Shown here piece after piece: positions 1 to 58,011 of a stretch of DNA of 58,011 nucleotides. The DNA is from Thermodesulfovibrionales bacterium (GTDB lineage Bacteria; Nitrospirota; Thermodesulfovibrionia; Thermodesulfovibrionales; JdFR-86). How positions within the stretch are numbered: the stretch's first letter is position 1; every line of letters starts with the position of its first letter. The stretch spans positions 1-58,011 of the forward strand of contig JAUXOF010000041.1 of NCBI GenBank assembly GCA_030682405.1, read 5' to 3'. The position numbers were made by a program, and so were the translations under genes. The notes under the pieces were generated by a model. That model worked only from the letters and a program-made list of their open reading frames with translations. It had not been told where the DNA came from and did not search any database.

Positions 1-126
1 GCGGTCGGGCTTTCGGAGAAATACCAGCTTAAGACGCCTTTTGACGAAAAGGCATGGAAGCGCAAGGCAGAGGAAATACTTGAGAGAGAGTACGGGATAA
101 AAAGAGACGGCGGGAATGGAAAATAA
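1..126 (+). CDS. 3' end of an unidentified CDS (partial, runs off the window edge)
   Basis: Frame 1 is open from base 1 to TAA at 124-126 (AVGLSEKYQLKTPFDEKAWKRKAEEILEREYGIKRDGGNGK*). The peptide is hydrophilic, so it is not a NuoM C-terminus. Confidence 0.5.
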   Translation, partial: AVGLSEKYQLKTPFDEKAWKRKAEEILEREYGIKRDGGNGK

Positions 127-246
127 AAAGCCGCGCCTCCATCATGCACAAGGGCCGGTGGGAGATGCCGACAGGCACGTATGGGCATATGCTTATTAAC
201 CAAATAGGACATTTCTACTTTGGCTTGACCGAACCCCTACATCCTA

Positions 247-275
247 TTGATTTGTGACGGCTGTCTCTGTATACT
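247..275 (+). promoter_or_regulatory. sigma70-type promoter for nuoN
   Basis: TTGATT (247-252), 17 bp spacer, TATACT (270-275); SD AAGGAGG at ~319-325 precedes ATG 331. Confidence 0.6.
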
Positions 276-330
276 ATAGGCGTTTCGGCTTAATCCATTG
301 ACATGGTTTTTCCTCAATAAGGAGGGATTT

Positions 331-1764
331 ATGGAGACTGCCTTAAAATTTCCTGTTCTGACCCCTGCAATGCCTGAAATAATCATGCTTATAGGGGCGC
401 TGGCAATCCTGATGCTTGACCTCATCGTGAGGAAAAAGGACTTTATCGCACTGGCAAGCCTCATCCTTGCAGGATTGGTGGCCTACAATGTGTTCGGCGC
501 GGCAGGCGAGACCTTCGGCGGCATGTTCGTGGCCGACGGCTATGCCATGTTTTTTAAGCTGATATTCCTCGTAAGCCTGATGCTTACAATCCTTATATCC
601 ATAAAATACATAGAGGTGGAGAGGGTGAACTACGGCGAGTATTACAGCCTCGCCCTCTTTTCGACTCTGGGCATGATGATTATGGCATCTGCCGGGGACC
701 TGATAGTCCTTTATCTGGGGCTTGAGCTAATGGCCCTTTCCACTTATGTGCTTGCCGGTTTCCTCAAGCACAGCCTGAGGTCCAACGAGGCCGCTGTGAA
801 GTACTTCCTTCTCGGGGCCTTCGCCTCCGCGTTCCTGCTCTTTGGCATATCCCTTACCTACGGCATTACCGGCACGACGGATATAAGGGCAGTGGCCGCT
901 TATATCTCGGAAAACGGGCTTTCCGAAAACCCGGTGCTCCTTCTGAGCGTGATACTTTTCAGCGTGGCCTTCAGCTTCAAGATAGCGGCAGCGCCGTTTC
1001 ATATGTGGGCGCCGGATGTGTATGAGGGCGCTCCGACATCCGTTACCGCCTTCATGTCCGTGGGCCCCAAGGCAGCGGGCTTTGCCGTCATCGGCAAGGT
1101 TTTCCTGATAGCGTTCGCTTCGGCAAAGTTAAGCTGGGTGCAGGTACTGATACCGGTTGCGATTCTTACGATGGCCACAGGCAACATACTGGCCCTTATG
1201 CAGACGAACATAAAGAGGATGCTCGCGTACTCGTCCATCGCACATGCCGGGTATGCGCTTCTGGGAATAATCGCGGGCGGGGCGGAGGGCATGGCGGGCG
1301 TGATGAGCTACCTTATGATTTACGCCTTCATGAACATAGGCGCCTTTGCGATAGTAATCCTCCTCAGAAGCGAGGGGTTTCAGGGCGAAAACATCTCGGA
1401 CTTAGAGGGGCTTTCCAAGACCCACCCGCTGTATGCGGCCCTCATGCTCATCTCCATGTTCTCCCTTACCGGAATCCCTCCGACCGCGGGGTTCATAGGG
1501 AAGTTCTACATCTTCGTCTCCGCGGTTAATGCCGGGTATACGTGGCTGGTTGTGGTTGCGGTGATATTCAGCGCGATATCCGCCTATTTCTACCTCAGGG
1601 TGGTCATGTACATGTACATGCGGGAGCCGAAGGAGGAGGTCAGGCTTACGACCTCGCCGGCTGTAAATCTGGCGCTTGCGATTTCAACCGCAGCAGTGCT
1701 TCTGATAGGCGTGCTGCCCTCAAGCGTCATAGACCTTGCAATGTACGCAGCCGCAGGTTTTTAA
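331..1764 (+). CDS. nuoN: NADH-quinone oxidoreductase subunit N
   Basis: Multi-TM protein with NuoN motifs (LYLGLELMALSTYVL, EAAVKYFLLGAFAS, FKIAAAPFHMWAPDVYEGAP, KRMLAYSSIAHAGY, GIPPTAGFIGKFY). Start moved to ATG 331 behind the SD. Confidence 0.95.
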   Translation: METALKFPVLTPAMPEIIMLIGALAILMLDLIVRKKDFIALASLILAGLVAYNVFGAAGETFGGMFVADGYAMFFKLIFLVSLMLTILISIKYIEVERVNYGEYYSLALFSTLGMMIMASAGDLIVLYLGLELMALSTYVLAGFLKHSLRSNEAAVKYFLLGAFASAFLLFGISLTYGITGTTDIRAVAAYISENGLSENPVLLLSVILFSVAFSFKIAAAPFHMWAPDVYEGAPTSVTAFMSVGPKAAGFAVIGKVFLIAFASAKLSWVQVLIPVAILTMATGNILALMQTNIKRMLAYSSIAHAGYALLGIIAGGAEGMAGVMSYLMIYAFMNIGAFAIVILLRSEGFQGENISDLEGLSKTHPLYAALMLISMFSLTGIPPTAGFIGKFYIFVSAVNAGYTWLVVVAVIFSAISAYFYLRVVMYMYMREPKEEVRLTTSPAVNLALAISTAAVLLIGVLPSSVIDLAMYAAAGF

Positions 1765-1790
1765 GGGTTCCGCTGTTTTAGAGGTTTGCG

Positions 1791-2057
1791 TCAAAAAAAA
1801 AGGCTGGTCAGTTCCGCGGTCTTCTCTTCCATCCCCTTTGCGATGTCTTCCTGCTCCGCACGCAGCTTATAAATCTCCTCGGCGATGCTGAATGAGGTGA
1901 GGATTAACGCCTTAAGCGGGGAGACGGTGGGGGCGGCGCTGAGGACCTCCTGAATCTTTTCGTCTATATACCGGGAAAGCTCCTTGATGTGCTCCTCGGA
2001 GGCATCGCCCTTAATGGTGTACTTCTGTCCTAATATGTAGACTTCCGTGTTGGTCAT
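1791..2057 (-). CDS. zapA: cell division protein ZapA
   Basis: EVYILGQKYTIKG...EEHIKELSRYIDEKI...KALILTSFSIAEE matches the ZapA pattern; lies downstream of a ZapB-like coiled coil. Confidence 0.9.
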   Translation of the reverse strand: MTNTEVYILGQKYTIKGDASEEHIKELSRYIDEKIQEVLSAAPTVSPLKALILTSFSIAEEIYKLRAEQEDIAKGMEEKTAELTSLFF

Positions 2058-2063
2058 CCGGTT

Positions 2064-2405
2064 TTAACCCGTCTGTATGGTGGTCTCAAGCTCGCTCAGG
2101 AGTTCCTCTATCTGGTCCTTTATCCCGGTTTTTTCGGATACGAGCTTCTCTATCTCCTCGTTTTTCCCTGCGAGGGCGTCTTCAAGCCTGCTTATCTTTT
2201 CCTGAAGCGCGGAGTTCTCCTCCTTCAGGGTTTTTACCTTTTCTATGGCTGCGGCTATTTTTTCATCAAGATTCCTGAGTCTTTCCAATGGCGTTGCCTC
2301 CTTTTTATTTTCAGCGGGCTGTGCGCCCGTATCCACGCGGGGCCGTGTCCCCTGAGCGTTACCGTCCGAAGATACGGAATCGAACAGTGATTTATGGGAT
2401 TTCAT
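2064..2405 (-). CDS. zapB: ZapB-like coiled-coil cell division protein
   Basis: C-terminal heptad coiled coil (LDEKIAAAIEKVKTLKEEN...IEELLSELE) directly upstream of zapA. Start ATG 2405 chosen; the longer ORF start overlaps slt. Confidence 0.65.
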   Translation of the reverse strand: MKSHKSLFDSVSSDGNAQGTRPRVDTGAQPAENKKEATPLERLRNLDEKIAAAIEKVKTLKEENSALQEKISRLEDALAGKNEEIEKLVSEKTGIKDQIEELLSELETTIQTG

Positions 2406-4428
2406 TCTTAATGATACCATAAGAGGCTGAGAGATTGAAGGGGTCCGCGGCCCCCGCCGGAGGGTCTGCGGGTTTACCGTCGTCAGCCCCGTCTGAAGGC
2501 GCCTCCCTATCCTCATCATTCCCTGCCCCTCTGCCGTTTTTATATCTGAAATATGTGGTCATTATGCGCTTGATGTACTCCTTTGTCTCGCGGTAGGGGA
2601 TGTCCTCCACGAATTCGTCGTATGAATCGTATCTGCCTTTTTCCAGCCACTCCGTAACCTTGTTCTCCCCTGCATTGTATGCCGCAAGCGCGGGAGGGCC
2701 GGAGCCGAAGTATTTCAACAGGCTGTTTAGGTAGTAAGAGCCGAGCCTTATGTTCGTTCCGGGCTCGTAGAGGTGCCCTGTTTTGAAATCGGCATTGAGG
2801 CCTCGGGCAAGGCGTTTTCCGGTCTGGGGCATTATCTGCATGATGCCGATTGCCCCGGCCCGTGAGACCGCATCCGGGCTGTAACGGCTCTCTTCCCTTA
2901 TGACCGAGAGGATGAGATAGGGGTCAACGGCAAACTCCCGTGAGGCATCCTTGACGGCAGGCCAGAAGGCAAGGGGGTAGAGTATCTCAAGCGGCCTTGA
3001 GTCTTGAGGAATGCCTGATATAAGGTATATCGCCCTGTTGTATTCGCCCATGTCCTTAAGCCTGAGGGCCGCGGCGATTAAATCCTCCTCTGAGGCAAGC
3101 TCCCGCGCGGCATATACCAGTTCCTTGACGGCATCTTCCCTCATGCCTGCCTCGGCAAGCGTGTCCGAACGCTTAAAAGGGTTTTTGCCGGAGGCCCGGC
3201 CGGGGATCCGGACGGCCTTTTTCGCCTGTGCGCCGATCAGTCGCTTTTCATTCGGGCCGCTTCTTTTTGCCGCAAGGAAGCCGTAATAGTCGTATTCCCC
3301 TTCAAGGCTGCTGTAAATATTTTCTGAGGGCTCTCCGGCCTTCTCCGCCGCCCTTGCCTTCCAGTAGATGTATTTTGTATTCCGGCCAGATAAGCAAAGC
3401 TCTGTAAAAACAGCAAGGGCTTTTTTGTAATCTCCGCCGAGGTAGTGCGTCCATCCCGTGAGCCAAAGCGCCTCTTCGGCATCAGAGGGGAAGTCCGCCC
3501 TTACACCGGCCAGCATCTTTAATGCCTCATCTGAGCCCCCTGCCCTTCTTTTGTCCGCTGCAAAAGATACGAGCAGCCTGCCTGCCCTGGCGTCGTTTGC
3601 CGCGATGAGCTTCTTAAGCGTATCGCTGAATGCCTCGCTGTCTCCTGCCCTGAAAAACGAAAGCGCGGCATAATAAAGGTCAGGGGCTTTCAGATAAGCC
3701 GCTGCCGCCTCCTTATATCTTTTCTGCCTGAAAAACGAATGGGCGAGCGTCTTTAGAATGTCAGCCCTGTGCCCTCCTCCGTCTTTTTTAAGCGCGGCCC
3801 TCAGGCCGGATTCCGCCTCATCGTAACTCATAGCCTTTATGAGGTTTGACGACCTCTCTATTATGTCCTGTGTGGAGATATCCGACTGCCGGAGTTCCTT
3901 GTAAGATTCCGCTGAGAACGCCCCTGCCCTGATATAAAGCTCCTTAAAAAGAGAGCCGGCCCTTTGCGCATCCCTGTCTTTCAGTTGCCCGGCAAGCAGA
4001 AACTTCATCTCTTCGTCGTCCGGATAGTCCCTGACGTAGGATTCAAGCAGGGGCAGGGCGGCCTTTTTGTCAGTCTCAAGCCTGATTTTTATGAGCATTG
4101 CCCTTGCCTGTCTCTTAATGGGAGTGCGGCTGTATTTTTCTATTAGCTCTGTAAGGCTTTCTGCCGATAGCTCCCTCCTCCGGGCCTCGTCCATGCCCTC
4201 TGCCTTAGCGTATGCAGTTGCCCTGTAATAAAGGGCGTAGTCGCCAAGCAGAGGGAGTTTTTCGTATGCATTTGTAAAGCAAGAGGCGGCGTTTTCGTAT
4301 TGGGCCGCATTTAAGAATATTACACCGGCCTTCAGGTAGTCTCCTCCGGACAGCCCTGAGACTGCGTCCGTCTCCTCTCCTGAGGCGATTACAGGCAGAA
4401 GCAGAAATAAAAGCAGGAGCTTTTTCAC
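2392..4428 (-). CDS. slt: soluble lytic murein transglycosylase (Slt70-like, TPR/helical N-terminus)
   Basis: Signal peptide, helical repeats, SLT motifs IREESRY, AIGIMQIMP, AAYNAG, IPYRETKEY. Confidence 0.88.
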   Translation of the reverse strand: MKKLLLLFLLLPVIASGEETDAVSGLSGGDYLKAGVIFLNAAQYENAASCFTNAYEKLPLLGDYALYYRATAYAKAEGMDEARRRELSAESLTELIEKYSRTPIKRQARAMLIKIRLETDKKAALPLLESYVRDYPDDEEMKFLLAGQLKDRDAQRAGSLFKELYIRAGAFSAESYKELRQSDISTQDIIERSSNLIKAMSYDEAESGLRAALKKDGGGHRADILKTLAHSFFRQKRYKEAAAAYLKAPDLYYAALSFFRAGDSEAFSDTLKKLIAANDARAGRLLVSFAADKRRAGGSDEALKMLAGVRADFPSDAEEALWLTGWTHYLGGDYKKALAVFTELCLSGRNTKYIYWKARAAEKAGEPSENIYSSLEGEYDYYGFLAAKRSGPNEKRLIGAQAKKAVRIPGRASGKNPFKRSDTLAEAGMREDAVKELVYAARELASEEDLIAAALRLKDMGEYNRAIYLISGIPQDSRPLEILYPLAFWPAVKDASREFAVDPYLILSVIREESRYSPDAVSRAGAIGIMQIMPQTGKRLARGLNADFKTGHLYEPGTNIRLGSYYLNSLLKYFGSGPPALAAYNAGENKVTEWLEKGRYDSYDEFVEDIPYRETKEYIKRIMTTYFRYKNGRGAGNDEDREAPSDGADDGKPADPPAGAADPFNLSASYGIIKNEIP

Positions 4429-5522
4429 GGCACACCGCCGAGCGGCAGGCCTGTTGACTCTGAGAGGGCTTTGTGCACGACCTTCCCCTTGTAAATATTC
4501 AGGGCGGTTCTCAGGGCGCCGTCCTCAGAAGCCGCCTTTTCAACGCCCATTAATGCGAGTTTCCTTATATATGGAATCGTGCTGTTTGTGAGGGCCATCG
4601 TGGATGTCCTCGGATAAGCGCCGGGCATGTTCGTTACCGCATAATGGATTACGCCTTCTTCCTCATAAACAGGGTTGTCATGGGTTGTCGGCCTTGAGGT
4701 CTCGATGCAGCCGCCCTGGTCTATGGAGACATCAACCACGACAGAGCCTTTTTTCATACCCGCCACCATCTCCCTCGTTACTATCACAGGCGCCTTTGCC
4801 CCGGGCAAAAGCACTGCCCCTATGACTATATCCGCACCGGCAACGCCTTTCTTTATATTATACCCGTTTGAAGGGAGGGTGGTAACCGCGCCCCTGAACA
4901 TTTCGTCTATATGCCGAAGCCTTTCTATCCCCCTGTTTAAGACCGTGACCCTCATGCCGAGGCCCAGCGCAACCCTTGCCGCATTCGTGCCCACGACCCC
5001 TGCGCCGATTATCAGTATATCGGCAGGAGGCACGCCCGCAACCCCGGAAGGCAGCACCCCGGAGCCTCCGTGCGGCCTTTGCAGGTAATAGGCTGCAACG
5101 AGAGGGCTCATCCTTCCGGCTATTTCGCTCATCGGAGTAAGAAGCGGAAGGCAGCCGTCTTTTTCGAGCGTTTCGTAGCCGAGAGCGTTTACGCCTTTTT
5201 CCATTAGAACGATTGTAAGCCCTGCATTAGGGGCAAGGTGGAGGTATGTAAAAAGCGTCTGCCCGCGCCTAAAGAGGCCGTATTCGGATTGGAGGGGTTC
5301 TTTTACCTTCACGATGAGGCCGGATTCCGAAAAGAGCCTTTCTTTATCCGTAATCTCCGCGCCTCTATTTTCGTATTCGCCGTCAGGAAACCCGCTTCCA
5401 TCTCCGGCGTTTTTCTCTATGAGAACCCTGTGCCCGTCTCCTCTAAGCTCGGCTGCGCCTTGGGGCGTTACGGCCACCCTGTATTCATGGGGTTTTATTT
5501 CCTTTGGCACACCGATTACCAT
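4425..5522 (-). CDS. ald: alanine dehydrogenase
   Basis: MVIGVPKEIKPHEYRVA, KVKEPL, FTYLHLA, MSEIAGR, GAGVVG, DVSIDQGGC, NMPGAYPRTST. Confidence 0.95.
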   Translation of the reverse strand: MVIGVPKEIKPHEYRVAVTPQGAAELRGDGHRVLIEKNAGDGSGFPDGEYENRGAEITDKERLFSESGLIVKVKEPLQSEYGLFRRGQTLFTYLHLAPNAGLTIVLMEKGVNALGYETLEKDGCLPLLTPMSEIAGRMSPLVAAYYLQRPHGGSGVLPSGVAGVPPADILIIGAGVVGTNAARVALGLGMRVTVLNRGIERLRHIDEMFRGAVTTLPSNGYNIKKGVAGADIVIGAVLLPGAKAPVIVTREMVAGMKKGSVVVDVSIDQGGCIETSRPTTHDNPVYEEEGVIHYAVTNMPGAYPRTSTMALTNSTIPYIRKLALMGVEKAASEDGALRTALNIYKGKVVHKALSESTGLPLGGVP

Positions 5523-5586
5523 AAATTATTTTAGCTCAAGCAGGGATATAAGGCAATAAAGGGGTTCATAGTGTGGTAGTGTCCGT

Positions 5587-5615
5587 TTGACAAATGTTCA
5601 TACGGGTAATAGAAT
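5587..5615 (+). promoter_or_regulatory. sigma70-type promoter, apparently leaderless
   Basis: TTGACA (5587-5592), 17 bp, TAGAAT (5610-5615), then 7 nt to GTG 5623 with no SD. Confidence 0.7.
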
Positions 5616-5622
5616 TAGTTCT

Positions 5623-6303
5623 GTGAAAAAAATACTCTTGGTGGACGACTTCAGGACAGTACTCGAGACGGAAAAAAATATCCTAAGCAGGGCGAACTTT
5701 AAGATATTCACGGCGACCTCCGGCAAGGAGGCCCTTGATATCCACAGGGACGAAAAGGTCGACCTCATAATAGCGGACCTCGATATGCCTGAAATGAGCG
5801 GGGATTTACTCTGCTCCACAATCAGGAAAAACGAGGGATTAAAAAAGGTCTCCATAATCATTGTATGCAACAACAGGGAGGCGGATCTCGAAAGATGTCA
5901 TAGGTGCGGGGCCAACTCCTACATAACAAAGCCTATAGACCGGCAGCGGTTTTTTGAAAAGGCAAGCCAGTTTCTCAATGTATCGGGAAGGAAAAATTAC
6001 AGGGTACTTGTAAAGGCCAAGATAGAGGGCAGGTTTCTGGATGCGCCATTTTTCTGCTCCTCGCGGGACATAAGCGCAACCGGCATGCTTGTGGAAACGG
6101 ACAAGTCCCTTGCCAAGGGCAATTTCATATCCTGCTCGTTTCATCTTCCGGACTCCGAGCACATACTCTCAAAGGGCGAGGTCATGAGGGTCGTCATGGG
6201 TCAGGACGGCAAAAACAGCTACGGCATCAGGTTCATCGACCTTGAGCCGCAATACAGCTCAGGCATAGAGGCATTCATCAACAAAGCGACGAAGAGGGCA
6301 TAA
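5623..6303 (+). CDS. response regulator receiver + PilZ domain protein
   Basis: REC (KKILLVDD, DLDMPEMSG, YITKP) followed by PilZ signatures RKNYRV and DISATGM. Start GTG 5623 is favoured by the promoter position. Confidence 0.85.
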   Translation: MKKILLVDDFRTVLETEKNILSRANFKIFTATSGKEALDIHRDEKVDLIIADLDMPEMSGDLLCSTIRKNEGLKKVSIIIVCNNREADLERCHRCGANSYITKPIDRQRFFEKASQFLNVSGRKNYRVLVKAKIEGRFLDAPFFCSSRDISATGMLVETDKSLAKGNFISCSFHLPDSEHILSKGEVMRVVMGQDGKNSYGIRFIDLEPQYSSGIEAFINKATKRA

Positions 6304-6330
6304 GAAAGGCCCTCGGCATTTGAAAGACGC

Positions 6331-7515
6331 TCAAGCTCCTCTAAGACGCTTCCCCTCAGCCTCGGACTTTTTCCGGTCCGTAATGTCCCTTACATACTCA
6401 ATCACATGCGATACCTTCAGGTCCCTGTCGAATATCGGATATGTGTAAATCTCCACCCACGCATCAACCCCTCCTTCACCAAGCACCTGCTTGTCCTTTG
6501 CGCACGGGTCGCCGGAGTTGAAGGTCTTCTCTACCACGCATCCGTCGCACACAATGCCCCTGCCATGCAGCACCTCATAGCATCTTCTGCCCACGAGTTC
6601 CTCGATTTTCTTCCACTTCAACTGCGCATAGGCCTCGTTCACCCTCACTATCCTGTAGTCGCTGTCAATTATGTTGAAGGGGTCGCGTATGCTGTCAAAT
6701 ATCATGCTGAAAAATCTCACCGAGGCCTGCATCGCCTCCTCGGCGGCCCTGCGCTCGGCGATTTCCCTTTCAAGCTCCTTGTTTGTCGCGATAAGCTCGG
6801 CCGTCCTTTCCTCCACCATTGAGGAAAGACGGCTACGGTGGGCCTTCAACTCCTCCTCGGCCCGCTTGCGCCCGGTTATGTCGCGGATTATTCCGGTGGC
6901 ATGCCACCTGCCCTTGATGCGTTTGGTGGCAAGGGAAAGCTCTACCGGGAACTCGGTCCCGTTCTTCCTTACCGCCATGAGTTCGAGGGTCTTTCCCACG
7001 GCAGGCCCCTTGCCTGTTTCCCTGAAACCCTTGAAGCCCGCCCCGTATGCCTCATAGTATTCATAAGGGACAATCAGGGAGTGCAGTTCCTTGCCGACTG
7101 CCTCTTCCTTTTTGTAGCCGAATACACTTTCTGCGGCAGGGTTCCAGAACGAGATATTGCCGTAGTGGTCTATCGTGATTATCGCATCCCTTGCCGTGTC
7201 CGTTATCGTCTGCAGGATCTCCATGCCCTCGGCAAGCGACTCCTCTGCCCGCTTCCGTTTGGAAATAACCATGGAGATGAACACGCCAAACATGAAAAAC
7301 CATAAGATGGAGGCAGACCTCAGGAACATCTCGTTTGCAGGCACATCTAAAATCAGAAGGTTTAAAAAAGACTCTTCGTAGAAAAAAAAGTAATCAAGGA
7401 CAGAGTCCATGACCCAGTTCAAAAGCCCGAAAATGATAGAACCGGCAATAACCTTCTGCTCCGTCTTCATAACCGCAACCAAGTTTCCCTGTCTTTTCCC
7501 CTTCCCGGAGGGCAT
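6331..7515 (-). CDS. membrane-anchored PAS-coiled coil-PAS sensor with no output domain (possibly truncated diguanylate cyclase)
   Basis: Two N-terminal TM helices, PAS/PAC (RKNGTEFPVELSL...IIRDITGRK), second PAS (IRDPFNIID...YVRDITDRK); ends 13 residues later with no kinase or GGDEF domain. Confidence 0.75.
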   Translation of the reverse strand: MPSGKGKRQGNLVAVMKTEQKVIAGSIIFGLLNWVMDSVLDYFFFYEESFLNLLILDVPANEMFLRSASILWFFMFGVFISMVISKRKRAEESLAEGMEILQTITDTARDAIITIDHYGNISFWNPAAESVFGYKKEEAVGKELHSLIVPYEYYEAYGAGFKGFRETGKGPAVGKTLELMAVRKNGTEFPVELSLATKRIKGRWHATGIIRDITGRKRAEEELKAHRSRLSSMVEERTAELIATNKELEREIAERRAAEEAMQASVRFFSMIFDSIRDPFNIIDSDYRIVRVNEAYAQLKWKKIEELVGRRCYEVLHGRGIVCDGCVVEKTFNSGDPCAKDKQVLGEGGVDAWVEIYTYPIFDRDLKVSHVIEYVRDITDRKKSEAEGKRLRGA

Positions 7516-7702
7516 AGGCCGGACTCCAAGTTTAATTATAACAAACTTTGCGGATTTCTATCGGAAATTTGGGGGCGATATTGAACTTCAACTGATGGCG
7601 AGGGCCGGAGTGACCAGAGATAAACCTAAGAGGCGTAAGGAAGTAACTGCGAGGAGTGGAGCAATGCATAGATAACGCTTGGTTTTTATATGATTATTGC
7701 TC

Positions 7703-7732
7703 TTGACAAGCGAACCTAAAGAGTGGTAATTT
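7703..7732 (+). promoter_or_regulatory. sigma70-type promoter for the AT-rich island genes
   Basis: TTGACA (7703-7708), 18 bp, TG-n-TAATTT extended -10 (7724-7732). Confidence 0.55.
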
Positions 7733-7795
7733 TAACCGTCATGGGGGCATCGAGCTTATGCGCGAAAAGGACAATTGCAAAAAGAGGCAACCCGC

Positions 7796-8530
7796 ATGAA
7801 ATTTGCACTCACTCACTCACTCACTCACTCACTTTTAGACCTTTACAAGAATTTTGCGATTAAAAACCCGAGGGCGTTTTCAAAGAAATTTGGAGATGCC
7901 TTTTTGTTTCGGAATATTACAATAATTGTTTTGTTATTTTCTGCTTGTCTAATCTCCTGCGATAGCAAAAAACTCACTCGAAACAAAGCCAAAAAAATGA
8001 TTAATGAATATAACCCTGGTTGGGTACACGGGATTTTAATAGGTGAAGTAACTGATACTGTGGATAGGAAGGATGTTGCTAAATTTGATTCACCTTGCTT
8101 TAATCTTAATGAAAGATATGAGCCGCTCGTTAAAGATGGATATTTGAATGTATCGCTTCTCAGCAAGAAGGGAAACAGAGGATGGTTCTCTTATGAAGTT
8201 ATAAGTTACGATATCACATGCAATGTTCAACCTATATCAAAACTGCAACCGTTTATAAAGAGTACCGAAGACCTTTCAAGCCTTAAGCAGAAAATAATCC
8301 GCATCATCATCGCAAGCGAAGAGCTAAAAGAGATTACTGGAATATTGCCTTTAAATTCTTCTATTGATGGAAGAACTATTAGTTCTGTGGAGTATACATA
8401 TACCATTAAGCCAACTCCTCCTGGAAGATATTTTTATACGCAAGATGAATTAGTTACCATCCAAAAAGGAACGATGCAATTTGTGTTATATGATAATGGT
8501 TGGAGGATAGGCAAAAAGGAAAATAGATGA
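7796..8530 (+). CDS. hypothetical lipoprotein (alternative start TTG 7904)
   Basis: AT-rich ORF with hydrophobic stretch and lipobox LISC. ATG 7796 has AGAGG upstream; TTG 7904 has GGAG 8 nt upstream and gives a canonical signal MFRNITIIVLLFSACLIS-C. Confidence 0.7.
   Translation: MKFALTHSLTHSLLDLYKNFAIKNPRAFSKKFGDAFLFRNITIIVLLFSACLISCDSKKLTRNKAKKMINEYNPGWVHGILIGEVTDTVDRKDVAKFDSPCFNLNERYEPLVKDGYLNVSLLSKKGNRGWFSYEVISYDITCNVQPISKLQPFIKSTEDLSSLKQKIIRIIIASEELKEITGILPLNSSIDGRTISSVEYTYTIKPTPPGRYFYTQDELVTIQKGTMQFVLYDNGWRIGKKENR
7806..7833. repeat. tetranucleotide simple sequence repeat (CACT)7
   Basis: Seven perfect CACT units counted directly; encodes LTHSLTHSL in the ATG 7796 frame. Confidence 0.95.
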
Positions 8531-8584
8531 GAGGATAAGTATATGAGTAATGGACAAGTTCCAAAATACAGGGAGGAATAATTT

Positions 8585-9328
8585 ATGAGACTATATTTTT
8601 TTATTGGCTTAATATCGTTAATATTTACTGGAATATCAATAGCTCAGGAACAGGAGAGCACAGTAGGAAAAATTCTTGAAAATGCCGTGGCTATAGATGA
8701 TGGTTATTTCGGAAGTGGCTATTATACTGAGGTCGAATCCATAGCATTTAAGAGTCTTGTTTCAATATTTGATATGGATATCTATAGTTATTTCGATGAC
8801 TTAGATATATACGAGACTCCTCTTCAGAAGAAAAAATTTGAAAAGACGCAGGAATACAGAGATAAAATGCTTGAACTAAAAAACTTAAAGCAAGAAATGT
8901 TAAAAAAATATTTTTATACTGCTGCTGCTTTCAGCGACAGCAGATGGAGCGAATATGATATTAAGCAAAAAGCTGTTAAACGGGAATTAGGTTCTGTCTA
9001 TAGCAGTAATAAATCGAAAATAATAGAAGAGGAATATTATTTGCCTTCACTACCTATAATAATAGTTAGGAAGTCTATGTGGGATAATCCTTTTGAAATT
9101 TATTACGAGCAATGGCTCCACTTACCTGCAAATGAAAGGCAGGGGAGTGAAATCGAGACAAGCAGTCTTCCTGCCTATCTGATATTTAAAATTACTGGTA
9201 CAAAAACTGTTGCCTACGGCCGCGAGATGAGAAAAGTTTTGGTAGCGAATACGGTAAGAGTAGTTATAGCAGATGCAGAAACTGGCAAGGTTTATTTTGA
9301 TAGGGTCTATCCTTCGGGGAAGAAATAG
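8585..9328 (+). CDS. hypothetical secreted protein
   Basis: SD GGAGG, signal peptide MRLYFFIGLISLIFTGISIA-QE, 247 aa AT-rich ORF; no family confidently recognised. Confidence 0.75.
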   Translation: MRLYFFIGLISLIFTGISIAQEQESTVGKILENAVAIDDGYFGSGYYTEVESIAFKSLVSIFDMDIYSYFDDLDIYETPLQKKKFEKTQEYRDKMLELKNLKQEMLKKYFYTAAAFSDSRWSEYDIKQKAVKRELGSVYSSNKSKIIEEEYYLPSLPIIIVRKSMWDNPFEIYYEQWLHLPANERQGSEIETSSLPAYLIFKITGTKTVAYGREMRKVLVANTVRVVIADAETGKVYFDRVYPSGKK

Positions 9329-9351
9329 CAATATAAGAATTAGGAGGCAAC

Positions 9352-9558
9352 ATGGAACATCAAGTAAAGGCAGTAGTAAACAAGTTTGAGCTTAGAAAAG
9401 GCGAAGCTATGAAATTAATAGTTAAAGCCCACGATAAAGTCTTAGGCACTATCACAATTGGGCAAGGCACTTTCAGGTGGACATCCAAGCATGGGAAAAA
9501 ATACAACAAGGTTTTTTCATGGAGTAAATTCGCAGAATTGATGGATAGACAGGATTAA
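9352..9558 (+). CDS. small hypothetical protein (68 aa, basic, beta-rich)
   Basis: SD AGGAGG; LGTITIGQGTFRW...SWSKFAELM resembles a widespread small accessory-protein family of unknown function. Confidence 0.7.
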   Translation: MEHQVKAVVNKFELRKGEAMKLIVKAHDKVLGTITIGQGTFRWTSKHGKKYNKVFSWSKFAELMDRQD

Positions 9559-9713
9559 TCTAACACATGTGTTATTTGGATTGGAAATCATCAACTGCCC
9601 TAGTCGAGAATTGTGTTGACAGTCGGCCTTCCGGTCGCCCCATTCCGATGACCTCTATGCGGTCTCCTCTATCACCTCCTCATCGTAGACGAACTGCCGG
9701 TAAAAATCAATCC

Positions 9714-9755
9714 CAGCGATGAAGCCCCAGCGACAGCGATGAAGCCCCAGCGACA
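9714..9755. repeat. 20 bp tandem duplication
   Basis: CAGCGATGAAGCCCCAGCGA at 9714-9733 and 9734-9753, plus CA. Confidence 0.9.
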
Positions 9756-9820
9756 TTGAACTTTTCAACATCCCCGTGTTAGTGTTTTGATACCATAGAA
9801 AATACCATAGAAGGGCAGAC

Positions 9821-10447
9821 ATGAAAGACTATCCGGCGAGACCGGGATTTCCGTGTGAGGAGTCGAAATTCCCTTGGCTTTCGATGCTCCTTGACGCTTA
9901 CGCGATTATTGACAGCGGGGTCGCCCTCGCCATAGACGAGCAGGAGGCCAAGCGCAGCGTGAAGCTGGCCTGCAAGGAGGGCTGCGACAACTGCTGCATG
10001 CAAAAAGACATTCCGGTCTATCCCCTCGAACTCGTGGGCATCTACTGGTTCTCTACTGAAAAGATAGTTCCGCCCGTGCGTAAAACCCTTAAGGAACAAC
10101 TCTCACAGCACGAAAAGAGCGACCCATGCCCGTTCCTGATGGACAATTCCTGCTCAATCCGCCCCATCCGGCCTGTTTCATGCAGGCAGTTCAATGTCCT
10201 CGGCAGGCCGTGCGACACGGGCGAAGACCCTTACTACAGCAGAAGGGGTGATGTCCTGACGCCGCTTGAGGAGTACACAGAACGGGCATTCTCGGCAATG
10301 ATGCCGTTTTACGGCGTATCAGGGGAAGCCGTAAGCGACCGGGCCGTAATAGACAGTATCATCCATGCTCAGGCCGGCAATATTCAGACATATGACTGGA
10401 AAAATCTGGCCCGAATAATGGACAACTTCGACTCTAAAAATATCTAA
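9821..10447 (+). CDS. YkgJ-family (Fe-S/Zn cysteine cluster) protein
   Basis: ACKEGCDNCC...CPFLMDNSCSIRPIRPVSCRQF is the YkgJ/flagellin N-methylase-like cysteine pattern. Confidence 0.85.
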   Translation: MKDYPARPGFPCEESKFPWLSMLLDAYAIIDSGVALAIDEQEAKRSVKLACKEGCDNCCMQKDIPVYPLELVGIYWFSTEKIVPPVRKTLKEQLSQHEKSDPCPFLMDNSCSIRPIRPVSCRQFNVLGRPCDTGEDPYYSRRGDVLTPLEEYTERAFSAMMPFYGVSGEAVSDRAVIDSIIHAQAGNIQTYDWKNLARIMDNFDSKNI

Positions 10448-10494
10448 TCTTCCTGATTTACAACTCCGCACGTATCGGCTAAACTATAGCAGGC

Positions 10495-12516
10495 ATGGAA
10501 AAGTTCCTGACAGTCTGTCCTTATTGCGGCTGCGGCTGCGGCCTGTACCTCCATACGGAGGGAGGCAGAATAACCGGCGTCTCTCCGAGCAGAAACCACC
10601 CGGTAAACACGGGCAGCCTCTGCGTGAAAGGCTGGAACTCATACGAGTTCATCCAGCACCCCGACCGGCTCAAATATCCGATGATAAGGGAGAGGGGGGC
10701 GCTCAGGCGCGCCACGTGGAAAGAGGCTCTCAGGAAGGTCGCCGGAGAACTCAGCCGGATAAAGGACTCCCGCGGCCCTGACGCCATAGGGGTTTTAAGC
10801 TCGGCCAAATGCACAAATGAGGAGAATTACCTCATGATGAAATTCGCAAGGGCAGCCATAGGCACAAACAACATAGACCATTGCGCAAGGCTCTGCCACT
10901 CCTCATCAGTGGGCGGGCTTTCGGCGGCGTTCGGCTCCGGCGCCATGACCAACTCCATAACCGAGATTAAGGACGCAAGGGTGCTCTTTGTCATAGGCTC
11001 AAACACCACGGAACAGCACCCCATGATAGGCATGCACATGCTTGATGCGGTAGACAGAGGGGCAAGCCTCATAGTGGCGGACCCGAGAAAAATCCCTCTT
11101 GCCGGTTTTGCCCGGATACACCTGAGGCACAGGTGCGGCACCGACGTTGCGCTCCTTTTGAGCATTATGAACGTAATTGTAGCCGAAGGGCTTGTTGATG
11201 TGGAATTTGTAAGGAGGAGGACCGAAAACTTCGATGCCTTCAGCAGCCTTCTTGAGGAATACCGCCCGGACACCGGCGAAAGGATTACAGGCGTAAAGGC
11301 CGATGATATAAAGAAAGCGGCAAGGCTCTACGCGTCTGAGAAGCGCTCCATGTTCTTTTACTCTATGGGCATAACCCAGCACGTCACAGGCGTGGACAAC
11401 GTTAAGGCATGCGCGGATCTCGTTATGCTTGCAGGCCACATCGGGCTTCCGATGACCGGGCTTAACCCCCTGCGCGGGCAGAACAATGTTCAGGGGGCCT
11501 GCGACATGGGCGCTCTCCCTGATTATTACTCAGGCTATCAGGCCGTTAAAAACCCGGCCTCAAGGAGGAAGTTCGAAAAGGCATGGAGGAAAAGGCTGCC
11601 CGATAGGCCCGGGCTTACGCTAATGGAAATGCTTCACGACGGGGTAAGGGCGATGTTCGTAATGGGGGAAAACCCCGCCCTCTCTGACCCGGATACGACC
11701 CATGTGAGAGAGCGCTTAGAGAGGCTCGACTTCCTTGCCGTTCAGGACATCTTCCTTACTGAAACCTCCGAGTATGCGGATGTGGTGCTGCCTGCGGCCT
11801 CGTTCGCCGAAAAAGACGGGACGTTTACGAACACCGAAAGAAGGGTGCAGCTTATAAGAAAGGCCGTAGAGCCCCCTCAGGAGGCAAGGCCCGACTGGCA
11901 GATAATATGCAATCTATCAGGGCTTATGGGCGCAAAGATGCATTACAGGGGCACATATGAAATAATGGAGGAAATAGCCCTTCTGACGCCGCACTACGGA
12001 GGCACCCTCCATCACCGGCTCGATGAGGGCTTCGGCCTTCAGTGGCCCTGCCCCGACATCTCGCACACCGGAACGCCGTATCTTCACAGGAAGAAGTTTG
12101 CAAGGGGGCTCGGCTCCTTCACGTCCGTAGGCTACATGCCGCCTGCCGAACTCCCTGACGGCGATTTCCCGTTTCTGCTTACAACGGGAAGAATCTCCTT
12201 CCAATACCACACAGGCACCATGACAAGGAGAACGCATATCATTGAGAGGGAAGAGCCGGTCTGCCTGATGGAGATTAATCCCGAAGACGCAAAAAGGCTC
12301 GGCATAGCAGAAAGACAGGGAGTCAGAGTTAAATCAAGAAGGGGAGAGATTACCGTAACCGCAGCGATTACCGAAAGGACTCCTGAGGGGACGGTGTTTC
12401 TGCCGTTTCATTACAGGGAGGCCGCAGCCAATATCCTTACGAATCCGGCCCTCGACCCGGCGGCAAAGATACCCGAGTTTAAGGTCTGCGCCGTAGCGAT
12501 AGAGAAGGCCGGATGA
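10495..12516 (+). CDS. fdhF: cytoplasmic Mo/W-bisPGD formate dehydrogenase catalytic subunit (FdhF-type, Cys ligand)
   Basis: CPYCGCGC...GSLCVKG [4Fe-4S] motif, ARLCH active-site Cys, PLRGQNNVQGACDMG, AEKDGTFTNTERRVQ, IPEFKVCAV; no Tat signal. Confidence 0.9.
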   Translation: MEKFLTVCPYCGCGCGLYLHTEGGRITGVSPSRNHPVNTGSLCVKGWNSYEFIQHPDRLKYPMIRERGALRRATWKEALRKVAGELSRIKDSRGPDAIGVLSSAKCTNEENYLMMKFARAAIGTNNIDHCARLCHSSSVGGLSAAFGSGAMTNSITEIKDARVLFVIGSNTTEQHPMIGMHMLDAVDRGASLIVADPRKIPLAGFARIHLRHRCGTDVALLLSIMNVIVAEGLVDVEFVRRRTENFDAFSSLLEEYRPDTGERITGVKADDIKKAARLYASEKRSMFFYSMGITQHVTGVDNVKACADLVMLAGHIGLPMTGLNPLRGQNNVQGACDMGALPDYYSGYQAVKNPASRRKFEKAWRKRLPDRPGLTLMEMLHDGVRAMFVMGENPALSDPDTTHVRERLERLDFLAVQDIFLTETSEYADVVLPAASFAEKDGTFTNTERRVQLIRKAVEPPQEARPDWQIICNLSGLMGAKMHYRGTYEIMEEIALLTPHYGGTLHHRLDEGFGLQWPCPDISHTGTPYLHRKKFARGLGSFTSVGYMPPAELPDGDFPFLLTTGRISFQYHTGTMTRRTHIIEREEPVCLMEINPEDAKRLGIAERQGVRVKSRRGEITVTAAITERTPEGTVFLPFHYREAAANILTNPALDPAAKIPEFKVCAVAIEKAG

Positions 12517-13589
12517 AGAAAAACATGCCAGTACCGATAAAAACCGAAGCGGTAAAAGAATGGGTGCTCGATAAAAACCATCTCTCTTACTGGCTGAGGC
12601 AGCTACGAAAGGACTTTGAGCTTGTTGCCCCGCTGAGGGAAAGAAATGACATAGTTTTAAAGAGAATAGACAGGATACATGAGATAGCCCTGGATTGCCC
12701 GGCCTCCATCCCCTCGCCCAAGGAGTTCCTGTTCCCGCAGTTCGAGCCGATGCTGACAAAGGGAACCGATGGGATTTCGGACCTCAGGGACGGCTCAAAA
12801 AGGGTCATCTTCGGTGTAAGGAGCTGCGATGTTTCGGCAGTGAATCTCCTTGATAAGTTTTATTTATCCGGCATTGCCGACCCGTATTATGAGTCAAGGA
12901 GGAAGAACACGCTCTTCATATCCTTAGTTTGCAATGTCCCTGACGGGACGTGTTTTTGCGCCGGGCTCGGCACCGGGCCGTATCTTAAGACAGGGTACGA
13001 CATACAGCTTTATGACCTCGGCGACAGATACCTCCTTCAGGCAGGCTCAAAAGATGCGGAGCGGCTGGTAGGCAGGCATAGGTTTTTGATGAGAAAACCC
13101 TCAAAAACAGACCACGAAGACCAGTACGAGGCGCAGGCCAGTTCAAAGGCGATGTTTGCAGAGCGCATAAGCCTTGAGGGCGCAAGGCAGATGATAACGG
13201 ACGGCAAGGTAGCGGATGATTTCTGGCAGGATGTTGCTGAAAGGTGTTTTGAGTGCGGCGGGTGCGTGTATGAATGTCCCCTCTGCACCTGTTTTAGCGT
13301 GATAGACAGGAAGTACAACGCCGGCCCGGCTGACGAGCAGGTGGAGAGGTCAAGGCTATGGGATGCATGCATGTTTAAGGGGTTTACGGGGATGGCAGGC
13401 GGGGCGCTGCCTGCTGAGAAAAGGATACTGAGGACAAAGAGGTGGTTTTACCATAAGCTCATCTATTATCCTGAAACGCTTGGGGCATTCGGATGCACGG
13501 GGTGCGGAAGGTGCACAATCACATGCCCGGGGAAAATAGACATGGCCTCTGTGGTTCACCGGATGGGGAACGAATACAGCAAGGGATGA
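12513..13589 (+). CDS. AsrA / sulfhydrogenase-beta-like 4Fe-4S dicluster protein
   Basis: FGVRSCD, CNVPDGTCFC, CFECGGCVYECPLCTCF, GCTGCGRCTITCP; ATGA overlap with fdhF. Confidence 0.85.
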   Translation: MKKNMPVPIKTEAVKEWVLDKNHLSYWLRQLRKDFELVAPLRERNDIVLKRIDRIHEIALDCPASIPSPKEFLFPQFEPMLTKGTDGISDLRDGSKRVIFGVRSCDVSAVNLLDKFYLSGIADPYYESRRKNTLFISLVCNVPDGTCFCAGLGTGPYLKTGYDIQLYDLGDRYLLQAGSKDAERLVGRHRFLMRKPSKTDHEDQYEAQASSKAMFAERISLEGARQMITDGKVADDFWQDVAERCFECGGCVYECPLCTCFSVIDRKYNAGPADEQVERSRLWDACMFKGFTGMAGGALPAEKRILRTKRWFYHKLIYYPETLGAFGCTGCGRCTITCPGKIDMASVVHRMGNEYSKG

Positions 13590-14437
13590 ACGCCAATAAC
13601 GTATATACGCCTTCTGAGGCGCTGATAGAGGAAGTCATAACCCTCAGCCGCAATGTAAACCTCTATACAGTCAAAACGAAAGAGGAGATAAAATGGCTGC
13701 CGGGACAGTTCTTCATGGTCTCTGTCTTCGGCTTTGGCGAGGCGCCCATATCGGTTACATCCTCTGCCCGCGAGCCTCTTAAGTTCTGCATAAAAAAAGT
13801 CGGGCATGTGACGGGCGCAATCCACGGCCTCAGGGCAGGGGATACAATCGGCATCCGCGGGCCTTACGGCAACGCCTTCCCGCTGGATGTCGCAAGGGGC
13901 AGGGATGTCGTGATAATAGCGGGAGGTCTCGGCATAGCCCCCCTGAGGCCGCTGATTCACGAATTCATGGAAAACGGAAAGGATTACGCAAGGGTCTTTC
14001 TCCTTTCCGGCTCAAAAACACCCGCAGATGTAATCTACAGTGAGGAATGCGCCCTATGGGAGAAGCGCGGCATAAGGGTTACGCTTACCGTTGACTGCCC
14101 GGACGATAGCTGGGATGTCTGCACAGGCCTCGTCACCGCCCATCTGGACAAGGTTGAGGCGGATTTCCAAAACGCCGCGTCATACATCTGCGGCCCGGAG
14201 GTCATGATAGAGGCGGCAATGAAGGCGGTCTCGGCAAGGGGCATCCCGGAGGAAAGGATAATCACCACGCTTGAGGCGCACATGAAATGCGGGGTGGGCA
14301 AGTGCGGCCACTGCTACATGGGGCCGAAATATATCTGCACCGACGGCCCTGTGTTTTCGTATAAGGAACTCCGGCGGTTGGCCGAAAGGTTCGGCAAAGG
14401 CCACGGCCCACAGGACGACCCGATGTGGGGATATTAG
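13586..14437 (+). CDS. AsrB / sulfhydrogenase-gamma-like FAD/NAD(P)-binding [2Fe-2S] subunit
   Basis: PGQFFMVS, GEAPISV, GIRGPYGN, AGGLGIAPLR, YICGPEVM, MKCGVGKCGHC...ICTDGPVF; ATG 13586 overlaps the upstream TGA. Confidence 0.85.
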   Translation: MNANNVYTPSEALIEEVITLSRNVNLYTVKTKEEIKWLPGQFFMVSVFGFGEAPISVTSSAREPLKFCIKKVGHVTGAIHGLRAGDTIGIRGPYGNAFPLDVARGRDVVIIAGGLGIAPLRPLIHEFMENGKDYARVFLLSGSKTPADVIYSEECALWEKRGIRVTLTVDCPDDSWDVCTGLVTAHLDKVEADFQNAASYICGPEVMIEAAMKAVSARGIPEERIITTLEAHMKCGVGKCGHCYMGPKYICTDGPVFSYKELRRLAERFGKGHGPQDDPMWGY

Positions 14438-14787
14438 GAAATCTCTCTCGGCTCGATGAGGAGTCGGACGCCTTCTACTATCCGGTTGACCTTCGAGCCG
14501 GATAAAGAGCCTATCTTTTCGGAAAGGTCGGATTTATCCACCGTAATCAGCTGGGATATGTTGGCCACGCTGTCTTTTTTGAGATTGCCCTCCCCCCGTT
14601 TAAGGAATACGTTTCCGGGGGCGTTTGCCCGCTTAAGGTTGGAAGTTATAGCGCAGCAGACGACGGTATTAATCCTGCTTTCGTTGAAGATGTTATTTTG
14701 AATAACCACATAGGGATGCCGGTAGCCGGGGGCCGAACCCGAAGTGGAGCCTAAATCAATCCAATAAATATCCCCCTGCCTTATCAA
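14434..14787 (-). CDS. mazF: type II TA toxin, MazF/PemK family endoribonuclease
   Basis: RQGDIYWIDLG...GYRHPYVVIQNN...TVVCCAITSN...SVANISQLITVDK; TTG start overlapping the antitoxin stop. Confidence 0.88.
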   Translation of the reverse strand: MIRQGDIYWIDLGSTSGSAPGYRHPYVVIQNNIFNESRINTVVCCAITSNLKRANAPGNVFLKRGEGNLKKDSVANISQLITVDKSDLSEKIGSLSGSKVNRIVEGVRLLIEPREIS

Positions 14788-15032
14788 TATTTCTCCCTGC
14801 GAATCTTCCTCCTGAAATAGCCCTTACCCGCTTCCCTTGCGGCCTTCTCCTCTTCGGTCTCCTCCTCCAAATAGGCGGCGTTCAACGCTCGTAAAATCTC
14901 CCTTGACCTCATTTTCTCAAGGTATTCCGTTGCGGCCCTGACAAACACCTCGCTCCGAGAAAAGTGGTGCTCCCGCGCGAAGTTTTCAACTTCCTTAAAT
15001 ATCTCGTCCGGAACGGATATGGCTGTTTTCAT
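14784..15032 (-). CDS. ribbon-helix-helix antitoxin
   Basis: MKTAISVPDEIF...SRSEVFVRA (RHH) immediately upstream of the toxin; acidic C-terminal part. Confidence 0.85.
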   Translation of the reverse strand: MKTAISVPDEIFKEVENFAREHHFSRSEVFVRAATEYLEKMRSREILRALNAAYLEEETEEEKAAREAGKGYFRRKIRREKY

Positions 15033-15038
15033 ACTTTA

Positions 15039-15067
15039 ATTATGACCAATTGTAATACTAATGTCAA
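15039..15067 (-). promoter_or_regulatory. sigma70 promoter of the TA operon, leaderless
   Basis: Minus strand TTGACA (15067-15062), 17 bp, CATAAT (15044-15039), 6 nt, ATG. Confidence 0.75.
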
Positions 15068-15107
15068 TACTTTAAAGCCCCCTCTTACCAAACATAATCG
15101 CTATTGC

Positions 15108-15770
15108 TCATTTTGCTTCCCTTATTATGCTGACACCGTTTGATGTCCCGATTCTCGTAGCGCCCGCCTCTACCATCTCCATGACATCCCTTAGGGTCTT
15201 TATCCCGCCTGCGGCCTTAATGCCCGCAGGGGACTCCCCCAGAACCTTTTTTATGAGCCTTACGTCCTCAACGGTTGCCCCTCCCGTGCCGAAGCCAGTC
15301 GAGGTCTTTATAAAATCAGCGCCTGCCTCAAGGCAGACCTCCACGGCCTTTGCCTTTTCCTTGTTTGTCAGGTAGCAGCACTCTATTATCGCCTTATGAA
15401 GAAGCCCCTCGGTAACTAATATCACTCCTCGGAGGTCTCTTTGCACAGTCTGCCAGTCGCCTGATTTTGCCCTCCCTATGTTAATCACCACATCCAGTTC
15501 ATCCGCACCGAGGAGGCCGGCCTGCATGGCCTCATAGACCTTGGCGCTTGCGAGGTTCATGCCCAGAGGAAACCCTATGACCGTTACAACCTTGACGCCG
15601 CTGCCCGAAAGGGCCTGCTTTGCGGTCTGTATGAAATGAGGGTTTACGCATACGGAATAAAACCCGCACCTCACGGCCTCGCGGCACAGCCTCTTTATAT
15701 CCGCTTCGGTGGCATCAGGCTTAAGGAGGCTGTGGTCTATGAGTCTTGCAACCTCACCGCTATTCATCAT
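15108..15770 (-). CDS. deoC: deoxyribose-phosphate aldolase
   Basis: IDHSLLKPDAT, VIGFPLG, ELDVVINIG, GADFIKTSTGF, IKAAGGI, RIGTS. Confidence 0.95.
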   Translation of the reverse strand: MMNSGEVARLIDHSLLKPDATEADIKRLCREAVRCGFYSVCVNPHFIQTAKQALSGSGVKVVTVIGFPLGMNLASAKVYEAMQAGLLGADELDVVINIGRAKSGDWQTVQRDLRGVILVTEGLLHKAIIECCYLTNKEKAKAVEVCLEAGADFIKTSTGFGTGGATVEDVRLIKKVLGESPAGIKAAGGIKTLRDVMEMVEAGATRIGTSNGVSIIREAK

Positions 15771-16653
15771 ACCCCCATATCGAAGGCCCCTGTGCCTTCA
15801 TATGCTCGACATATGCCTTGACCTCCTGCCTGTACGCCTTATGAAGAAGCCTTGTGATGCCTCCGACCGCATACCTTGCATCGTCAACACCGGAGACCGG
15901 CATGACCTCCATCGTGGTATTCGTAAGAAAAACCTCCTCTGCCGAATAGATGTCCTCCCTTCCAAACTCACCGGCCTTCACGGTGAGACCTTCCTTAACA
16001 GCCAGTTCAAGCACAATCCCCCTCGTTATGCCGTCAAGGATTCCGCACTCTATAGAGGGGGTGCAGAGGACGCCGCCTTTAGAGAAAAATAGATTGCTTA
16101 TCGAGCCTTCGGTAAGCGCCCCGGAGGCGTTCAGCATCACGGCCTCGTATGCCCCCCCCTGAGCCGCCTCTATCTTTGCAAGGATGTTATTGAGGAAGTT
16201 CAGGGACTTGATTTCGGGGTTCAGTGCCTCCCTGAGGTTCCTGCGCACCGAGGGTATCGCCACCCTTATGCCGTTTTCATAGAGCGCAGCCGGGTATTGC
16301 TTCATTGCCTCAGCCATAATCACAAGCGTGGGGGACGGACAAAGCTCCGGGTCAAGCCCTATAGGCCCGTATCCCCTTGATACGGTCAGCCTGATGTAGG
16401 CATCCCTGAGCTTATTGGCCTGAAGCGTTTCGTATACCATGAGCTTCAGGGAATCGGAGTCCGCAGGCAGATTAATCCGTATCATGGAGGCGGAGCGGGC
16501 AAGCCTCCTTAAATGCTCATCGAGCATGAAGACAACTCCGTCGTAGCAGCGCATGGTCTCGTAAACCCCGTCCCCGTAAAGAAAACCGTGGTCAAAGACG
16601 GAGACCACCGCCTCGGAGCGGGGCACAAGCCTGTCGTTTAAGTAAACGTACAT
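15760..16653 (-). CDS. PLP aminotransferase class IV (IlvE/DAT/PabC family)
   Basis: VFDHGFLYGDGVYETMR, IKSLNFLNNILAK, EGSISNLF, ILDGITR, EVFLTNT; substrate not resolvable from sequence. Confidence 0.88.
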   Translation of the reverse strand: MYVYLNDRLVPRSEAVVSVFDHGFLYGDGVYETMRCYDGVVFMLDEHLRRLARSASMIRINLPADSDSLKLMVYETLQANKLRDAYIRLTVSRGYGPIGLDPELCPSPTLVIMAEAMKQYPAALYENGIRVAIPSVRRNLREALNPEIKSLNFLNNILAKIEAAQGGAYEAVMLNASGALTEGSISNLFFSKGGVLCTPSIECGILDGITRGIVLELAVKEGLTVKAGEFGREDIYSAEEVFLTNTTMEVMPVSGVDDARYAVGGITRLLHKAYRQEVKAYVEHMKAQGPSIWGYDE

Positions 16654-16808
16654 GCGGTAATTATATCACTAACCGCCGCCTGATGAAGCCCTTAAAGAAT
16701 ACCCCCTCTTTTTCTCTTGTCTATACGGCCTGCCTCGTATAAAATAGTAGATTGATTCGGGACTGCATATGATACGCTTTATGAAAATAACTGCACTGAA
16801 AGGCAGGC

Positions 16809-18623
16809 ATGTCAGAGAAGACCTCTCCTGTTAAGGGCATAGTGCAGGCCCTTGGGCTTGTCTTCGGGGACATAGGCACAAGCCCCATATACACGCTGAC
16901 AGTCGTATTCCTCCTTCTTGCGCCAACCCCTGCAAATGTCCTCGGAGTCCTGTCGCTTGTGGTCTGGACCCTTGTGGCACTTGTTACGGTGCAGTATGCG
17001 TGGCTTGCCATGAGCCTGTCGAGAAGGGGCGAAGGCGGGGAGATAGTTCTGAAGGAAATTCTGCGTTCGCTCACAGGATCCAAAAAAGGGTTCGGCCTAA
17101 TAGCCGTGCTGCCCATAATAGGCGTCTCCCTTCTCATAGGAGACGGGGTCATCACCCCTGCAATCAGCATCCTGAGCGCGGTTGAGGGCGCTGTGCTCAT
17201 ACCCGGCCTCGGCGGGCTTTCTAAAGGCTACATAGTCATGATATCGGCCATAATAGCGATAATGCTCTTTACCTTCCAGAGCAGGGGCACAGAGAAGGTG
17301 GCAGGGGCCTTCGGCCCGGTGATGGGCGTGTGGTTTTCCGCTCTTGCCGTGGTGGGACTGCTCGGCATCGCCGAGGCGCCTGAGGTCCTCCGGGCGTTCA
17401 ACCCCTACCACGCCCTCAATTTCCTCCTTACCAACAAGTTTGCGGGTTTCATCGCTCTCGGCGAGATAATACTCTGCGCAACCGGAAGCGAGGCCATGTA
17501 CGCGGACATGGGGCATCTGGGAAGTAAACCGATAAGGCAGGCGTGGGTAGGCGTCTTTTTCGCCCTCATCCTGAACTATATGGGTCAGGGGGCATTTCTC
17601 CTTGCGCACCCCGGCACAAAAAACATACTTTTTGAGATGGTATTTTACTATGCGCAGTTCCTGTATGTCCCGTTTCTCCTTCTTAGCATCTCGGCAACCG
17701 TAATCGCATCTCAGGCAATGATAAGCGGGGTCTTCTCCATAGTCTATCAGGGAATAACAACAAGGCTCATGCCCATGTTCAAGGTGGACTACACCTCCAT
17801 AGAGAGGCGCTCCCAGATATACATAAGCTCTGTCAACTGGTTTTTGCTCCTTGCAGTCATATTCATAATGATTGAGTTTCAGGAGTCCCACCGCCTTGCC
17901 GCGGCCTACGGCCTTGCGGTCACAGGCTCGATGACGCTTACGGGCATCGTGATGGCCGTGATATTTTACCTGAAGAAAAAGCCGCTCCTCTTTCTCGTGT
18001 CGCTCGCGGTTGCGTTCATAGACGCCTCGTATCTTGTCGCGAACTTCTATAAAATCCCCCACGGAGGGTACTGGTCTCTCATACTGGCCTCAATCCCGCT
18101 TGCGATGATAACCCTTTACATAAAAGGGCAAAGGAGGCTTTACAGGGTGATGGATTTCATGCCCCTTGAGGACTTCCTGCATAAGTTCGGCAGGGTTTAC
18201 AAAATAACCGAGAAGATAAAGGGCACAGCCCTGTTCCTCTTAAAGGACACTGCCCGGATACCCTTTTACATAACCCAGACCATGTTCTTCCACGGGGTGA
18301 TGTACGAGGACAACATCTTCGTCTCCATCATCAAAAGGGACGACCCCTATGGTGTCATCGGTTTCTTTAAAGATGACCTTTCCGGGGGCCTCAGGGTCTT
18401 TGAGGTTCAGATGGGGTACATGGAGATGATAGACGTTGAGGAACTCCTCCGCGAGGCAGGCATTGAAGAGCGCGTAGTCTTCTACGGCCTTGAGGACATC
18501 AGTACGGCAAACCCGGTGTGGAAGGTGTTTTCCCTTATAAAAAGGATAACCCCGCCCTTCATACAGTTTTACAAGTTCCCGCCTAAAAAGCTCCACGGCG
18601 TGCTCACAAAGATAGTAATCTGA
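16809..18623 (+). CDS. kup: KUP/HAK/KT potassium transporter
   Basis: LGLVFGDIGTSPIY, GEGG, GDGVITPAISILSAVEG, GSEAMYADMGH, LAAAYGLAVT. Confidence 0.95.
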   Translation: MSEKTSPVKGIVQALGLVFGDIGTSPIYTLTVVFLLLAPTPANVLGVLSLVVWTLVALVTVQYAWLAMSLSRRGEGGEIVLKEILRSLTGSKKGFGLIAVLPIIGVSLLIGDGVITPAISILSAVEGAVLIPGLGGLSKGYIVMISAIIAIMLFTFQSRGTEKVAGAFGPVMGVWFSALAVVGLLGIAEAPEVLRAFNPYHALNFLLTNKFAGFIALGEIILCATGSEAMYADMGHLGSKPIRQAWVGVFFALILNYMGQGAFLLAHPGTKNILFEMVFYYAQFLYVPFLLLSISATVIASQAMISGVFSIVYQGITTRLMPMFKVDYTSIERRSQIYISSVNWFLLLAVIFIMIEFQESHRLAAAYGLAVTGSMTLTGIVMAVIFYLKKKPLLFLVSLAVAFIDASYLVANFYKIPHGGYWSLILASIPLAMITLYIKGQRRLYRVMDFMPLEDFLHKFGRVYKITEKIKGTALFLLKDTARIPFYITQTMFFHGVMYEDNIFVSIIKRDDPYGVIGFFKDDLSGGLRVFEVQMGYMEMIDVEELLREAGIEERVVFYGLEDISTANPVWKVFSLIKRITPPFIQFYKFPPKKLHGVLTKIVI

Positions 18624-18824
18624 CCCGTGTCCTAAAAGTATTTATCCTACATTCAACCTCGAAATGCAACAGAGGCGACTTCTCTACGAGCCTTCGGCCT
18701 GCTCGGCAGTCTGTCCCCTACTGTCTTCGTTTGGCTGAACTGGTTCGGGTTGACCAGTTCCGTCCTTCCGTAATACATTAACCGCATGAGAAACAAGATA
18801 AACCACAGAGGACACGGAGGAACT

Positions 18825-18857
18825 ACCTCCCCTAACCCCTCCTTAGCAAGGAGGGGA
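18825..18857. repeat. REP-like GC-rich hairpin, preceded by AACCACAGAGGACACGGAG motif
   Basis: Stem CCCCTCCTT (18836-18844) / AAGGAGGGG (18848-18856) with leader ACCTCCCCTAA; similar to the element at 40188. Confidence 0.65.
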
Positions 18858-19038
18858 TTTAATCCAGAAAAAGAAGAAAGGCGGGATGGAAATGCTTTAC
18901 AGATGCTTTACAAATGCTTTACATTTAAACCATTTCTGGACATGGTTTCCTTAAAAATCAACCACTTGGCCATACCCCCCCCCTCCCCCCTGTTTTATAA
19001 AGCAAAGAGGGCTTGCAGCCGGTTTTTTAAGGCGGCTG

Positions 19039-19047
19039 TGATATAAT
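19039..19047 (+). promoter_or_regulatory. extended -10 promoter for the pfkB-family gene
   Basis: TGaTATAAT at 19039-19047; SD GAGGTG before ATG 19074. Confidence 0.55.
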
Positions 19048-19073
19048 ATTCAAACTTCATTTTGAGGTGAAAG

Positions 19074-19982
19074 ATGGGACTTCTTGTAGTAGGCTCTGTG
19101 GCGTTTGATTCGGTTGAGACCCCTTTTGGAAAGGCAGAGGACGCATTGGGCGGCTCCGCCACTTTCTTTTCCACATCCGCAAGCTATTTTACGGACGTAA
19201 GCCTCGTTGCGGTCGTTGGAGACGACTTTCCCGAGAAACACATAAACTTCCTTAAGACGAGAAAGATAGATTTAAAGGGGCTTCAGAGGACAGAGGGAAA
19301 AACATTCAGGTGGAAGGGAAAATACGGCTATGACCTGAACGAGGCCCATACCTTAAGCACAGAGCTTAACGTCTTTGAGAGCTTCAAGCCCAAAATTCCC
19401 GCGGAGTATAAAGACGCAGAGGTGGTCTTCCTTGCAAACATAGACCCGGACCTTCAGAGGGATGTGCTTGGGCAGGTGAAAAAACCGAAAATCGTGGCCG
19501 CAGACACCATGAACTTCTGGATAGAGGGCAAGCGCGACTCCCTCATAAAGACCCTCAAGCTCGTGGACATACTGCTTATAAACGACAGCGAGGCAAGGCA
19601 GCTTTCAGGAGAGCCTAACCTCGTTAAGGCCGCAAGGAAGATAGCAGCTTACGGCCCAAAGACAATCGTAATCAAGCGCGGCGAGCACGGAGTTTTGATG
19701 TTCCACAAAGAGAGCGTATTTTCCGCACCTGCCATGCCGCTTGAGGACGTCTTTGACCCCACAGGCGCCGGGGATACCTTTGGAGGCGGGTTCATGGGCT
19801 ATCTTTCAAGCGTGATGGACTGGAGCGAGAACAACATGAGAAAGGCAATAATAATGGGAAGCGTGATGGCCTCTTTCAATGTAGAGGACTTCAGCCTGAA
19901 CCGCATTAAAAACCTCGAATATTCCGAGATAGAGGCAAGGTACAGGGAATTCAAAAAGCTCGCGCATTTCGAGGACATCTGA
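19074..19982 (+). CDS. PfkB-family carbohydrate/nucleoside kinase
   Basis: GSVAFDSVETPFG...GGSATF, VIKRGEHG, DPTGAGDTFGGG. Confidence 0.9.
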   Translation: MGLLVVGSVAFDSVETPFGKAEDALGGSATFFSTSASYFTDVSLVAVVGDDFPEKHINFLKTRKIDLKGLQRTEGKTFRWKGKYGYDLNEAHTLSTELNVFESFKPKIPAEYKDAEVVFLANIDPDLQRDVLGQVKKPKIVAADTMNFWIEGKRDSLIKTLKLVDILLINDSEARQLSGEPNLVKAARKIAAYGPKTIVIKRGEHGVLMFHKESVFSAPAMPLEDVFDPTGAGDTFGGGFMGYLSSVMDWSENNMRKAIIMGSVMASFNVEDFSLNRIKNLEYSEIEARYREFKKLAHFEDI

Positions 19983-20000
19983 GAGGGTTGCATTTAGGAC

Positions 20001-20693
20001 TTAAGGGGAACGGCTTTCCTCCAGCCCTGCAAGCTCTTCTCCGTAGGATTTTTTCTCCTCAAGGAGGGATTCTTTTTCTTCAAGCATGGGCTTGAGTTCT
20101 TTTTCAAGGTCTGCCATCTCTTTTTCAAGCTTCTGCTTTCTGAGGGAGTTTATCTGCGACCATTCCCTTTCCTGAGGGGAAAGGAACTGGAACCATACGG
20201 ATATGTCTTTTCCCGCGGCTGCAGCGGCTTTTCTTCCTCTCTGGAAGAGCACCTCTATCCTGAGCCTCGCCTCGTCATAGTCCTTTTTGAGGGCGTTGTA
20301 TCCGTCTTCCTTTTCCTGTATCTCGGCAAGCCTGCCGTTGACCTTATCGGTGAACCTCTTAAGCTCCTCTATCCTCTGCGCCCTCATAGGGTCTTCGGCA
20401 GGTTTCTCAGGAGGCTTCGCCCCGGCAGTCCCGGTTGCGGCCTCCTCTTTCCGCGGCTCTACCTTCACCGGCTCGCCTACGTCTTCTATCCTGAGGATAT
20501 CGGCCTCGGGGATTTCAAGCAGGCCGCCGTAAACATAGAGCAGGAACTTGCCGTTGACCTTTTTATAGGAGGCCACGCCTTTTATTACAGAGCCGTTTTT
20601 AAGATAGACGGATGCGGCCTCTGATGCAGCCTGCGCAAACAGCAGGAATAAAACCGCAAAGGATATGACCACAAAGCAGTCTTTGATTTTCAT
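20001..20693 (-). CDS. hypothetical exported protein with C-terminal coiled coil
   Basis: Signal peptide, VYLKNGSVIKG beta-domain, Pro/Ala linker, long heptad region. Confidence 0.7.
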   Translation of the reverse strand: MKIKDCFVVISFAVLFLLFAQAASEAASVYLKNGSVIKGVASYKKVNGKFLLYVYGGLLEIPEADILRIEDVGEPVKVEPRKEEAATGTAGAKPPEKPAEDPMRAQRIEELKRFTDKVNGRLAEIQEKEDGYNALKKDYDEARLRIEVLFQRGRKAAAAAGKDISVWFQFLSPQEREWSQINSLRKQKLEKEMADLEKELKPMLEEKESLLEEKKSYGEELAGLEESRSP

Positions 20694-20703
20694 GGCTTAT
20701 ATT

Positions 20704-22500
20704 TTACACCATATCGTGCCGGTTCTCATACAACGCCTCCTTAACGGCCACTGCAGCCTTCAGGTTCATACCCGGCAGAGAGGCAAGCTCATCAGTAGCC
20801 GCATTTTTAATCGCCTCTATGCTCCCGAAGCGCTTAAGCAGGGCAAGCCTCCTCTTTTTGCCTATGCCCTTTATGTCTTGAAGCCTTGATTCCATGAGCC
20901 TTTTTGACCTCAGTTTCCTGTGAAAGCTTATAGCAAACCTGTGGACCTCGTCCCGTATCTTCTTAAGCAGCAGCGACGAGGGCCTCCTGTCCTCAAGGTC
21001 TACAGGTTCATCCGATGTAAGAGTGAAGGCCCTGTCCGGCTTTTTGGCAACCGCTATCAAGGCACACTTTCTGCCGGGCAGTGCTCCGGCAGCCGCCTCA
21101 AGCTGGCCCCTGCCGCCGTCAATCACAACCAAATCCGGCAGTTCCAGTCCTCCGGAGATGCGCCTTACAGCCTCCGCCATCATGGCATAATCGTCCATGC
21201 CGGAGACGGTCTTTATCTTTAAGTGTCTGTACATGTCCTTTTTAAATTCTCCGTCTTCCCAGCATATAAACGCACCCACGGATTCGCTGCCTGAGATTGT
21301 GGATATGTCAAATGCGCCTATGGTGCGGGGGACCGAAGGAAGCGAAAGCCTCTCTTTCAGTTCCCCAAGCACCTCGCCTTCTCCCCTCTTGCCGAGGAGT
21401 GCAAGCCTTGCGTTTTCTGATGCCATGCGCAGAAGCTCAAGCCTCTTGCCCTCTTTGGGAACGACTATCCTTACCCTGCCCCCGCGGTTTTGTTTAAGCC
21501 ACATCAGGAGCGCACCCTGTGCTTCCGGCTTTACCGGGGTTATTATCTCTCCGGGGGGTATAAGCCCCTTTGCATAAAACATCTCAATAAAACCGTGATA
21601 AAGCTCCCTTACCGGGGTGGCGGAGACGCCGCGCAGATAGAAATCCCTTGCGCCTATCATGATGCCGTTTCTTATAAAAAACACCTGAAATACGGCATCA
21701 GCCGCCCTGTCACCGGCCTCCATATAATGGCCGATGACGTCCATGTCCCCCAGTTCAGGGGATATGACCTTCTGGGATTCCCATGCCCTCTTTAAGGCGC
21801 TGACCCTGTCCCTTACGGCAGCGGCATCCTCAAACCTCATCCCATCGGAAAGCGCCTGCATCCGGGACTCAAGCTCATCAAGAAGCTCCCTCTTTTGGCC
21901 GCGCAGAAAGAGCACCGCCTCGTTTACGGCCTTCATGTAGTCCTCCCTGCTTATGAATCCTGCGCACGGCGCCGGGCATCTCTTCATCTGGTGCTGGATG
22001 CAGGGCCTCATGGGTTTGTCGAGCCTGTATTTGCAGGGCCTTATATTAAACTGTTTTCTTATGAATGAGAGGGCCTCCCACATGCTGCCTGAAGGCACAT
22101 ACGGGCCGAAGTATATGGAGCCGTCCTTCTTAATCCTCCTTACGACCTCTATCCCCGGCCACTCCTCGTTGACAGTGACTTTGAGATACGGGTAATTCTT
22201 GTCGTCCCTCAGGATTATGTTGAACTTAGGCTTGTACTGCTTTATGAAGTTTGCCTCAAGTATAAGGGCCTCAAGCTCGTTGTCCGTTGCTATAAAGGAA
22301 AAATCCTTCACTGTACGAACCATTGCGGATTTTCTCATATCGAGCGCTGCCGACTTCTGAAAATAGCTTCCGAGGCGGGCCCTCAGGTTTTTTGCCTTGC
22401 CCACATAAAGGACCCTTTCCTTTGAGCCCTTCAATATGTAGACGCCGGGCAGATTGGGAACGGATGAGAGTTTTTCGGAAAGCGAATCCCGCGCCTTCAC
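20704..22500 (-). CDS. uvrC: excinuclease ABC subunit C
   Basis: GIY-YIG (PGVY...LYVGKAKNLR), UVR domain, FDIS, VIDGGRGQL, RDEVHRFAI, HhH (IKGIG). Confidence 0.96.
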   Translation of the reverse strand: MKARDSLSEKLSSVPNLPGVYILKGSKERVLYVGKAKNLRARLGSYFQKSAALDMRKSAMVRTVKDFSFIATDNELEALILEANFIKQYKPKFNIILRDDKNYPYLKVTVNEEWPGIEVVRRIKKDGSIYFGPYVPSGSMWEALSFIRKQFNIRPCKYRLDKPMRPCIQHQMKRCPAPCAGFISREDYMKAVNEAVLFLRGQKRELLDELESRMQALSDGMRFEDAAAVRDRVSALKRAWESQKVISPELGDMDVIGHYMEAGDRAADAVFQVFFIRNGIMIGARDFYLRGVSATPVRELYHGFIEMFYAKGLIPPGEIITPVKPEAQGALLMWLKQNRGGRVRIVVPKEGKRLELLRMASENARLALLGKRGEGEVLGELKERLSLPSVPRTIGAFDISTISGSESVGAFICWEDGEFKKDMYRHLKIKTVSGMDDYAMMAEAVRRISGGLELPDLVVIDGGRGQLEAAAGALPGRKCALIAVAKKPDRAFTLTSDEPVDLEDRRPSSLLLKKIRDEVHRFAISFHRKLRSKRLMESRLQDIKGIGKKRRLALLKRFGSIEAIKNAATDELASLPGMNLKAAVAVKEALYENRHDMV

Positions 22501-23753
22501 TTTACTCTTTCAAGCAGGGCCCCCACACCCTTAAGCTTCTCCTCCATGGCCTCATAGCCCCTGTCGAGGTGGTAGAGCCTATGGATGGTGGTCTGCCCCT
22601 CTGCCGCCAATGCGGCCACTACCAAGGAGGCGCTGGCCCTGAGGTCTGTTGCCATCACATCCGCGCCCTTAAGTCCGGCAACTCCCTTGACGGTTGCGCT
22701 TCCCGACTGAACGCTGATGTCCGCCCCCATCCTTCTGAGTTCCGCAGCGTGCATGAACCTGTTTTCAAATATCGTCTCTGTGATGATGCTCGTTCCGTCG
22801 GCTACGCTCATAAGGGCCATGAACTGAGCCTGCATGTCCGTGGGAAAGCCCGGATATGGAAGCGTCCTTACATCCTCGGCCACGGGCCTCCCTGAGCCCT
22901 TGACCCTAAGCCCTTGGGGGAGCTTTTCAAAAGACACCCCGATCTCTTTAATCTTCGTTATGACTGCCTCCAGATGCCCGGTCTCGCAGCCCCTGAGGAC
23001 AATGTCTCCGCCTGTAATGGCAGCGGCGGCCATAAACGTGCCGGCCTCTATCCTGTCGGGGATAACCCTGTGGTCAAAGGGCTTAAGCTCATCCACACCC
23101 TCTATCTCTATCGTGCCCTCACCAGCGCCGTATACCTTGGCTCCCATTGAGGTAAGCATATCCGCAAGGTCAACGACCTCCGGCTCCCGAGCGGCGTTCT
23201 CCATCACGGTAGTGCCCTTTGCGAGCGAAGCAGCCATCATCAGGTTTTCCGTTCCCGTGACCGTCGCCATGTCGAAGTATATAGAGGCGCCCCGGAGTCT
23301 CTCTGCCTTTGCGATTATATAGCCGTCCTCAAGCGCAATCTCGGCGCCCATCTTCCTGAGCGCTGATATGTGCAGGTTTACGGGCCTTGCGCCTATGGCG
23401 CAGCCGCCCGGAAGGGACACCCGTGCCGTTCCGAAACGGGCAAGCAGCGGGCCGAGCACCATAACCGACGCCCTCATGGTCTTTACAAGCTCGTAGGCCG
23501 CCTCGAAATTGTTTATGCCGGATGTGTCTATCTCCGCCTCGGATAAGGATTTGTCATACCTGTATACCGCCCCAAGGCTCTCAAGAAGCCTCCCCATGGT
23601 CTTTATGTCCATGAGGTCCGGCACATGCCTGAGACGGCTCTTGCCCGGAGCAAGCAGGGATGCGGCAAGGGCAGGCAGGGCAGCGTTCTTCGCACCGCTT
23701 ATCTGCACATCGCCTTTGAGAGACACGCCCCCTGTTATGATAAGTTTATCCAT
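22497..23753 (-). CDS. murA: UDP-N-acetylglucosamine 1-carboxyvinyltransferase
   Basis: GAKNAALP, MRAS, LPGGCAIGARP, PDRIEAGT, PGFPTDMQAQ, DLRASAS, HLDRGYE. Confidence 0.97.
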   Translation of the reverse strand: MDKLIITGGVSLKGDVQISGAKNAALPALAASLLAPGKSRLRHVPDLMDIKTMGRLLESLGAVYRYDKSLSEAEIDTSGINNFEAAYELVKTMRASVMVLGPLLARFGTARVSLPGGCAIGARPVNLHISALRKMGAEIALEDGYIIAKAERLRGASIYFDMATVTGTENLMMAASLAKGTTVMENAAREPEVVDLADMLTSMGAKVYGAGEGTIEIEGVDELKPFDHRVIPDRIEAGTFMAAAAITGGDIVLRGCETGHLEAVITKIKEIGVSFEKLPQGLRVKGSGRPVAEDVRTLPYPGFPTDMQAQFMALMSVADGTSIITETIFENRFMHAAELRRMGADISVQSGSATVKGVAGLKGADVMATDLRASASLVVAALAAEGQTTIHRLYHLDRGYEAMEEKLKGVGALLERVK

Positions 23754-23805
23754 TTGTTAATAATAACACGAAGGACATTAAACAGCGGAAACTACTCGTT
23801 AAGGA

Positions 23806-23847
23806 ATGAAAAAGGCCGTCCCGAAGTATCGGGACGGCCTTTTTCAT
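23806..23847. terminator. bidirectional intrinsic terminator downstream of hppA
   Basis: 19 bp perfect inverted repeat ATGAAAAAGGCCGTCCCGA / TCGGGACGGCCTTTTTCAT with a 4 nt loop. Confidence 0.85.
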
Positions 23848-23867
23848 GAGGCTGTATCAGAGTCCGC

Positions 23868-25928
23868 TTAAAGAATCGGCACTATGAGGAGCGCCACTAT
23901 GTTCATGACCTTTATCATCGGGTTGATGGCCGGACCTGCCGTATCCTTGTACGGGTCACCGACGGTATCGCCTGTGACAGAGGCCTTGTGTCCATCGCTC
24001 CCCTTCTTATGCATGACGCCGTTGTCGTCGATAACGCCGTCTTCAAAGGATTTCTTGGCGTTATCCCATGCACCGCCGCCGCTGGTCATGGCAAGCGCCT
24101 GGAACAGTCCGGTCAGGATACTGCCGATAAGCACGCCGCCGAGAGCCACGGGTCCAAGGACAAAACCGACAACGATGGGTGCGATAACCGGGATGAGCGC
24201 CGGCAGCATCATCTCGTGGATAGCTGATTTCGTAACGATGTCAACGCATTTGCCATACTCAGGCTTCCCCGTGCCCTCCATAATGCCCGGGATCTCGCGG
24301 AACTGCCTGCGGACCTCTATTACGACACCTCCCGCAGCCTTACCGACCGCAAGCATAAGCCTGCCGCCGTAGTAGTACGGGATAAGACCGCCGATAAACA
24401 GCCCGGCGATGACATAGGGATCAGAGAGATCGAATCTGACGTCGCCCATCTTAGTCACAAGCTCTTTTGAGTACTCTGCAAAAAGAACGAGCGCTGCGAG
24501 AGCGGCCGAGCCTATGGCATAACCCTTTGTAACAGCCTTTGTCGTGTTTCCGACCGCATCGAGCGGGTCGGTGATTTCGCGGATTTCCTTGGGGAGCTCG
24601 GCCATCTCGGCTATACCGCCCGCGTTATCCGTTATCGGGCCGTACGAATCTATGGCAACCACTATGCCGGTCATTGAAAGCATAGAAACAGCCGACAGCG
24701 CAATTGCAAAAAGGCCGCCGCCCGTGTTGCCGGCGAAACCTCCTCCAAGGTAAAAGGCGCCGAGGATAGCCCCGACAATAACTAACGCAGGAAGCGCGAC
24801 CGCCTCCATGCTCATGGCAAGACCGGCGATAACGTTCGTGCCATGGCCGGTCAGGCTGGCCTTAGCAATCGTCTTTACCGGCCTGTACTCCTTGGCGGTA
24901 TAGTACTCCGTTATCCAGACGATGAGGCCGGTCAGGGCAAGGCCGATGACGGCCGTGCCGAAGACGCTCATCGGGGTGAATCCACCGGTATTGCCGCCAA
25001 GCTGCCCCATAAACCACTGCGTTACTCCATAGAATGCGCCGGCAGCAAGAACGCCGGAGACTGCAAGGCCTTTGTAAAGAGCACCCATGATGTACTGGCT
25101 CTTGCCCAACTTGACGAAATACGTCCCTACGATGGACGCTATTATCGATACGCTGCCAAGAAGCAGCGGAAATTCAACCCACGGGCTCTCAGCGCCGAAC
25201 ACTGACTTTGCCAGCAGCATTGCCGCAACGAGGGTAACCGTATAGGTCTCGTACAGGTCGGCCGCCATTCCTGCGCAGTCGCCGACGTTGTCGCCGACGT
25301 TGTCTGCTATAACAGCCGGGTTGCGGGGGTCGTCCTCGGGGATTCCGGCCTCGACCTTTCCGACGAGGTCTGCGCCCACGTCAGCGGCCTTGGTGTATAT
25401 GCCGCCTGCTATACGGGCAAAAACGCTCATTAGCGAACAGCCGAATCCGAGGCCGATAAGGGCATGGAATGCCTCTTCGCCGGCATAGGACTTAGCGATG
25501 TAGTAATACCCTGAGAGTCCTAAAAGCCCAAGCCCGACGACCATGATTCCGGTCACGGAGCCGCCCTTAAAAGCAAGGGTCAGTGCCGACTGAAGGCCCT
25601 TGTATGCAGCCTGCGCCGTGCGAACGTTGGCGCGGACGCTGACCATCATGCCGATGTACCCCGCAAGGGCTGAGCCCACGGTCCCGATTATGAAGCCTAT
25701 GGCTGTCCACGGGCCGAGGAAAAACAAAAGACCGAACAGAACCACGGCCACCATGGCAACGGTCTTGTACTCACGCGCAAGGAATGCGTATGCGCCTTCC
25801 TTGACCGCGTTTGATATCTCCTGCATACGCTCATTGCCGGCATCCTGCTTGGACACCCATGCTGCGGTAACCAGGGCGTATGCAACGCCTGCCGCACCGC
25901 AGATTAATGCAAAACCTATAATACTCAT
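23868..25928 (-). CDS. hppA: membrane-bound H+-translocating pyrophosphatase, K+-independent type
   Basis: [53 protein letters not shown]; GNTTKA (Lys) marks the K+-independent subfamily. Confidence 0.95.
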
Positions 25929-26013
25929 CCGCTCTCCTCCTTTGTTAATTTAAATTTTTCGCTCCTAAAAAGAAACCCCTAAAAGAGACCCCTCACCTCC
26001 CTTGCGTTTCTAA

Positions 26014-26448
26014 TCACCCCGGATACTTATCCGTTATGTAGTCTTTGAGATAATGCACCTCGGCCTGCAGATTGCTGACCTGCGCCGTTACCAAGTCCCT
26101 TATGGAAAGCACGCTCACAACCCTGCCCTTGTCGAGCACGGGCAGATGCCTAACCTTATTCTGTATCATGATGGACATGGCGTAGGAGACATCGTCGTCT
26201 AACTCTGCTATGAACAGGTTCTTCGTCATCACGTCCTTCACCGCAACGCCCTCAAAAGTGCCCTTTGCCGCCCAGCACTTAAGCACATCCCTTTCCGTGA
26301 ACATTCCGGCCGTCTTGCCTTCCTCCACTATGAGGAGCGCCCCTATATTCCTGTCAATCATCTTTGAGACGGCATCCGTAATCAGGGTGTCGCCGTCAAT
26401 GGCGATAACCTCAAAACCCTTGCTTCTTATGAGGTCTCTTACTTTCAT
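26014..26448 (-). CDS. stand-alone tandem CBS-domain protein
   Basis: MKVRDLI...IGALLIV...GMFTERD...DVMTKN...VRHLPVLD..VLSIRDLV; TAATG overlap with the qmoC stop. Confidence 0.9.
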   Translation of the reverse strand: MKVRDLIRSKGFEVIAIDGDTLITDAVSKMIDRNIGALLIVEEGKTAGMFTERDVLKCWAAKGTFEGVAVKDVMTKNLFIAELDDDVSYAMSIMIQNKVRHLPVLDKGRVVSVLSIRDLVTAQVSNLQAEVHYLKDYITDKYPG

Positions 26449-27566
26449 TATTCCCTTCCCGACTGCTTTGCAAAGACCATTGCAGTCGCCCTGTATACCA
26501 TATGGGCCATCTTGGAAAACGGCGCATAGGCAAACAGGAAAAATACGGTTACAAGGTGAATAAAATATATCGGGTAAGCCATCTGTGCGATATCTCCGAG
26601 CCTTAATAGCTCGGACAGCACCCCGGTGACGACAACGGAGGTGACAACGCCTATGAAGAGCCAGTCGTAGTAGCTCCCGATACCTGCCTTATCCACGTTC
26701 TTAAGCCTGTTTATTATTACAAGCGCAAGCCCGAGCAGAAGGGCGGCCGCGCTCGCGTTTCCGAGTATCTTCATCGGGTCCGAAAGCGGATAAGGGGATT
26801 CCCACTTCAGGCCGTAAATATACACGACGGCTATCGTGGTCGTTATGGCAAGGCCCACGAAGCTGAAAAATACGAGCATGTGCGAGGTTGAACGGCCCTT
26901 TGTAACATCGCATTTCCTGAACCTCTTATGCGACAGTATATCGGTTACTACGGCTATTATTGATGCGCCGAGACTGCCGCTTAGACTGACGCCCTGAGAC
27001 ATGTCCTTCCAGTACTTTAAGACACCCGTCACAAACACTATGGCCGCAAACGTCGCCGCAGCGATAAACACGGCGTCTATGAAAGGCACGGGTATGAACT
27101 TCGCATACACTATGCCGCCTTCCTCGCCCCTCGGTATGGAGGCCATATTGAGGTTTCCCATATATGTGATAATCAGAAGGAAGATTACCGCTGGGACGGC
27201 AAGCAGGAGTACCAGAAACTTGGGGTCCCCAACCATCTTTGCAAGGAAACCGGGTGTGGAGTAATGCTGAAGACTGAGCTTCCTCACCGCACCAAGGACC
27301 TCGCCGGGCTTTGCGCCCCTCGGGCAGTATGCCGTGCAGTCGCTGCACTGGTGGCAAAGCCATATGTCGGGGTTGGCGAAAAGCCTGTCCTTAAGCCCCC
27401 ACTGGGCATGCACCATCTCCTTGCGCGGAAACGGCCTGTCATCGGGCGTCACGTTGCAGACTACAGAGCACGTGGCGCACTGGAAGCACTTTTTAAGCGA
27501 CTCCCCGCCCGCTGCTATCACGTCGTTGATGAATTTTAAATCCGGCTTTACTATCTGCTCCGCCAT
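26448..27566 (-). CDS. qmoC: quinone-interacting membrane-bound oxidoreductase subunit C
   Basis: N-terminal 2x[4Fe-4S] (CFQCATCSVVC, CHQCSDCTAYCPRG) plus multi-TM domain with conserved His (SHML, FIHL, AHMVY). Confidence 0.93.
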   Translation of the reverse strand: MAEQIVKPDLKFINDVIAAGGESLKKCFQCATCSVVCNVTPDDRPFPRKEMVHAQWGLKDRLFANPDIWLCHQCSDCTAYCPRGAKPGEVLGAVRKLSLQHYSTPGFLAKMVGDPKFLVLLLAVPAVIFLLIITYMGNLNMASIPRGEEGGIVYAKFIPVPFIDAVFIAAATFAAIVFVTGVLKYWKDMSQGVSLSGSLGASIIAVVTDILSHKRFRKCDVTKGRSTSHMLVFFSFVGLAITTTIAVVYIYGLKWESPYPLSDPMKILGNASAAALLLGLALVIINRLKNVDKAGIGSYYDWLFIGVVTSVVVTGVLSELLRLGDIAQMAYPIYFIHLVTVFFLFAYAPFSKMAHMVYRATAMVFAKQSGRE

Positions 27567-27647
27567 CCTTAATATACCTCCTATCTCGGATAGGGCCGTG
27601 CCCTATGTGTTACTCTGATTAAGATTAACAGGGTCATAGACCCTTCT

Positions 27648-29879
27648 CTACATTCCCTTAAACGGATTGGGGCCAAAAGCCTCTACCTTCTTTATGAACT
27701 CGTTTATCATGTCCGGCAGCTTGTCATAATCCGTTATTGCCACCTGCATGAGATTGCACCTGTCTGCCTCAAGCTGAAGCTTGTCGAGCGTCTCCTGAAC
27801 CTTGCTGAAGCGGTAATCCGCAAGCTCGCTGCCTTTTACGAAATGGCACTGGTAGTTCTCCCCGAACTTGCAGCCCAAGAGCAGAAGGCCGTCTATGCCC
27901 CTTGAGAAGGCATCGGCCACCCATACGAGGTTCGTCGAGCCGAGACACCTGACGGGTATGAACCTGATGCCCGGATGCATCTGTATGTGGTTAAACCCTG
28001 CCGTATCAAGCGCCGGGTACGCATCGTTTTCGCACACAAGGCATATAATCCTGATACCCTCATCAGGAACGTCCAGTGACTTTATCATCGAGCCTATCAT
28101 GTCTACATGGTAGTCCTTGAAGGAGACTATCCTTTCAGGGCATGACCCCATGCACGTGCCGCACCTTCTGCAGCGGTTAATCTTGAAAAAGGGCGTCCCC
28201 TTTGCGTCCTCCTCTATCGCGCCGAAGGGGCATTCCTCCGTGCACCTCTTACAAGACGTGCACCTCGTCATGAGGGGGTCGGGGAACGAGGCGTCCCATG
28301 CCCTCGGATGCACCGCTATGCCCTGAGAGACGTGCTCAAGGCACTGTATCGCCTTAAGCGCCGCTCCTGCTGCGTCGTCCGCCGCATCCGCCATGTTCAT
28401 GGGCTGCCTGATGCATCCCGCCGCGTATATGCCCGTCCTTCTCGTCTCATACTGGAAGCATATGAAGTTGGAGTCCGCAAACCCGTAAGCGCCCTCAAGC
28501 GTAGGTATCTCCGGCCCCTGCTTGTACACAAGGTTAAGGAGCATCTCTGGCTTGGCCGTGGACTCAAGAAACGTCTTTTTGGCCTCATCGCCCTTTTTGC
28601 CCTCCACTGCAAGCTTATCCAGATACTGCTGGGGCGCTGCCGTGGCAGGCACCACGCCTATTGCGAGCACAACGAGGTCGGCCTCCACCTTTATCTTCTC
28701 GCCGAGGAAGGTGTTTTCAGCCTCGACAAAAAGGTTGCCGCCTCCGGCCTCGCTGATGCCGGTAACGTCGGCCTTTGTCAAAAGGACGCCGGCATCGTTC
28801 TGCATGTTCTTATAAAAGAGCTCTGTCTGTCCGGGAGTCCTTATGTCCTTATAATATATGAACACCATGGCGTCCTGATTCTTCTCCCTGACGTACTTGG
28901 CCTGCTTTAGGGATGTGGCGCAGCAGAATGACGAGCAGTAAGGGAGGTGTTCCGGGTCGCGGCTTCCCGCGCACTGTATGAATGCGACCTTCTTTGCCTC
29001 CTTGCCGTCAGAGGGTCTTGTTATCTTGCCCTTCTTTGCAATCTCCTCAAACTCAACGCTGGTTACGACATTGGGAAGCCCGTAGCCGAGATGCGTGAGC
29101 CTTGTCGCGTCATAGGGCTTCCACCCAGCGGCAAGCACTATCGCTCCGGCCTTTATTATCGTCTCGGAACCGCCGTTTTTCCTCAGGGTCACGTCGTAAA
29201 GCCCGGGCTGGCCTTCGGTCTTCTCCACCGTGGTGGATGTGTAGACCTTTATATTGCCGTTGCCCTGAACTTCCTTTATCTTTGCTATAACCGCAGGCTC
29301 CTCGAGCCTGTCGTACGGGTACTCCCTTGGGGTCTGCTTATAAAGCTTTGCGCCCCAGCCCCCGAGTTCTGCCTCTTTCTCCACAAGCACAACCTGATAA
29401 CCGGCATTTGCAGACTCAAGCGCTGCGGTCAAACCGGTTATTCCGCCGCCGATGACGAGGATGGTCTTGGATAAATCAGGCAGGATGTTGGGCTCGGGCA
29501 CTTCGCTCTTTTGCGCCCTGATAGCGCCCATCCTGACGTAATCCTCGGCAAGGTTCTGGGTGTCCGCGGTGTTGGGGGTCTGATTCCATGAGAGCAATTC
29601 CCTCAGGTTAATCCTTGAGACCACGCAGCCGGGGAAATTGAACTCCTCGTACTTGACCCTCGGAGAGCATGCCGCTATTGTCATGGCGTTGACTCCCCCA
29701 TCCTTCATATCCGCACTTATAAGGGCAATGCCCTCGGGGCTGCAGAGTATGTCGTGGGTCTTAATCTTATCGGCTGGCAGCTTCGCCGCCTTTGCAGCCT
29801 GCGCAATCAGCTTCTGCATATCTACAGACTCACCGATACCGCAGCCCTTACATATGTATACGCCGTATTTTTTCTCCAT
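27648..29879 (-). CDS. qmoB: QmoB (HdrA-like + ferredoxin + MvhD-like domain)
   Basis: GVYICKGCGIG, GGGITG, IQCAGSRD..HLPYCSSFCC, CTSCKRCTEECP, VCENDAYP, VRCLGS. Confidence 0.93.
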   Translation of the reverse strand: MEKKYGVYICKGCGIGESVDMQKLIAQAAKAAKLPADKIKTHDILCSPEGIALISADMKDGGVNAMTIAACSPRVKYEEFNFPGCVVSRINLRELLSWNQTPNTADTQNLAEDYVRMGAIRAQKSEVPEPNILPDLSKTILVIGGGITGLTAALESANAGYQVVLVEKEAELGGWGAKLYKQTPREYPYDRLEEPAVIAKIKEVQGNGNIKVYTSTTVEKTEGQPGLYDVTLRKNGGSETIIKAGAIVLAAGWKPYDATRLTHLGYGLPNVVTSVEFEEIAKKGKITRPSDGKEAKKVAFIQCAGSRDPEHLPYCSSFCCATSLKQAKYVREKNQDAMVFIYYKDIRTPGQTELFYKNMQNDAGVLLTKADVTGISEAGGGNLFVEAENTFLGEKIKVEADLVVLAIGVVPATAAPQQYLDKLAVEGKKGDEAKKTFLESTAKPEMLLNLVYKQGPEIPTLEGAYGFADSNFICFQYETRRTGIYAAGCIRQPMNMADAADDAAGAALKAIQCLEHVSQGIAVHPRAWDASFPDPLMTRCTSCKRCTEECPFGAIEEDAKGTPFFKINRCRRCGTCMGSCPERIVSFKDYHVDMIGSMIKSLDVPDEGIRIICLVCENDAYPALDTAGFNHIQMHPGIRFIPVRCLGSTNLVWVADAFSRGIDGLLLLGCKFGENYQCHFVKGSELADYRFSKVQETLDKLQLEADRCNLMQVAITDYDKLPDMINEFIKKVEAFGPNPFKGM

Positions 29880-29882
29880 TGC

Positions 29883-31136
29883 CTACCTCCTCACCAGACT
29901 CTGGATGCCCTTGAGCGCAGCCCCTGTTGCATCCTGCACGGAGCGCTGGACATCCACCGGACTTTTTGCCGTGCCAACGGCTGTAATCCCTTTTTTCAGC
30001 TTGGACGGCAGTATGAAGCCGTCCTCTGTATACGACATCTCAGGCAGCCTGGACTCCTTAAGAGAAGACTCCATGCCTGCTGCAAGCACCACCATATCGA
30101 AACTCTCCTTTATCTTCCTGCCGGAAAGGATGTCCTCGGCCTCCACTATCACGTCGCCGGTTGCCTCATCCTCGGTAATCCTTGCGACCTTGCCCTTTAG
30201 GAAGCTCACGTTCGCATCGTCCCTGACCTTCCAGTAAAACTGCTCGTACCTTCCGGGGGTTCTGATGTCTATGTAGAAAATCTTTGCCTTGGACTCCGGG
30301 TACTGTTCCCTGATGTATGTCACCTGCTTAAGAGACGCCATGCAGCATATGTATGAGCAGTACGCAAGGTGGTTTTCATCCCTTGAGCCCGCGCACTGCA
30401 CGAACGCCACATTGCTTACCGCCTTGCCGTCCGATGGGCGCACTATCTTGCCCTTTGTCGGCCCGCTTGAGGAGGCCAGCCTCTCCATCATCATATTTGT
30501 GATGACGTTTTTAACCTTTCCAAACCCCAGATTGTCCATCCGGGTGGAGTCGTAAAGGTTCCAGCCGGTGGCAACCACTATGGAGCCTACGTTGAGGGTA
30601 ACCGTCTCGGCCTTCATGCCGAGGTCTATGGCCCCGTACTTGCAGGCCTCAAGGCACGCCTTGCCGCAGTTGGCCTTGCAGTGCTTGTCGTCTATTACAT
30701 ATTTAAAGGGGAACGCCTGGTCAAAAGGCAGGTAGGCGGCCTTCGTCTTGTCCATGCCGAAGTTGAAGTCATTGGGCCTTTCCGCCGGACACGCCTCGGC
30801 GCATGCATTGCAGCCCGTGCACCTGTCGTTGACGTAGCGGGGATTGACCTTAAGGGTCACATCGTAGTTTCCCTCCTGCCCTGATATCTTCTCCACCCCG
30901 GCCTGAGTGAAAAACTTGACCCTGCCGTTTTCCTTTATCCTCCTGAAGTTCATCTCAAGGCCGCAGGTAGGCGGGCAGAGCTTAGGGAAATACTTGTTAA
31001 GCTGCGCCACACGGCCTCCCAAGTAGGGATTCTTCTCCGCTATGAAGACATCGCACCCCGTCTCTGCCAACTCAAGCGCGGCAGTCAGGCCGCTGATGCC
31101 CCCACCTATTACCAAAACACCTTTCCGTTCAGACAT
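29883..31136 (-). CDS. qmoA: QmoA (HdrA-like flavoprotein)
   Basis: GGGISGL, KYFPKLCPPTCGLE, CTGCNACAEACP, VQCAGSRDENHLAYCSYICC; start ATG 31136 after SD GAGGAGG. Confidence 0.93.
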   Translation of the reverse strand: MSERKGVLVIGGGISGLTAALELAETGCDVFIAEKNPYLGGRVAQLNKYFPKLCPPTCGLEMNFRRIKENGRVKFFTQAGVEKISGQEGNYDVTLKVNPRYVNDRCTGCNACAEACPAERPNDFNFGMDKTKAAYLPFDQAFPFKYVIDDKHCKANCGKACLEACKYGAIDLGMKAETVTLNVGSIVVATGWNLYDSTRMDNLGFGKVKNVITNMMMERLASSSGPTKGKIVRPSDGKAVSNVAFVQCAGSRDENHLAYCSYICCMASLKQVTYIREQYPESKAKIFYIDIRTPGRYEQFYWKVRDDANVSFLKGKVARITEDEATGDVIVEAEDILSGRKIKESFDMVVLAAGMESSLKESRLPEMSYTEDGFILPSKLKKGITAVGTAKSPVDVQRSVQDATGAALKGIQSLVRR

Positions 31137-31429
31137 TTTCAAGCCTCCTCATTTCCTTGCACAGGACTTTTTGCAGGTCTATGATTATACACAAACGCCC
31201 CTTAAATTATCATCATTTTGGGCTATTTTGGGCTATTTTTATTTTTAATGGGGCTATTAGGGGGATTTTGGGGGGGACAAGCAGGGATTTATCTGAATAT
31301 TCCGTTGTGGATATTTTTTTCTTTTTAGTTTCCATTTAGTCCTCCCTATGCCTTCTCCAATATTTTTTCTCCGCGCCGTCCATGTCCCAGCCAGTAATCA
31401 CCCTGACGATACCGTCCTTCTTAAGCTCA

Positions 31430-31466
31430 AAAAAAGAGGGGCGCAGAATCTGCGCCCCTCTTTTTT
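31430..31466. terminator. intrinsic terminator after aprA
   Basis: 17 bp stem AAAAAAGAGGGGCGCAG / CTGCGCCCCTCTTTTTT with a 3 nt loop. Confidence 0.85.
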
Positions 31467-31486
31467 AAAGTCTCTATAGACCGAGA

Positions 31487-33448
31487 TTAGTCTGCTACAA
31501 GCTGGACGTAGTCCTTCTTGAAGCACTTCCAGTCGCCGGTCTTCGGGTCGTACTTTGAGTTGACAAAGCACTTCCAGTTCTTGTCGTCGATTGCAAGGTA
31601 GTCGCCCCTGTAATAGTAACCGGGGTATCTGGACTCTTCCCTGAAGAGTATGTGCCTTGCATGCGCCTCGACAGACCATATCCTGTGGTAGTTCTCCCAA
31701 GCCCTCATAAGCTCATGGAGGTCCTTTGCGCCTGTTTTTTCGGCGTCCTCTTTGAGCATCTGGAGGAGTTCAAGGCCCTTATCGAGCATCGTCTTTGAGG
31801 TCATGTACCATGTGGCAATGCCGCCAAAGTACTCGTCGGATATCTTCTGGAGCCTCATCTGAACCATCTTCGGCTTGATGTAGTTGGGGTTTACCTCAGG
31901 CGCGGTCGAGTATGTCTTATGCTTCTCGTATACCTCGAACGGCATGTATAACTCTCCCGCAAGCTCGTCCGGCGACTTCGTCACCGTGGGTTTGAAGTCC
32001 TTGTTGTCAAGGATGAAAGCAAGTCCGGCCTTTGCCGCAATCCTGCCCTCGGCGTGCGAGCCGGAGGAGAATTTATGACCTGATGCGCCGCAGATGTCGC
32101 CCATCATGAAGAGGCCATTCACAGTTGACATCCTGTTATAGCCCCAGTTCCATTCTGCGGGTGCGCCGAGGTCCTCCGGGCCGCTGACCCAGAACCCTGC
32201 GCAGCCTGCGTGAGAGCCTAAGAGATACGGCTCAGTGGGCATAATCTCGGAGGGCGTCTTGTCAGGCTCTATGTTCATGCCTGCCCACACTCCGGCCTGG
32301 CCGATGCACATGTCGAGGAAGTCTTCCCATGCCTCTGCCTCAAGGTGCTTTATCTGCTTTGCGTCCATCGTTTTTGCAAGCTCTGCCATTGCGTGATGAG
32401 TGTTCATGAGGATGGGGCCTTTGCCCGCCTTCATGTCCATCATCATCATGTGGTTACGGATGGCGGTGCCCATCTTCTCTGCATACGGGCTGTAGAGCTT
32501 CTTTGTCGCCTCAAAGTTCTCGCCTACGCAGTAGTCTTCGCCGGCGGCGTTTGTGGCCTTGGCTTTAAAGAAAAGGAACCACGCACCGACAGGGCCGTAG
32601 CCGTCTTTAAACCTTGCAGGCACGAACCTGTTTTCCATCATCGTAAGCTCTGCGCCCACCTGAATGCCGAGGGCATAGCCGGAGCCGGAGTTCCATACCG
32701 GGTACCATGCCCTGCCCTGTCCCTCGCCTACCGAACGCGGCCTGAAGACGTTAACCGCACCGCCGCAGCCTGAGAGAATGACATTGGCCTTGAATATATA
32801 AACCTTGTTCTCCCTTACCGAGAAGCCGACGGCAGCAGCTATCCTGTTGGGAACCTTCTCGTCGAGGAGGTATTTGACGATGAACACCCTCTCGTAGATG
32901 TTATCCATTCCGAGGGCCTTCTTTGCCGCCTCTGCAACGAGCACCTTGTAGGACTCGCCGTTTATCATTATCTGCCACTTGCCGGAACGGACAGGCTTCC
33001 CGCCAGCAGAGAGCTTGGGCGCTCCCTGCGCGCCGTCAAGCGTGTGGCCGCCTTCGTCCTTCTTCCATATGGGAAGTCCCCAGTCCTCGAATTCCTCAAC
33101 TGAATCGTCAACGTGCCTTCCGAGGTCGTATACGAGGTCTTCCCTGATTATGCCCATCAGGTCGTCCCTGACATACTTGACATAAGCTGCCGGGTCATTC
33201 TCGCCCATGTATGTGTTGATAGCCGAAAGGCCCATTGCCACTGCGCCGCTTCTGTCCATAGCAGCCTTGTCAACGAGGGTTATCTTTATTTTGCCTTTTC
33301 CGGCCTTCTCTATCGCATCCGCCCACCTAACCGCCTCAAATGCCGCGCCGCATGCTGACATGCCGCCGCCGACTATCAGGAGGTCGGTATCAACCTGAAT
33401 TATCTCAGGCTTCGTACAATACGAAAAAGTACAAGCTTCTTTTTCCAT
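31487..33448 (-). CDS. aprA: adenylylsulfate (APS) reductase alpha subunit
   Basis: DRSGAVAMGLSAINTY, GKWQIMINGESYK, RAWYPVWNSGS, ENRFVPARFKDGYGPVGAWF, GHKFSSGSHAEGR, REESRYPG; start 33448 fits SD spacing. Confidence 0.97.
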   Translation of the reverse strand: MEKEACTFSYCTKPEIIQVDTDLLIVGGGMSACGAAFEAVRWADAIEKAGKGKIKITLVDKAAMDRSGAVAMGLSAINTYMGENDPAAYVKYVRDDLMGIIREDLVYDLGRHVDDSVEEFEDWGLPIWKKDEGGHTLDGAQGAPKLSAGGKPVRSGKWQIMINGESYKVLVAEAAKKALGMDNIYERVFIVKYLLDEKVPNRIAAAVGFSVRENKVYIFKANVILSGCGGAVNVFRPRSVGEGQGRAWYPVWNSGSGYALGIQVGAELTMMENRFVPARFKDGYGPVGAWFLFFKAKATNAAGEDYCVGENFEATKKLYSPYAEKMGTAIRNHMMMMDMKAGKGPILMNTHHAMAELAKTMDAKQIKHLEAEAWEDFLDMCIGQAGVWAGMNIEPDKTPSEIMPTEPYLLGSHAGCAGFWVSGPEDLGAPAEWNWGYNRMSTVNGLFMMGDICGASGHKFSSGSHAEGRIAAKAGLAFILDNKDFKPTVTKSPDELAGELYMPFEVYEKHKTYSTAPEVNPNYIKPKMVQMRLQKISDEYFGGIATWYMTSKTMLDKGLELLQMLKEDAEKTGAKDLHELMRAWENYHRIWSVEAHARHILFREESRYPGYYYRGDYLAIDDKNWKCFVNSKYDPKTGDWKCFKKDYVQLVAD

Positions 33449-33460
33449 TATCATCCCTCC

Positions 33461-33901
33461 TTATTTCTTTATCGTAGGCATGGTCTTGCCTGCGCCCTGA
33501 TGAGTGAAAAAGCCCGGCTTTCTGAGGCCGTCAAGCTTGGCTTCAGGTTTGCCGGCATAAGGGTCAACGGAACCCTCAGGAGTGGTCCTGATGGGAAACT
33601 TATACCTTTTCAGCTTTCCGTTACGGAATTTAACCGTCCACATTATGCTGTCCGAGCCCCTCAGCGGAATGACGTTGCCTCCGAGCGGAACAAAGTCTGC
33701 ATAACCCCTGACCTCCATTGCCTGCTGAGGACATATCTTAACGCAGTTGTAGCACTCCCAGCACTGTTCCGGCTCCTGATTGTATGCCTTCATAAGGTCC
33801 CTGTTGAGTGTCATCAGGTTATTGGGGCATATGTACTGGCATGCGGTCTTGTCCTGAGCTTTGCATCCGTCACATTTCTCTGCAATCACAAAACTCGGCA
33901 T
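33461..33901 (-). CDS. aprB: APS reductase beta subunit
   Basis: MPSFVIAEKCDGCK...CQYICP...CWECYNCVKICP...VRGYADFVP...IMWTVKFRNG...FPIRTTPEGS. Confidence 0.97.
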   Translation of the reverse strand: MPSFVIAEKCDGCKAQDKTACQYICPNNLMTLNRDLMKAYNQEPEQCWECYNCVKICPQQAMEVRGYADFVPLGGNVIPLRGSDSIMWTVKFRNGKLKRYKFPIRTTPEGSVDPYAGKPEAKLDGLRKPGFFTHQGAGKTMPTIKK

Positions 33902-34013
33902 TTTTCAAACCTCCTTATTAATTTTTCTTAACAACCGTAAATCAAAAAAACTGTTGCTTGCTACCGTCACCCCCTCTCCCGCTGAAATCAACCGTCAAAC
34001 GGCATTTCTATAG

Positions 34014-35228
34014 TTATGCGCCCTCTGAATACTTATGGGTCTTTATCTCGACCTTCTCCGTCAACCCCTGATAGTACGCCTGAAGTATCTTCAAGACCTC
34101 CGGCCTGCTGAAGTGGTCCGGGACTTCCGTGCCCTCTGAGAGCATCTTCCTGAGCTTCGTTCCGCTTAGAAGCATCCTGTCTTCCTTGCCGTGCGGGCAG
34201 GTCCTCATAGAGGCCATTCCGTCGCACTTTGTGCAGTAGAATGTCCAGTCTATCTTAAGGGGCACCGTCTCAAGCGCTCCATCGGGTATCTCATCGAATA
34301 TCTTCTGAGCGTCGAACGGGCCGTAGTACTCTCCAACGCCGGCATGGTCCCTGCCGATTATCATGTGGCTGCAGCCGTAGTTCTGCCTGAAGAGGGCATG
34401 GAGGAGGGCCTCCCTCGGCCCTGCGTATCTCATATCAAGGGGATAGCCTGCCTGAATGCAGGTATCCTTCACAAAGTAGTGCTCAGCGAGCGTGTCTATT
34501 GCCTTGACCCTCACATCTGCCGGTATGTCACCGGCCTTGAGCTTGCCGAGAAGCTGGTGGATGAGGACGCCGTCGCAGGTCTCGATGGCTATCTTTGCAA
34601 GGTACTCGTGGGAGCGGTGCATGGGGTTGCGGAGCTGAAGCGCGGCAACCTTGTTCCAGCCCTTCATCTCAAACATCTTCCTCGTCTCGTCAGGCCTCAT
34701 GTATACGCCCTTGTAGTCCTTCGGGAAAGTCCCTTCGCTTAGGACCTTTATAGGGCCTGCGAGGTTCACGGCCTCCTGCTTCATGACCATGACAACGCCC
34801 GGGTGCTCCATATCCGTTGTCCTAAAGACCTGCTTGCACTCATGCTCCTTGTCTATCTTGTACTTCTCAGTGACCTTCATCGTGGCCATTGCCTCGCCGG
34901 ACTCCTCGTCCACGAGGGCGATTTCCTGACCCTTCTTGATGCTGTCGGCCTGGCCCTCCGAGGTGGAAAGGGTAATCGGGATAGGCCAGAAGGTGCCGTC
35001 CGCCATCAGGTATTTGTCGCAGACCCCCTTCCAGTCGTCGTGCCCCATAAAGCCCTCAAGCGGTGTGAACCCGCCGATACCGAGCATTATGATATCGCCC
35101 GTCTCCCTCGATGCCGTCCTCACCTGCGTAAGGGTCTTAGCCTTTTTCTTCTCCTCGGAAAGCTCATTGCCCTCAAGTATAAGCGGCATCAGCTTTTTCT
35201 TCTTACCATGCGGATTAACAAGTGCCAT
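34014..35228 (-). CDS. sat: sulfate adenylyltransferase (dissimilatory type)
   Basis: [47 protein letters not shown]. Confidence 0.97.
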
Positions 35229-35276
35229 CTACATTCCTCCTTTTTCGGATTTGGTTTGTTCTTAGACCTTTACCGT

Positions 35277-35924
35277 TTATTTCCCCTCGGCCGCGGCGCA
35301 AACCTCGGCAAAGATATCGTCTATGCCGCCGGTACCGGCAATAGATTTCAAAATTCCCTTATTTTTGTAGTAGCCGATAAGCGGGGCGGTCTTTGCCTCG
35401 TACTCATCGAGCCGCTTTTTAATCGTCTCTTCCTTGTCGTCGTCCCTCTGGTAGAGGGCCCCGCCGCATTTGTCGCAGACGCCCTCTTTCTTAGCGGTGG
35501 AGAAGTAAATGTTGTACATCTGGCCGCAACCCTTGCAAGTCCTTCTGCCGGTGAGCCTCTTCATCAGGTCGCCGAGAGGCACATCAACGCTTATAGCGCC
35601 GGTCAGGGATATGCCGAGGGAATCAAGTATCTTGTCGAGGGCCTCGGCCTGGGCGGTGTTTCTCGGGAAGCCGTCCAGTATGTAGCCCTTCTTGCAGTCG
35701 TCCTTCTTAAGCCTGTCCTTGACGAGGCCGAGCACAACCTCATCCGGCACAAGCTTGCCTGCGTTCATGTAACCCTTTGCCTCCTTGCCGAGCGGCGTGC
35801 CTTCGGCAACATTCTGTCTCAGGATATCGCCGGTGGATATCTGAGGGATTCCGTACTTTTCTATCAGCTTCTTTGCCTGCGTGCCCTTCCCGGCACCGGG
35901 TGCGCCAAGTAAAACAAGTCTCAT
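35277..35924 (-). CDS. adk: adenylate kinase (Zn-LID type)
   Basis: LLGAPGAGKGT, ISTGDILR, LDGFPR, LID CxxC...CxxC; start ATG 35924. Confidence 0.96.
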   Translation of the reverse strand: MRLVLLGAPGAGKGTQAKKLIEKYGIPQISTGDILRQNVAEGTPLGKEAKGYMNAGKLVPDEVVLGLVKDRLKKDDCKKGYILDGFPRNTAQAEALDKILDSLGISLTGAISVDVPLGDLMKRLTGRRTCKGCGQMYNIYFSTAKKEGVCDKCGGALYQRDDDKEETIKKRLDEYEAKTAPLIGYYKNKGILKSIAGTGGIDDIFAEVCAAAEGK

Positions 35925-36174
35925 GAAAGCCCCCTTTTTAGAAAATAAATTCCCTTGCTGGTAATTCACGCACGTATTCACATGTTCACATGAATGGAAT
36001 TGTGCCTAAAGCACTCAATGATATGGCCTAAGGGGGAGTTTTTTCAATACAAAAATTAAAATTGAAATATTAAATTTTCTTATAATCCTCATAAGGGGTT
36101 ATGGAAACCGGCGAAAATTGATATAACATGCTGTTTTTAAAGTATTTTTGCAAGGAGCAACAGCAGGGGAAACA

Positions 36175-36202
36175 AAAGAGGGGCCGTTTCCGGCCCCTCT
36201 TT
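36175..36202 (-). terminator. intrinsic terminator after tRNA-Arg
   Basis: 12 bp stem AAAGAGGGGCCG / CGGCCCCTCTTT with a 4 nt loop. Confidence 0.75.
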
Positions 36203-36239
36203 ATAATCCAACCTCACTGACTTAGCGAGGAAGTTTCCA

Positions 36240-36313
36240 CGCGCCCAGAGGGATTCGAACCCCCGACCTGCGGATTCGTAGTCCGACGCTCTATCCAGCT
36301 GAGCTATGGGCGC
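36240..36313 (-). tRNA. tRNA-Arg(ACG), CCA not encoded
   Basis: GCGCCCATAGCTCAGCTGGATAGAGC...CT-ACG-AA...GGTTCGAATCCC...GGGCGCG cloverleaf. Confidence 0.95.
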
Positions 36314-36315
36314 TT

Positions 36316-36810
36316 TTACCCCTTACCCTTGACACCGTCCTTCAGGGTAAGCCCATATCTTTCATGCTGGAAAGGATGGATTGCAGGGAACTTGGAATAC
36401 AGCCAGCCCTTGAATATCTCCTTATCTCCATCAAACACTACGACCCTCACGGCCGGGTTATTGAGCTGGTCCGAGGCCGAGGTTATGACAGACCCCTCCA
36501 TCTTGAAATCCGGAAGGAAATCTCCGACCTTTACCGTCATGGTTGAACCCGGTATCCTGTAATCCGAGCCGAGTTTGACGGTCACATCCTGAGAGCTCTT
36601 TTTAGACTTATCCTCGATTGTCATCTTCACGGCAGACCACATTACCTTCACCGAATCAGGCACCATAATCTCAGGGGCCTGAGGCGGCATCATTACTGCA
36701 GGACCGGCAGGGGCCTGCCCTACAGGCGCAGCCTCTTCCTTCTTCTTGCATGCGCCAAGACCGAACACAAGCGAACCAGCAACCACCAGTGCAACTACTT
36801 TCCCTTTCAT
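36316..36810 (-). CDS. lipoprotein, DUF2155-like
   Basis: SD AAGGAGG, signal MKGKVVALVVAGSLVFGLGA-C, C-terminal NNPAV..IFKGWLYSKFP..HP.QH.RY pattern typical of DUF2155 (recalled, not searched). Confidence 0.7.
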   Translation of the reverse strand: MKGKVVALVVAGSLVFGLGACKKKEEAAPVGQAPAGPAVMMPPQAPEIMVPDSVKVMWSAVKMTIEDKSKKSSQDVTVKLGSDYRIPGSTMTVKVGDFLPDFKMEGSVITSASDQLNNPAVRVVVFDGDKEIFKGWLYSKFPAIHPFQHERYGLTLKDGVKGKG

Positions 36811-36853
36811 CAAAGCCTCCTTAATGTTTTTAAATGCCCTCTCTACAAACCAC

Positions 36854-36946
36854 TGGCGGAGAGGCAGGGATTCGAACCCTGGGTGAGGTTTTATCCCCAC
36901 AACCGCTTAGCAGGCGGCTGCCTTCGACCAGCTCGGCCACCTCTCC
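36854..36946 (-). tRNA. tRNA-Ser(GCT) with long variable arm, CCA encoded
   Basis: GGAGAGGTGGCCGAGCTGGTCGAAGGC...CT-GCT-AA...variable arm...GGTTCGAATCCC...CTCTCCGCCA. Confidence 0.95.
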
Positions 36947-36959
36947 TGAGGTAAAAAAT

Positions 36960-36989
36960 ATTCTATCAGGTTACACCGGGATTTGTAAA
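36960..36989 (-). promoter_or_regulatory. promoter of the tRNA-Ser / lipoprotein / tRNA-Arg unit
   Basis: Minus strand TTTACA, 18 bp, with TGa-TAGAAT extended -10. Confidence 0.6.
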
Positions 36990-37337
36990 GATTCATTTTT
37001 GGGCGGCGGCCCGGCTTTTATTTGAACCTTTTGAACCTTTAGAAATAGAATTAAACCACAGGGATAACATGGCGGATTTTTCCCTTGACAAATTTACGGA
37101 TTTTCAATAACTTAAAAATAAGGGCAATCGGGTGTGAAAATTGCAAATTTTTCACGTTTCCCCTATAAGTAAATGTTTTGCTATATAAATTAAAACTATA
37201 CTACATAAATTAATGTTATAATATGATAAGCTAAAAAATATTAAACCGTTGACTGCCCCGTGAAAAAATAAAAAAAAAGGGGCAGATGGGAGCGTGGGGG
37301 CATTAAGACGAGGCTTGGAGTAAAATTCTTCTGGATT

Positions 37338-40154
37338 TTGCTTGCCGGAGTAGTTTTCTTCTTCGGCATCCTTACCTTTCTGATTGTAAAAAGAGAATCC
37401 GAAATTATCCTCAGCCACTACAAGGAATATTCTTCAAGTCTGGCCGGCATTGCGGCAAAGCAGGTAAGGTTCTACATGCTTGACGGAAGGGCCGAACCCG
37501 TGATTCAACACATTAAAGAGCTAAACGACGAAAACCCCGCGATGCAAATCGGAGTTCTGGGCCCTGACGGCGAGCCTGCCTTCAAAACCGGCATGTCCGC
37601 TCCTCGGGAGATTTTCTCCGGCATGAAGGAGGCGTCCGCGGAGTCCGGAGACAGCCTCATATTCTACATGCCCCTTGAGAACGAAAAAGCCTGCGCCTCC
37701 TGTCATAACCCTGCGGATAAAACAAGGGGCATGATTATAGCAAAGGTCTCTATGGAAAGCGCTAAGAAAGAGACTAAGGAAACAGCCATTCGCATTATAT
37801 TTTTTGCGATATTGCTGGGACTTACGAGCGAGATATTTCTTGTCATAGTCCTTAGAAAGCTGGTCATCGGGCCGATAGATTCGCTCACAAAAGGGGCCGA
37901 GGCCCTGATGGCCGGCAATTTCGGCTACAGGGTCAAACTCCAAAGCAGCGACGAGACCGCGCTTATGGCAGACACCTTCAACCACATGGCCGGGAGGATT
38001 GAGAAGTCGCAGGCGGAACTGGAAACAACCGTCAGGCAGAGGACATCGGAGCTTGAGGTGATTGCCGGACTCTCCTCAGAGGTATTCAGGGGGGATATCA
38101 GCCTGAAAGAGATAATCGGGCGTTTCATGGCCGCCGTTACGAACAGCATGGGTTATAAGTACTCGGTCTTGTGCCTTGTGGACAAGGAGACAGGGATGCT
38201 TCAGCAGGAGTACAAAAAAAACATAGAAAACGGTCTTTGCGCCATGGAAATACCCCTCGCAGGAGACCACCCCTTTGCAAAGGCCATTAGGCAGGCAAGG
38301 CCAGCGATAAGGACTTGCGCTGAGATAAACCTGCCCGCTTCGTACGGCAATATCGCCATAATACCCATTCTTTCCCATCAGAGGAAGCGGTGCAGGGAGA
38401 TAAACCTCTGCATGCATGAAGACTGCCCTGCCTTCTCAGGTGCGGAGGAAAGGTGTTGGATAATAAGCGGCACGCTTTGCAGAAGCCCTCAGGCCGTGGC
38501 AGGCAAAGAGAAGATTTACGGCTGCCTTCACTGCAATGCGTTCCCTGTGATAGGCGTTTTGATAGCAGGCAGGGACGGGGGACTGACAGAGCCTTTGCTC
38601 TATTCCCTTGAAATCCTTACCTCTGAAATTGCCTCTGCAATAGAAAGCCAGAGGCTGATTGAATCCAAAACAGAGGACATAAACAGCCTCATAAAGCTTC
38701 ATGACATTTCCGTTGAAAGGATACAGTCCCTTGACATCACTGAGCTTACAAAGTCCGTGGTTTCATCCGCAGCGGCCTTTGCAAACATGGACGCCGCAAT
38801 ACTTTGGCTCAGGGACGAAAACGGAGAGCTGCATCTGAAAAATGCCTTTGGCATAGACATGGGGCTTGTGCCGGATGCGATTGTCGTAGAGGACTCTTTT
38901 GTCGGCAGGGCCATATTGGAGGACCGGCCAGTTGAGACTGTAAAGACAGGCGATGCAACCTGCCTTAGGGCGCTGATAGCGGAGTACGGCTTTCTTTATG
39001 CAGCAGCCGTGCCGATGAAATTTGAGGGCGCGATATACGGCTGCCTGACGCTGTTTAAGAAAAAGGACTTCTTCATGACGGACTCGGAAAAGGCCGTCCT
39101 TCTGCTTTTTGCCGTACAGGCCGCCGCTGCTTTGAATACGGCCAAGATACACAACGAGCTCAAAAAACAGAAGGAGTTTTCAGATGCCGTTTTCAACAAC
39201 ATGGGCATGGGGATAATCGTTCTTGACAGGGAGGGCTGCATAGTAAAGCTGAACCCGTCCGGCTTTAAGATTTTGAAGGTGGAGGACTATGCCGTCGGAA
39301 TGCGGCTTTTAGATGTCCTGCCCGAGGCATCGGATTTTCTCGTCGTACATGAAAGCATCGGGCGCGAGGTGGAAATCCGGCGCATGGATGAGATTATCCC
39401 CGTGGGCTTCAACAGTTCCCCCCTGCTCGGCGCAAGCGGGCATGAAGGGATTGTCGTTGTGTTCAGGGACCTTACAGAGATAAAGAGGCTTCAGGCCGAG
39501 GTGAGGAAGAGACAGCATTTTGATGCGATGGGCAAGGTGGTCGCAGGCGTCGCCCATGAGATACGGAACCCGCTTTTCGGCATATCCTCCCTTGTTCAGA
39601 TATTAGGAAGGGACATAAAGTCCCCGGAACATCAGGCACTGATACAGGCGGTCTTTAAGGAGACCCAGAGGATGAAGAACCTCATAGAGGAACTGCTGCT
39701 TTACAGCCGTCCCTCAAAGCTCAATATCACCGAGGTGGATTTAGGCGTCTTCATGGAAAAGATTGAGCGCTATATTATGGTCAAGAGCGATAAGGCGGTC
39801 TTCAACTTGAAGGTTCCGGCTTTGACCTCGGTCAGGGCGGACGCTGATAAGCTCATGCAGATATTCCTGAACCTTATTGACAACAGCCTGAACTCCGGAT
39901 GCGGCAATATCGGCATATCCGTAGAGGGGGATACGGAAGGCCGCAGTGTGGTCATAACAGTCAAGGACGACGGCTCCGGGATAAAGAAGGAAAATATCGA
40001 AAAGGTGTTCGACCCGTTCTTCACCACGCGCAAGGAAGGCACCGGGCTTGGCCTTGCTATATGCAGGAAGATTATGGACAACCACGGCGGCAACATGGAA
40101 GTCTCCAGTACCGAAGGGAAGGGCACTACGGTGCGGCTGACGCTCCCGTCATAG
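37338..40154 (+). CDS. sensor histidine kinase: periplasmic heme-c (CxxCH) domain, HAMP, GAF with Cys-rich insert, GAF, PAS, HisKA/HATPase
   Basis: TM1, CASCH at 37692-37706, TM2, HAMP, H-box VAHEIRNPL, N-box FLNLIDNS, DDGSGI, FDPFFTT, GTGLGL. The true start is uncertain (see findings). Confidence 0.9.
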   Translation: MLAGVVFFFGILTFLIVKRESEIILSHYKEYSSSLAGIAAKQVRFYMLDGRAEPVIQHIKELNDENPAMQIGVLGPDGEPAFKTGMSAPREIFSGMKEASAESGDSLIFYMPLENEKACASCHNPADKTRGMIIAKVSMESAKKETKETAIRIIFFAILLGLTSEIFLVIVLRKLVIGPIDSLTKGAEALMAGNFGYRVKLQSSDETALMADTFNHMAGRIEKSQAELETTVRQRTSELEVIAGLSSEVFRGDISLKEIIGRFMAAVTNSMGYKYSVLCLVDKETGMLQQEYKKNIENGLCAMEIPLAGDHPFAKAIRQARPAIRTCAEINLPASYGNIAIIPILSHQRKRCREINLCMHEDCPAFSGAEERCWIISGTLCRSPQAVAGKEKIYGCLHCNAFPVIGVLIAGRDGGLTEPLLYSLEILTSEIASAIESQRLIESKTEDINSLIKLHDISVERIQSLDITELTKSVVSSAAAFANMDAAILWLRDENGELHLKNAFGIDMGLVPDAIVVEDSFVGRAILEDRPVETVKTGDATCLRALIAEYGFLYAAAVPMKFEGAIYGCLTLFKKKDFFMTDSEKAVLLLFAVQAAAALNTAKIHNELKKQKEFSDAVFNNMGMGIIVLDREGCIVKLNPSGFKILKVEDYAVGMRLLDVLPEASDFLVVHESIGREVEIRRMDEIIPVGFNSSPLLGASGHEGIVVVFRDLTEIKRLQAEVRKRQHFDAMGKVVAGVAHEIRNPLFGISSLVQILGRDIKSPEHQALIQAVFKETQRMKNLIEELLLYSRPSKLNITEVDLGVFMEKIERYIMVKSDKAVFNLKVPALTSVRADADKLMQIFLNLIDNSLNSGCGNIGISVEGDTEGRSVVITVKDDGSGIKKENIEKVFDPFFTTRKEGTGLGLAICRKIMDNHGGNMEVSSTEGKGTTVRLTLPS

Positions 40155-40187
40155 CTCCCGCTTCCTCATTGAACTGGCGTGTTATAA

Positions 40188-40261
40188 AATCTCCCCTCGC
40201 CCCTCTTTGCTAAAGAGGGGTAAATTCCCTCCCTTTGGCAAAGGGAGGTTAGGAGGGATTT
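40188..40261. repeat. REP-like double hairpin between convergent genes
   Basis: Stems CCCCTCTTT/AAAGAGGGG (40200-40220) and CCTCCCTTT/AAAGGGAGG (40228-40248), with imperfect outer inverted ends. Confidence 0.75.
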
Positions 40262-40280
40262 GATGGTTAATTCTTCATAC

Positions 40281-41303
40281 TTATGAACTCCTTAGTATCT
40301 CTTCCGCTATTTCGGTAATCGGCAGCACCCTGTCAACCTTGCCGCTTTCTATCGCAACCTTCGGCATGCCGAAGATGGTGGACGTTGCTTCGTCCTGTGA
40401 AATGGTTTTACCCCCAGCGTTTTTTATTGCAACAATGCCTTTTGCTCCGTCCGCTCCCATTCCGGTTAGTATGACCCCGATTGAGCGGCTGCCGTAAGAG
40501 TCGGAAACTGACCTGAAGAGCACATCGGCAGAGGGTCTGTGAATGGCATTAAGAGGCTCTACATCGAGCCTTACCGAGCCTGCTCCCTTCCCGACCTTCA
40601 TATGAAGCCCTGATGGGGCGACCAATGCAAGGCCGTGCTCTATTTTGTCTCCTTCTTCCGCCTCCTTGACGCGGAATGCGCATAGGGAGTCGAGCCGGGC
40701 CGCAAGTGAGGCTGTAAAACCTTTTGGCATGTGCTGGACAATAAGAATGCCGAAAGTAATGTCCTTCGGGAATTTCTGAAGTATCATCTGAAGCGCGGGC
40801 GGCCCTCCTGTGGATGCGCCTATGGCAACGACATCTACTATCCCGCGCGAAGCATATTTTAGGGTATGAGAGGACTCATACGCGAGTCTCACCGGTTTGC
40901 TGCGGGATATTGCCTTGACCTTTGTGACAATCTCGTTGGCAAGGGAAAGGAAATCCATAATTCCGGTGGAGGACTTATCTACGAAATCCATGGCGCCCAG
41001 TTCAAGCGCCTTCAAGGTGAGTTCGGCCCCCTCGTGGGTGAATTGGGAAAGTATGAGCACCGGAACAGGATAGCGCTCCATGATTGCCTTAAGGGTATCT
41101 ATGCCGTCCATCACAGGCATCATGATGTCGAGGGTTACTACGTCGGGCTTAAGCAGCAGGGTCTTCTCAAGCGCCTCCTTGCCGTTGCGCGCCGCACCGA
41201 CCACGTCTATAGAGGGTTCCCGCTCGAATATCCTGAGAAGGGCCTTGCGCACAAAGGGCGAGTCGTCAACGATTAAAACCCTTGTGCGGCGGCTATCAGG
41301 CAT
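40281..41303 (-). CDS. cheB: chemotaxis response regulator protein-glutamate methylesterase
   Basis: REC plus GASTGGP, QHMP..FT, HRPSADVLF, LTGMGADG, QDEATSTIFGMP. Confidence 0.95.
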   Translation of the reverse strand: MPDSRRTRVLIVDDSPFVRKALLRIFEREPSIDVVGAARNGKEALEKTLLLKPDVVTLDIMMPVMDGIDTLKAIMERYPVPVLILSQFTHEGAELTLKALELGAMDFVDKSSTGIMDFLSLANEIVTKVKAISRSKPVRLAYESSHTLKYASRGIVDVVAIGASTGGPPALQMILQKFPKDITFGILIVQHMPKGFTASLAARLDSLCAFRVKEAEEGDKIEHGLALVAPSGLHMKVGKGAGSVRLDVEPLNAIHRPSADVLFRSVSDSYGSRSIGVILTGMGADGAKGIVAIKNAGGKTISQDEATSTIFGMPKVAIESGKVDRVLPITEIAEEILRSS

Positions 41304-41309
41304 TAATAG

Positions 41310-42194
41310 TCACTCCTGACGGAGGGCAGAGGGGGGATTAGGGTTTTTCCTGTAAAGGATGATTCCGTTCCTGTATTCCGGGACGAACAGCTCGGTCCTC
41401 TGGAGCAGGCTCTCGGAGGAGCCGAGTATGAGGTAGCCGCGGTCCGAGATGCAGTTATAGAAGTTAAGGGCAATCCTCTCGAGCGCCTCGTCGCTCATGT
41501 ATATGAGTATGTTTCTGCAGAATATGACGTCAACGTCGCTTATGCCCTCGAATGCGCCGGGCTGGAGGACGTTTGCGTGCAAAAACCCGACATTGTTCCT
41601 GTACGGTTTTTTCAGGATGAACTTGTCATCAGCATGGTCGAAGTACTTCTTTGCGAACTCATGATTCCCGTTAAGCATCCTGAAGGAGTTTTTCGTGTAC
41701 TCCGCGCTTTTTGCCCTTTTAAGGGCGGCGCTGCTTACGTCTATCCCTTCGACGATTACGTCCCAACCCCAAGCGAAAAGGCCGCTCTCCATGAGCAGGA
41801 TATTTAGCGTATAAGTCTCCTCTCCGCTTGAGCATCCTGCGGAAAGCACCCTGACCCTGTTCTGGTTTTTCTTCTGCCTGTATCTTTTGATGTCGTTCAG
41901 AAGCTCGGAGAAGACATTAAGCTGGTGCTTTTCCCTGAAGAAATAAGTCTCGTTGTTGGTGATGTGCGATGCGATGTTATAGAGCTCCTTTTTGGATGGC
42001 TCGGAGGAGACGTATCTGCAATAGTCGCCGTAGGACTGCATGCCCAGTATGCTCAGCCTGTGGGAGATTTTAGTATGCAGGGTGAGGCGCTTGTCCCCTT
42101 TCATTACTATGCCGAATTCCCTTGCTATAAGGTCTTTAAGGAGACCGAACTGTTCGTCCGACATGAACATGTCTTTTCCGGGCGTATCCGTCAC
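41310..42194 (-). CDS. cheR: chemotaxis protein methyltransferase
   Basis: ITNNETYFFRE, SAGCSSGEETY, DVIFCRNILIY, GYLILGSSESL. Confidence 0.95.
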   Translation of the reverse strand: MTDTPGKDMFMSDEQFGLLKDLIAREFGIVMKGDKRLTLHTKISHRLSILGMQSYGDYCRYVSSEPSKKELYNIASHITNNETYFFREKHQLNVFSELLNDIKRYRQKKNQNRVRVLSAGCSSGEETYTLNILLMESGLFAWGWDVIVEGIDVSSAALKRAKSAEYTKNSFRMLNGNHEFAKKYFDHADDKFILKKPYRNNVGFLHANVLQPGAFEGISDVDVIFCRNILIYMSDEALERIALNFYNCISDRGYLILGSSESLLQRTELFVPEYRNGIILYRKNPNPPSALRQE

Positions 42195-43318
42195 ATTATT
42201 CTCTTGAGGTCTTCAATGGCCCGCTTGGCCGCGGATCTGATTTCCTCTTCAGGGTCTGACAGCATTTTGGACAGCAGCAGCACGGACCGTTGCGTAGGAA
42301 TGCGGCCAAGGGCAAGGACGGCTTCTACCTTGACTTCCGGGTCGTTGTCCTCGGCAAACTGCACCAGCGCCGCCTGCTCTCCGAGCATGGAAAGCATCTT
42401 GGCAAGGACACATCTTTGCAGCCGCCCGGTGTCTTTAAGCGCATCTATGATTGCCGGCGCCGCTTTCCTGCCTATGTCCATGAGGCCGCCGATGGCGTAC
42501 TCCTGAAGCTCATCGTTGCTCAGGGCATCCACGAGGTACGGAATCCCTTTTGCATCCGCGGACCAACTAAGCGCTATAAGGGCCGCCCTTCCGATATCCG
42601 GACGGGGTGAGCCTTGAAGCTCTATGAGCATGGGAACCATTGCGGTGAAATACCCGGGCGCAGGCCTTGTTTTTTCCCTCTCGGAGATGTTCACTACGGC
42701 CTTGAGCGCCAGTTCCCTCATGTCATCCTTATCCACAAATGCCGTAAGGCACCTTATGGACTTGGAGTTTCCGGCCCTCTCGATGGCTTCAAACGCCATG
42801 CCCCTGTACGTGTCTTTTTCAACGCATCTATAGAGGACCTCAAGTGCTGATTCTCCGCCTATCTCGCCTATTGAGTTTATTGCGGCCTGTGCGACCCAAG
42901 GCTCGTCTTCAAGCGCCCCGCTCAGCGCGGCTATTGCACTTGGCAAACCTATCTTGCCGAGGGCCTCTGCGCTTGCTATCCTTACGTTGGTGTCAGGGTC
43001 TTTGAGTGCCGGCATGAGAACGGACAGGGCGGTCCCGTCCCTTATGTCGCCCAAGAGGTTGGCGGCGAAGAGCCTTGCCTCCTCGTCTGCGTCGTCTCCT
43101 ATCAGCCGGATGAGGGATGGCAATGCCCTGCTTCCCATCGCCTTGAAAAACTCCATGGAGGCGTTTCTCAGTGTGGCGTCTTCGTGGTTTCTGAGCGCGG
43201 ATTCCAGAAATGGGAGATAAGCGTCCTCTGGCCGGGTAAGGAGACCTTTGATGGCGTTCCTCCTTACCCACCAGTCGGGGTTCTTCAGTTCATCGAGCAG
43301 ATACTGTGTGTCGTCCAT
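42191..43318 (-). CDS. HEAT/PBS-lyase repeat protein
   Basis: Repeated D-x(3)-VR-x(2)-A-A-x-ALG units (DPDWWVRRNAI, DPDTNVRIASAEALGKIG, DPEVKVEAVLALG, DPEEEIRSAA). Confidence 0.9.
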   Translation of the reverse strand: MDDTQYLLDELKNPDWWVRRNAIKGLLTRPEDAYLPFLESALRNHEDATLRNASMEFFKAMGSRALPSLIRLIGDDADEEARLFAANLLGDIRDGTALSVLMPALKDPDTNVRIASAEALGKIGLPSAIAALSGALEDEPWVAQAAINSIGEIGGESALEVLYRCVEKDTYRGMAFEAIERAGNSKSIRCLTAFVDKDDMRELALKAVVNISEREKTRPAPGYFTAMVPMLIELQGSPRPDIGRAALIALSWSADAKGIPYLVDALSNDELQEYAIGGLMDIGRKAAPAIIDALKDTGRLQRCVLAKMLSMLGEQAALVQFAEDNDPEVKVEAVLALGRIPTQRSVLLLSKMLSDPEEEIRSAAKRAIEDLKRIM

Positions 43319-43325
43319 TTCTTCG

Positions 43326-45812
43326 TTAAACCGCCAGCCCCTGTATCACCTTGAATGCCTCGCAGGTCATGCAGTTTTTGATTTTGGAGCGCGCATCGCC
43401 CTGCTGGACGCCCTTGCACCATGTGCCGGTTATGAGCCAGCACCTGTCCTCTGTAGATTTGTAGGCCGGGCACTTCTGCCTTGCGGTATCCGGGCAGCGG
43501 AGTAGTTCCCAGCATTTCTGGTTTCCGTTTGTGTGGATTCTGAAGTTGCTTATGATGTACTGGAGGTTCTCTATCTGAAACAGGGTGTCGTCCGCCGTGG
43601 TCTTCATCTCGCCCGAAAGCTTGAGGTTCTCCGTGGCTATGTGGCTCATGCCCTCCATCGCCTTGACGATGGTCTCGCCGCCTAACTTCTGCTCCGCCGT
43701 GGCGTTTGCCACGTCCCGCGTCATGGTGTTCATCGTCTCCACGGACTGCGCTATCTGCCTTGCTCCGCCCACCTGCTCCTTGACCGCTATGCCCACCTCC
43801 TGCACTGCGGTCTTCATGCGCTCCACGGTCTCCCGTATCTGCTTGCCGCCTATCGCCTGCTCCTTGGTCGCAATGTTGACCTGCTGGACCTGCCTGTTCA
43901 TCTTCTCTATGGCGTTTCTGATGTTGCCCGTGCTTCCGGCTTGCGCCTTGACCGCGCCTGTGACCTCTTCGGTAGAGGAATTCATGTCCACAATGTACTT
44001 CATGACCTGACCCGTGGCCTTGTTCAGCTCGGCTGCGGACTTTGCGATGTCGTTCATTATCTCCGAGGTGTCTTTTACGACGGCTATTATGCCTGTGAAG
44101 GCATCCCTGCTTGATGCGGCAAGGGCCATGCCGCCTTTGCCCTCCCTATAAGTCTCCTCCGTTGCCTTAACCGCATTGGAGGTCTCAGCCTGAACCTGCT
44201 TTATGACCGAGCTTATCTCCTTAGTCGCCTCCATGGAGCGTTCGGCGAGCTTCCGTATCTCTTCGGCGACGACTGCAAACCCCCGTCCGGCGTCGCCGGC
44301 GCGGGCCGCCTCTATGGCCGCGTTCAAGGCGAGGAGGTTGGTCTGGTCGGCTATCTCGTCTATGACTTCCACGATTGAGCCTATCTCTTCGGAACGCTTG
44401 CCGAGGTTCTGGATGAGGGACATCGTCTTTTCCGTGGTATTGCCGATGTTCTGGAGGCTCTCTATGCTCTGGTATATGGCCTTCCCGCCGTCTTCGGCGT
44501 CCTTGAACGCATCCTGACTGAGTTTGTTTGCCGTGCCTATCTTGCCCGCCACTTCCGAAACGGTGCGCATCATCTCCTCTATGGTGCTTGAGGTCTCGGT
44601 CACCATGTGCTTAAGGGACTCTGTGTTTTTGGATATCTGCTCCACCGAGGCAAGGAGGTTTTCCACTGTCAACGAGGTCTCGTTGACGGAATCCGTCATC
44701 GCTCCAGTGTTCCTTGCGGTCTGGTCTATTGAGGAAAGCATCTGCTCTATGGTCGCGGAGGTCTCCTCTACGGAGGCGGCCATTATGTCCGCGTTCTTTC
44801 CGACCTGCTCTATGGAGGCGGCCATCTCGTTTATAGTGGCGGACGTCTCGTCCACGTTTGTCGCAAGGGCCTCGGCGTTCTTAGAGACCTGAGAGATGGA
44901 GACTGCCATCTCTTCCATCGAGGCCGTGGTCTCGTCCGTGGCAGCGGCCTCCTCCTGAGACGAGTTGGCTATGTGGACAGAGCCGGTTGAGACGTTCTCG
45001 GCGGACAGGGCAACGTGGTAAGTGGAATCCGCCGTCTGCTTTATCATGTCTCTGAGGCTCCGCACCACCCTGTTGAAGCCGTCCGCTATCTGGTTTATCT
45101 CGTGGCTGCCTTTTGCGGTAATCTCTGCGGTAAGGTTTCCGGTTTCAAGCTCCTTGACTGTCTTGAGCATGTCGTCTATGGGCGAGGTTATGCCCTTAGA
45201 TATGCCCCTTACGAAGAAGAACCCGCCGATAATGCAGAATATTATCAAAAAGGCCGTGAACCCCACGCCGATTACGTTTGCCCTATTGATGACGGCCTTC
45301 ATTCCGGCCTCCGTAGACCCCGAGTCCTTCTTTATTATCTCTTTCATCCTGTTCAGGCTTTCCTGAACAGAAGCGACCGAGGGGACAGTCTCTTCGAGAA
45401 ATACCTTGCGGGCATCCTCTTTGCGTCCTTCTTTCATTTTTGAGATTATCTTTTCCGCGGAGGCGTGAAGCCTCCTGTGGGGCTCGTCGAGCTTGTCGAA
45501 CGGTTCCTTCAACTCGGCGGAGTACGGCTTGAAGGTCCCCATCCACTTGCCGAGGTTGCATTTTTCCGGGTCAAGCTGGCCCTTGAATTCCTCGCCCTTG
45601 ATGAACATCCCTGAGGAAATCCCGTCCATCCACTTCAGGTGGTCCACGGTGCGTTCGGAAAAGAAGGCGTTCAGGTTGGCAAGCTCCATGGTCTCCTTCT
45701 CTATCCTTTCCACCTTTTTTGAGGACCAGTAAAAAATCCCTCCGAGGGCCGTTACCATGACGAGCGTAATCGCAAGCCCTATAGTGAGTTTCTTGCCTAT
45801 TGTAAGGTTCAT
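43326..45812 (-). CDS. methyl-accepting chemoreceptor: TM-CZB-TM-HAMP-extended MA domain-Cys-rich C-terminal module
   Basis: Hairpin [40 protein letters not shown]; DHLKW/CNLGKW/HRRLH CZB motifs between two TMs; C-terminal CW...CPA...CW domain. Confidence 0.93.
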
Positions 45813-45847
45813 GTCAGTTTCCTCCTGTCGGAAATATATTAATATCC

Positions 45848-46054
45848 CTAAATATTCTTATCCGTTACGACCCCTTTATAGAAATCGCAGTCCCTGCAGT
45901 TATGGATTTTCAGCGCATAAGTCCCCTGCACCTTGCCCCCGCACATCGTGCCCGCCACGAGATAGCAGACCCTGCCGCCCTTGGGGTAGGCGGGGCAGTC
46001 TCCGGTCGTGTCCTTGCCGCATTTCTTAAAGTCCCAGCAATTAATTTTTCCCAT
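45848..46054 (-). CDS. 68-aa free-standing 7-Cys ('two-CW'-type) protein
   Basis: SD GGAGGAGG; CWDFKKC...CPAY...CYLVAGTMC...CRDCDFY with the same spacing as the MCP and kinase modules. Confidence 0.85.
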
Positions 46055-46055
46055 T

Positions 46056-46577
46056 TTATGCCTCCTCCTCCTCCATTACTGCCGGCTTTTCCTTCCTCAG
46101 CAGTTTTTCGAGGTCAAGGAGTATGACAAGCCTGTTCGGGAGCTTGCAAACCCCTGTTATGTAGTCCGTATCCACTTCCAGCACCTCGTCCGGGGCCTCC
46201 TCTACGAACTCCCCTTTGACCTTCATCACATGGCTCACAGAGTCCACAAGGAGGCCGAGCACCTTGCCGTTTACCTCGGTTACCACTATCCTTGAGCTTT
46301 TCGTGATGCCCTCGTCGCTTATCCTCAGCTTTTTCCTCAGGTTAAGCACCGGGAGTATCTTTCCGCGCAGGTTAATCACCCCTTCCATGTACGCGGGCGA
46401 GTTCGGGACTACGGTCATGTTGCCGACCCTGATTATCTCCTGCACCTGATTGATAAGCACGCCGTACTCCTCCCCAAGGTTGAACGTCACGAGGTGCAGT
46501 TCTCCCTCGCGACCTCCGTTTCCCTGACCGAGGATGTCTTCGGCAAGACCCGAAGCCTGTAGATTGATTTCGCCCAT
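46056..46577 (-). CDS. cheW: chemotaxis coupling protein CheW
   Basis: LVTFNLG.EYGV...VPNSPAYMEGVINLRGKILPV...GLLVDSV. Confidence 0.95.
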   Translation of the reverse strand: MGEINLQASGLAEDILGQGNGGREGELHLVTFNLGEEYGVLINQVQEIIRVGNMTVVPNSPAYMEGVINLRGKILPVLNLRKKLRISDEGITKSSRIVVTEVNGKVLGLLVDSVSHVMKVKGEFVEEAPDEVLEVDTDYITGVCKLPNRLVILLDLEKLLRKEKPAVMEEEEA

Positions 46578-46579
46578 TT

Positions 46580-48232
46580 CTAACTCCTTTCCCCCTCAGG
46601 GGCCTTCTGTTGCCCGGCGCCGCTGTCCTTTGCGAGGCCGTTTCCGCTCCAGAAGGCGAGGGCGTCTATGATTAGCACTATCTTTCCGTTGCCGAGAATG
46701 GATGCCCCGACTATCCCGGCTGATTTCCCGAACGTGTCGTCAAGGGGTTTTATTACTATCTCCTGCTGGCCCCTCAGCCCGTCTACGGCGAGCGCGAGCC
46801 GCTTTTCCGCCTTCCTTACGACCACGAGGTAGAACTTTTTCCTCTTCGCGCCGCCGAGGTTGAAGAACCTGTTCATTCTGACAACGGGCAGCACTTGGTC
46901 CCTTAAGCGGATTACCTCGCGGTTGTTGACCATGTGTATGTCGCTCTCTTTCACCTTTACACTCTCGTCAACGGAGCTCATCGGTATTGCGTATATCTCG
47001 CCCGAGGACTCCGCCATGAGGGCGGGTATGATGGCAAGGCTCAGGGGAAGTTTAATGGTGAAAACGCTCCCCTTGCCGGAAACGCTTTCCACTGTCGTCT
47101 GTCCGTTCAGTCTGGATATGTTTCTGCTTACCACGTCAAGGCCGATGCCCCGGCCTGATATGTCCGAGGTCTCCTCCTTTGTGGTAAATCCCGGCATGAA
47201 GATAAAAGACATTAGGTCTTCCCTGCCCGGCAAGGCGTCCTCGCTTGAGAGGCCCCTCTCTATTGCCTTCCTCCGTATCTTTTCCGGGTCTATGCCCCTT
47301 CCGTCGTCCCTGACCCTTATGATTACGTAATTGGATTCCTGAGAGGCCGAAAGTATGATTTTGCCCTCAGGGCTTTTGCCCTTATTGATGCGTTCCGCCG
47401 GGGTCTCTATGCCGTGGTCTATGGCGTTTCTTATTATGTGAAGCAGGGGTTCGCCGAGTTCGTCAATGACGGTCTTGTCAAGCTCCGTGTCTTCGCCCTC
47501 AAAGGAGAGGACGACCTGCTTGCCCTGAGAGCGCGCTATGTCCATTACCATCCTTGGAAACTTGGAAAATACGACCTTCACCGGCAGCATCCGTATCTTC
47601 ATGATGCCTTCCTGAAGCTCGGATACCGTCTTGCCTATGAGTTGAAGCCCCTCATGCAGCTCATGTATGAGCGGCTTGGAGGCAAGGACGGGCTTTATCC
47701 TTTCCTCTATCTGGTTCATCCTCGTTTTGAAGATTACCAGCTCTCCGACCATGTTCAGAAGGTCGTCGAGCCTCTTGAAGTCCACCTTGATGGTGTCGGT
47801 CTTCGAGCCCATATACGCTTTAAGGGAGAGTGTCTTCTGTCCGGCGTCTTTTCCGTTTCCCTCGGCGGCATTCTTGAGGGAAAGTATGCCTTCGGCGAGG
47901 TCCGGATGGTTAGAGGGGTGTTCCTCTAAATGCGAAAGGGCGTCTCTTATGATGTTTGCGCTGTCAAGGAGCGTCTCCATTACTCCTTCAAGGGGTAACT
48001 TCTCTTCAACCACGGCCTTAAGGATGCCTTCGACCTGATGTATGTACGTCTTTAGGGACTCAAAGCCCATCATCCCGGAGTTCCCCTTAAGGGTGTGCAG
48101 CGAACCGAGGGTGTTCTGTATGAGGTCCCTGTCGAGGCCGTCGCGCTCTAAGGCCATCAGCGCGGCGTCGAATGCCCCGATGTGGACGTTGGCGTCGTCT
48201 ATGTAGTCTTTTATGAGCGCTGAGTAGTCCAA
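46580..48232 (-). CDS. cheA: chemotaxis histidine kinase CheA (Hpt-dimerisation-HATPase-CheW; no obvious P2)
   Basis: LHTLKGNSG (P1), TIKVDFKRLDDLLNMVGELVI, HIIRNAIDHGIE, DDGRGID, SGRGIGLDVV. Start placed at TTG 48232 to avoid a 59 bp overlap with cheY; uncertain. Confidence 0.93.
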   Translation of the reverse strand: MDYSALIKDYIDDANVHIGAFDAALMALERDGLDRDLIQNTLGSLHTLKGNSGMMGFESLKTYIHQVEGILKAVVEEKLPLEGVMETLLDSANIIRDALSHLEEHPSNHPDLAEGILSLKNAAEGNGKDAGQKTLSLKAYMGSKTDTIKVDFKRLDDLLNMVGELVIFKTRMNQIEERIKPVLASKPLIHELHEGLQLIGKTVSELQEGIMKIRMLPVKVVFSKFPRMVMDIARSQGKQVVLSFEGEDTELDKTVIDELGEPLLHIIRNAIDHGIETPAERINKGKSPEGKIILSASQESNYVIIRVRDDGRGIDPEKIRRKAIERGLSSEDALPGREDLMSFIFMPGFTTKEETSDISGRGIGLDVVSRNISRLNGQTTVESVSGKGSVFTIKLPLSLAIIPALMAESSGEIYAIPMSSVDESVKVKESDIHMVNNREVIRLRDQVLPVVRMNRFFNLGGAKRKKFYLVVVRKAEKRLALAVDGLRGQQEIVIKPLDDTFGKSAGIVGASILGNGKIVLIIDALAFWSGNGLAKDSGAGQQKAPEGERS

Positions 48233-48236
48233 TGCC

Positions 48237-48665
48237 TTATTTTGCCTGTAGGTGTTTAATGCCTGCCGCCATAAGAGGAGAGGGCTTTTTGGCAAGCACC
48301 TTCTCTATCAGGTCGTGGAGCACATCAGGCTTGAAGGGCTTAACCACATATCCCCATGCGCCTAACTTAAGCGCCCTCATCGTGTCGTCCTCCTTGCCCT
48401 CGGTGCTTATAACTATGATGGGGATGCCCTTATAAAGCCTGTCCGCCTTAATTTTTTCCATGAACTGCACGCCGTTCATTATGGGCATGTTTATGTCAAG
48501 GAGTATGAGTTCTATCCCGCCTTCCCTTGAGAGGATGTCGAGGGCTTCAAGGCCGTTCATGGCGTCAAGTATGGCGCAGTTTTTGTACCGGGTAAGTATC
48601 AGCCTGTACATCTGGTGGATAAGGTGTGAATCGTCGACTATTAATATCTTGTTCAGGGTAGACAT
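48237..48665 (-). CDS. cheY: single-domain response regulator CheY-like
   Basis: ILIVDDS, LLDINMPIMNG, IIVISTEG, YVVKPF; directly upstream of cheA. Confidence 0.85.
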   Translation of the reverse strand: MSTLNKILIVDDSHLIHQMYRLILTRYKNCAILDAMNGLEALDILSREGGIELILLDINMPIMNGVQFMEKIKADRLYKGIPIIVISTEGKEDDTMRALKLGAWGYVVKPFKPDVLHDLIEKVLAKKPSPLMAAGIKHLQAK

Positions 48666-48676
48666 TTGCCCTCCTT

Positions 48677-49060
48677 TTAGATGTCTTTTGATACTGCTAT
48701 ATCAAGCTCCTCAACCATTTTTATCAAGTCGTCCATGTCTATGGGTTTTTCAAAGTAATGGTAAGCGCCCCTTCTGCCGGCCTCTTCCTTCATCTCATCA
48801 GAGCCGTAAGCGGTCATTATAATCACCGCAGTCTCAGGGCTGATTTTCTTTACGTAGCTCAGGAGTTCAAGCCCTTCAATGCCGTCCACCCCGCTCAGCC
48901 TTATGTCAGCGATAACGAGGTCGAATTTGTATCTGACCAGCGCCTCTTCGGCCTCCTCGATTCTGCTGCTCGTTATTACAACGGTGTTCTCGTTGCTTAA
49001 GAGATGGGAAAGGGCCATCAGTATCACCGGCTCATCGTCAACCACTAAAATCTTTTTCAT
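48677..49060 (-). CDS. second single-domain response regulator
   Basis: ILVVDDE, ADIRL..VDG, IMTAYG, YFEKP. Confidence 0.85.
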   Translation of the reverse strand: MKKILVVDDEPVILMALSHLLSNENTVVITSSRIEEAEEALVRYKFDLVIADIRLSGVDGIEGLELLSYVKKISPETAVIIMTAYGSDEMKEEAGRRGAYHYFEKPIDMDDLIKMVEELDIAVSKDI

Positions 49061-49092
49061 GCTTTTTCCTCCGGGGAATTTTCCTATAAAAT

Positions 49093-49108
49093 AGCAAAAG
49101 AGATGCCA
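49093..49108 (-). promoter_or_regulatory. sigma54 (-24/-12) promoter of the chemosensory operon
   Basis: Minus strand TGGCAT-CTCTT-TTGCT (GG-N10-GC), 33 nt upstream of the first operon ATG and downstream of a sigma54 activator gene. Confidence 0.75.
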
Positions 49109-49224
49109 GAGCGGGAGGCGATGAAAGAGCCTGAAAATAAAGGATTGTTTATCTTCTGCCGGAGAGTGGCTGTTTTGTGCTGTATGAAGACAGGACGCCT
49201 CTGACCGATATTAGGACGGAAGCG

Positions 49225-50559
49225 TTAATGGCTCTGAATATCGTAGCCCTTCATCTTCTCTATAAGGGTTGACCGGGAAATTCCCATAATCTTTGCGGCC
49301 TTTGTCCGGTTGCCTGCCGTAGACTCAAGGACATTAAAGATATGAGAGCGCACAATATCTTCAATCTTTTGTCCTGCCCCTGCAATGGGCGGCGCTGCCG
49401 AAGGCGACGTGCCGCTTTTTAGCACTATATTTTCTGCGTTTATAACCCGTCCATGGGCCAGTATGGAGGCCCTTTCGATGATGTTTCTCAGTTCCCTGAT
49501 ATTGCCGGGCCAGTTGTAGGAGCAGAGGAGTTCCATCGCGCCTTTTTCAAACCCGGTGCGCTTCCTTCCGGTTGCGTTGTTTATCTCCATGAGGAAGAAC
49601 TCCGCAAGCAGGGGGATGTCTTCGGGCCGTTCCCTCAGAGGCGGTATTGTTACAGGCATTACGTTTAGCCTGTAATACAGGTCTTCTCTGAATGTCCCGT
49701 TCTTTACGGCCTGTTCGATGTCCTTGTTTGTGGCTGCAATGATTCTTACCTCAACCTTTATATCTCTGGTGCCGCCAAGCCGGCGGAAGGCCTTTGTCTC
49801 TATGACCCTGAGGAGTTTGCTCTGGGCGGCAAGGGGCATATCGCCTATCTCGTCAAGGAACAATGTGCCGTTGTCCGCAAGTTCAATCAGCCCCCTTTTT
49901 GCCGACTTTGCGTCCGTAAACGCCCCTGCCTCGTACCCGAACATTTCGCTTTCAATCATATTTTCCGGGATGGAGGCGCAGTTTATGTCAATGAAGGGAT
50001 TAGAGCCTTTTATGCTCTGAAAATGGATATTCCTTGCTACAAGCTCCTTGCCCGTCCCTGTCTCGCCCCGTATCAAGAGGGTTGTCGAGGGGTTTTCAGC
50101 CATGAGGTTAACCATGTGGATGAGTCCCTGCACAGCCCTGCCCCTTCCTATGATGAGGTATGGCGACTTCCTGCAGAAGGCCAGTTCCTGCCGCAGTTTT
50201 ATTATCTCGGAGCTCTTTTCGATTATAGCGCCGAGTTCATCGAGGTCTATGGGTTTCTGGAAATAGTTCTCGGCCCCGAGTTTGATGGCCTCTATGGCCT
50301 CGTTAATCTCCCCGAAGGCGGTCATTATATAGACGGCGGTTGACGGCGAGCCGGACTTTATCTCCTTCAGGATGTTCAGGCCGTAAGCGTCGGGAAGCCT
50401 GAGGTCAAGGAGGACTATGTCGGGCCGGTTCTTAAGCGCAGCATCAATCCCCTCTTCCCCTGTTTCCGCGGCCAGCACTTCGTAGTCCTTTGCTTCGAAA
50501 AAGACCTTAAGCGCAAGCCGTATGGACGGTTCATCCTCTATTAGAAGAATCCGCAGCAT
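49225..50559 (-). CDS. sigma54-dependent response regulator (NtrC/AtoC family)
   Basis: REC, Walker A GETGTGKE, ESEMFGYEAGAFTDA, LFLDEIG, FREDLYYRL, WPGNIREL, Fis HTH NRTKAAKIMGISRSTL. Confidence 0.95.
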   Translation of the reverse strand: MLRILLIEDEPSIRLALKVFFEAKDYEVLAAETGEEGIDAALKNRPDIVLLDLRLPDAYGLNILKEIKSGSPSTAVYIMTAFGEINEAIEAIKLGAENYFQKPIDLDELGAIIEKSSEIIKLRQELAFCRKSPYLIIGRGRAVQGLIHMVNLMAENPSTTLLIRGETGTGKELVARNIHFQSIKGSNPFIDINCASIPENMIESEMFGYEAGAFTDAKSAKRGLIELADNGTLFLDEIGDMPLAAQSKLLRVIETKAFRRLGGTRDIKVEVRIIAATNKDIEQAVKNGTFREDLYYRLNVMPVTIPPLRERPEDIPLLAEFFLMEINNATGRKRTGFEKGAMELLCSYNWPGNIRELRNIIERASILAHGRVINAENIVLKSGTSPSAAPPIAGAGQKIEDIVRSHIFNVLESTAGNRTKAAKIMGISRSTLIEKMKGYDIQSH

Positions 50560-50580
50560 GTCTGGGGTCTTTCTTAAAGC

Positions 50581-51813
50581 CTATTTTTTCTTCAGGCCGA
50601 AGGCATCGTGAAGCGCCCTGACGGCAAGCTCGGTGTATTTTGCGTCTATCACGCATGAGACCTTTATCTCCGAAGTGCTTATCATTATGATATTGATGTT
50701 GTGCTTTGCCAGCGTTGCGAACATCTTGGCCGCCACCCCGGAGTGCGTCCTCATGCCGACTCCGATAATGGAAACCTTAGAGATGTCGTCCCTCAGAGCA
50801 ACGCCCTTTGCATTAAGCCCCTTTACAATCTTTTCGGTCAGGTTAAGCGCCTTTTTGCTGTCCGTCTTGGGCACGGTGAAGGAAATGTCCGTGGCCTTTC
50901 CGTCGGAGCTTACGTTCTGCACTATCATGTCCACGACGAGGTCTGCCTCTGCAATGGAACTGAAGAGCCTTGCCGCTATCCCCGGCCTGTCGGGCACTCC
51001 CATAACCGTAATCTTCGCCTGGTTTTTGTCGTATGCGATTCCGGATACCACAACATGTTCCATCTCCTCATCCTCCTTAATGACAACCGTTCCGGGGTTG
51101 TAGTTGAAGCTTGACCTGACGACAAGCGGGACATTGTACTTCTTGGCAAGCTCCACAGACCTCGTCTGAAGCACCTTGGCTCCGAGGCTTGCCAGTTCAA
51201 GCATCTCGTCATACGATATCCTGTCGAGCTTTCTGGCCTCTGGCACGATATTGGGGTCGGTCGTGTAAACGCCGTCAACATCCGTGTATATTTCGCAGGC
51301 GTCGGCTTTAAGCGCTGCGGCTACGGCAACTGCCGTGAGGTCTGAGCCGCCCCTGCCGAGGGTTGTTACATCGGAGGTTTCGGTTATGCCCTGAAAGCCC
51401 GCAATAACCGGGATTATTCCCTTTTTCACCGCCTCTTTCACCCTGCCGGCGGTAATCTTTTCTATCTTGGCCTTTGTATGAAGGGTGTCGGTTATAATCC
51501 CGACCTGCCTTCCTGTGAAGGCCATGGCCCGCTTGCCGAGTTCCTCCAAGGCCATTGCCGTAAGCGCGCTTGTGATGCGTTCGCCCGAGGAAAGCAGCAG
51601 GTCCATCTCCCTTTCCGGCGGGGACGATGAAACGCCGTTCGCAAGGGCTATGAGCTTGTCCGTCTCGCCGGACATGGCAGAGACGACGACCACTACGCCC
51701 TTGCCCTCATCGGCAGTCCTTGCAACCCTTTTTGCAACGGCCTTTATGCGTTCTATGTTTCCGACGGACGTGCCGCCGTACTTCTGAACGACCAGAATTT
51801 TGCGTGAAGCCAA
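50581..51813 (-). CDS. lysC: aspartate kinase
   Basis: [41 protein letters not shown], two ACT domains. Confidence 0.95.
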
Positions 51814-51817
51814 CCCC

Positions 51818-53029
51818 CTACCCCTCCTTCATAAAGTAGTCCATAAGCCTGAAACCCTCTTCTATCCTCACGATGTCGTCTCTTTCAGAGAGCGTCTCGT
51901 CAAACCGCGCGCCCTTGTTGTCTTTCTTTTGCCTGCTGTCGTAAAGGACAAACGGGACAGGCTCCTCAGTATGGGTCCTGGCCTCTACGGGAGTTGCGTG
52001 GTCAGGAAGCAGGAGGATTTTATACTCATCAAAGGGCTTGATGCCCCTCAGGACGGTTCCCACGACAAGGGCGTCAAAGTCCTCTATCGCCTTTATCTTG
52101 TCGTTACAATTGCCGGAATGCCCGGCCTCATCCGGCGCCTCCACGTGGATATACGCAAAGTCCACCCGTTCGAGGGCATTAAGCGAATACTCCGCCTTTC
52201 CCACATAGTTTGTATCGAGGTAGCCCGTAACTCCCGGCACCTTCAATATCTCAAGTCCCGCATAAATGCCGAGCCCTTTTGTGAGGTCTACTGCCGAGAC
52301 CATTACGCCCTTAATTCCGTATCTTTGGGTAAAGGACGGCAGGCTCGGTTTTTTGCCCTGCCCCCAGAGCCATATGCTGTTGGCCTGCCTCCTGCCGCTT
52401 TCAACCCTTTTCTTGTTTACCGGGTGAGCTTCAAGCACTCCGACGGAACGGAGCATCAAATCCCTGAGGGTTTCCTCGCCTTCTCCAACAGGGAGGTAGT
52501 CCGTGACCTCTTTATCAAGGATGTCGTGCGGCGGGGTGCATTCAGGGCCGAGCGAGCCGCCCGCCCAGACCATGAGGTGCCTGTAGCTTACGCCCGGATA
52601 AAATGTTATCTCCTCCGAGCCGAGCGATGCGTTCAACTCTTTAATCAGTTCTGCGGCCTCTCCGGTTGATATATGTCCGGCGCAGTAGTCTTTCATGTGC
52701 GCCCTTGCCATTTGTTTGTCATAGCCTAAAGTGACGAGGTTGCACCTGTAGGCCACATCTTTTTCTTTAAGCCCGACGCCCATGCTTGCGGCCTCAAAAG
52801 GCGCCCTGCCGGTATAGTACTGTGCAGGGTCGTATCCCAGTATGCTCAGGTTGGCCACGTCCGAGCCGGGGTGGAAGCCTTTCGGGATGGTCCTTACCAT
52901 GCCGATTGTGCCTTCTCTTGCGAGTTTGTCCATGTTGGGCGTGAAGGCCTTCTCAAGAGGGGTTTTACCGCCAAGTTCTTTTACCGGCCTGTCGGCCATC
53001 CCATCGCCAATCATGACGATATATTTCAT
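51818..53029 (-). CDS. apgM: cofactor-independent phosphoglycerate mutase family (ApgM-like; candidate homoserine kinase substitute)
   Basis: [31 protein letters not shown] metalloenzyme motifs; translationally coupled to thrC. Confidence 0.85.
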
Positions 53030-54093
53030 AATATCCTCTCAATTGCATCCTGAACAGTGCGCAGGACGGCCTTTACCTTCAGGGGCTTCTCTGTTACCTT
53101 AAACACGGTATCCGGATCCTTAAGCCCGTGGCCGGTGAGGGTGCAGACGACTTCGTCTCCGGGCTTGAGGAAGCCTTCTTTATGGAGTTTGATTACGCCT
53201 GCCAAAGAGGAGGCGGATGCAGGCTCGCAGAATATGCCTTCTTGAGAGGCTATCAGGCTGTAAGCCCGGAGTATCTCGTCGTCGGTGACAGCCTCTATCC
53301 TGCCGCCGGATTCGTCCCTTGCCGCTACAGCGCCTTTCCAGCTTGCCGGGTTCCCTATCCTGATGGCAGTGGCGATGGTCTCGGGTTTTTCCACAGGCCT
53401 TCCGAGCACAATGGGCGCTGCCCCTGCAGCCTGAAACCCGAGCATACGGGGAAGGGAAGACACCCTGCCTTTGTCCTTATATTCCTTATAGCCCATCCAG
53501 TAGGCGGTTATGTTCCCTGCGTTTCCAACGGGAAGGGCATGATACCTCGGCGCCCTGCCGAATTCGTCCGCCACCTCGAATGCGGCGGTCTTCTGCCCCT
53601 CAATCCTGAAGGGGTTTATGGAATTCACAAGGGTTATGGGATAAATCCCGACTATAGACTTTACTATGGAAAGGGCCTCGTCAAAATTGCCTTCAAGCTG
53701 GAGCACGCGGGCGCCGTGTATGAGGGCCTGTGCGAGCTTCCCGAAGGCTATCTTCCCTTCAGGTATCAATACTATGCACTTTATGCCCGCCCTTGCCGCA
53801 TATGCCGCTGCCGAGGCAGAGGTGTTTCCGGTAGATGCGCATATCACCGCGCTTGAGTCCGCCTCAAGCGCCTTTGATATGGCGAGGGACATGCCCCTGT
53901 CTTTGAACGAGCCTGTGGGGTTTGCGCCCTCGAATTTAAAATAAACGTCTATGCCGGGAAGTATCTCCTTGAGGTTTCTCGCCTTTATAAGAGGTGTATG
54001 GCCTTCCTTCAGCGTTATGACAGGGGTCTTTTCCGTAACCGGCAAAAACTCCTTGTACTGCTCGATTATGCCGCTCCAGATTAGTTCACTCAT
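53026..54093 (-). CDS. thrC: threonine synthase
   Basis: [66 protein letters not shown]. Confidence 0.93.
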
Positions 54094-54330
54094 TCACTCA
54101 ACTATGTCACCTTCTACAAGTTCCACCTCAACGCCCTGGTCGCGGAGATACTGTATGCCTTTTCCGAGGTTTTTTTCTTCGCCCTCAAGTTCAAGCACCA
54201 TCTCGCCCACTGTTTCGGTAACCCTTGCCCTTCTGATGTTAGGCATCACATCAAATTTCTTGGCCATTGCAAATATCACAGGCTCCTTTATGAGATGCTG
54301 CGGAAAAGTAAGCTTAACCCTTTTTTTCAT
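54094..54330 (-). CDS. stand-alone NIL-domain protein
   Basis: VKLTFP..LIKEPVI...FDVMPNIRRARV....GEMVLELEG......GIQYLRDQGVEVE is the NIL (ACT-like) pattern. Confidence 0.85.
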   Translation of the reverse strand: MKKRVKLTFPQHLIKEPVIFAMAKKFDVMPNIRRARVTETVGEMVLELEGEEKNLGKGIQYLRDQGVEVELVEGDIVE

Positions 54331-54339
54331 CTATCCTCC

Positions 54340-54663
54340 TTAGTGATTTTCCACGAAAAGAAGGTTCGCAACCCCTTCCCGTGGGGGTTCGCAACCCCCG
54401 GCGATGGCAGGGACTATCGAGACCTCGTCGCCGTCTTTTACCTCGGTCTGCTCCGCCTTGAGAAATCTTATGTCTTCCTCGTTGACATAGATATTGACGA
54501 ACCTTCGTATCTTGCCCCCTTCGGACAGCCTTTCGCCTATTCCTGGGAACTTAGCTTCAAGGTCGTTTAGAAGGCCTATCACCGTTCCCGGCTTGCCCTC
54601 GACCTCCTCTTTCCCCTCTGTAAGCCGCTGAAGCGGACTCGGAATCTTTACCTTCACAGCCAT
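54340..54663 (-). CDS. MoaD/ThiS/CysO-family ubiquitin-like sulfur carrier with 17-aa extension after GG
   Basis: VKVKIPSPL...RRFVNIYVNEEDIRFL...DGDEVSIVPAIAGG then CEPPREGVANLLFVENH*. Confidence 0.9.
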   Translation of the reverse strand: MAVKVKIPSPLQRLTEGKEEVEGKPGTVIGLLNDLEAKFPGIGERLSEGGKIRRFVNIYVNEEDIRFLKAEQTEVKDGDEVSIVPAIAGGCEPPREGVANLLFVENH

Positions 54664-54704
54664 TCTGAAATCACCTCCATACAGGGCAGCGCCCCTTTCT
54701 CGAT

Positions 54705-55940
54705 TTAAGTTTTAAGCCCCTTAAGCACATCTTCGAACGATGCAAGGTTTGCCTTTATATGATGCACGCTTGCCATATGCCCTGAAAGGGCCTCCTGTGT
54801 CTTAAGCCCGTTGCCGGTTATACAGAGCACAATGCTTTCGTCCCTTGATATTTTACCGGTTTCGATGAGCTTTTTTGCGCAGGCCAAAGTGACGCCCCCT
54901 GCGGTTTCGGCAAACACGCCCTCGGTTTTTGCAAGGAGTTTAATCGCATCTATTATCTCCCTGTCGGAGACGTCCTCGGCATACCCGCCGCTTTCCCTCA
55001 TGGCCTGAAGCGCATAGAAGCCGTCTGCGGGGTTTCCTATGGCAAGGGACTTTGCCACGGTGTCTGGCTTGACCGGCCTTATGACGTCCGTGCCCTGCTT
55101 CATTGCAGCCGCTATGGGAGAACATCCTGTCGCCTGCGCTCCGAAGAGCTTTGTCGGAAGCTCCTTGATTATCCCTATCTCCTTAAATTCCTTGAAACTC
55201 TTCCATATCTTTGTAAGGAGCGAGCCGCTTGCGCACGGCACTACGATGTTGTCCGGCGCCTTCCAGCCCAACTGCTCCGCTATCTCAAAGCCCTGCGTTT
55301 TAGAACCCTCGGCATAGAAGGGCCTGATGTTGATATTTACAAAAGCCCATTTGTATTTATTGGCTATCTCGCTACAGAGCCTGTTGACGTCGTCGTAACT
55401 GCCGTCCACTGCCAAGAGGTTCGGCTCATATACAAGGGATGCCACTATCTTGCTCGGCTCAAGCGTGGCCGGAATGAATATGAACCTTTTGAAACCCGCC
55501 CTTGCGCCGTGGGCTGAGACCGCCTGCGCAAGATTGCCGGTGGATGCACAGGCCACGGTGTCAAAGCCGAACTCCTTTGCCTTTGTCAGGGCAACGGCAA
55601 CGACCCTGTCCTTAAAAGAGAGTGTGGGGTGGACTACTGTATCGTCCTTTATATAAAGCTCGTTGACACCGAGTTCCTTTGCGAGGTTTTCGGCCTTAAG
55701 AAGCGGCGTGCAGCCGGATTCAAGCCCGACCTGCGGCTCGCCGTCTATGGGCAGAAGCTCCTTGTAGCGCCAGAGGTTTTGTTCTCTCTTCTCTATATTC
55801 TTTTTTGTAAGGACCTTTTTTATTCCTTTATAGTCGTAAACGACCTCAAGCGGGCCGAAACAGAACTCGCATACGTAAACCGGCTCTACGGCGTAATCCC
55901 TGCCGCACTCCCTGCATTTTAAGCCTGTTACATAGCCCAA
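54705..55940 (-). CDS. second threonine-synthase-like PLP enzyme with N-terminal Zn ribbon (candidate sulfur-carrier-dependent sulfhydrylase)
   Basis: CRECG...CEFC, PTLSFKDR, CASTGNLA, FYAEGSKT, VAKSLAIGNPADG, TGNGLKT; TTG 55940 is 8 nt after GGAGG. Confidence 0.85.
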   Translation of the reverse strand: MGYVTGLKCRECGRDYAVEPVYVCEFCFGPLEVVYDYKGIKKVLTKKNIEKREQNLWRYKELLPIDGEPQVGLESGCTPLLKAENLAKELGVNELYIKDDTVVHPTLSFKDRVVAVALTKAKEFGFDTVACASTGNLAQAVSAHGARAGFKRFIFIPATLEPSKIVASLVYEPNLLAVDGSYDDVNRLCSEIANKYKWAFVNINIRPFYAEGSKTQGFEIAEQLGWKAPDNIVVPCASGSLLTKIWKSFKEFKEIGIIKELPTKLFGAQATGCSPIAAAMKQGTDVIRPVKPDTVAKSLAIGNPADGFYALQAMRESGGYAEDVSDREIIDAIKLLAKTEGVFAETAGGVTLACAKKLIETGKISRDESIVLCITGNGLKTQEALSGHMASVHHIKANLASFEDVLKGLKT

Positions 55941-55976
55941 CCCTCTCACCTCCATAGGACTAAAGTGTTGTATGTT

Positions 55977-56000
55977 CCTTCAAATTATATATTATTTGAA
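55977..56000. promoter_or_regulatory. 9-6-9 inverted repeat enclosing a minus-strand TATAAT (candidate operator/promoter)
   Basis: CCTTCAAAT-TATATT-ATTTGAAGG; TATAAT on the minus strand at 55989-55984. Confidence 0.45.
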
Positions 56001-56058
56001 GGGGAGATTAGAAATAATATTTTACTTTAAACCGTGGAAATTAAAAACCCCTTCGGCG

Positions 56059-56490
56059 TTAAACCGGCACTATCGTTATTTCCCTTATCCCCGCCTTCCC
56101 TATTAGTAGAAACGCCTTTATCTCCGGCCCGCCCTCTGCAAGCCCGATTATCACATAGGCCGTGCCGGGGAAATTCTCATAATCGGTTCCGGGGAAGAAT
56201 GCCCGATTTATGTCTATTTGCGAAGGGTAGGCAGGCGAGGCCGGGTGCGAGTGGTATATGGCGAGCATCTTTTTACCGTCTTTCTCTATATCCCTCATCA
56301 CGTTTAGTTGCTCGTCCGGGTGCATCATGTATGTTGTGGAAGACAAGTCCGCATTCCTCATCCTATGAAGTTTCTCAACAGCATCCCCGCTTCCGGAAAG
56401 TATGCCGCAGGCCTCTTTAGGGTATGCCCCTTTTGCGTGGGCCACCATCTCGTCTATTATTGCCTTCGGGATAGAAAGCGCTTGCATCAC
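56059..56490 (-). CDS. JAB/MPN (Mov34, Mec-like) metallopeptidase
   Basis: KEACG...IYHSHPASPAYPSQID is the JAMM motif. Confidence 0.92.
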   Translation of the reverse strand: MMQALSIPKAIIDEMVAHAKGAYPKEACGILSGSGDAVEKLHRMRNADLSSTTYMMHPDEQLNVMRDIEKDGKKMLAIYHSHPASPAYPSQIDINRAFFPGTDYENFPGTAYVIIGLAEGGPEIKAFLLIGKAGIREITIVPV

Positions 56491-57293
56491 CGGCGTATGG
56501 AGCAGTAACCGGCCTCGTAATCAAGAAGCTCCGTAATGGTGGGGTTTTCGCCGCAGACGGGACATGCGGGATTTTTCGGCACCTTTACCTTCCTGAAGGT
56601 CGTTTGAAGCCCGTTGTATATCAGAAGCTCGCTTTTAAGCACGTCCCCTTTGCCCAATATCAGCTTTAATACCTCGGCGGCCTCAAGCGAGCCTATTACG
56701 CCCGGAAGCACCCCTAAGACCCCGGCCTCCTGGCACGAAGGCACAAGCCCGGCAGGCGGAGGCTCCTCAAACAGGCATCTGTAGCAGTGCCCCTCATGCG
56801 GGACGATGGTTGTCACCTGCCCTTCAAATTTCAGGATAGCTCCGCTTACAAGGGTTTTTTTGAGCATCACGCATGCGTCGTTTACAAGATACCTTGTCGG
56901 GAAATTGTCGCTTCCGTCAACCACTATGTCGTAGTCCTTCATTATGTCCAGAATATTGTCCCTTGTGAGTTTTCCCTTTATGGCGTTTATGGTCACATCC
57001 GGGTTCAGGGCGCTGAAGGTCTCTTTTGCGGACTCCACCTTGGGTCTTCCGAGGCTCTTTACGCTGTGGGCTATCTGCCGCTGGAGGTTGCTGAGTTCAA
57101 CCGTGTCGTTGTCTACAATCCCTATGGTGCCCACCCCTGCGGCAGTGAGATAAAACCCCACAGGGCATCCGAGCCCGCCCGCGCCGACGATGAGGACCTT
57201 TGCGGAAAGGAGCTTCCTCTGCCCTTTTCCGCCGACCTCAGGCAGTATGATGTGCCTTGAGTATCTCTGGAGCTGTTCCTCTGTGAATTCCAC
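56487..57293 (-). CDS. MoeB/ThiF-family (E1-like) adenylyltransferase, no rhodanese domain
   Basis: QRYSRHIIL, GAGGLG, SNLQRQ, DGSDNFPTRYLVND, CYRCLF, SCQEAGVLG, CPVCG. Confidence 0.92.
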   Translation of the reverse strand: MEFTEEQLQRYSRHIILPEVGGKGQRKLLSAKVLIVGAGGLGCPVGFYLTAAGVGTIGIVDNDTVELSNLQRQIAHSVKSLGRPKVESAKETFSALNPDVTINAIKGKLTRDNILDIMKDYDIVVDGSDNFPTRYLVNDACVMLKKTLVSGAILKFEGQVTTIVPHEGHCYRCLFEEPPPAGLVPSCQEAGVLGVLPGVIGSLEAAEVLKLILGKGDVLKSELLIYNGLQTTFRKVKVPKNPACPVCGENPTITELLDYEAGYCSIRR

Positions 57294-57538
57294 TAATCCT
57301 TTTCCTTTCTTATAAGGAGCACCCAGTCCGTCTCGTTTACCTTCTCCACCTTGAGCACCTTCTGCCCGTGGTCTTCCATGGACTTAGGGATGCTCGTCGC
57401 CGCAACGGGATAATCAAGCACTATCTCAAGCACTTGCCCAACCTCCATGTCTTCTATCGCCAGCTTCGCCTTGACAAAGGTATAAGGGCAGACGAGGCCC
57501 CTGATGTCTATGGACTTATCCGGCTTGACGCCGCCCAT
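57293..57538 (-). CDS. tusA: TusA/SirA-family sulfurtransferase
   Basis: IDIRGLVCPYTFVKAK...GQVLEIVLD; TAGTG overlap with the moeB-like gene. Confidence 0.88.
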   Translation of the reverse strand: MGGVKPDKSIDIRGLVCPYTFVKAKLAIEDMEVGQVLEIVLDYPVAATSIPKSMEDHGQKVLKVEKVNETDWVLLIRKEKD

Positions 57539-57611
57539 TCTTCGCCCTCCAACAATTAATCATATTTTACAACATAATGAGGGGGGATGCGTATAAAATA
57601 AGGGATACAAT

Positions 57612-57677
57612 TTGGAGGACGGCGAAACTGTTCATAATGCTTTCTTTGATAGAAACTTTAAGGAGGAAGGAAAATGA
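57612..57677 (+). pseudogene. 3' remnant of a small toxin-like gene that normally precedes DUF2283 genes
   Basis: LEDGETVHNAFFDRNFKEEGK* with ATGA coupling to the next gene; in-frame stop at 57594 upstream and no N-terminus. Confidence 0.6.
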
Positions 57678-57886
57678 AAATTCGGTATTTTTCAGATACA
57701 GATACAGCGTTGATTGAGTTTTCAAGTGTTCCTGTAGTTGAGACAAAGGAAATATCAGAAAACCTATACATTGACTTGGATGAAAAGGGCAATCTTGTAA
57801 GCATGACTATTGAGCATGCGAAAGAGAAAGCGAGTATTTCAGAAGTTTCTTTTTTACAGATGGAAAAAACGATGATGTCCCTGTAA
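57674..57886 (+). CDS. DUF2283-family protein (putative antitoxin)
   Basis: MKIRYFSDTDTALIEF...ISENLYIDLDEKGNLVSMTIEHA. Confidence 0.85.
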   Translation: MKIRYFSDTDTALIEFSSVPVVETKEISENLYIDLDEKGNLVSMTIEHAKEKASISEVSFLQMEKTMMSL

Positions 57887-57957
57887 GTTGTTGAAGTAGG
57901 AAGCGACCCCCGATTAAAATGATTCACTGAAACCAAATCAAAAGGAGGTCGCTTTCT

Positions 57958-58011
57958 ATGGGAAAAAGATACCGCAAAATGGAGAGAAAAGTAAACGGCA
58001 GGATCAGGGAG
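57958..58011 (+). CDS. 5' end of an unidentified CDS (partial; possibly a transposase)
   Basis: SD AAAGGAGG then ATG GGA AAA AGA (MGKRYRKMERKVNGRIRE), open to the window end. Confidence 0.4.
   Translation, partial: MGKRYRKMERKVNGRIRE

Follow-up and report, generated by a model that had tools for sequence, protein, structure and literature searches.

Organisation of the locus

The window analysed here is a stretch of 58,011 nucleotides from the genome of a groundwater sulfate reducer of the Thermodesulfovibrionales. It contains three consecutive genes for a formate dehydrogenase (FDH) catalytic subunit and two electron-transfer subunits, here called fdhA, beta and gamma and together the triad (Table 1). 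The initial annotation had described them as fdhF chained by ATGA overlaps to an AsrA/HydB-like and an AsrB/HydG-like gene, and the open reading frames and both junctions are confirmed: fdhA runs into beta at ggATGAag (12513-12516) and beta into gamma at ggATGAac (13586-13589), overlaps by which the three genes are translationally coupled. Gamma is taken to start at 13586 and not at the 13493 start of a longer open reading frame, because its orthologs align from residue 1-6.

Table 1. Features of the FDH locus, in window coordinates
Feature	Position	Strand	Basis
YkgJ-like CxxCxxCC protein gene	9821..10447	+	PF03692, 26.5 bits; co-oriented neighbour of fdhA
Weak sigma-70-like promoter match, TTTACA-17-TAAACT	10457..10485	+	consensus scan, 9/12 positions
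fdhA, cytoplasmic Mo/W-bisPGD formate dehydrogenase catalytic subunit, Cys type, 673 aa	10495..12516	+	TIGR01591
beta, HydB/AsrA-like multi-[4Fe-4S] electron-transfer subunit, 358 aa	12513..13589	+	Fer4_22
gamma, HydG/AsrB-like FAD, NAD(P), [2Fe-2S] subunit, 283 aa	13586..14437	+	FAD_binding_6, NAD_binding_1, DHODB_Fe-S_bind

A convergent MazF gene lies 3' of the triad. The 47-nt gap 5' of fdhA holds the sigma-70-like match, which is not in itself evidence of function. As relatives carry genes for a histidine kinase and a sigma-54 activator upstream, a sigma-54 site was also sought; none was found near 9.5-10.5 kb, and matches across the window were fewer than in shuffled sequences. The YkgJ-like gene had been put forward as a maturation or Fe-S factor, an idea that finds no support, since no homolog stands beside the triad in about 110 related loci. 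Its membership of the operon was rejected on this synteny, and it is probably not part of the unit.

Subunit features and distribution of the triad

FdhA scores 834.1 bits against TIGR01591 (equivalog cut-off 666.25) and falls below the cut-off of every other Mo-enzyme model, with the NasC and NapA scores being sizeable but sub-threshold. Pfam assigns it the Molybdop_Fe4S4, Molybdopterin and Molydop_binding domains. The protein begins MEKFLTVCPYCGCGCG, and hence has neither a NuoG-type N-terminal extension nor a twin-arginine motif, in agreement with the earlier statement that a Tat signal is absent. Its FS0 [4Fe-4S] motif (CxxCxxxC...C) reads CPYCGCGCG...SLCVKGW and is invariant in orthologs, the Cys-His metal-ligand pair lies in CARLCHSS, and the active-site Arg in LRGQNNVQG. 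At the ligand position the orthologs have Cys in 41 cases and Sec (TGA) in 6, and a TGA codon replaces the Cys codon in 8 ortholog loci (L025, L040 and six metagenome loci), a predicted Cys/Sec alternation that is typical of true FDHs. The top PDB matches are all FDHs, the nearest solved relative being the alpha subunit of an F420-dependent FDH, which aligns over the full length (9t1s_L, 2e-222). FdhA-like paralogs in group-4 hydrogenase clusters, on the other hand, have lost the Cys-His pair and the Arg.

Beta carries a Fer4_22 domain (Pfam) and matches the NCBIfam models ShyB (188 vs a cut-off of 690), HydB (140 vs 750) and AsrA (154 vs 323), each below cut-off; the same is true of gamma with ShyC (201 vs 600), HydG (170 vs 650), PRK08345 (226 vs 395) and AsrB (219 vs 289). 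Since both proteins fall under every NCBIfam equivalog cut-off, function is transferred from Pyrococcus furiosus soluble hydrogenase I (SHI) or from Asr by homology and not by orthology. Comparison with the P. furiosus sulfhydrogenase (PDB 9NEZ) nevertheless shows that no Cys ligand and no flavin/nicotinamide motif of its beta and gamma subunits is missing from the window proteins. Beta retains each Cys aligned with 9nez_B (6e-36) and has 15 invariant Cys among 14 orthologs. Its AF2 model matches 9nf0_B/9nez_B with a TM of 0.71-0.75, although this model of beta alone is of middling quality (pLDDT 64, and low in the Fe-S domain) and served for a fold check only. In a fold search, beta also showed a faint resemblance to HCAR, a protein of the FrhB family (E 0.017). 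Gamma aligns with 9nez_C (2e-48), and its xPIS, GGxGxxPLR, CGP and CGxGxCGxC...C motifs are kept across orthologs. We considered whether a Lys aligned to an Arg of P. furiosus HydG might mark NADP specificity, but rejected this because the motif in question, GS[RK][TN]P, is generic to the FNR family and occurs in NADH-using FNR-type proteins too; hence the gamma sequence does not distinguish NAD from NADP.

The gene-neighbourhood check suggested in the initial annotation (fdhF, asrA and asrB without asrC or hydrogenase) yielded a co-oriented, adjacent triad that recurs across genomes. It is intact at 12 of 12 Nitrospirota genome loci and in all 12 further orthologs sampled from a survey of 301 genomes; in metagenome contigs long enough to show the neighbouring genes, fdhA precedes beta in 63 of 63 and gamma follows it in 65 of 66. 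An arrangement that recurs at over 100 independent loci goes far beyond what chance would produce. The neighbours of the triad already change in the closest relative, and the three genes therefore behave as a unit under selection. The scans of genome contigs and metagenomes reached close orthologs only (at least 49% identity), while distant copies came from a representatives search and contig look-ups. In these distant copies, from Bacillota, Ca. Desantisbacteria and unassigned contigs, an intact FdhA again precedes a beta of 33-41% identity, and the Bacillota carriers include the cultured Metallumcola ferriviriculae. In a phylogenetic tree, hydrogenase-linked betas fall outside the single clade that holds the FDH-linked ones. 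Relatives with FdhA and beta but no gamma also exist, one with a flavodoxin-like protein instead (L154) and two with neither (L156 and the FDH in L159), which suggests that beta can serve other acceptors.

The proposed enzyme and its alternatives

We consider it reasonably likely that the triad encodes a soluble, cytoplasmic heterotrimer acting as a reversible formate:NAD(P)+ oxidoreductase. This retains the core of the initial annotation, a three-subunit cytoplasmic formate:NAD(P) oxidoreductase or CO2 reductase, which is well supported by comparative evidence: the conservation of the operon, the intact catalytic residues, the Sec/Cys alternation, and the conserved cofactor ligands. Its proposals on Qmo/Hdr, on YkgJ and on the unusual character of the arrangement did not stand. 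We infer complex formation, the electron path, the nicotinamide specificity and the physiological direction. In the scheme that we propose, a Mo- or W-bisPGD centre with a Cys ligand would be the site of formate oxidation in FdhA. The electrons would exit through the [4Fe-4S] cluster of FdhA itself, pass along the [4Fe-4S] chain of the HydB/AsrA-like beta, and arrive at gamma, the HydG/AsrB-like subunit, whose [2Fe-2S] cluster and FAD would hand them to NAD(P)+. The reverse, CO2 reduction driven by NAD(P)H, would be expected when formate is low. In effect, the beta-gamma diaphorase of a group-3b sulfhydrogenase would be joined to an FDH in place of the [NiFe] dimer.

The host genome (99.8% complete) would thereby have two FDHs. 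One is a NuoEF-type Sec-FDH on another contig (C22), whose ligand region aligns as CARLUH and whose gene lies beside fhs and folD; it would serve the Wood-Ljungdahl pathway (WLP), which looks complete (Fhs, FolD, ACS). The triad enzyme would be the second, selenium-independent FDH. As had been noted, no NuoEF-type diaphorase is present at the triad locus, and no gene of the WLP lies close to it. The genome also encodes FdhD and a FocA-family channel. Given that a WLP-linked Sec-FDH already stands beside fhs and folD, the triad most likely couples the NAD(P)H pool to formate, whether imported or produced in the cell. Nothing was found to connect it with QmoAB/Hdr-type flavoproteins, which it had been suggested to feed: the qmo genes are on the opposite strand at a distance of over 12 kb, and even the closest relative has different genes flanking the triad.

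[quoted passage not shown] The Sec dependence of the pathway-linked FDH in a complete-looking WLP would fit such a job, as would an FdhA-beta pair inside an acs/RACo cluster in a Clostridia MAG (L159). The reaction is, however, uphill with NAD(P)H under standard conditions (the CO2/formate potential is about -420 to -430 mV vs -320 mV for NAD(P)H). The distance of the triad from the WLP genes, the presence of a dedicated NuoEF-type FDH next to fhs, and the FocA-family channel, which suggests formate exchange with the outside, also argue against it. NAD(P)H-driven CO2 reduction has been proposed for Desulfurivibrio dismutans, but the triad copy there is weakly expressed (PMC12142623).

It seems improbable that beta and gamma bypass NAD(P) and pass electrons to ferredoxin, sulfur/polysulfide or another protein, which would make the complex a formate:ferredoxin or formate:sulfur oxidoreductase. 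The gamma-less variants are compatible with this, hydBG is read as an S0 reductase in KO-based studies (PMC9326234), and ferredoxin input via AsrAB-like subunits was assumed by the authors who described Hun (bioRxiv 10.1101/536078). Yet the FNR-type FAD/NAD(P) domain of gamma is complete and keeps GGxGxxPLR, gamma is present in all but one of the 66 metagenome loci, its nearest solved homolog binds NADPH (9nf0), and no sulfur-handling gene is a conserved neighbour. There is very little likelihood that beta-gamma or FdhA instead partners a hydrogenase or sulfite reductase encoded elsewhere, as a split formate-hydrogen lyase or sulfhydrogenase/Asr system. In other Nitrospirota, group-3b and group-4 hydrogenases do employ homologs of beta and gamma, and the initial annotation had named a distant AsrC or hydrogenase partner as the finding that would overturn its reading, but the genome contains neither AsrC nor group-3b alpha/delta subunits. 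It has one AsrA-like gene; no AsrC scores above cut-off genome-wide (the best TIGR02912 match, 44 bits vs 324, is DsrB). A hydrogenase partner was ruled out, as the sole real [NiFe] hydrogenase is Mvh-type, on contig C25, with HdrA/MvhD partners of its own, and the second PF00374 match is NuoD. The separate clade of the FDH-linked betas, and the retention of the triad as a unit with no hydrogenase genes alongside, point the same way. The chance that FdhA acts on a substrate other than formate/CO2 is equally slight: the Mo-bisPGD family is functionally diverse and the NasC and NapA scores are sizeable, but only the FDH model is passed, the Cys/Sec-His pair and Arg are as in solved FDHs, and the best PDB matches are of the same kind.

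Relation to known systems

The initial annotation held the formate:NAD(P)+ oxidoreductase architecture to be unusual. This is no longer tenable, with the triad carried by about 13% of the 301 sampled Nitrospirota genomes, found in other phyla, and already proposed for D. dismutans AMeS2, where electron transfer from NAD(P)H to FdhA was put forward in 2025 for an FdhA-HydB-HydG cluster (RS03135-RS03125; PMC12142623). As in the window, a cytoplasmic FdhA is followed there by sulfhydrogenase-type HydB and HydG without HydA/HydD, and the organism has a separate WLP-linked FDH. D. dismutans differs in belonging to the Desulfobacterota, and the role assigned there is a genomic/proteomic inference, which we compare via its published description (PMC12142623). 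The triad is thus a further case of a known but uncharacterised gene set, widespread in several phyla and pointed out in a genome paper of 2025 (PMC12142623). We found no study in the literature of a purified enzyme of the FdhA-beta-gamma type, and the portion of a 2026 review of metal-dependent FDHs available to us does not mention a sulfhydrogenase-/Asr-type or NADP-dependent FDH.

Among characterised enzymes, the nearest functional analogue is Fdh3 of Thermococcus onnurineus, a cytoplasmic Cys-type W-FDH that reduces NADP+ and also CO2 with NADPH, but has a GltD/NfnB-like NAD(P) subunit and two separate Fe-S proteins in place of HydB/HydG-type subunits (PMC8965080). P. furiosus SHI (alpha-beta-gamma-delta; 9NEZ/9NF0) has homologous beta and gamma subunits and binds NADPH (structure 9nf0). 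Its catalytic module is, in contrast, a [NiFe] alpha-delta dimer and not FdhA, and the window proteins lie far under the HydB/HydG and ShyB/ShyC cut-offs and in a separate clade. Group-3b hydrogenases also differ from the window locus in their [NiFe] large and small subunit genes, which are absent there. The methanogen F420-dependent FdhAB (9T1S) likewise has a short FdhA without NuoG-type N-terminal domains, docked to a separate Fe-S/flavin subunit, but this partner is FdhB (FrhB family, F420) and not beta-gamma. NuoEF-type FDHs, such as Rhodobacter capsulatus FdsABGD (6TGA) and the host Sec-FDH on C22, are also soluble Mo/W FDHs with a nicotinamide-binding flavoprotein; their FMN-containing NuoE/NuoF diaphorase is an evolutionarily unrelated module and their FdhA has a NuoG-like N-terminus. 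Salmonella AsrABC shares homologous AsrA and AsrB (154 and 219 bits, both sub-cut-off), but its AsrC siroheme subunit has no counterpart in the host genome. Unlike Desulfovibrio FlxABCD-HdrABC, the triad is adjoined by no hdr or mvhD genes.

Hun/FHL-like group-4 membrane hydrogenases have an input module of FdhA-like and AsrA/AsrB-like subunits (bioRxiv 10.1101/536078; Saganbacteria cluster, PMC6349859). The order is the same, with the Mo-subunit followed by beta and gamma, and the betas are sister to the FDH-linked betas (99/97 support). The FdhA-like subunit there lacks the Cys-His pair and Arg, however, and the module is coupled to membrane subunits resembling HycE and NuoL. As the hydrogenase betas are a sister clade, an origin of this “dead FdhA” module in the triad becomes a concrete hypothesis. 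We tentatively suggest that FdhA-beta(-gamma) could be a third class of soluble NAD(P)-linked Mo/W FDH/CO2 reductase, beside the NuoEF- and GltD-type classes, and the source of the Hun/FHL-like input module. If so, the “dead FdhA” and beta-gamma input of these membrane hydrogenases would derive from the triad.

Characterised NAD(P)-linked metal FDHs so far represent only a few architectures, and this one may be a phylogenetically broad, biochemically untouched class of compact, three-subunit enzymes with natural selenium-free variants. Its compact, Cys-type form and possible use of NADPH to reduce CO2 make such an enzyme interesting for biocatalysis, and the cultured carrier M. ferriviriculae makes the function of the triad testable. 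The finding also bears on gene annotation. Beta and gamma genes of this kind are usually labelled “sulfhydrogenase (sulfur reductase)”, “anaerobic sulfite reductase A/B” or “4Fe-4S dicluster protein”, and KO-based MAG studies tally hydBG as sulfur-reduction potential (PMC9326234). Beside an intact FdhA, such genes more likely signal formate/NAD(P)H metabolism than sulfur reduction.

Conservation of the FdhA-beta-gamma triad

The formate dehydrogenase (FDH) catalytic subunit FdhA, the HydB/AsrA-like Fe-S subunit beta and the HydG/AsrB-like flavin subunit gamma form a real, conserved and widespread triad, for which formate/NAD(P) electron transfer is a plausible mechanism judging from sequence. 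The initial annotation described the locus accurately: the ORFs, the ATGA stop/start overlaps at the fdhA/beta and beta/gamma junctions, and the domain and model matches all agree with it.

Coordinates of the triad, its surroundings and related loci
Feature	Location	Strand	Description
fdhA	window 10495-12516	+	co-oriented with next two ORFs; NCBIfam formate-dehydrogenase-alpha equivalog
beta	window 12513-13589	+	co-oriented; Fer4_22 domain; ShyB, AsrA and HydB model matches
gamma	window 13586-14437	+	co-oriented; FAD_binding_6, NAD_binding_1 and PyrK-type [2Fe-2S] domains; HydG/ShyC and AsrB matches
MazF and antitoxin pair	window 14434-15032	-	downstream of gamma, convergent
AT-rich stretch	window 7680-9600		just upstream of locus; GC 0.39 vs about 0.53; proteins without Pfam match
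(CACT)7 microsatellite	window 7806-7833		perfect; inside AT-rich stretch
Tandem repeat	window 9714-9755		perfect; 20-nt unit, 2.1 copies
Tandem repeat	window 9790-9812		perfect; 12-nt unit, 1.9 copies
Glutaredoxin and FTR-like pair	L036 3016-3599		before fdhA
Second FDH operon	C22:20027-27251		L142, own genome
Two NuoE/NuoF/NuoG-like sets	C83:9841-19954		L144, own genome

As contig C14, the window belongs to a 2.03 Mb genome (99.8% complete) whose relatives are Thermodesulfovibrionia/Nitrospirota MAGs. Searching Nitrospirota genomes with the beta protein gave 12 loci, and in all 12 fdhA lies directly upstream and gamma directly downstream. Of 301 evenly sampled Nitrospirota genomes, about 40 carry a beta ortholog (at least 52% identity, E < 1e-115), the other 140 matches being paralogs of at most 39% identity, and the triad was present around all 12 of the orthologs sampled. 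Across 80 metagenome loci, FdhA precedes beta in 63/63 contigs with room for it, and gamma follows beta in 65/66. The flanks vary between loci and are not conserved (moaA is upstream in four). Since the triad is conserved and its flanks are not, the selected unit consists of the three genes, without the YkgJ-like CxxCxxCC gene that lies 47 nt upstream of fdhA. This gene, which the initial annotation had offered as a maturation or Fe-S factor, stands beside the triad only in the window among the related loci compared, and we therefore do not retain it.

Several minor features of the flanks were observed. In the closest relative (L036, from G031 of the same family), a glutaredoxin gene and a ferredoxin-thioredoxin-reductase (FTR) catalytic-chain-like gene end 9 nt before fdhA, the position taken in the window by the Cys-rich YkgJ-like gene; the recurrence of a small Cys-rich redox protein there could be coincidence. 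The two tandem repeats directly precede the YkgJ-like start codon. Downstream, MazF (PemK_toxin, 93 bits) is paired with an 82-aa upstream ORF, presumed to be the antitoxin, and its stop region shares 4 nt with that of gamma; an unassigned contig (L149) carries a MazE/MazF pair ~1.8 kb downstream of a Sec-type triad, with MazF 39% identical. In two loci (L013, L014) fdhA is immediately preceded by genes for a sensor histidine kinase and a sigma-54-dependent response regulator, and the region upstream of fdhA in L037 resembles the window's kinase and NtrC-type regulator (by tblastn only). No sigma-54 site was found in the window.

Catalytic features and other uses of the beta-gamma module

FdhA scores 834 bits against the formate-dehydrogenase-alpha equivalog (cut-off 666) and falls below cut-off in every other NCBIfam Mo-enzyme model, and its start, MEKFLTVCPYCGCGCG, shows that it has neither a Tat signal nor a NuoG-type N-terminus. 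The cysteines of its N-terminal [4Fe-4S] motif, the CARL(C/U)H motif and the LRGQNNVQG arginine are kept in every ortholog. At the ligand position an in-frame TGA occurs in L025, L040 and six metagenome loci and Cys in 41, and Sec/Cys alternation of this kind typifies working FDHs; the other FDH of this genome reads CARLUH in the alignment. Among solved structures, the nearest are without exception FDHs (F420-FDH alpha 9T1S, 2e-222; HDCR FdhF; Fdh-Hdr).

Every beta and gamma model match falls below its equivalog cut-off. By alignment, beta has every Cys of HydB from Pyrococcus furiosus soluble hydrogenase I (9NEZ), with 15 Cys invariant among 14 orthologs, and gamma shares with HydG the motifs xPIS, GGxGxxPLR and CGxGxCGxC...C. 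For beta, an AF2 model (pLDDT 64, good for fold assignment only) fits 9NF0_B/9NEZ_B with TM 0.71-0.75. The nicotinamide preference (NAD or NADP) of the predicted enzyme is not readable from sequence.

Elsewhere in Nitrospirota, the beta-gamma pair occurs within beta-gamma-delta-alpha group-3b hydrogenases (L055-L061), in a further locus (L054), and in L052 and L053 with no catalytic partner identified nearby. In L048-L051 it follows an FdhA-like protein (about 36% identity) with Tyr-Ser instead of Cys-His and the Arg lost, and precedes HycI, NuoL-like and HycE-like genes; this cluster is an FHL/Hun-like membrane hydrogenase. A maximum-likelihood tree gathers all 25 FDH-linked betas into one clade (support 85/99). 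Its sister group is made up of the membrane-hydrogenase betas (99/97); P. furiosus HydB and the other group-3b betas branch separately.

Possible role of the triad

What might the triad do in this genome? A hydrogenase or AsrC partner encoded elsewhere would have argued against the three-subunit formate:NAD(P) oxidoreductase proposed initially, and no such partner was identified in the genome. The AsrA-like gene is the only one in the genome, and the AsrC search gave nothing near cut-off (best matches, DsrAB). The sole genuine [NiFe] hydrogenase (contig C25) has a small subunit, a protease, HdrA and MvhD as its neighbours, and is thus Mvh-type with its own partners; a second PF00374 match is NuoD of complex I. 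MAG studies have interpreted hydBG as a sulfur reductase. In Desulfurivibrio dismutans, which has the same three-gene cluster, HydB/HydG were proposed to carry electrons from NAD(P)H to FdhA (PMC12142623). The idea has already been published as a hypothesis drawn from genome data.

We favour reversible formate:NAD(P)+ oxidoreduction, in which formate oxidation would be the thermodynamically downhill direction under standard conditions; the main rival is that the triad acts as a Se-independent CO2 reductase. The genome has ACS, FdhD and a FocA-family channel, and its second FDH operon (L142, with folD nearby) encodes NuoE-like and NuoF-like proteins, a Sec-FdhA with a NuoG-type N-terminus, a cNMP-binding protein and fhs. 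Since the Sec-FdhA gene is preceded by the NuoE/NuoF-like genes and followed by fhs, the pathway-linked FDH is the NuoEF/Sec enzyme; the triad is the second, selenium-free cytoplasmic FDH.

The NuoF-like protein of L142 has a C-terminal dicluster ferredoxin domain, and the gene for the cNMP-binding protein (151 aa) is unusually placed between fdhA and fhs. In L144, the Mo-domain subunits (826 and 862 aa) are without the Cys-His and Arg, and one NuoE-like protein (291 aa) has an N-terminal fusion to a response-regulator receiver domain.

No purified enzyme of the FdhA-beta-gamma type was found in the literature, and sulfhydrogenase/Asr-type partners are not mentioned in the accessible part of a 2026 review of metal-dependent FDHs. 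Fdh3 of T. onnurineus, a characterised NADP-dependent enzyme, differs in architecture, having a GltD/NfnB-like subunit. What the window contributes is one clean member of the Cys type; the comparative work defines the clade, turns up a carrier in culture and links the triad to the input modules of membrane hydrogenases.

Relatives beyond Nitrospirota

In a representative library of 1.84 billion proteins, the whole Nitrospirota beta group collapses to one representative, and the next relatives are at most 41% identical, ten of them forming a sister clade. In contig look-ups, every sister-clade beta examined, and likewise the outliers P0121 and P0128, had an intact FdhA (50-64% identity) upstream. 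Where the contig spans the active site, this FdhA is of Sec or Cys type, and gamma follows beta in all contigs long enough to show it. Carriers include a Ca. Desantisbacteria MAG and the cultured Bacillota species Metallumcola ferriviriculae (Sec-FdhA, beta, gamma, then a sigma-54 activator; in this locus, L153, the PrpR_N/sigma-54 gene is directly downstream).

Two variants are without gamma: in L154, the gene after FdhA-beta encodes a flavodoxin-like FMN reductase (Flavodoxin_2/FMN_red-SCP2), and in L156, FdhA-beta precedes FdhD, an ABC transporter of the molybdate/tungstate type and MoeA. In a third, L159 (Clostridia MAG WJOT01000115.1), FdhA-beta lies inside an acs/RACo Wood-Ljungdahl cluster (RACo-CooC-AcsD-AcsE). 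After it come MobA-like, FdhD and Rex genes, then a second beta-gamma pair and, next to that pair, HycB/HycD-like membrane hydrogenase genes, so that both uses of the module stand side by side.

Follow-up and report, generated by a model that had tools for sequence, protein, structure and literature searches.

A cysteine-rich two-CW domain present in the chemoreceptor, the sensor kinase and a free small protein of one chemosensory locus of a Thermodesulfovibrionales bacterium

Known cytoplasmic input domains of bacterial signalling proteins (PAS, GAF, hemerythrin, CZB, PilZ and others) are by now largely characterised. In Campylobacter jejuni, sensing is divided over the two proteins of a bipartite receptor, CetB being a PAS-FAD protein and CetA a receptor that lacks a sensor of its own. 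The CZB domain (PF13682) is a small sensor domain of metal-thiolate/His type found on methyl-accepting chemotaxis proteins (MCPs) and also on diguanylate cyclases, which folds as a helical bundle with a 3His/1Cys zinc site. At the level of gene content, the closest described system is Che3 of Myxococcus xanthus, a chemosensory system associated with the kinase CrdS and with CrdA, an NtrC-like regulator (PMC3147164). The closest receptor is the MCP DcrH of Desulfovibrio vulgaris, which carries a hemerythrin domain at its C-terminus (PMC9388753), a His/carboxylate di-iron four-helix bundle for which structures have been solved and O2 binding has been measured.

The locus described here lies in a 58,011-nt stretch of a Thermodesulfovibrionales bacterium (GCA_030682405.1 JAUXOF010000041.1:1-58011), referred to as the window. 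Because sat, aprBA and qmoC are present within the window, the host can be regarded as a sulfate reducer, as an earlier note on this DNA had assumed. Besides a sensor histidine kinase gene that is convergent with the che operon, the cluster encodes a σ54-dependent regulator, two CheY proteins, CheA, CheW, a free 68-residue two-CW protein (hereafter mini), an MCP with a two-CW tail, a HEAT-repeat protein, CheR and CheB (Table 1). As in the Che3/CrdS-CrdA system, an MCP, CheA, CheW, CheB and CheR are thus combined with a separate kinase and a σ54 activator in or next to the cluster, and this gene content is kept in related loci. The host genome (99.8% complete) contains several Che clusters and no flagellin genes; the absence of flagellin adds to the resemblance to Che3, which likewise serves a use other than flagellar motility. 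However, Che3 has no CheY whereas the operon described here has two, and the Che3 components have not been described as sharing a cysteine-rich input domain, nor does Che3 include a free copy of one.

Table 1. Features of the locus, with positions counted from the first nucleotide of the window. Six-frame values are scores in a six-frame search of the genome.
Feature	Position	Strand	Basis
Sensor histidine kinase, 938 aa	37338..40154	+	Pfam PF21563, HAMP, GAF_2, PAS, HisKA, HATPase_c
GAF1 domain of the kinase, aa 255-435, split by two-CW insert	38100..38642	+	Excision test
Two-CW copy 1, kinase insert, C352-F402, seven Cys	38391..38543	+	NF045718, 25.8 bits (E 1e-5; six-frame 24.2)
CheB methylesterase (REC + CheB_methylest)	40281..41303	-	
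CheR methyltransferase	41310..42194	-	
HEAT-repeat protein	42191..43318	-	Pfam HEAT_2
Chemoreceptor MCP, 828 aa	43326..45812	-	Pfam CZB, HAMP, MCPsignal; NF045718 at aa 765-824
Two-CW copy 2, MCP C-terminal module, C767-F820	43353..43514	-	NF045718, 40.1 bits (E 3.5e-10; six-frame 44.9 bits)
Two-CW copy 3, free 68-aa protein between cheW and mcp	45848..46054	-	NF045718, 66.4 bits (E 2e-18; six-frame 65.1 bits)
CheW	46056..46577	-	
CheA (Hpt, dimerisation, HATPase, CheW-like domains)	46580..48295	-	
Two single-domain CheY-like response regulators	48237-48665 and 48677-49060	-	
NtrC-type σ54 activator (REC, AAA+ σ54 interaction, HTH_8), operon head	49225..50559	-	

The MCP consists of a transmembrane (TM) segment, a CZB-type domain, a second TM segment, a HAMP domain, a long MCP signalling domain and the two-CW tail. 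Its class is confirmed by matches to PF00015 (174.7 bits) and HAMP (36.4 bits) and by the TM segments upstream of these, and since the CZB-type domain is located between two predicted TM segments it is apparently periplasmic. The two-CW module is followed by only eight residues before the stop codon, and tail-less orthologues terminate exactly at the F-[KR]-I-x-[ST]-N-G linker that precedes it, which indicates a clean domain boundary. Among relatives the periplasmic sensor has been swapped (12-19% identity in five of eight orthologues), and the signalling domain and the tail are conserved, the tail being 70-80% identical across orthologues. The earlier note contrasted this tail with a CheR/CheB-tethering pentapeptide as the usual C-terminus of MCPs, which is an overstatement because such a pentapeptide occurs on a minority of MCPs only. 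A C-terminal sensor domain in fact has a precedent in DcrH (PMC9388753), with which the MCP shares its occurrence as a membrane receptor of a sulfate reducer and the arrangement of periplasmic region, HAMP, signalling domain and small C-terminal cytoplasmic domain of metal-sensor type, putatively so here. In contrast to the DcrH hemerythrin, the two-CW domain is all-cysteine, about 55 residues long and of unrelated predicted fold. It also differs from the helical, zinc-binding CZB domain, with which it co-occurs in the present MCP and in three of the 36 long members of the family; the two are unrelated in sequence, as the Pfam CZB model gives no match to the two-CW segments.

All three cysteine segments match the NCBIfam model NF045718, "two-CW domain", a resemblance that the earlier note had recognised. 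NF045718 is a naming model only, to which no function, cofactor or structure is attached. Scores of the mini and of the MCP tail exceed its curated cut-off of 35 bits, and both copies fit the model in seven-cysteine pattern, CW dipeptides and length; the kinase insert falls below the cut-off, aligns with model positions 21-75 only and has lost the first CW. The seven cysteines of the membership pattern (CW-x4-C...CPA...CW-x3-GT-x-C...C-x2-C) are present and aligned in all three copies, as the earlier note had reported for the open reading frames of kinase, MCP and mini, which are confirmed at the positions it gives, and are invariant also in five further copies of the same genome. The CW dipeptides of the pattern are less constant, both being found in the MCP tail, CW and CY in the mini, and CR and CW in the kinase insert, in which CR is replaced by CW in two of nine aligned orthologous inserts. 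Homology of the kinase insert is supported by the alignment of its seven cysteines and by the scores of orthologous inserts (36-67 bits, and 29.6 in one locus) against an in-house profile, a comparison that is partly circular as the profile includes this insert. Taken as a sequence match, the three-copy similarity is not due to chance, because an independent curated model matches all three, the insert below its cut-off. The copies are mutually 20-33% identical and are distant paralogues rather than local duplicates, so a shared signal is not guaranteed. They all belong to a short form of the domain that lacks the 'GxHGGxNAGR' insert of the long form, the latter being found in four stand-alone copies elsewhere in the host genome, which contains eight two-CW copies in total.

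The two-CW family is large (about 2,577 representative clusters at 50% identity) and is spread over many phyla of Bacteria, reaching the Archaea in at least one case (Ca. Methanoperedens). In a survey of the phylum, 151 of 301 genomes were found to encode the domain, in as many as 15 copies per genome. The 150 best family members include 83 stand-alone, 36 C-terminal, 33 N-terminal and 15 internal domains. Twelve of the 36 long members are MCPs and nine belong to the histidine kinases, and the remainder includes proteins with GGDEF, EAL, REC, Ser/Thr kinase, PP2C, cyclase, cNMP-binding, NIT, CZB or hemerythrin domains. All seven cysteines are retained in 338 of 349 domain instances, Cys5 being the sole recurrently lost one (6/349), and the host proteins are cytoplasmic by topology. 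Such a distribution is typical of a signalling input domain. Searches of the literature for the two-CW domain or NF045718 found no paper that mentions either, in line with the earlier note, which knew of no function, and a search for Fe-S or cysteine-rich chemoreceptor domains returned nothing relevant. The family is thus already catalogued yet unstudied. The wording "undescribed signalling system" used in the earlier note goes too far, as the overall wiring resembles Che3/CrdS-CrdA (PMC3147164) and the domain is widespread.

The kinase contains a periplasmic sensor with a CxxCH motif (CASCH), followed by HAMP, GAF1 with the two-CW copy, GAF2, PAS, HisKA and HATPase domains. The two-CW copy is nested inside the first GAF domain. 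Native GAF1 matches only the first half of the GAF_2 profile (PF13185) with 17 bits, whereas after in silico excision of residues 351-402 the profile is matched over its full length (positions 3-136 of 136), with a score of 28.8 bits (cut-off 28.6). The nested form is common to 70 database clusters. A comparison of eight orthologues shows the insert to be the best conserved part of the kinase, at 59-80% identity versus 32-68% elsewhere, with the exception of one GAF1-flank value that equals that of the module and another that is slightly higher.

Conservation of the locus was analysed in a set of 26 loci of this cluster type, including that of the window. The whole cluster recurs in 14 other Thermodesulfovibrionales/Nitrospirota contigs, with kinase orthologues at the equivalent position in 17 related loci. 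The HEAT-repeat gene is found in all related loci, even those without two-CW tails, and the σ54 activator is kept at the operon head in those whose contigs extend there. One of several points on which the earlier note let its interpretation depend was the co-occurrence of the three copies in one locus, and this is conserved, all three being present in each of the 11 (of 14) other contigs that span the whole cluster, which represent five GTDB families. Variant loci lack the mini only or all two-CW copies. The mini, in this locus type, was never seen without tail and insert, and gain and loss follow a nested series from none to tail plus insert to tail plus insert plus mini. No single copy appears indispensable, since at least five loci that are equivalent in other respects do without the mini, and one related locus has a kinase lacking the GAF/two-CW region. 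These data bear on the possibility that the three copies have no functional link and represent independent uses of a lineage-abundant domain brought together only by the clustering of signalling genes. The eight copies in the host genome, the abundance of the domain in half of the genomes of the phylum and the distant paralogy of the copies would fit such a coincidence. However, it would hardly produce the same three subfamily-specific copies in every other complete cluster, nor the nested series, and we consider it improbable.

The mini is the free form of the domain. Its ATG lies 1 nt past the cheW stop codon and is preceded by a GGAGG run, so that translation of the mini is apparently coupled to that of cheW. 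Orthologues with 73-86% identity occupy the equivalent position in 14 contigs. Nonsynonymous change is low relative to synonymous change, both in the mini (pN 0.086 vs pS 0.77) and in the two-CW modules overall (pN 0.09-0.20 vs pS ~0.76), values that point to strong purifying selection on each copy. As a small soluble sensor-domain protein encoded beside an MCP and presumed to act in trans, the mini recalls the CetA/CetB pair. Unlike CetB, it would be an addition and not the only sensor, because the MCP already has a two-CW copy of its own. A small cysteine-rich open reading frame such as this one, of which tandem arrays exist in relatives, could also be taken for the precursor of a RiPP-like cysteine-rich peptide and not for a folded domain. 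This explanation is rejected, because the same sequence family is found as a domain within large proteins, the predicted fold is confident, the sequence has no leader/core organisation, and the conserved locus was matched only by che and kinase queries, with no maturase evident.

AlphaFold2 modelling of the mini from a 128-sequence alignment yielded a pLDDT of 93 and a pTM of 0.79; a model from a 20-sequence alignment (pLDDT 63) was discarded. A sequence-profile search of the PDB with two-CW gave no match, a Foldseek search of the PDB with the predicted fold returned nothing at E<=0.001, and no family recurred when 128 members were scanned against Pfam at a permissive threshold (E<=1); none of these searches connected the domain with Fer4, zf-CW or zinc ribbons. 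The model thus predicts, with confidence, a novel fold. The seven-cysteine pattern fits no canonical Fe-S or zinc motif; most likely, the cysteines hold a metal centre, which would be an Fe-S cluster or one or more zinc-thiolate sites. Alternatively, the domain could be a metal-free thiol switch in which reversible disulfides or persulfides sense oxidants or sulfide/polysulfide. This would suit a sulfate reducer whose same proteins bear sensors of oxidant or redox type (CZB and the CxxCH heme-c motif), and Cys5 is occasionally dispensable. Nevertheless, seven cysteines that are almost never lost and keep a fixed spacing look more like metal ligands than like a redox pair, their odd number precludes full pairing, and a small fold with little hydrophobic core would probably need a metal to fold. 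A thiol switch therefore seems a poor candidate next to a metal centre.

Based on these observations, we propose that two-CW is an autonomously folding cytoplasmic metal-holding sensor that provides a constant intracellular input to both signalling pathways of the locus, a reading to which we assign a probability of about 0.5. According to this proposal, three anciently diverged two-CW paralogues would feed a non-flagellar chemosensory pathway and a classical histidine kinase. The receptor tail comes after the final helix of the signalling bundle and should therefore sit near the HAMP/membrane end, from where it could bias kinase control from the cell interior in the manner of the C-terminal sensor domain of DcrH. 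In the kinase, the input would come from the copy inside GAF1, ahead of GAF2-PAS-DHp. The mini, apparently co-translated with CheW, would have an accessory function, probably in association with the array, and may act beside the receptor tail like the second domain of tandem two-CW MCPs. Such tandem MCPs exist, at least one of them with the same CZB-MCP layout as the MCP of the locus. Their two domains arose by recent duplication and are near-identical, which makes them weak Rosetta-stone evidence for a tail-mini pairing; resembling the mini type and the tail type to the same degree, they do not specifically link the two. The chemosensory and kinase branches probably converge on the σ54 activator at the operon head, which is likely their common output, as in Che3/CrdS-CrdA. 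The metal cofactor, the signal (redox, O2, NO or sulfide), the contacts between the copies and the wiring of phosphotransfer are inferred parts of this proposal, and the redox or sulfide sensing, homotypic docking and shuttle or titrator role of the mini put forward in the earlier note are likewise putative.

A different role for the metal has to be considered, in which two-CW senses nothing and is a structural, zinc-stabilised docking adaptor that couples array and kinase through a common partner or through binding between copies. Small cysteine-rich domains are often structural zinc binders. The presence of three copies in one conserved locus, with the mini there only alongside tail and insert, the translational coupling of the mini to the scaffold protein CheW, and the tandem pairs, which suggest that two domains can work side by side in one polypeptide, are all compatible with docking. 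Yet the three subfamilies now share only 20-33% identity and each of them conserves surface residues of its own, the mini is dispensed with in five related loci, and most family members stand alone, in genomes or contexts without che genes. Moreover, the domain occupies input positions (N- or C-terminal to outputs, or GAF-nested) across many unrelated output types. Docking is therefore a possible but less probable function than sensing. A more far-reaching form of the sensor proposal would place two-CW in a new class of sensors built on an all-cysteine metallocluster, probably an O2-, NO- or redox-labile Fe-S cluster, and on a fold for which no relative has been solved. Mainly microbes of anoxic habitats would plug it as a cytoplasmic input into chemoreceptors, kinases and c-di-GMP enzymes. 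In the locus, one intracellular redox cue would then be read by the tail, the insert and the tail-paired mini, and array and kinase would jointly set one σ54 regulator. In this specific form the proposal is speculative and its correctness doubtful.

Two-CW is widespread and strongly conserved and its fold is predicted with confidence, but the domain still lacks a Pfam model, a structure, a cofactor and a paper. The locus represents a good entry point because it contains the domain in three forms, including an easily expressed soluble protein of 68 residues, and the related loci constitute a natural series with none, two or three copies from which phenotypes can be predicted. Should two-CW turn out to sense redox state or metals, this would help to explain how anaerobes, sulfate reducers among them, couple their internal state to behaviour and transcription. 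As to habitat, a restriction to anaerobes is suggested by the titles of related records alone, 14 control genomes without the two-CW domain include two anaerobes, and the sequence runs that contain the locus derive from groundwater DNA only.

The three seven-cysteine segments that the earlier note had read from the sequence were borne out by ORF listing and motif mapping (see table). They belong to the two-CW domain, for which NCBIfam holds a curated model (NF045718; 80 positions, cut-off 35 bits): the small free protein (mini) scores 66.4 bits (E 2e-18), the tail of the methyl-accepting chemotaxis protein (MCP) 40.1 bits (E 3.5e-10) and the kinase insert a sub-threshold 25.8 bits (E 1e-5). 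No Pfam model matches the segment. The seven cysteines are invariant in these copies and in five more elsewhere in the 2.0-Mb genome, and the three, with pairwise identity of just 20–33%, are old paralogues rather than local duplicates. The ATG of mini lies 1 nt past the cheW stop codon behind a GGAGG run, pointing to a probable translational coupling of the two genes. The five other copies are four long-form stand-alone proteins (98–123 aa), all with an additional GxHGGxNAGR insert and an amphipathic C-terminal tail of ~25 residues and encoded dispersed among housekeeping genes, and the C-terminal copy of a second kinase.

Features of the window and of related contigs (C, host genome) and loci (L, relatives)
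Feature	Position	Strand	Description
Low-G+C segment	8001-10000		39% G+C, about 53% in remaining window; three small ORFs without known function
Dissimilatory sulfate-reduction cluster	26448-35228		sat (34014-35228), aprB, aprA, two HdrA-like Qmo subunits, qmoC
Kinase	37338-40154	+	938-aa histidine kinase
Kinase sensor, PF21563	37338-37850		aa 40-140; CASCH
Kinase insert	38391-38543	+	C352-x5-C-x4-CPA-x7-CW-x3-GT-x-C-x14-C-x2-C-x2-F
HEAT-repeat protein	42191-43318		beside CheR
MCP	43326-45812	-	828 aa; C-terminal end is the seven-Cys pattern
MCP tail module	43353-43514	-	same pattern as kinase insert
MCP CZB sensor	45200-45700		aa 58-123; between two predicted TM segments
Mini	45848-46054	-	68-aa free ORF; little beyond the two-CW pattern
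Sulfur-carrier-type gene run	53026-57538		compact; adjoins threonine-branch genes
Long-form stand-alone two-CW	C10:9458-9766, C59:5036-5332, C70:5607-5978, C56:6355-6693		four proteins
Second two-CW kinase	C82:1498-3318		606 aa; CIGCH and CYTAACH in sensor
Binding-protein insertions	L048 9061-9885, L146 7497-8411, L055 8949-9827, L151 11423-12214; L057 5783-6640, L056 8983-9903		between mini (or cheW) and mcp
Cache-like protein	L154 2733-3206		small; replaces binding protein
Other mini two-CW genes	L058 4647-5716; L059 9505-10071; L060 9476-10042; L061, L064, L065		tandem or kinase/regulator-adjacent

In the kinase, Pfam recognizes a periplasmic sensor, HAMP, GAF, PAS, HisKA and HATPase, with an unrecognized region between HAMP and GAF. 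As encoded, this region matches only the first half of GAF_2 (17 bits); after excision of residues 351–402 in silico, its flanks match GAF_2 positions 3–136 of 136 with 28.8 bits (cut-off 28.6). Judged from these matches, it is a first GAF domain (GAF1) split by the two-CW module. The sensor carries a CxxCH heme-c-type motif, which reads CHQCH or CYACH in orthologues; since the second two-CW kinase also has a CxxCH-type sensor, the pairing of such a sensor with two-CW recurs. In the MCP, two TM segments flank a CZB-type (zinc/oxidant-sensing) sensor; these are followed by HAMP, a long signaling domain and the two-CW tail. The tail is a discrete appended domain, since in other genomes orthologues that lack it terminate precisely with the F-[KR]-I-x-[ST]-N-G linker that precedes it here. 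A precedent for the proposed C-terminal metal-type sensor on the MCP of a sulfate reducer is DcrH (PMC9388753).

Close orthologues of mini (73–86% identity) occur in groundwater and sediment Nitrospirota/Thermodesulfovibrionales MAGs. When their neighborhoods were annotated with the window proteins and the two-CW profile, the gene order of the window recurred in 14 contigs spanning 5 GTDB families. Each of the 11 contigs extending as far as the kinase has mini, MCP tail and GAF-nested insert together, the other 3 stopping short of it. An unlikely rival explanation for the trio is mere co-location of an abundant domain: 151 of 301 genomes of the host phylum have NF045718 matches, up to 15 per genome, but the 11/11 co-occurrence speaks against it. 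With further orthologous loci, obtained by an MCP search of the taxonomic order, a natural series of nested loss emerges. The window and 11 fully readable loci have all three copies; five genomes (G172, G342, G425, G181 and G154) keep tail and insert without mini; G302 has two tailed MCPs, no mini and a 580-aa kinase with neither GAF domain; and in G324 and G346 the MCP is tail-less, mini is missing and the GAF1/two-CW region is unmatched genome-wide, the last a weak point because these assemblies are fragmented. Among the loci examined, mini was never seen at this position without both other copies, while the reverse occurs; it looks like a later, dispensable addition made together with CheW. 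Other mini two-CW genes of relatives are repeated two or three times in tandem, or adjoin a histidine kinase gene paired with one for a sigma-54 response regulator, away from any che genes.

Across nine loci, non-synonymous and synonymous differences (pN/pS) are 0.086/0.77 for mini, 0.14/0.75 for the MCP tail and 0.20/0.76 for the kinase insert; each subfamily retains a distinct signature, and none of the seven cysteines varies in the loci compared. That mini is a peptide precursor is very unlikely, as its family also occurs as a domain within large proteins and has a confidently predicted fold. Among MCP orthologues the tail is 70–80% and the signaling domain 66–80% identical, and the periplasmic sensor is effectively swapped in 5 of 8 (12–19% identity). 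The insert (59–80%) is the best conserved kinase segment, save for two GAF1-flank values that are equal or slightly higher. In this system it is therefore the cytoplasmic two-CW input that stays constant and the periplasmic inputs that vary. In most orthologous receptors the CZB sensor has been traded for unrelated sensors and the cytoplasmic part kept. Some related loci have a secreted periplasmic binding protein gene next to mcp, of two types that by eye are apparently phosphate-binding-like and phosphonate-binding-like, a hint that the receptor senses ligands indirectly.

Searched with a two-CW profile, 1.84 billion representatives yielded 2,577 clusters at E<=1e-3 (1,204 at E<=1e-10), in many phyla. 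Placement among the best 150 is stand-alone (83), C-terminal (36), N-terminal (33) or internal (15), some proteins having two copies. The 36 long members carry MCPsignal (12/36), HATPase_c (9/36) and also GGDEF, EAL, REC, protein kinase, PP2C, cyclase, cNMP-binding, NIT, CZB, Usp and hemerythrin domains; this survey of hosts and taxa, proposed in the earlier note, yields a partner range that reads as the signature of a signaling input domain. Record titles, all of MAGs, include Nitrospirota, Actinomycetota (Aquicultor), Syntrophales and other Thermodesulfobacteriota, Verrucomicrobiota, Riflebacteria, Zixibacteria, Ignavibacteriales, Melainabacteria, Spirochaetes and the archaeon Ca. Methanoperedens; in 14 model genomes NF045718 had no match. 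The GAF-nested kinase form (70 clusters) is nearly confined to Nitrospirota.

All seven cysteines are retained in 338 of 349 domain instances, the fifth (C38) being the sole one recurrently replaced (6 cases). A structure model from 20 sequences was poor (pLDDT 63); that from 128 was confident (pLDDT 93, pTM 0.79) and predicts four short helices and a beta-hairpin with Cys5 at its turn. Foldseek found no relative of this model in the PDB at E<=0.001, and a profile search of PDB sequences gave no match. The evidence best supports two-CW as a cytoplasmic input domain with a putative metal centre ligated by its cysteines, any assignment of metal and signal being putative too. Less likely rivals are a structural docking module, against which the signaling-type partners speak, and a metal-free thiol switch. 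On the favored reading the three paralogues would supply one shared internal input both to a chemosensory array with a non-flagellar role and to the kinase, and the two branches would probably act, by presumed phosphotransfer, on the sigma-54 regulator of the operon. This proposed meeting of two branches resembles Myxococcus, whose CheA3 and CrdS branches converge on CrdA (PMC3147164). MCPs with two tandem two-CW domains, among them P0067, which shares the CZB-MCP layout, suggest that mini could act beside the tail through putative contacts; the hint is weak, since the two domains of a tandem arose by recent duplication. The locus is not the categorically undescribed signaling system envisaged in the earlier note. 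The family is already catalogued, with no function, structure or literature found for it. What the locus adds is that the domain is used in three conserved ways, one of them as a free protein, that its copies form a nested loss series and that the module, rather than a periplasmic sensor, is the constant input. It is a good experimental entry point to two-CW.

The operon encodes, in transcription order, a sigma-54 activator (REC-AAA-HTH_8), two CheY, CheA, CheW, mini, the MCP, a HEAT-repeat protein, CheR and CheB, with the kinase gene convergent at its far end. The HEAT-repeat protein is a fixed member, retained even in loci without any two-CW; L148 and L149 have two copies, either side of cheR. 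No flagellin was found in the host genome, which is 99.8% complete, which makes a role of this che cluster in steering flagella unlikely; the genome has eight CheW-domain matches on four contigs (C3, C14, C22, C25) and five MCP genes, and all its chemosensory systems presumably have a non-flagellar output. The host is by its gene content a sulfate reducer, as had been claimed: sat, aprBA and qmo genes lie within the window, and the sat, aprB, aprA and qmoC matches exceed NCBIfam equivalog or subfamily cut-offs. The low-G+C segment may be foreign DNA, and a run of sulfur-carrier-type genes lies towards the other end of the window.

Follow-up and report, generated by a model that had tools for sequence, protein, structure and literature searches.

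A probable MetM/MetO-type, protein-thiocarboxylate-dependent homocysteine pathway within the aspartate-to-threonine branch of a Thermodesulfovibrionales bacterium

Analysis of a 58,011-nucleotide stretch of a Thermodesulfovibrionales genome (hereinafter the window) uncovered an operon that very probably specifies a MetM/MetO-type protein-thiocarboxylate-dependent homocysteine pathway, set within the branch leading from aspartate to threonine. An earlier note on this DNA had taken it for a candidate new pathway; however, the route from O-phosphohomoserine and a carrier-thiocarboxylate, using MetM/MetO/Mec/MoeZ, was already published for Streptomyces albulus (Hasebe et al. 2024, Appl Environ Microbiol 90:e0124724), and this conversion of O-phosphohomoserine to homocysteine is included in GapMind 2026 (PMC13759103). 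All nine genes, recognized through ORF calls and Pfam and NCBIfam matches, lie on the minus strand (Table 1), and the reported gene set and its tight packing are confirmed: tusA overlaps the E1 gene by 1 nt, the E1 gene overlaps the JAB gene by 4 nt and thrC overlaps homK by 4 nt; the NIL and thrC genes abut; and gaps of 4, 9, 41 and 103 nt separate, respectively, homK from lysC, the carrier gene from the NIL gene, metM from the carrier gene, and the JAB gene from metM. The interval 53026–57538 singled out in the earlier note runs from tusA to thrC, with homK (there apgM) and lysC just outside it. The longest spacer, which has no match to an Rfam family, contains an AT-rich promoter-like motif, TTTnGAGTAAAATA, conserved in an alignment with four relatives, and probably acts as an internal promoter driving metM-metO-NIL-thrC-homK-lysC. 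The complete genome of Dissulfurispira thermophila displays the same order, hom-tusA-E1-JAB-metM-metO-NIL-thrC-homK...lysC, with tusA and the JAB gene in the same positions as in the window; this identity of gene order indicates that the arrangement is not due to chance. Inclusion of lysC in the operon is likewise seen in D. thermophila and in the relatives L013–L015.

Table 1. Features of the predicted homocysteine operon, in window coordinates
Feature	Position	Strand	Evidence
tusA, TusA-family sulfurtransferase, 81 aa	57293..57538	-	PF01206, 75.8 bits; CP-motif Cys17
MoeB/ThiF-type E1 adenylyltransferase, 268 aa	56487..57293	-	PF00899, 287 bits
Prok-JAB (JAMM) metallopeptidase, Mec/HcyD-like	56059..56490	-	PF14464, 79 bits
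JAB/metM spacer, 103 nt, promoter-like motif	55956..56058	-	Alignment with four relatives
Predicted MetM-type homocysteine synthase, ThrC-like PLP enzyme, 416 aa	54705..55955	-	Clade and signature residues
Predicted MetO-type ThiS/MoaD-like carrier, 107 aa	54340..54663	-	PF02597, 63 bits
Stand-alone NIL-domain protein, 78 aa	54094..54330	-	PF09383, 71 bits
Canonical threonine synthase ThrC, 355 aa	53026..54093	-	TIGR00260, 327 bits
Predicted HomK, iPGM-like homoserine phosphotransferase (apgM-like)	51818..53029	-	TIGR02535, 565 bits
Aspartate kinase LysC	50581..51813	-	NF005155, 621 bits

The ThrC-like protein possesses the PLP lysine (Lys115) and an N-terminal ribbon with four cysteines (Cys14/17/29/32). 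In a phylogenetic tree, it falls into a clade of 81 sequences apart from the true threonine synthases (SH-aLRT 100, branch length 1.08), while the co-operonic ThrC, with which it shares 36% identity, groups with the structurally solved versions 6cgq, 2zsj, 1uim and 2d1f. In T. thermophilus ThrC numbering, the clade is typified by the changes T88L, S155N, N157R, R160Y, Q164S, A240S and R242A, and by replacement of GNAGN with A(S/G)GSL, all invariant or nearly so across the 81 sequences; the clade-specific residues of the window protein are L142, N209, R211, Y214, S218, A242, S303 and A305, and the co-operonic ThrC keeps T/S/N/R/Q/GNAGN at the signature positions. The placement of the window's pair in separate clades, the distinct signature and the carrier gene downstream bear out the earlier suspicion of a second, ThrC-like PLP enzyme, and support its identification from sequence as a distinct, carrier-linked paralogue. 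This predicted MetM occurs as a single copy in 38 of 41 related genomes, and is 82% identical to its D. thermophila counterpart and 51.8% identical to the riboswitch-controlled orthologue of Nonomuraea gerenzanensis.

Gene neighborhoods across phyla tie this enzyme both to the carrier and to methionine. In 71 of 80 loci, representing at least 12 phyla, metM is followed immediately by a MoaD-like gene, and the pairing holds even in lineages where no other genes of the module are nearby, such as cyanobacteria (15/15 loci). A SAM-I riboswitch immediately precedes metM in 8 of the 13 loci scanned, and orthologues under such control are found in actinomycetes and at least seven other phyla. In the cultured actinomycete N. 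gerenzanensis the order is SAM-I riboswitch, MetM, MetO, in agreement with the riboswitch already known from the literature upstream of S. albulus metM. The link to the S. albulus proteins is indirect, being drawn through the literature and through the Nonomuraea and cyanobacterial orthologues; the identity of 51.6% between Microcystis and S. albulus is a literature figure.

The β-grasp domain of the carrier ends in AIAGG (residues 86–90; Gly-Gly at 54394–54399), past which it bears a 17-residue tail (coded at 54343–54393), the tails of its relatives being 0–4 residues long; it is 49% identical to Nonomuraea MetO, which ends in GG. The E1 comprises only the ThiF domain: a Pfam search detected no rhodanese domain (PF00581), and the MoeB/MoeZ/UbaA models cover only its E1 part. 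Together with the translational coupling of tusA to the E1 gene evident from their overlap, this accords with the earlier proposal that TusA could substitute for the rhodanese. The genome codes for three further TusA paralogues and a second E1 (C57), which is probably ThiF and is flanked by genes that we take to be proA and bioA. The JAB peptidase has an intact JAMM motif in its translation (E26 ... H80-x-H82-x7-S90-x2-D93), and a diverged Mec from D. thermophila is listed in GapMind 2026 (PMC13759103). The NIL protein has no cysteine and shows weak similarity to structurally solved C-terminal domains of MetN. By raw count, 37 of the 80 loci have a NIL gene in the neighborhood of MetM/MetO; once genes are assigned to their best-matching family, such neighbors span at least 11 phyla. 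We found no description of the NIL protein in the literature as part of this pathway; we propose that it is an accessory of the MetM/MetO system, most likely a ligand-sensing one.

An alternative is that the carrier, E1, JAB and TusA form a general sulfur-carrier set for molybdopterin or tRNA thiolation, with the ThrC paralogue acting independently. The best-scoring models are indeed MoeB for the E1 and MoaD/SAMP (NCBIfam) for the carrier; moreover, MoaA, MoaC, MoaB and MoeA are present, and the only other ThiS-family gene in the genome is that for thiamine ThiS, adjoining what are presumably thiG, thiE and thiC. The operon's carrier, as the sole non-ThiS version, may thus have a second job in molybdopterin synthesis. 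However, neither this genome nor D. thermophila has MoaE, MoaD's obligatory partner, and such strictness in the metM-carrier pairing would be unexpected if the enzyme were unrelated; we regard this alternative as very improbable.

The wider genome, at 99.77% completeness, has no MetA, MetX, true PF01053 enzyme (MetB/C/Y/Z) or DUF39, supporting the absence from its sequence of every other known homocysteine route. The absences suggested in the earlier note hold for metA, metX, metB and metY but not for cysK: outside the operon are genes for CysK (444 bits), a CysM-like protein (C2; 378 bits) and a CysE homologue. These bear on whether the product might instead be cysteine, with the ThrC-like enzyme using O-phosphoserine and the carrier thiocarboxylate as an analogue of Mycobacterium tuberculosis CysM/CysO/Mec. 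In other phyla, CysK/CysM-like, JAB and E1 genes adjoin MetM-MetO, so that carrier may have a part in making cysteine there as well, and the CysM-like protein at C2 could use it too. Yet the ThrC-like gene sits among hom/thrC/homK/lysC and not serine genes, and homocysteine has no other route in the genome; given that cysteine synthesis is already covered elsewhere and that orthologues in other phyla follow SAM riboswitches, the cysteine alternative is very unlikely. Less probable still is a second threonine synthase or a cysteate synthase: the protein passes the NCBIfam 'threonine synthase' NF006050 (314 bits, cut-off 303) and TIGR00260 and is named threonine synthase in databases, but it scores 71 bits against the cysteate synthase model TIGR03844 (cut-off 325), stands in its own clade with eight ThrC-invariant positions replaced (T88, R160 and the GNAGN loop among them), has relatives whose riboswitches point to methionine, and belongs to a family, MetM, often misannotated as threonine synthase (GapMind 2026, PMC13759103).

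Counting against the MetM/MetO reading are the absence of a SAM riboswitch from the window, the missing rhodanese domain of the E1 and the lack of a recognizable methionine synthase: neither this genome nor D. thermophila has a detectable PF01717, PF02574, MetE-superfamily member or MtaA-like protein. The substrate proposed earlier, O-phosphohomoserine, is supported by the adjacent gene for its expected supplier, HomK, which clears the cut-off of 446 bits for the 'proposed homoserine kinase' model and has a separate apgM paralogue (C64), in a genome with no ThrB above cut-off; the HomK family complemented E. coli thrB (GapMind 2026, PMC13759103).

In the MetM/MetO pathway, homoserine would be made by LysC together with Asd and Hom encoded elsewhere, and its phosphorylation by HomK would be the branch point, feeding O-phosphohomoserine both to ThrC, for threonine, and to MetM. 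The carrier would first be matured by the JAB peptidase, cutting off the 17-residue tail to expose Gly-Gly, and then adenylated by the short E1; sulfur could reach the E1-bound carrier adenylate from a TusA persulfide or, in this sulfate reducer, directly from sulfide. MetM would catalyze a PLP-dependent γ-replacement on O-phosphohomoserine with the C-terminal thiocarboxylate of MetO as the nucleophile, and the same JAB would resolve the carrier-homocysteine adduct, yielding free homocysteine and recycled carrier. Gene context, the MetM clade and the missing alternative routes agree with this outcome, as first envisaged in the earlier note.

Comparable logic is seen in the M. tuberculosis cysteine pathway (CysO/CysM/Mec/MoeZ): an E1-activated carrier thiocarboxylate reacts, on a PLP enzyme, with a phosphorylated amino-acid ester, and the product is then freed by a JAMM hydrolase. 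There, O-phosphoserine is the substrate and the PLP enzyme belongs to the CysK/CysM family, in contrast to the ThrC-family PLP enzyme of the window with its homoserine context. The Wolinella succinogenes HcyS/HcyF/HcyD/MetY pathway, reportedly described by Krishnamoorthy and Begley in 2011 and said to combine MetY (PF01053) with O-acetylhomoserine, likewise yields homocysteine after a JAMM peptidase trims a masked carrier C-terminus, but the window genome lacks a PF01053 enzyme, MetX and MetA. NIL domains are also tied to a sulfide-dependent homocysteine route, the DUF39 and NIL-ferredoxin synthesis that Rauch is said to have reported in 2014. That system is found in methanogens and Desulfovibrio (Price 2018, PMC5764234); unlike it, the window genome has no DUF39, and its NIL protein has neither a ferredoxin domain nor cysteine.

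The closest parallel is S. albulus, with a ThrC-family PLP enzyme followed by a MoaD-like Gly-Gly carrier, an E1 and a JAMM hydrolase, and O-phosphohomoserine as the logical substrate. Unlike S. albulus, the window has no SAM riboswitch (Rfam), its E1 differs from MoeZ in lacking the rhodanese and being coupled to tusA, its O-phosphohomoserine would come from HomK and not ThrB, its carrier has the 17-residue tail and is followed by the NIL protein, and its genes form one cluster that includes thrC and lysC. With the route published in 2024, the Nitrospirota operon is therefore a further example and not a new pathway, its local variations being a rhodanese-less E1 with TusA, HomK replacing ThrB, a tailed carrier and a conserved NIL protein.

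Every gene that the earlier note had assigned to the operon is present among the open reading frames, and profile searches with Pfam and NCBIfam bear out the family of each of them. The genes are closely packed, with successive overlaps or gaps, in operon order, of 1, 4, 103, 41, 9, 0, 4 and 4 nt. The gene labeled apgM scores 565 bits in TIGR02535 ('proposed homoserine kinase'; cut-off 446), and its product thus belongs to the HomK family of homoserine phosphotransferases. The complete genome of Dissulfurispira thermophila displays the order hom-tusA-E1-JAB-ThrC-like-ThiS-NIL-thrC-homK...lysC, and its ThrC-like protein is 82% identical to that of the window. The spacer between the JAB and ThrC-like genes holds a conserved AT-rich motif, TTTnGAGTAAAATA, common to the window and four relatives, whose sequence suggests an internal (second) promoter; tusA-E1-JAB and metM...lysC may accordingly be separate transcription units.

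Coordinates of the operon, its elements and the other loci discussed (C, contigs of the genome carrying the window; L, loci from other genomes carrying MetM-like genes)
Feature	Location	Positions	Strand	Remark
tusA - E1 - JAB - 103-nt gap - ThrC-like - MoaD-like - NIL - thrC - apgM-like - lysC	window	50581-57538	minus	transcription order
17-residue carrier tail	window	54343-54393	minus	
JAB-MetM spacer	window	55956-56058	minus	
CysM-like protein	C2	10279-11187		
MoaC	C29	29048-29566		cPMP synthesis
MoaA	C31	11704-12723		cPMP synthesis
MoeA	C45	1-2052		Mo insertion
Wood-Ljungdahl stretch	C69	322-5818		
Carrier-E1 fusion	L025	6244-7308		
CysK/CysM-like + JAB + E1 by MetM-MetO	L018, L019, L021, L022, L024, L027, L030, L042, L043, L056, L060, L065, L070			

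The central question is the identity of the 416-aa ThrC-like PLP enzyme, which the earlier note had set apart from CysM and MetY. In a maximum-likelihood tree, 81 MetM-like sequences, including this protein, form a single clade (SH-aLRT 100, stem length 1.08), and the 355-aa ThrC of the same operon clusters with the structurally solved ThrC of Bacillus subtilis, Aquifex, Thermus and Mycobacterium tuberculosis; the phylogeny of the two paralogues thus upholds a ThrC-family enzyme in a clade of its own beside a co-operonic threonine synthase. The clade is marked by replacements (Thermus thermophilus ThrC to window) of T88 by L142, S155 by N209, N157 by R211, R160 by Y214, Q164 by S218, G187-N-A-G-N by A242-S/G-G-S-L, A240 by S303 and R242 by A305, at positions that are invariant in ThrC and whose substitutes are invariant or almost so in the MetM clade. 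The window's 416-aa protein has ASGSL at the GNAGN loop and keeps the PLP-binding Lys115, and the 355-aa ThrC retains T88, S155, N157, R160 and GNAGN, which we take to be conserved ThrC active-site residues. The separate clade and the replaced residues dismiss the 416-aa paralogue as a second threonine synthase, and a score of 71 bits, where the cut-off is 325, dismisses it as a cysteate synthase.

A search of species-representative genomes with an 8-sequence alignment as query recovered related loci, the best 80 of which (54-82% identity) derive from Nitrospirota, Planctomycetota, Verrucomicrobiota, Chloroflexota, Cyanobacteriota, Acidobacteriota, Nitrospinota, Actinomycetota and others; none of these 80, with their lowest identity of 54%, is from Streptomyces. 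Iterative searching with the proteins of the window placed a MoaD-like gene directly 3' of MetM in 71 of the best 80 loci, with E1, JAB and TusA nearby in 23, 14 and 4 of them, respectively. Among 41 genomes from its own family or order, 38 carry MetM as a single copy. A SAM-I riboswitch (RF00162, 73-96 bits) lies directly 5' of the MetM gene or of an E1-MetM pair at 8 of the 13 loci scanned, these eight coming from Myxococcota, Binatota, Verrucomicrobiota, Chloroflexota and Acidobacteriota. The window region itself gave no match to a riboswitch or any further RNA family in an Rfam scan. In Nonomuraea gerenzanensis, an actinomycete in culture, a SAM riboswitch is followed by MetM (51.8% identity to the window) and a 91-aa carrier ending in ...AVAGG (49% identity to the window carrier); an upstream SAM riboswitch is also reported for metM of S. 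albulus in the mSystems paper. The Nonomuraea replicon (NZ_LT559118.1; 11.85 Mb) is entered in PLSDB as 'plasmid I' and has just 10 annotated features there. In effect it is a chromosome, and its inclusion accounts for the presence of a MetM/MetO locus in a plasmid collection. Taken together, synteny, tree, residue signature, riboswitches, the Nonomuraea locus and the relatives indirectly assign the window protein to the MetM family and connect this family with methionine.

The MetO-type carrier (PF02597), encoded 41 nt downstream of MetM, reads ...AIAGG with its Gly-Gly up to residue 90 and then continues for 17 residues, CEPPREGVANLLFVENH. The corresponding tails in 12 relatives, including D. 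thermophila, measure 0-4 residues, and the extra ~45 nt behind the long tail has the look of a stretch inserted or duplicated locally. In the JAB protein (Prok-JAB) the JAMM motif is intact (E26, H80-x-H82-x7-S90-x2-D93). Only two ThiS-family genes occur in the genome carrying the window, namely this carrier and a thiamine ThiS whose neighbors we read as thiG, thiE and thiC. In an uncultured actinomycetote, a single 355-aa ORF directly after MetM unites ThiS and ThiF domains, with a MetO-like carrier as the N-terminal part and E1 as the remainder.

The window E1 is, as previously noted, devoid of a rhodanese domain, its 268 aa comprising a ThiF domain alone (Pfam); unlike it, MoeZ, the E1 of the S. 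albulus pathway, has a C-terminal rhodanese domain. Only one of eight E1s tested (seven adjoining MetM in other phyla and that of D. thermophila) possesses this domain. The tusA gene, whose product has its CP-motif cysteine at Cys17, has a 1-nt overlap with the E1 gene in the window and adjoins it in D. thermophila. This coupling, along with the scarcity of rhodanese domains, makes it plausible that TusA stands in place of the rhodanese domain for E1. A second E1 is encoded elsewhere in the genome, between genes that we read as proA and bioA, and can presumably serve ThiS.

The 2.03-Mb genome (99.77% complete) has no true Cys/Met-metabolism PLP enzyme (PF01053; best match 27 bits, partial), and genome-wide searches detected no DUF39, MetA or MetX; consequently, the MetM route is its only recognizable homocysteine source. 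It is thereby set apart from the HcyS/MetY system, with MetY, MetX and MetA all missing. As no ThrB scores above the cut-off, HomK is likewise the only recognizable source of O-phosphohomoserine. Of the gene absences raised in the earlier note, those of metA, metX and metY/metB (PF01053) are borne out, and that of cysK is not: the genome encodes CysK (TIGR01139, 445 bits), a CysM-like protein (TIGR01136, 378 bits) and a CysE homologue, the first two on contigs C23 and C2, unlinked to the operon. This separate provision argues against the alternative that the operon makes cysteine, and, unlike in CysO/CysM systems with their CysK/CysM-family partner, the PLP enzyme linked to the carrier is of the ThrC family. 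The CysM-like protein itself ends in ...CGKCPP; it may synthesize cysteine in dependence on O-phosphoserine or on the carrier, which could thus have a second client. Several other phyla have one or two CysK/CysM-like genes together with JAB and E1 beside MetM-MetO, which suggests combined thiocarboxylate cysteine/homocysteine clusters with one common carrier.

The homocysteine reading, in which a carrier thiocarboxylate reacts with O-phosphohomoserine, had been put forward in the earlier note and gains support from the predicted MetM-family placement, the lack of another homocysteine route and the adjacent HomK. Under this reading, LysC, followed by Asd and Hom encoded elsewhere, would lead from aspartate to homoserine, which HomK would convert to O-phosphohomoserine, a precursor that ThrC would turn into threonine. 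JAB would take off the 17-residue tail of the carrier, exposing the Gly-Gly for adenylation by E1, and the sulfur would come from the TusA persulfide or from free sulfide. MetM would then join O-phosphohomoserine to MetO-COSH, and JAB would free homocysteine from the resulting MetO-homocysteine adduct.

Two other steps in this genome call for comment. For methionine synthase, PF01717 and PF02574 had no match here or in the complete D. thermophila genome, and phmmer with the separate domains of E. coli MetH and MetE, an HMM built on five diverse members of the MetE superfamily from plasmid records, and HemE as a probe for MtaA-like enzymes found no match in this genome; a regular expression for the methionine synthase Zn-motif was also negative. 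PF01717 was equally silent in the Methanosarcina acetivorans control. A profile/sequence-search match identifies acsE on contig C69, in a stretch that we read from translations as acsE-acsD-acsC-acsB, with acsE alone backed by the search. Given the silent control, the negative standard searches and these Wood-Ljungdahl genes, a corrinoid-dependent core synthase of the MesB or MesC type that has diverged very far, or another enzyme, may methylate homocysteine; core methionine synthases of these types were reportedly described by Price in 2021. The second step concerns molybdopterin synthase, for which no candidate was found in either genome: MoaE (PF02391; also phmmer with E. coli MoaE) and any MoaD other than the MetO-like carrier went undetected in both, and MoaA, MoaC, MoaB and MoeA are present in the genome carrying the window. 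The missing MoaE speaks against the carrier as a conventional MoaD and distinguishes the system from the MoaD/MoaE molybdopterin synthase; the MetO-like carrier/E1 pair may also substitute for the MoaD/MoaE function that this lineage appears to lack.

The NIL protein, a stand-alone domain of 78 aa, contains no cysteine and hence is not itself a sulfur carrier; it weakly resembles the methionine-binding C-terminal domain of MetN. By raw count, NIL occurs near MetM/MetO in 37 of the best 80 loci. When each ORF was given to its best-scoring family, the NIL loci among these 80 spanned at least 11 phyla (e.g., Nitrospirota 8/8, Verrucomicrobiota 7/11, Planctomycetota 4/10 and Chloroflexota 4/10), with none in Cyanobacteriota (0/15) or Acidobacteriota (0/5). 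Our literature search found no paper describing NIL as part of the pathway, and it is probably an undescribed accessory protein thereof. More speculatively, and with considerable doubt, NIL might be an unrecognized third MetM/MetO component outside actinomycetes and cyanobacteria, acting as a small methionine/SAM/homocysteine sensor by which maturation or activation of the carrier, or the activity of MetM, is gated. If so, it would replace or supplement riboswitch control, and NIL, TusA and the rhodanese-less E1 would together constitute a distinct 'anaerobe-type' version of the pathway.

The label of a candidate new pathway, in contrast, has to be withdrawn, since the MetM/MetO route was published in 2024 for S. 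albulus (Hasebe 2024, PMC11497804, as relayed by GapMind 2026 and the mSystems paper). According to GapMind 2026 (PMC13759103), this thiocarboxylate pathway comprises the MetO carrier, the JAMM hydrolase Mec, needed for MetO maturation, MoeZ as E1 and sulfur ligase, and the ThrC homologue MetM, for which threonine synthase is a frequent misannotation; the same paper includes a diverged D. thermophila Mec and shows that the HomK family complemented an E. coli thrB mutant. Like the characterized S. albulus proteins (MetM, A0A059WBP2; MetO, A0A059W7F4), the window pairs a distinct ThrC-family PLP enzyme with an adjacent Gly-Gly carrier of the MoaD/ThiS fold, and it similarly has a JAMM hydrolase, here with an intact motif and, on the window's own carrier, a tail to remove. 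The 82% MetM identity and the same operon in D. thermophila indicate that the window pathway is one that had been published and, in a sister species, predicted before; the novelty is in local variations and one probably undescribed accessory protein, NIL, not in the pathway. Three features go beyond the published pathway: NIL as a recurring partner, the pairing of TusA with a short E1 where MoeZ has its rhodanese, and a joint threonine/homocysteine branch-point operon with HomK. MetM/MetO is the only recognizable homocysteine route in a whole order of sulfate-reducing, sulfur-disproportionating Nitrospirota (MetM in 38 of 41 relatives), and the MetM family spans at least 12 phyla with genes still annotated as 'threonine synthase' and 'MoaD', which matters for metabolic reconstruction and the prediction of auxotrophy from metagenomes.

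Follow-up and report, generated by a model that had tools for sequence, protein, structure and literature searches.

Why should a sulfur carrier be translated with additional residues behind the Gly-Gly motif that is invariant in its family? This question is raised by an open reading frame at 54340-54663 (-) of the window, by which we mean the whole stretch of 58,011 nucleotides analysed here (genome G000). The frame encodes a 90-residue ThiS/MoaD core ending in IAGG, followed by a 17-residue tail, CEPPREGVANLLFVENH, and a TAA stop, and Gly89-Gly90 is masked by this tail in the primary product.

54394..54663 (-): sulfur-carrier core, 90 residues, beta-grasp, CysO/MetO-like; ends in Gly89-Gly90 (codons 54399-54394)
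54343..54393 (-): 17-codon tail after Gly-Gly, unconserved; first residue Cys (TGC, 54393-54391)
54340..54342 (-): TAA stop codon of the carrier, then the GGAGG ribosome-binding site of the NIL gene

The core matches PF02597 over residues 5-90 (E 3e-17, 63 bits, cut-off 22.5) and retains all family-invariant residues (48 invariant columns across 26 homologues). In the AlphaFold model a beta-grasp core is followed by a disordered tail (pLDDT <50 for residues 88-107). The fold is closest to CysO, which provides the top Foldseek matches (4n6e_B/3dwg_C; E ~2e-10, 47-48% identity). CysO of Mycobacterium tuberculosis itself ends at Gly-Gly, and Mec releases its product.

The 17-residue tail after IAGG, first noted in a preliminary description of the locus, follows directly from the translation and is found again in a second assembly. 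Across the 2652 bases that the Logan assembly L031 (run SRR13727541) has in common with the window, only the second base of its contig differs, and the encoded tail is identical. As the sequence confirms, the codon after Gly-Gly is TGC (54393-54391), one base away from TGA, and a sequencing or assembly error turning TGA into TGC had been considered. L031 displays the same bases at this codon, albeit possibly from reads shared with this genome. A near relative from a different sample (P0121, see below) has a related tail that starts with the same residues, and TGC is a constant element of a repeat present in 30 copies. Given the related tail from a different sample, an assembly error is very unlikely, and we regard its chance as negligible. 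A stable regulatory RNA at the tail was also rejected, as the predicted fold of this region is no more stable than that of shuffled sequences (z -0.47) and Rfam gave no credible match there.

The DNA encoding the tail indeed contains the two elements initially described, a 13-bp direct repeat (54363-54375 and 54386-54398, spaced by 23 bp) and a GGGGGTT/AACCCCC hairpin whose 7-bp arms occupy 54383-54389 and 54393-54399. Read on the coding strand, the two Gly codons and the T of TGC make up the first of these arms.

54383..54399 (no strand): repeat unit 1, 7-bp hairpin, containing the 13-mer 54386-54398; member of a genome-wide family
54360..54382 (no strand): repeat unit 2, containing the 13-mer 54363-54375; 23 bp from unit 1, which is not a multiple of three

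The 2.0-Mb genome contains 10 exact copies of the 13-mer (0.04 expected by chance) and a somewhat relaxed form of it 37 times at 30 sites. The core pattern of the repeat was counted 30 times in G000, five times in G009 and 0-1 times in 39 other genomes. Its units measure 19-23 bp and stand singly or in arrays of two to three. Many copies lie within coding DNA, and at least 10 unrelated proteins contain the translated repeat, either internally or terminally, with both strands and several reading frames represented. The repeat adds seven residues in frame to a DegT aminotransferase compared with four of five orthologues (six compared with the fifth), and it extends the C-terminus of PdxA by a segment that is absent from the orthologues. 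Sites in AddB-like, MurE, SpeE-like and GGR-like proteins fall into variable loops and are less clear as insertions; further copies are found at the ends of SMC, an ADP-forming acyl-CoA ligase and a thioredoxin reductase-like (TrxB-like) protein. In the tandem pair that lies within a coding region the spacing is 21 bp, which preserves the frame, whereas it is 23 bp for the pair in the carrier tail.

Translated repeat sites in G000 (loci L113-L122), set 1: C41 9529; C62 57788; C9 3942, 5549; C84 4498; C52 38320
Translated repeat sites in G000, set 2: C85 9943; C25 47759-47792; C68 17949-17982, 42515; C56 12142

As judged from these sequences, the carrier tail is derived from a lineage-specific hairpin repeat. 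Since TGC forms the loop of the repeat, it is not a relic of the carrier's own stop, and the suggestion of a recent stop-loss does not hold: the codon belongs to a repeat present at about 30 sites, and tails are already usual in the order. The repeat resembles two known types of element. Rickettsia palindromic elements are palindromic, dispersed and often translated in unrelated proteins (PMC10969869), and very small dispersed repeats of cyanobacteria are summarized as palindromic, lineage-specific, dispersed and often translated (Elhai et al. 2008, as cited in PMC3116915). Likewise, the repeat described here is palindromic, lineage-specific, dispersed and translated in unrelated proteins, but it is much shorter than the Rickettsia elements (~21 versus ~150 bp) and occurs in 1-3 tandem units. 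REP/REPIN elements mobilized by a RAYT enzyme were considered and rejected: the Y1/RAYT transposase (PF01797) was not found in G000, nor was any other mobilizing enzyme, and many copies are intragenic rather than mostly extragenic. Two viral matches to the repeat proved to be single, unrelated hairpins. We also observed two repeat units at C70 8816-8849 (L124), just upstream of a thiS gene that encodes a product with a free Gly-Gly end.

The carrier gene is part of an operon with the order tusA, moeB, JAB, ThrC-like PLP enzyme, carrier, NIL, thrC, ApgM/HomK-type kinase and aspartate kinase.

57293..57538 (-): TusA-type sulfurtransferase (PF01206)
56487..57293 (-): MoeB/ThiF-type adenylating enzyme (PF00899)
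56059..56490 (-): JAB/JAMM metalloprotease, motif intact (PF14464, E 2e-22; E26, H80, H82, S90, D93)
54705..55955 (-): second threonine-synthase-like PLP enzyme, 416 residues, candidate MetM-type homocysteine synthase (PF00291; PRK08197 over cut-off)
54094..54330 (-): stand-alone NIL-domain protein, conserved in position as downstream neighbour of the carrier (PF09383)
50581..54093 (-): threonine synthase, ApgM/HomK-type proposed homoserine kinase and aspartate kinase (TIGR00260, TIGR02535 and PRK06635, over cut-offs)

The protease carries the complete E-x(n)-H[ST]H-x7-S-x2-D motif and is the only strong JAB in the genome (one match at E <1e-12). Its gene is not adjacent to that of the carrier, as had been assumed, but lies two genes upstream, with the 416-residue ThrC-like gene in between. 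In nearly all relatives this ThrC-like gene directly precedes the carrier and is present besides a canonical thrC; the named relatives are Thermodesulfovibrionales. The three genes at 50581..54093 are proposed to form the branch that makes O-phosphohomoserine.

In its layout the operon corresponds to the MetM/MetO route to homocysteine known from Streptomyces. For Streptomyces albulus, a thiocarboxylate route with MetM/MetO, Mec and MoeZ is reported, in which Mec is needed to mature MetO (Hasebe et al. 2024 via GapMind 2026, PMC13759103, 10.1101/2024.10.14.618325). Both loci have a threonine-synthase-like enzyme directly followed by the carrier, a JAB and an E1-like activator, a likeness in gene layout. 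Here, in contrast to S. albulus, MoeB and TusA replace MoeZ, a NIL gene is present and the tails differ from genome to genome. A cyanobacterial homologue behaved ambiguously (PMC12172450). The carrier is of the CysO/MetO type, and from the operon we infer that it serves a MetM-like synthesis of homocysteine. Neither MetX nor an enzyme of the MetY/MetZ/MetB type was found in the 99.8% complete genome, which contains only weak partial PF01053 matches, and therefore a working carrier is probably needed. HcyS of Wolinella succinogenes, which bears one extra Ala and is cut after Gly-Gly by its own JAB, HcyD, works with MetY; in this respect the present system, for which MetY was not found, differs from it.

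Alignment of orthologues, the check proposed at the outset, demonstrates that tails predominate in the order. They are present in 35 of the 39 carrier-bearing genomes including G000 (34 of 38 relatives, the other four stopping at Gly-Gly), in 112 of 120 database homologues and at 56 of 61 Nitrospirota loci; these three sets overlap. Among the database homologues the tails span 1-32 residues (median 4) and share no sequence, and identity between homologues drops from 84% in the core to 9% in the first five tail residues. With 17 residues the tail is not exceptionally long, contrary to the first impression, since 13 of 179 distinct tails are at least as long, and a 10-residue tail has been published for CxnE (PMC5925218). 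Particularly informative is P0121, whose core is identical at 85 of 90 residues (94%) but whose tail comprises 29 residues. The last 23 of these match the +1 frame of the window DNA at 18 positions. Read from the protein, P0121 thus appears to contain one more 23-bp repeat unit, with a different frame and stop. A functional tail peptide would not survive such a change of frame and the extra unit.

These data bear on the idea of a dedicated pro-peptide, selected to keep the carrier off until JAB is switched on. About 90% of the operon carriers are tailed, compared with 10 of 38 ThiS proteins in the same genomes, and so high a share could mean that masking itself is favoured, for instance against stray adenylation. 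Beyond this share, nothing speaks positively for a regulatory switch. No conservation of length, sequence or frame was found, such as would mark a regulatory pro-peptide: tails range from 1 to 32 residues with unconserved sequence, the reading frame differs between near relatives and 4 of 39 genomes do without a tail. Moreover, many genomes encode JAB and the carrier within a single operon, which gives no sign of separate control. A checkpoint function is therefore unlikely, and the maturation switch put forward in the preliminary description is not supported, in view of the variability of the tails and the change of frame in P0121.

Conversely, the insertion might have inactivated the carrier in this lineage, which would then live on imported methionine. 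The tail is longer than most, it has Pro-Pro at positions 3-4, and canonical MetH was not found. Nevertheless, the core with all family-invariant residues and the whole operon are intact, the tail is kept in a second lineage (P0121) and no other homocysteine route was found. MetH was not found in any of the 41 genomes of the order that were searched, G000 included, and a homologue of a weakly MetE-like 335-residue protein of the relatives is present in G000. Inactivation is hence distinctly improbable. The 335-residue protein, recognized in relatives by a weak match to the C-terminal part of MetE, is a candidate core methionine synthase; its homologue in G000 is split over two contig ends (C52 3-680 (-) and C44 1-324 (+)).

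Several unrelated hairpins and short tandem repeats were also observed directly after the carrier Gly-Gly in various relatives (L007, L008, L009, L014, L034, L037, L064, L069, L073, L240, L244-L251), which makes the junction look like a site where small repeats generally tend to land. A search of metagenome contigs for near relatives of the junction returned three chance matches to unrelated DNA.

The distribution of JAB bears on the fate of the tail. Of 41 genomes of the order, 39 contain both the carrier and a strong JAB, and neither was found in the other two, G001 and G033. In a clade around the Verrucomicrobiota genome G088, the same thrC-carrier-NIL module is common (41 genomes), no JAB scores better than E 2e-10, compared with <=1e-17 for the operon JABs, and all 41 parsed carriers end exactly at Gly-Gly. 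As no Mec-like JAB was found in this clade, product release must be JAB-independent there. Relatives of G088 (L204-L233) usually encode two carrier paralogues, ending in FAGG and IAGG. In a JAB-bearing Omnitrophota clade, 22 of 30 carriers are tailed and one is fused to NIL. The link between JAB and tails is thus based on three clades, two with JAB and one without, whose members are not independent of each other. JABs were identified by a search with the JAB family, because tblastn with the JAB from the window missed divergent members within the loci.

Random tails would also suit an unspecific protease, and a general tail-trimming or carboxypeptidase could do the work instead of JAB. Three tailed carriers were indeed observed in Omnitrophota genomes without a detected JAB (G146, G158 and G086), but these genomes are small (1.3-1.4 Mb) and fragmented, and in G146 and G158 the contig ends just upstream of the carrier, where relatives keep JAB. 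Together with the strict co-occurrence of carrier and JAB and the complete lack of tails in the clade without a Mec-like JAB, this renders a general peptidase highly improbable. Trimming by JAB is also in line with characterized systems. In thioquinolobactin synthesis, the JAMM protease QbsD removes Cys-Phe after Gly-Gly of QbsE before adenylation, and CxnF is proposed to remove the 10-residue tail of CxnE in the chuangxinmycin pathway (PMC5925218). Both enzymes share the JAMM motif with the JAB described here, but QbsE and CxnE are single examples from secondary metabolism, and random, repeat-derived or lineage-wide variable tails were not reported for them (PMC5925218).

The first tail residue is the only one that looks constrained across the sequences, as expected for a cleavage site. 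Among the 179 distinct tails, none begins with Pro, Trp or Tyr. Pro accounts for 4.6% of residues elsewhere in the tails, and Trp and Tyr codons are one base from a stop, yet they never come first. Cys (as in the present carrier), Ser, Ala or Gly occupies the position in 54% of the tails. Such a bias is what selection for cleavability would leave.

Tails are not restricted to the operon carrier. ThiS proteins of the Nitrospirota genomes comprise 27 with a free end, 10 with a tail and one fused to ThiG (n=38), and two MoaD genes encode 3-residue tails (tailed ThiS/MoaD loci: L153, L158, L159, L169, L171-L174, L195, L201, L202, L203). These short, unconserved tails in JAB-bearing genomes hint at a promiscuous JAB, and their lower frequency suggests that its action on other carriers may be weaker. 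Separately, two fusions in JAB-bearing genomes, carrier-NIL in an Omnitrophota relative (L262) and ThiS-ThiG in G017 (L157), place Gly-Gly internally, so that the same cut would be needed.

Considering these observations together, we propose that the tail is most likely neutral junk written by a repeat and removed by JAB in a MetM/MetO-like route, and that drift has made JAB indispensable. The gene would yield a carrier precursor that the operon JAB would cut after Gly90, the tail being discarded. MoeB would adenylate the new C-terminal end, with TusA-linked sulfur the adenylated end would become a thiocarboxylate, from which the ThrC-like enzyme most likely takes the sulfur to turn O-phosphohomoserine into homocysteine. 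As to its origin, a lineage-specific hairpin repeat would have landed on the Gly-Gly codons, changed its copy number and thereby written the tail. Because JAB would remove whatever follows Gly-Gly, stop-codon changes and insertions would cost little; owing to this low cost, tails could drift freely in JAB-bearing lineages until the protease was indispensable. The clade with free Gly-Gly and no detected JAB indicates that the pathway can run without the protease, and the Nitrospirota JAB is thus probably essential through drift.

Accepting this model, the two options initially opposed to each other, pro-peptide and tolerated insertion, are not exclusive: JAB is probably obligatory, as the first option demanded, but because of drifted junk tails and not as a switch. 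From the second option, the origin of the tail in a repeat stands, and trimming by JAB is the likely reason for its tolerance, given the co-occurrence in three clades; the adjective 'recent' does not.

A more far-reaching version is conceivable, although we have doubts about it. JAB might be almost blind to the tail and cleave the operon carrier, ThiS and MoaD behind Gly-Gly unless Pro or a bulky aromatic residue follows. By a neutral ratchet, stops would have drifted independently in Nitrospirota and Omnitrophota, selfish repeats would have colonized the junction and a dispensable protease would have become essential. If true, this would offer a bacterial, testable model of how ubiquitin-like precursors come to depend on processing, and possibly a small tag/protease pair.

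That JAB enzymes remove residues after Gly-Gly is already known, being published for QbsE, proposed for CxnE and reported for MetO, and the tail as such is ordinary. In the open-access literature searched, we found no paper on hypervariable carrier tails or their link to the presence of JAB. The added value lies in a natural experiment, with hundreds of random tails in the presence of JAB and none in a clade without a detected JAB. The tails amount to an existing library for the specificity of a bacterial JAMM protease, with selection visible only on the first tail residue, and the pattern would be a simple example of an enzyme rendered essential by drift. For annotation, it warns that in these phyla a carrier without a terminal Gly-Gly is probably still active. 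The analysis further brings to light a family of very small coding repeats in the genome.

Two further features flank the operon. Directly downstream of the aspartate kinase gene, a chemotaxis-like cluster (43326-50559 (-)) encodes an 828-residue receptor with a Cys/Trp-rich C-terminal end, CheW, CheA, two receivers and a sigma-54 activator. Upstream of tusA, on the opposite strand, an open reading frame of 70 residues (57674-57886 (+)) encodes a product that we take to resemble DUF2283 proteins.
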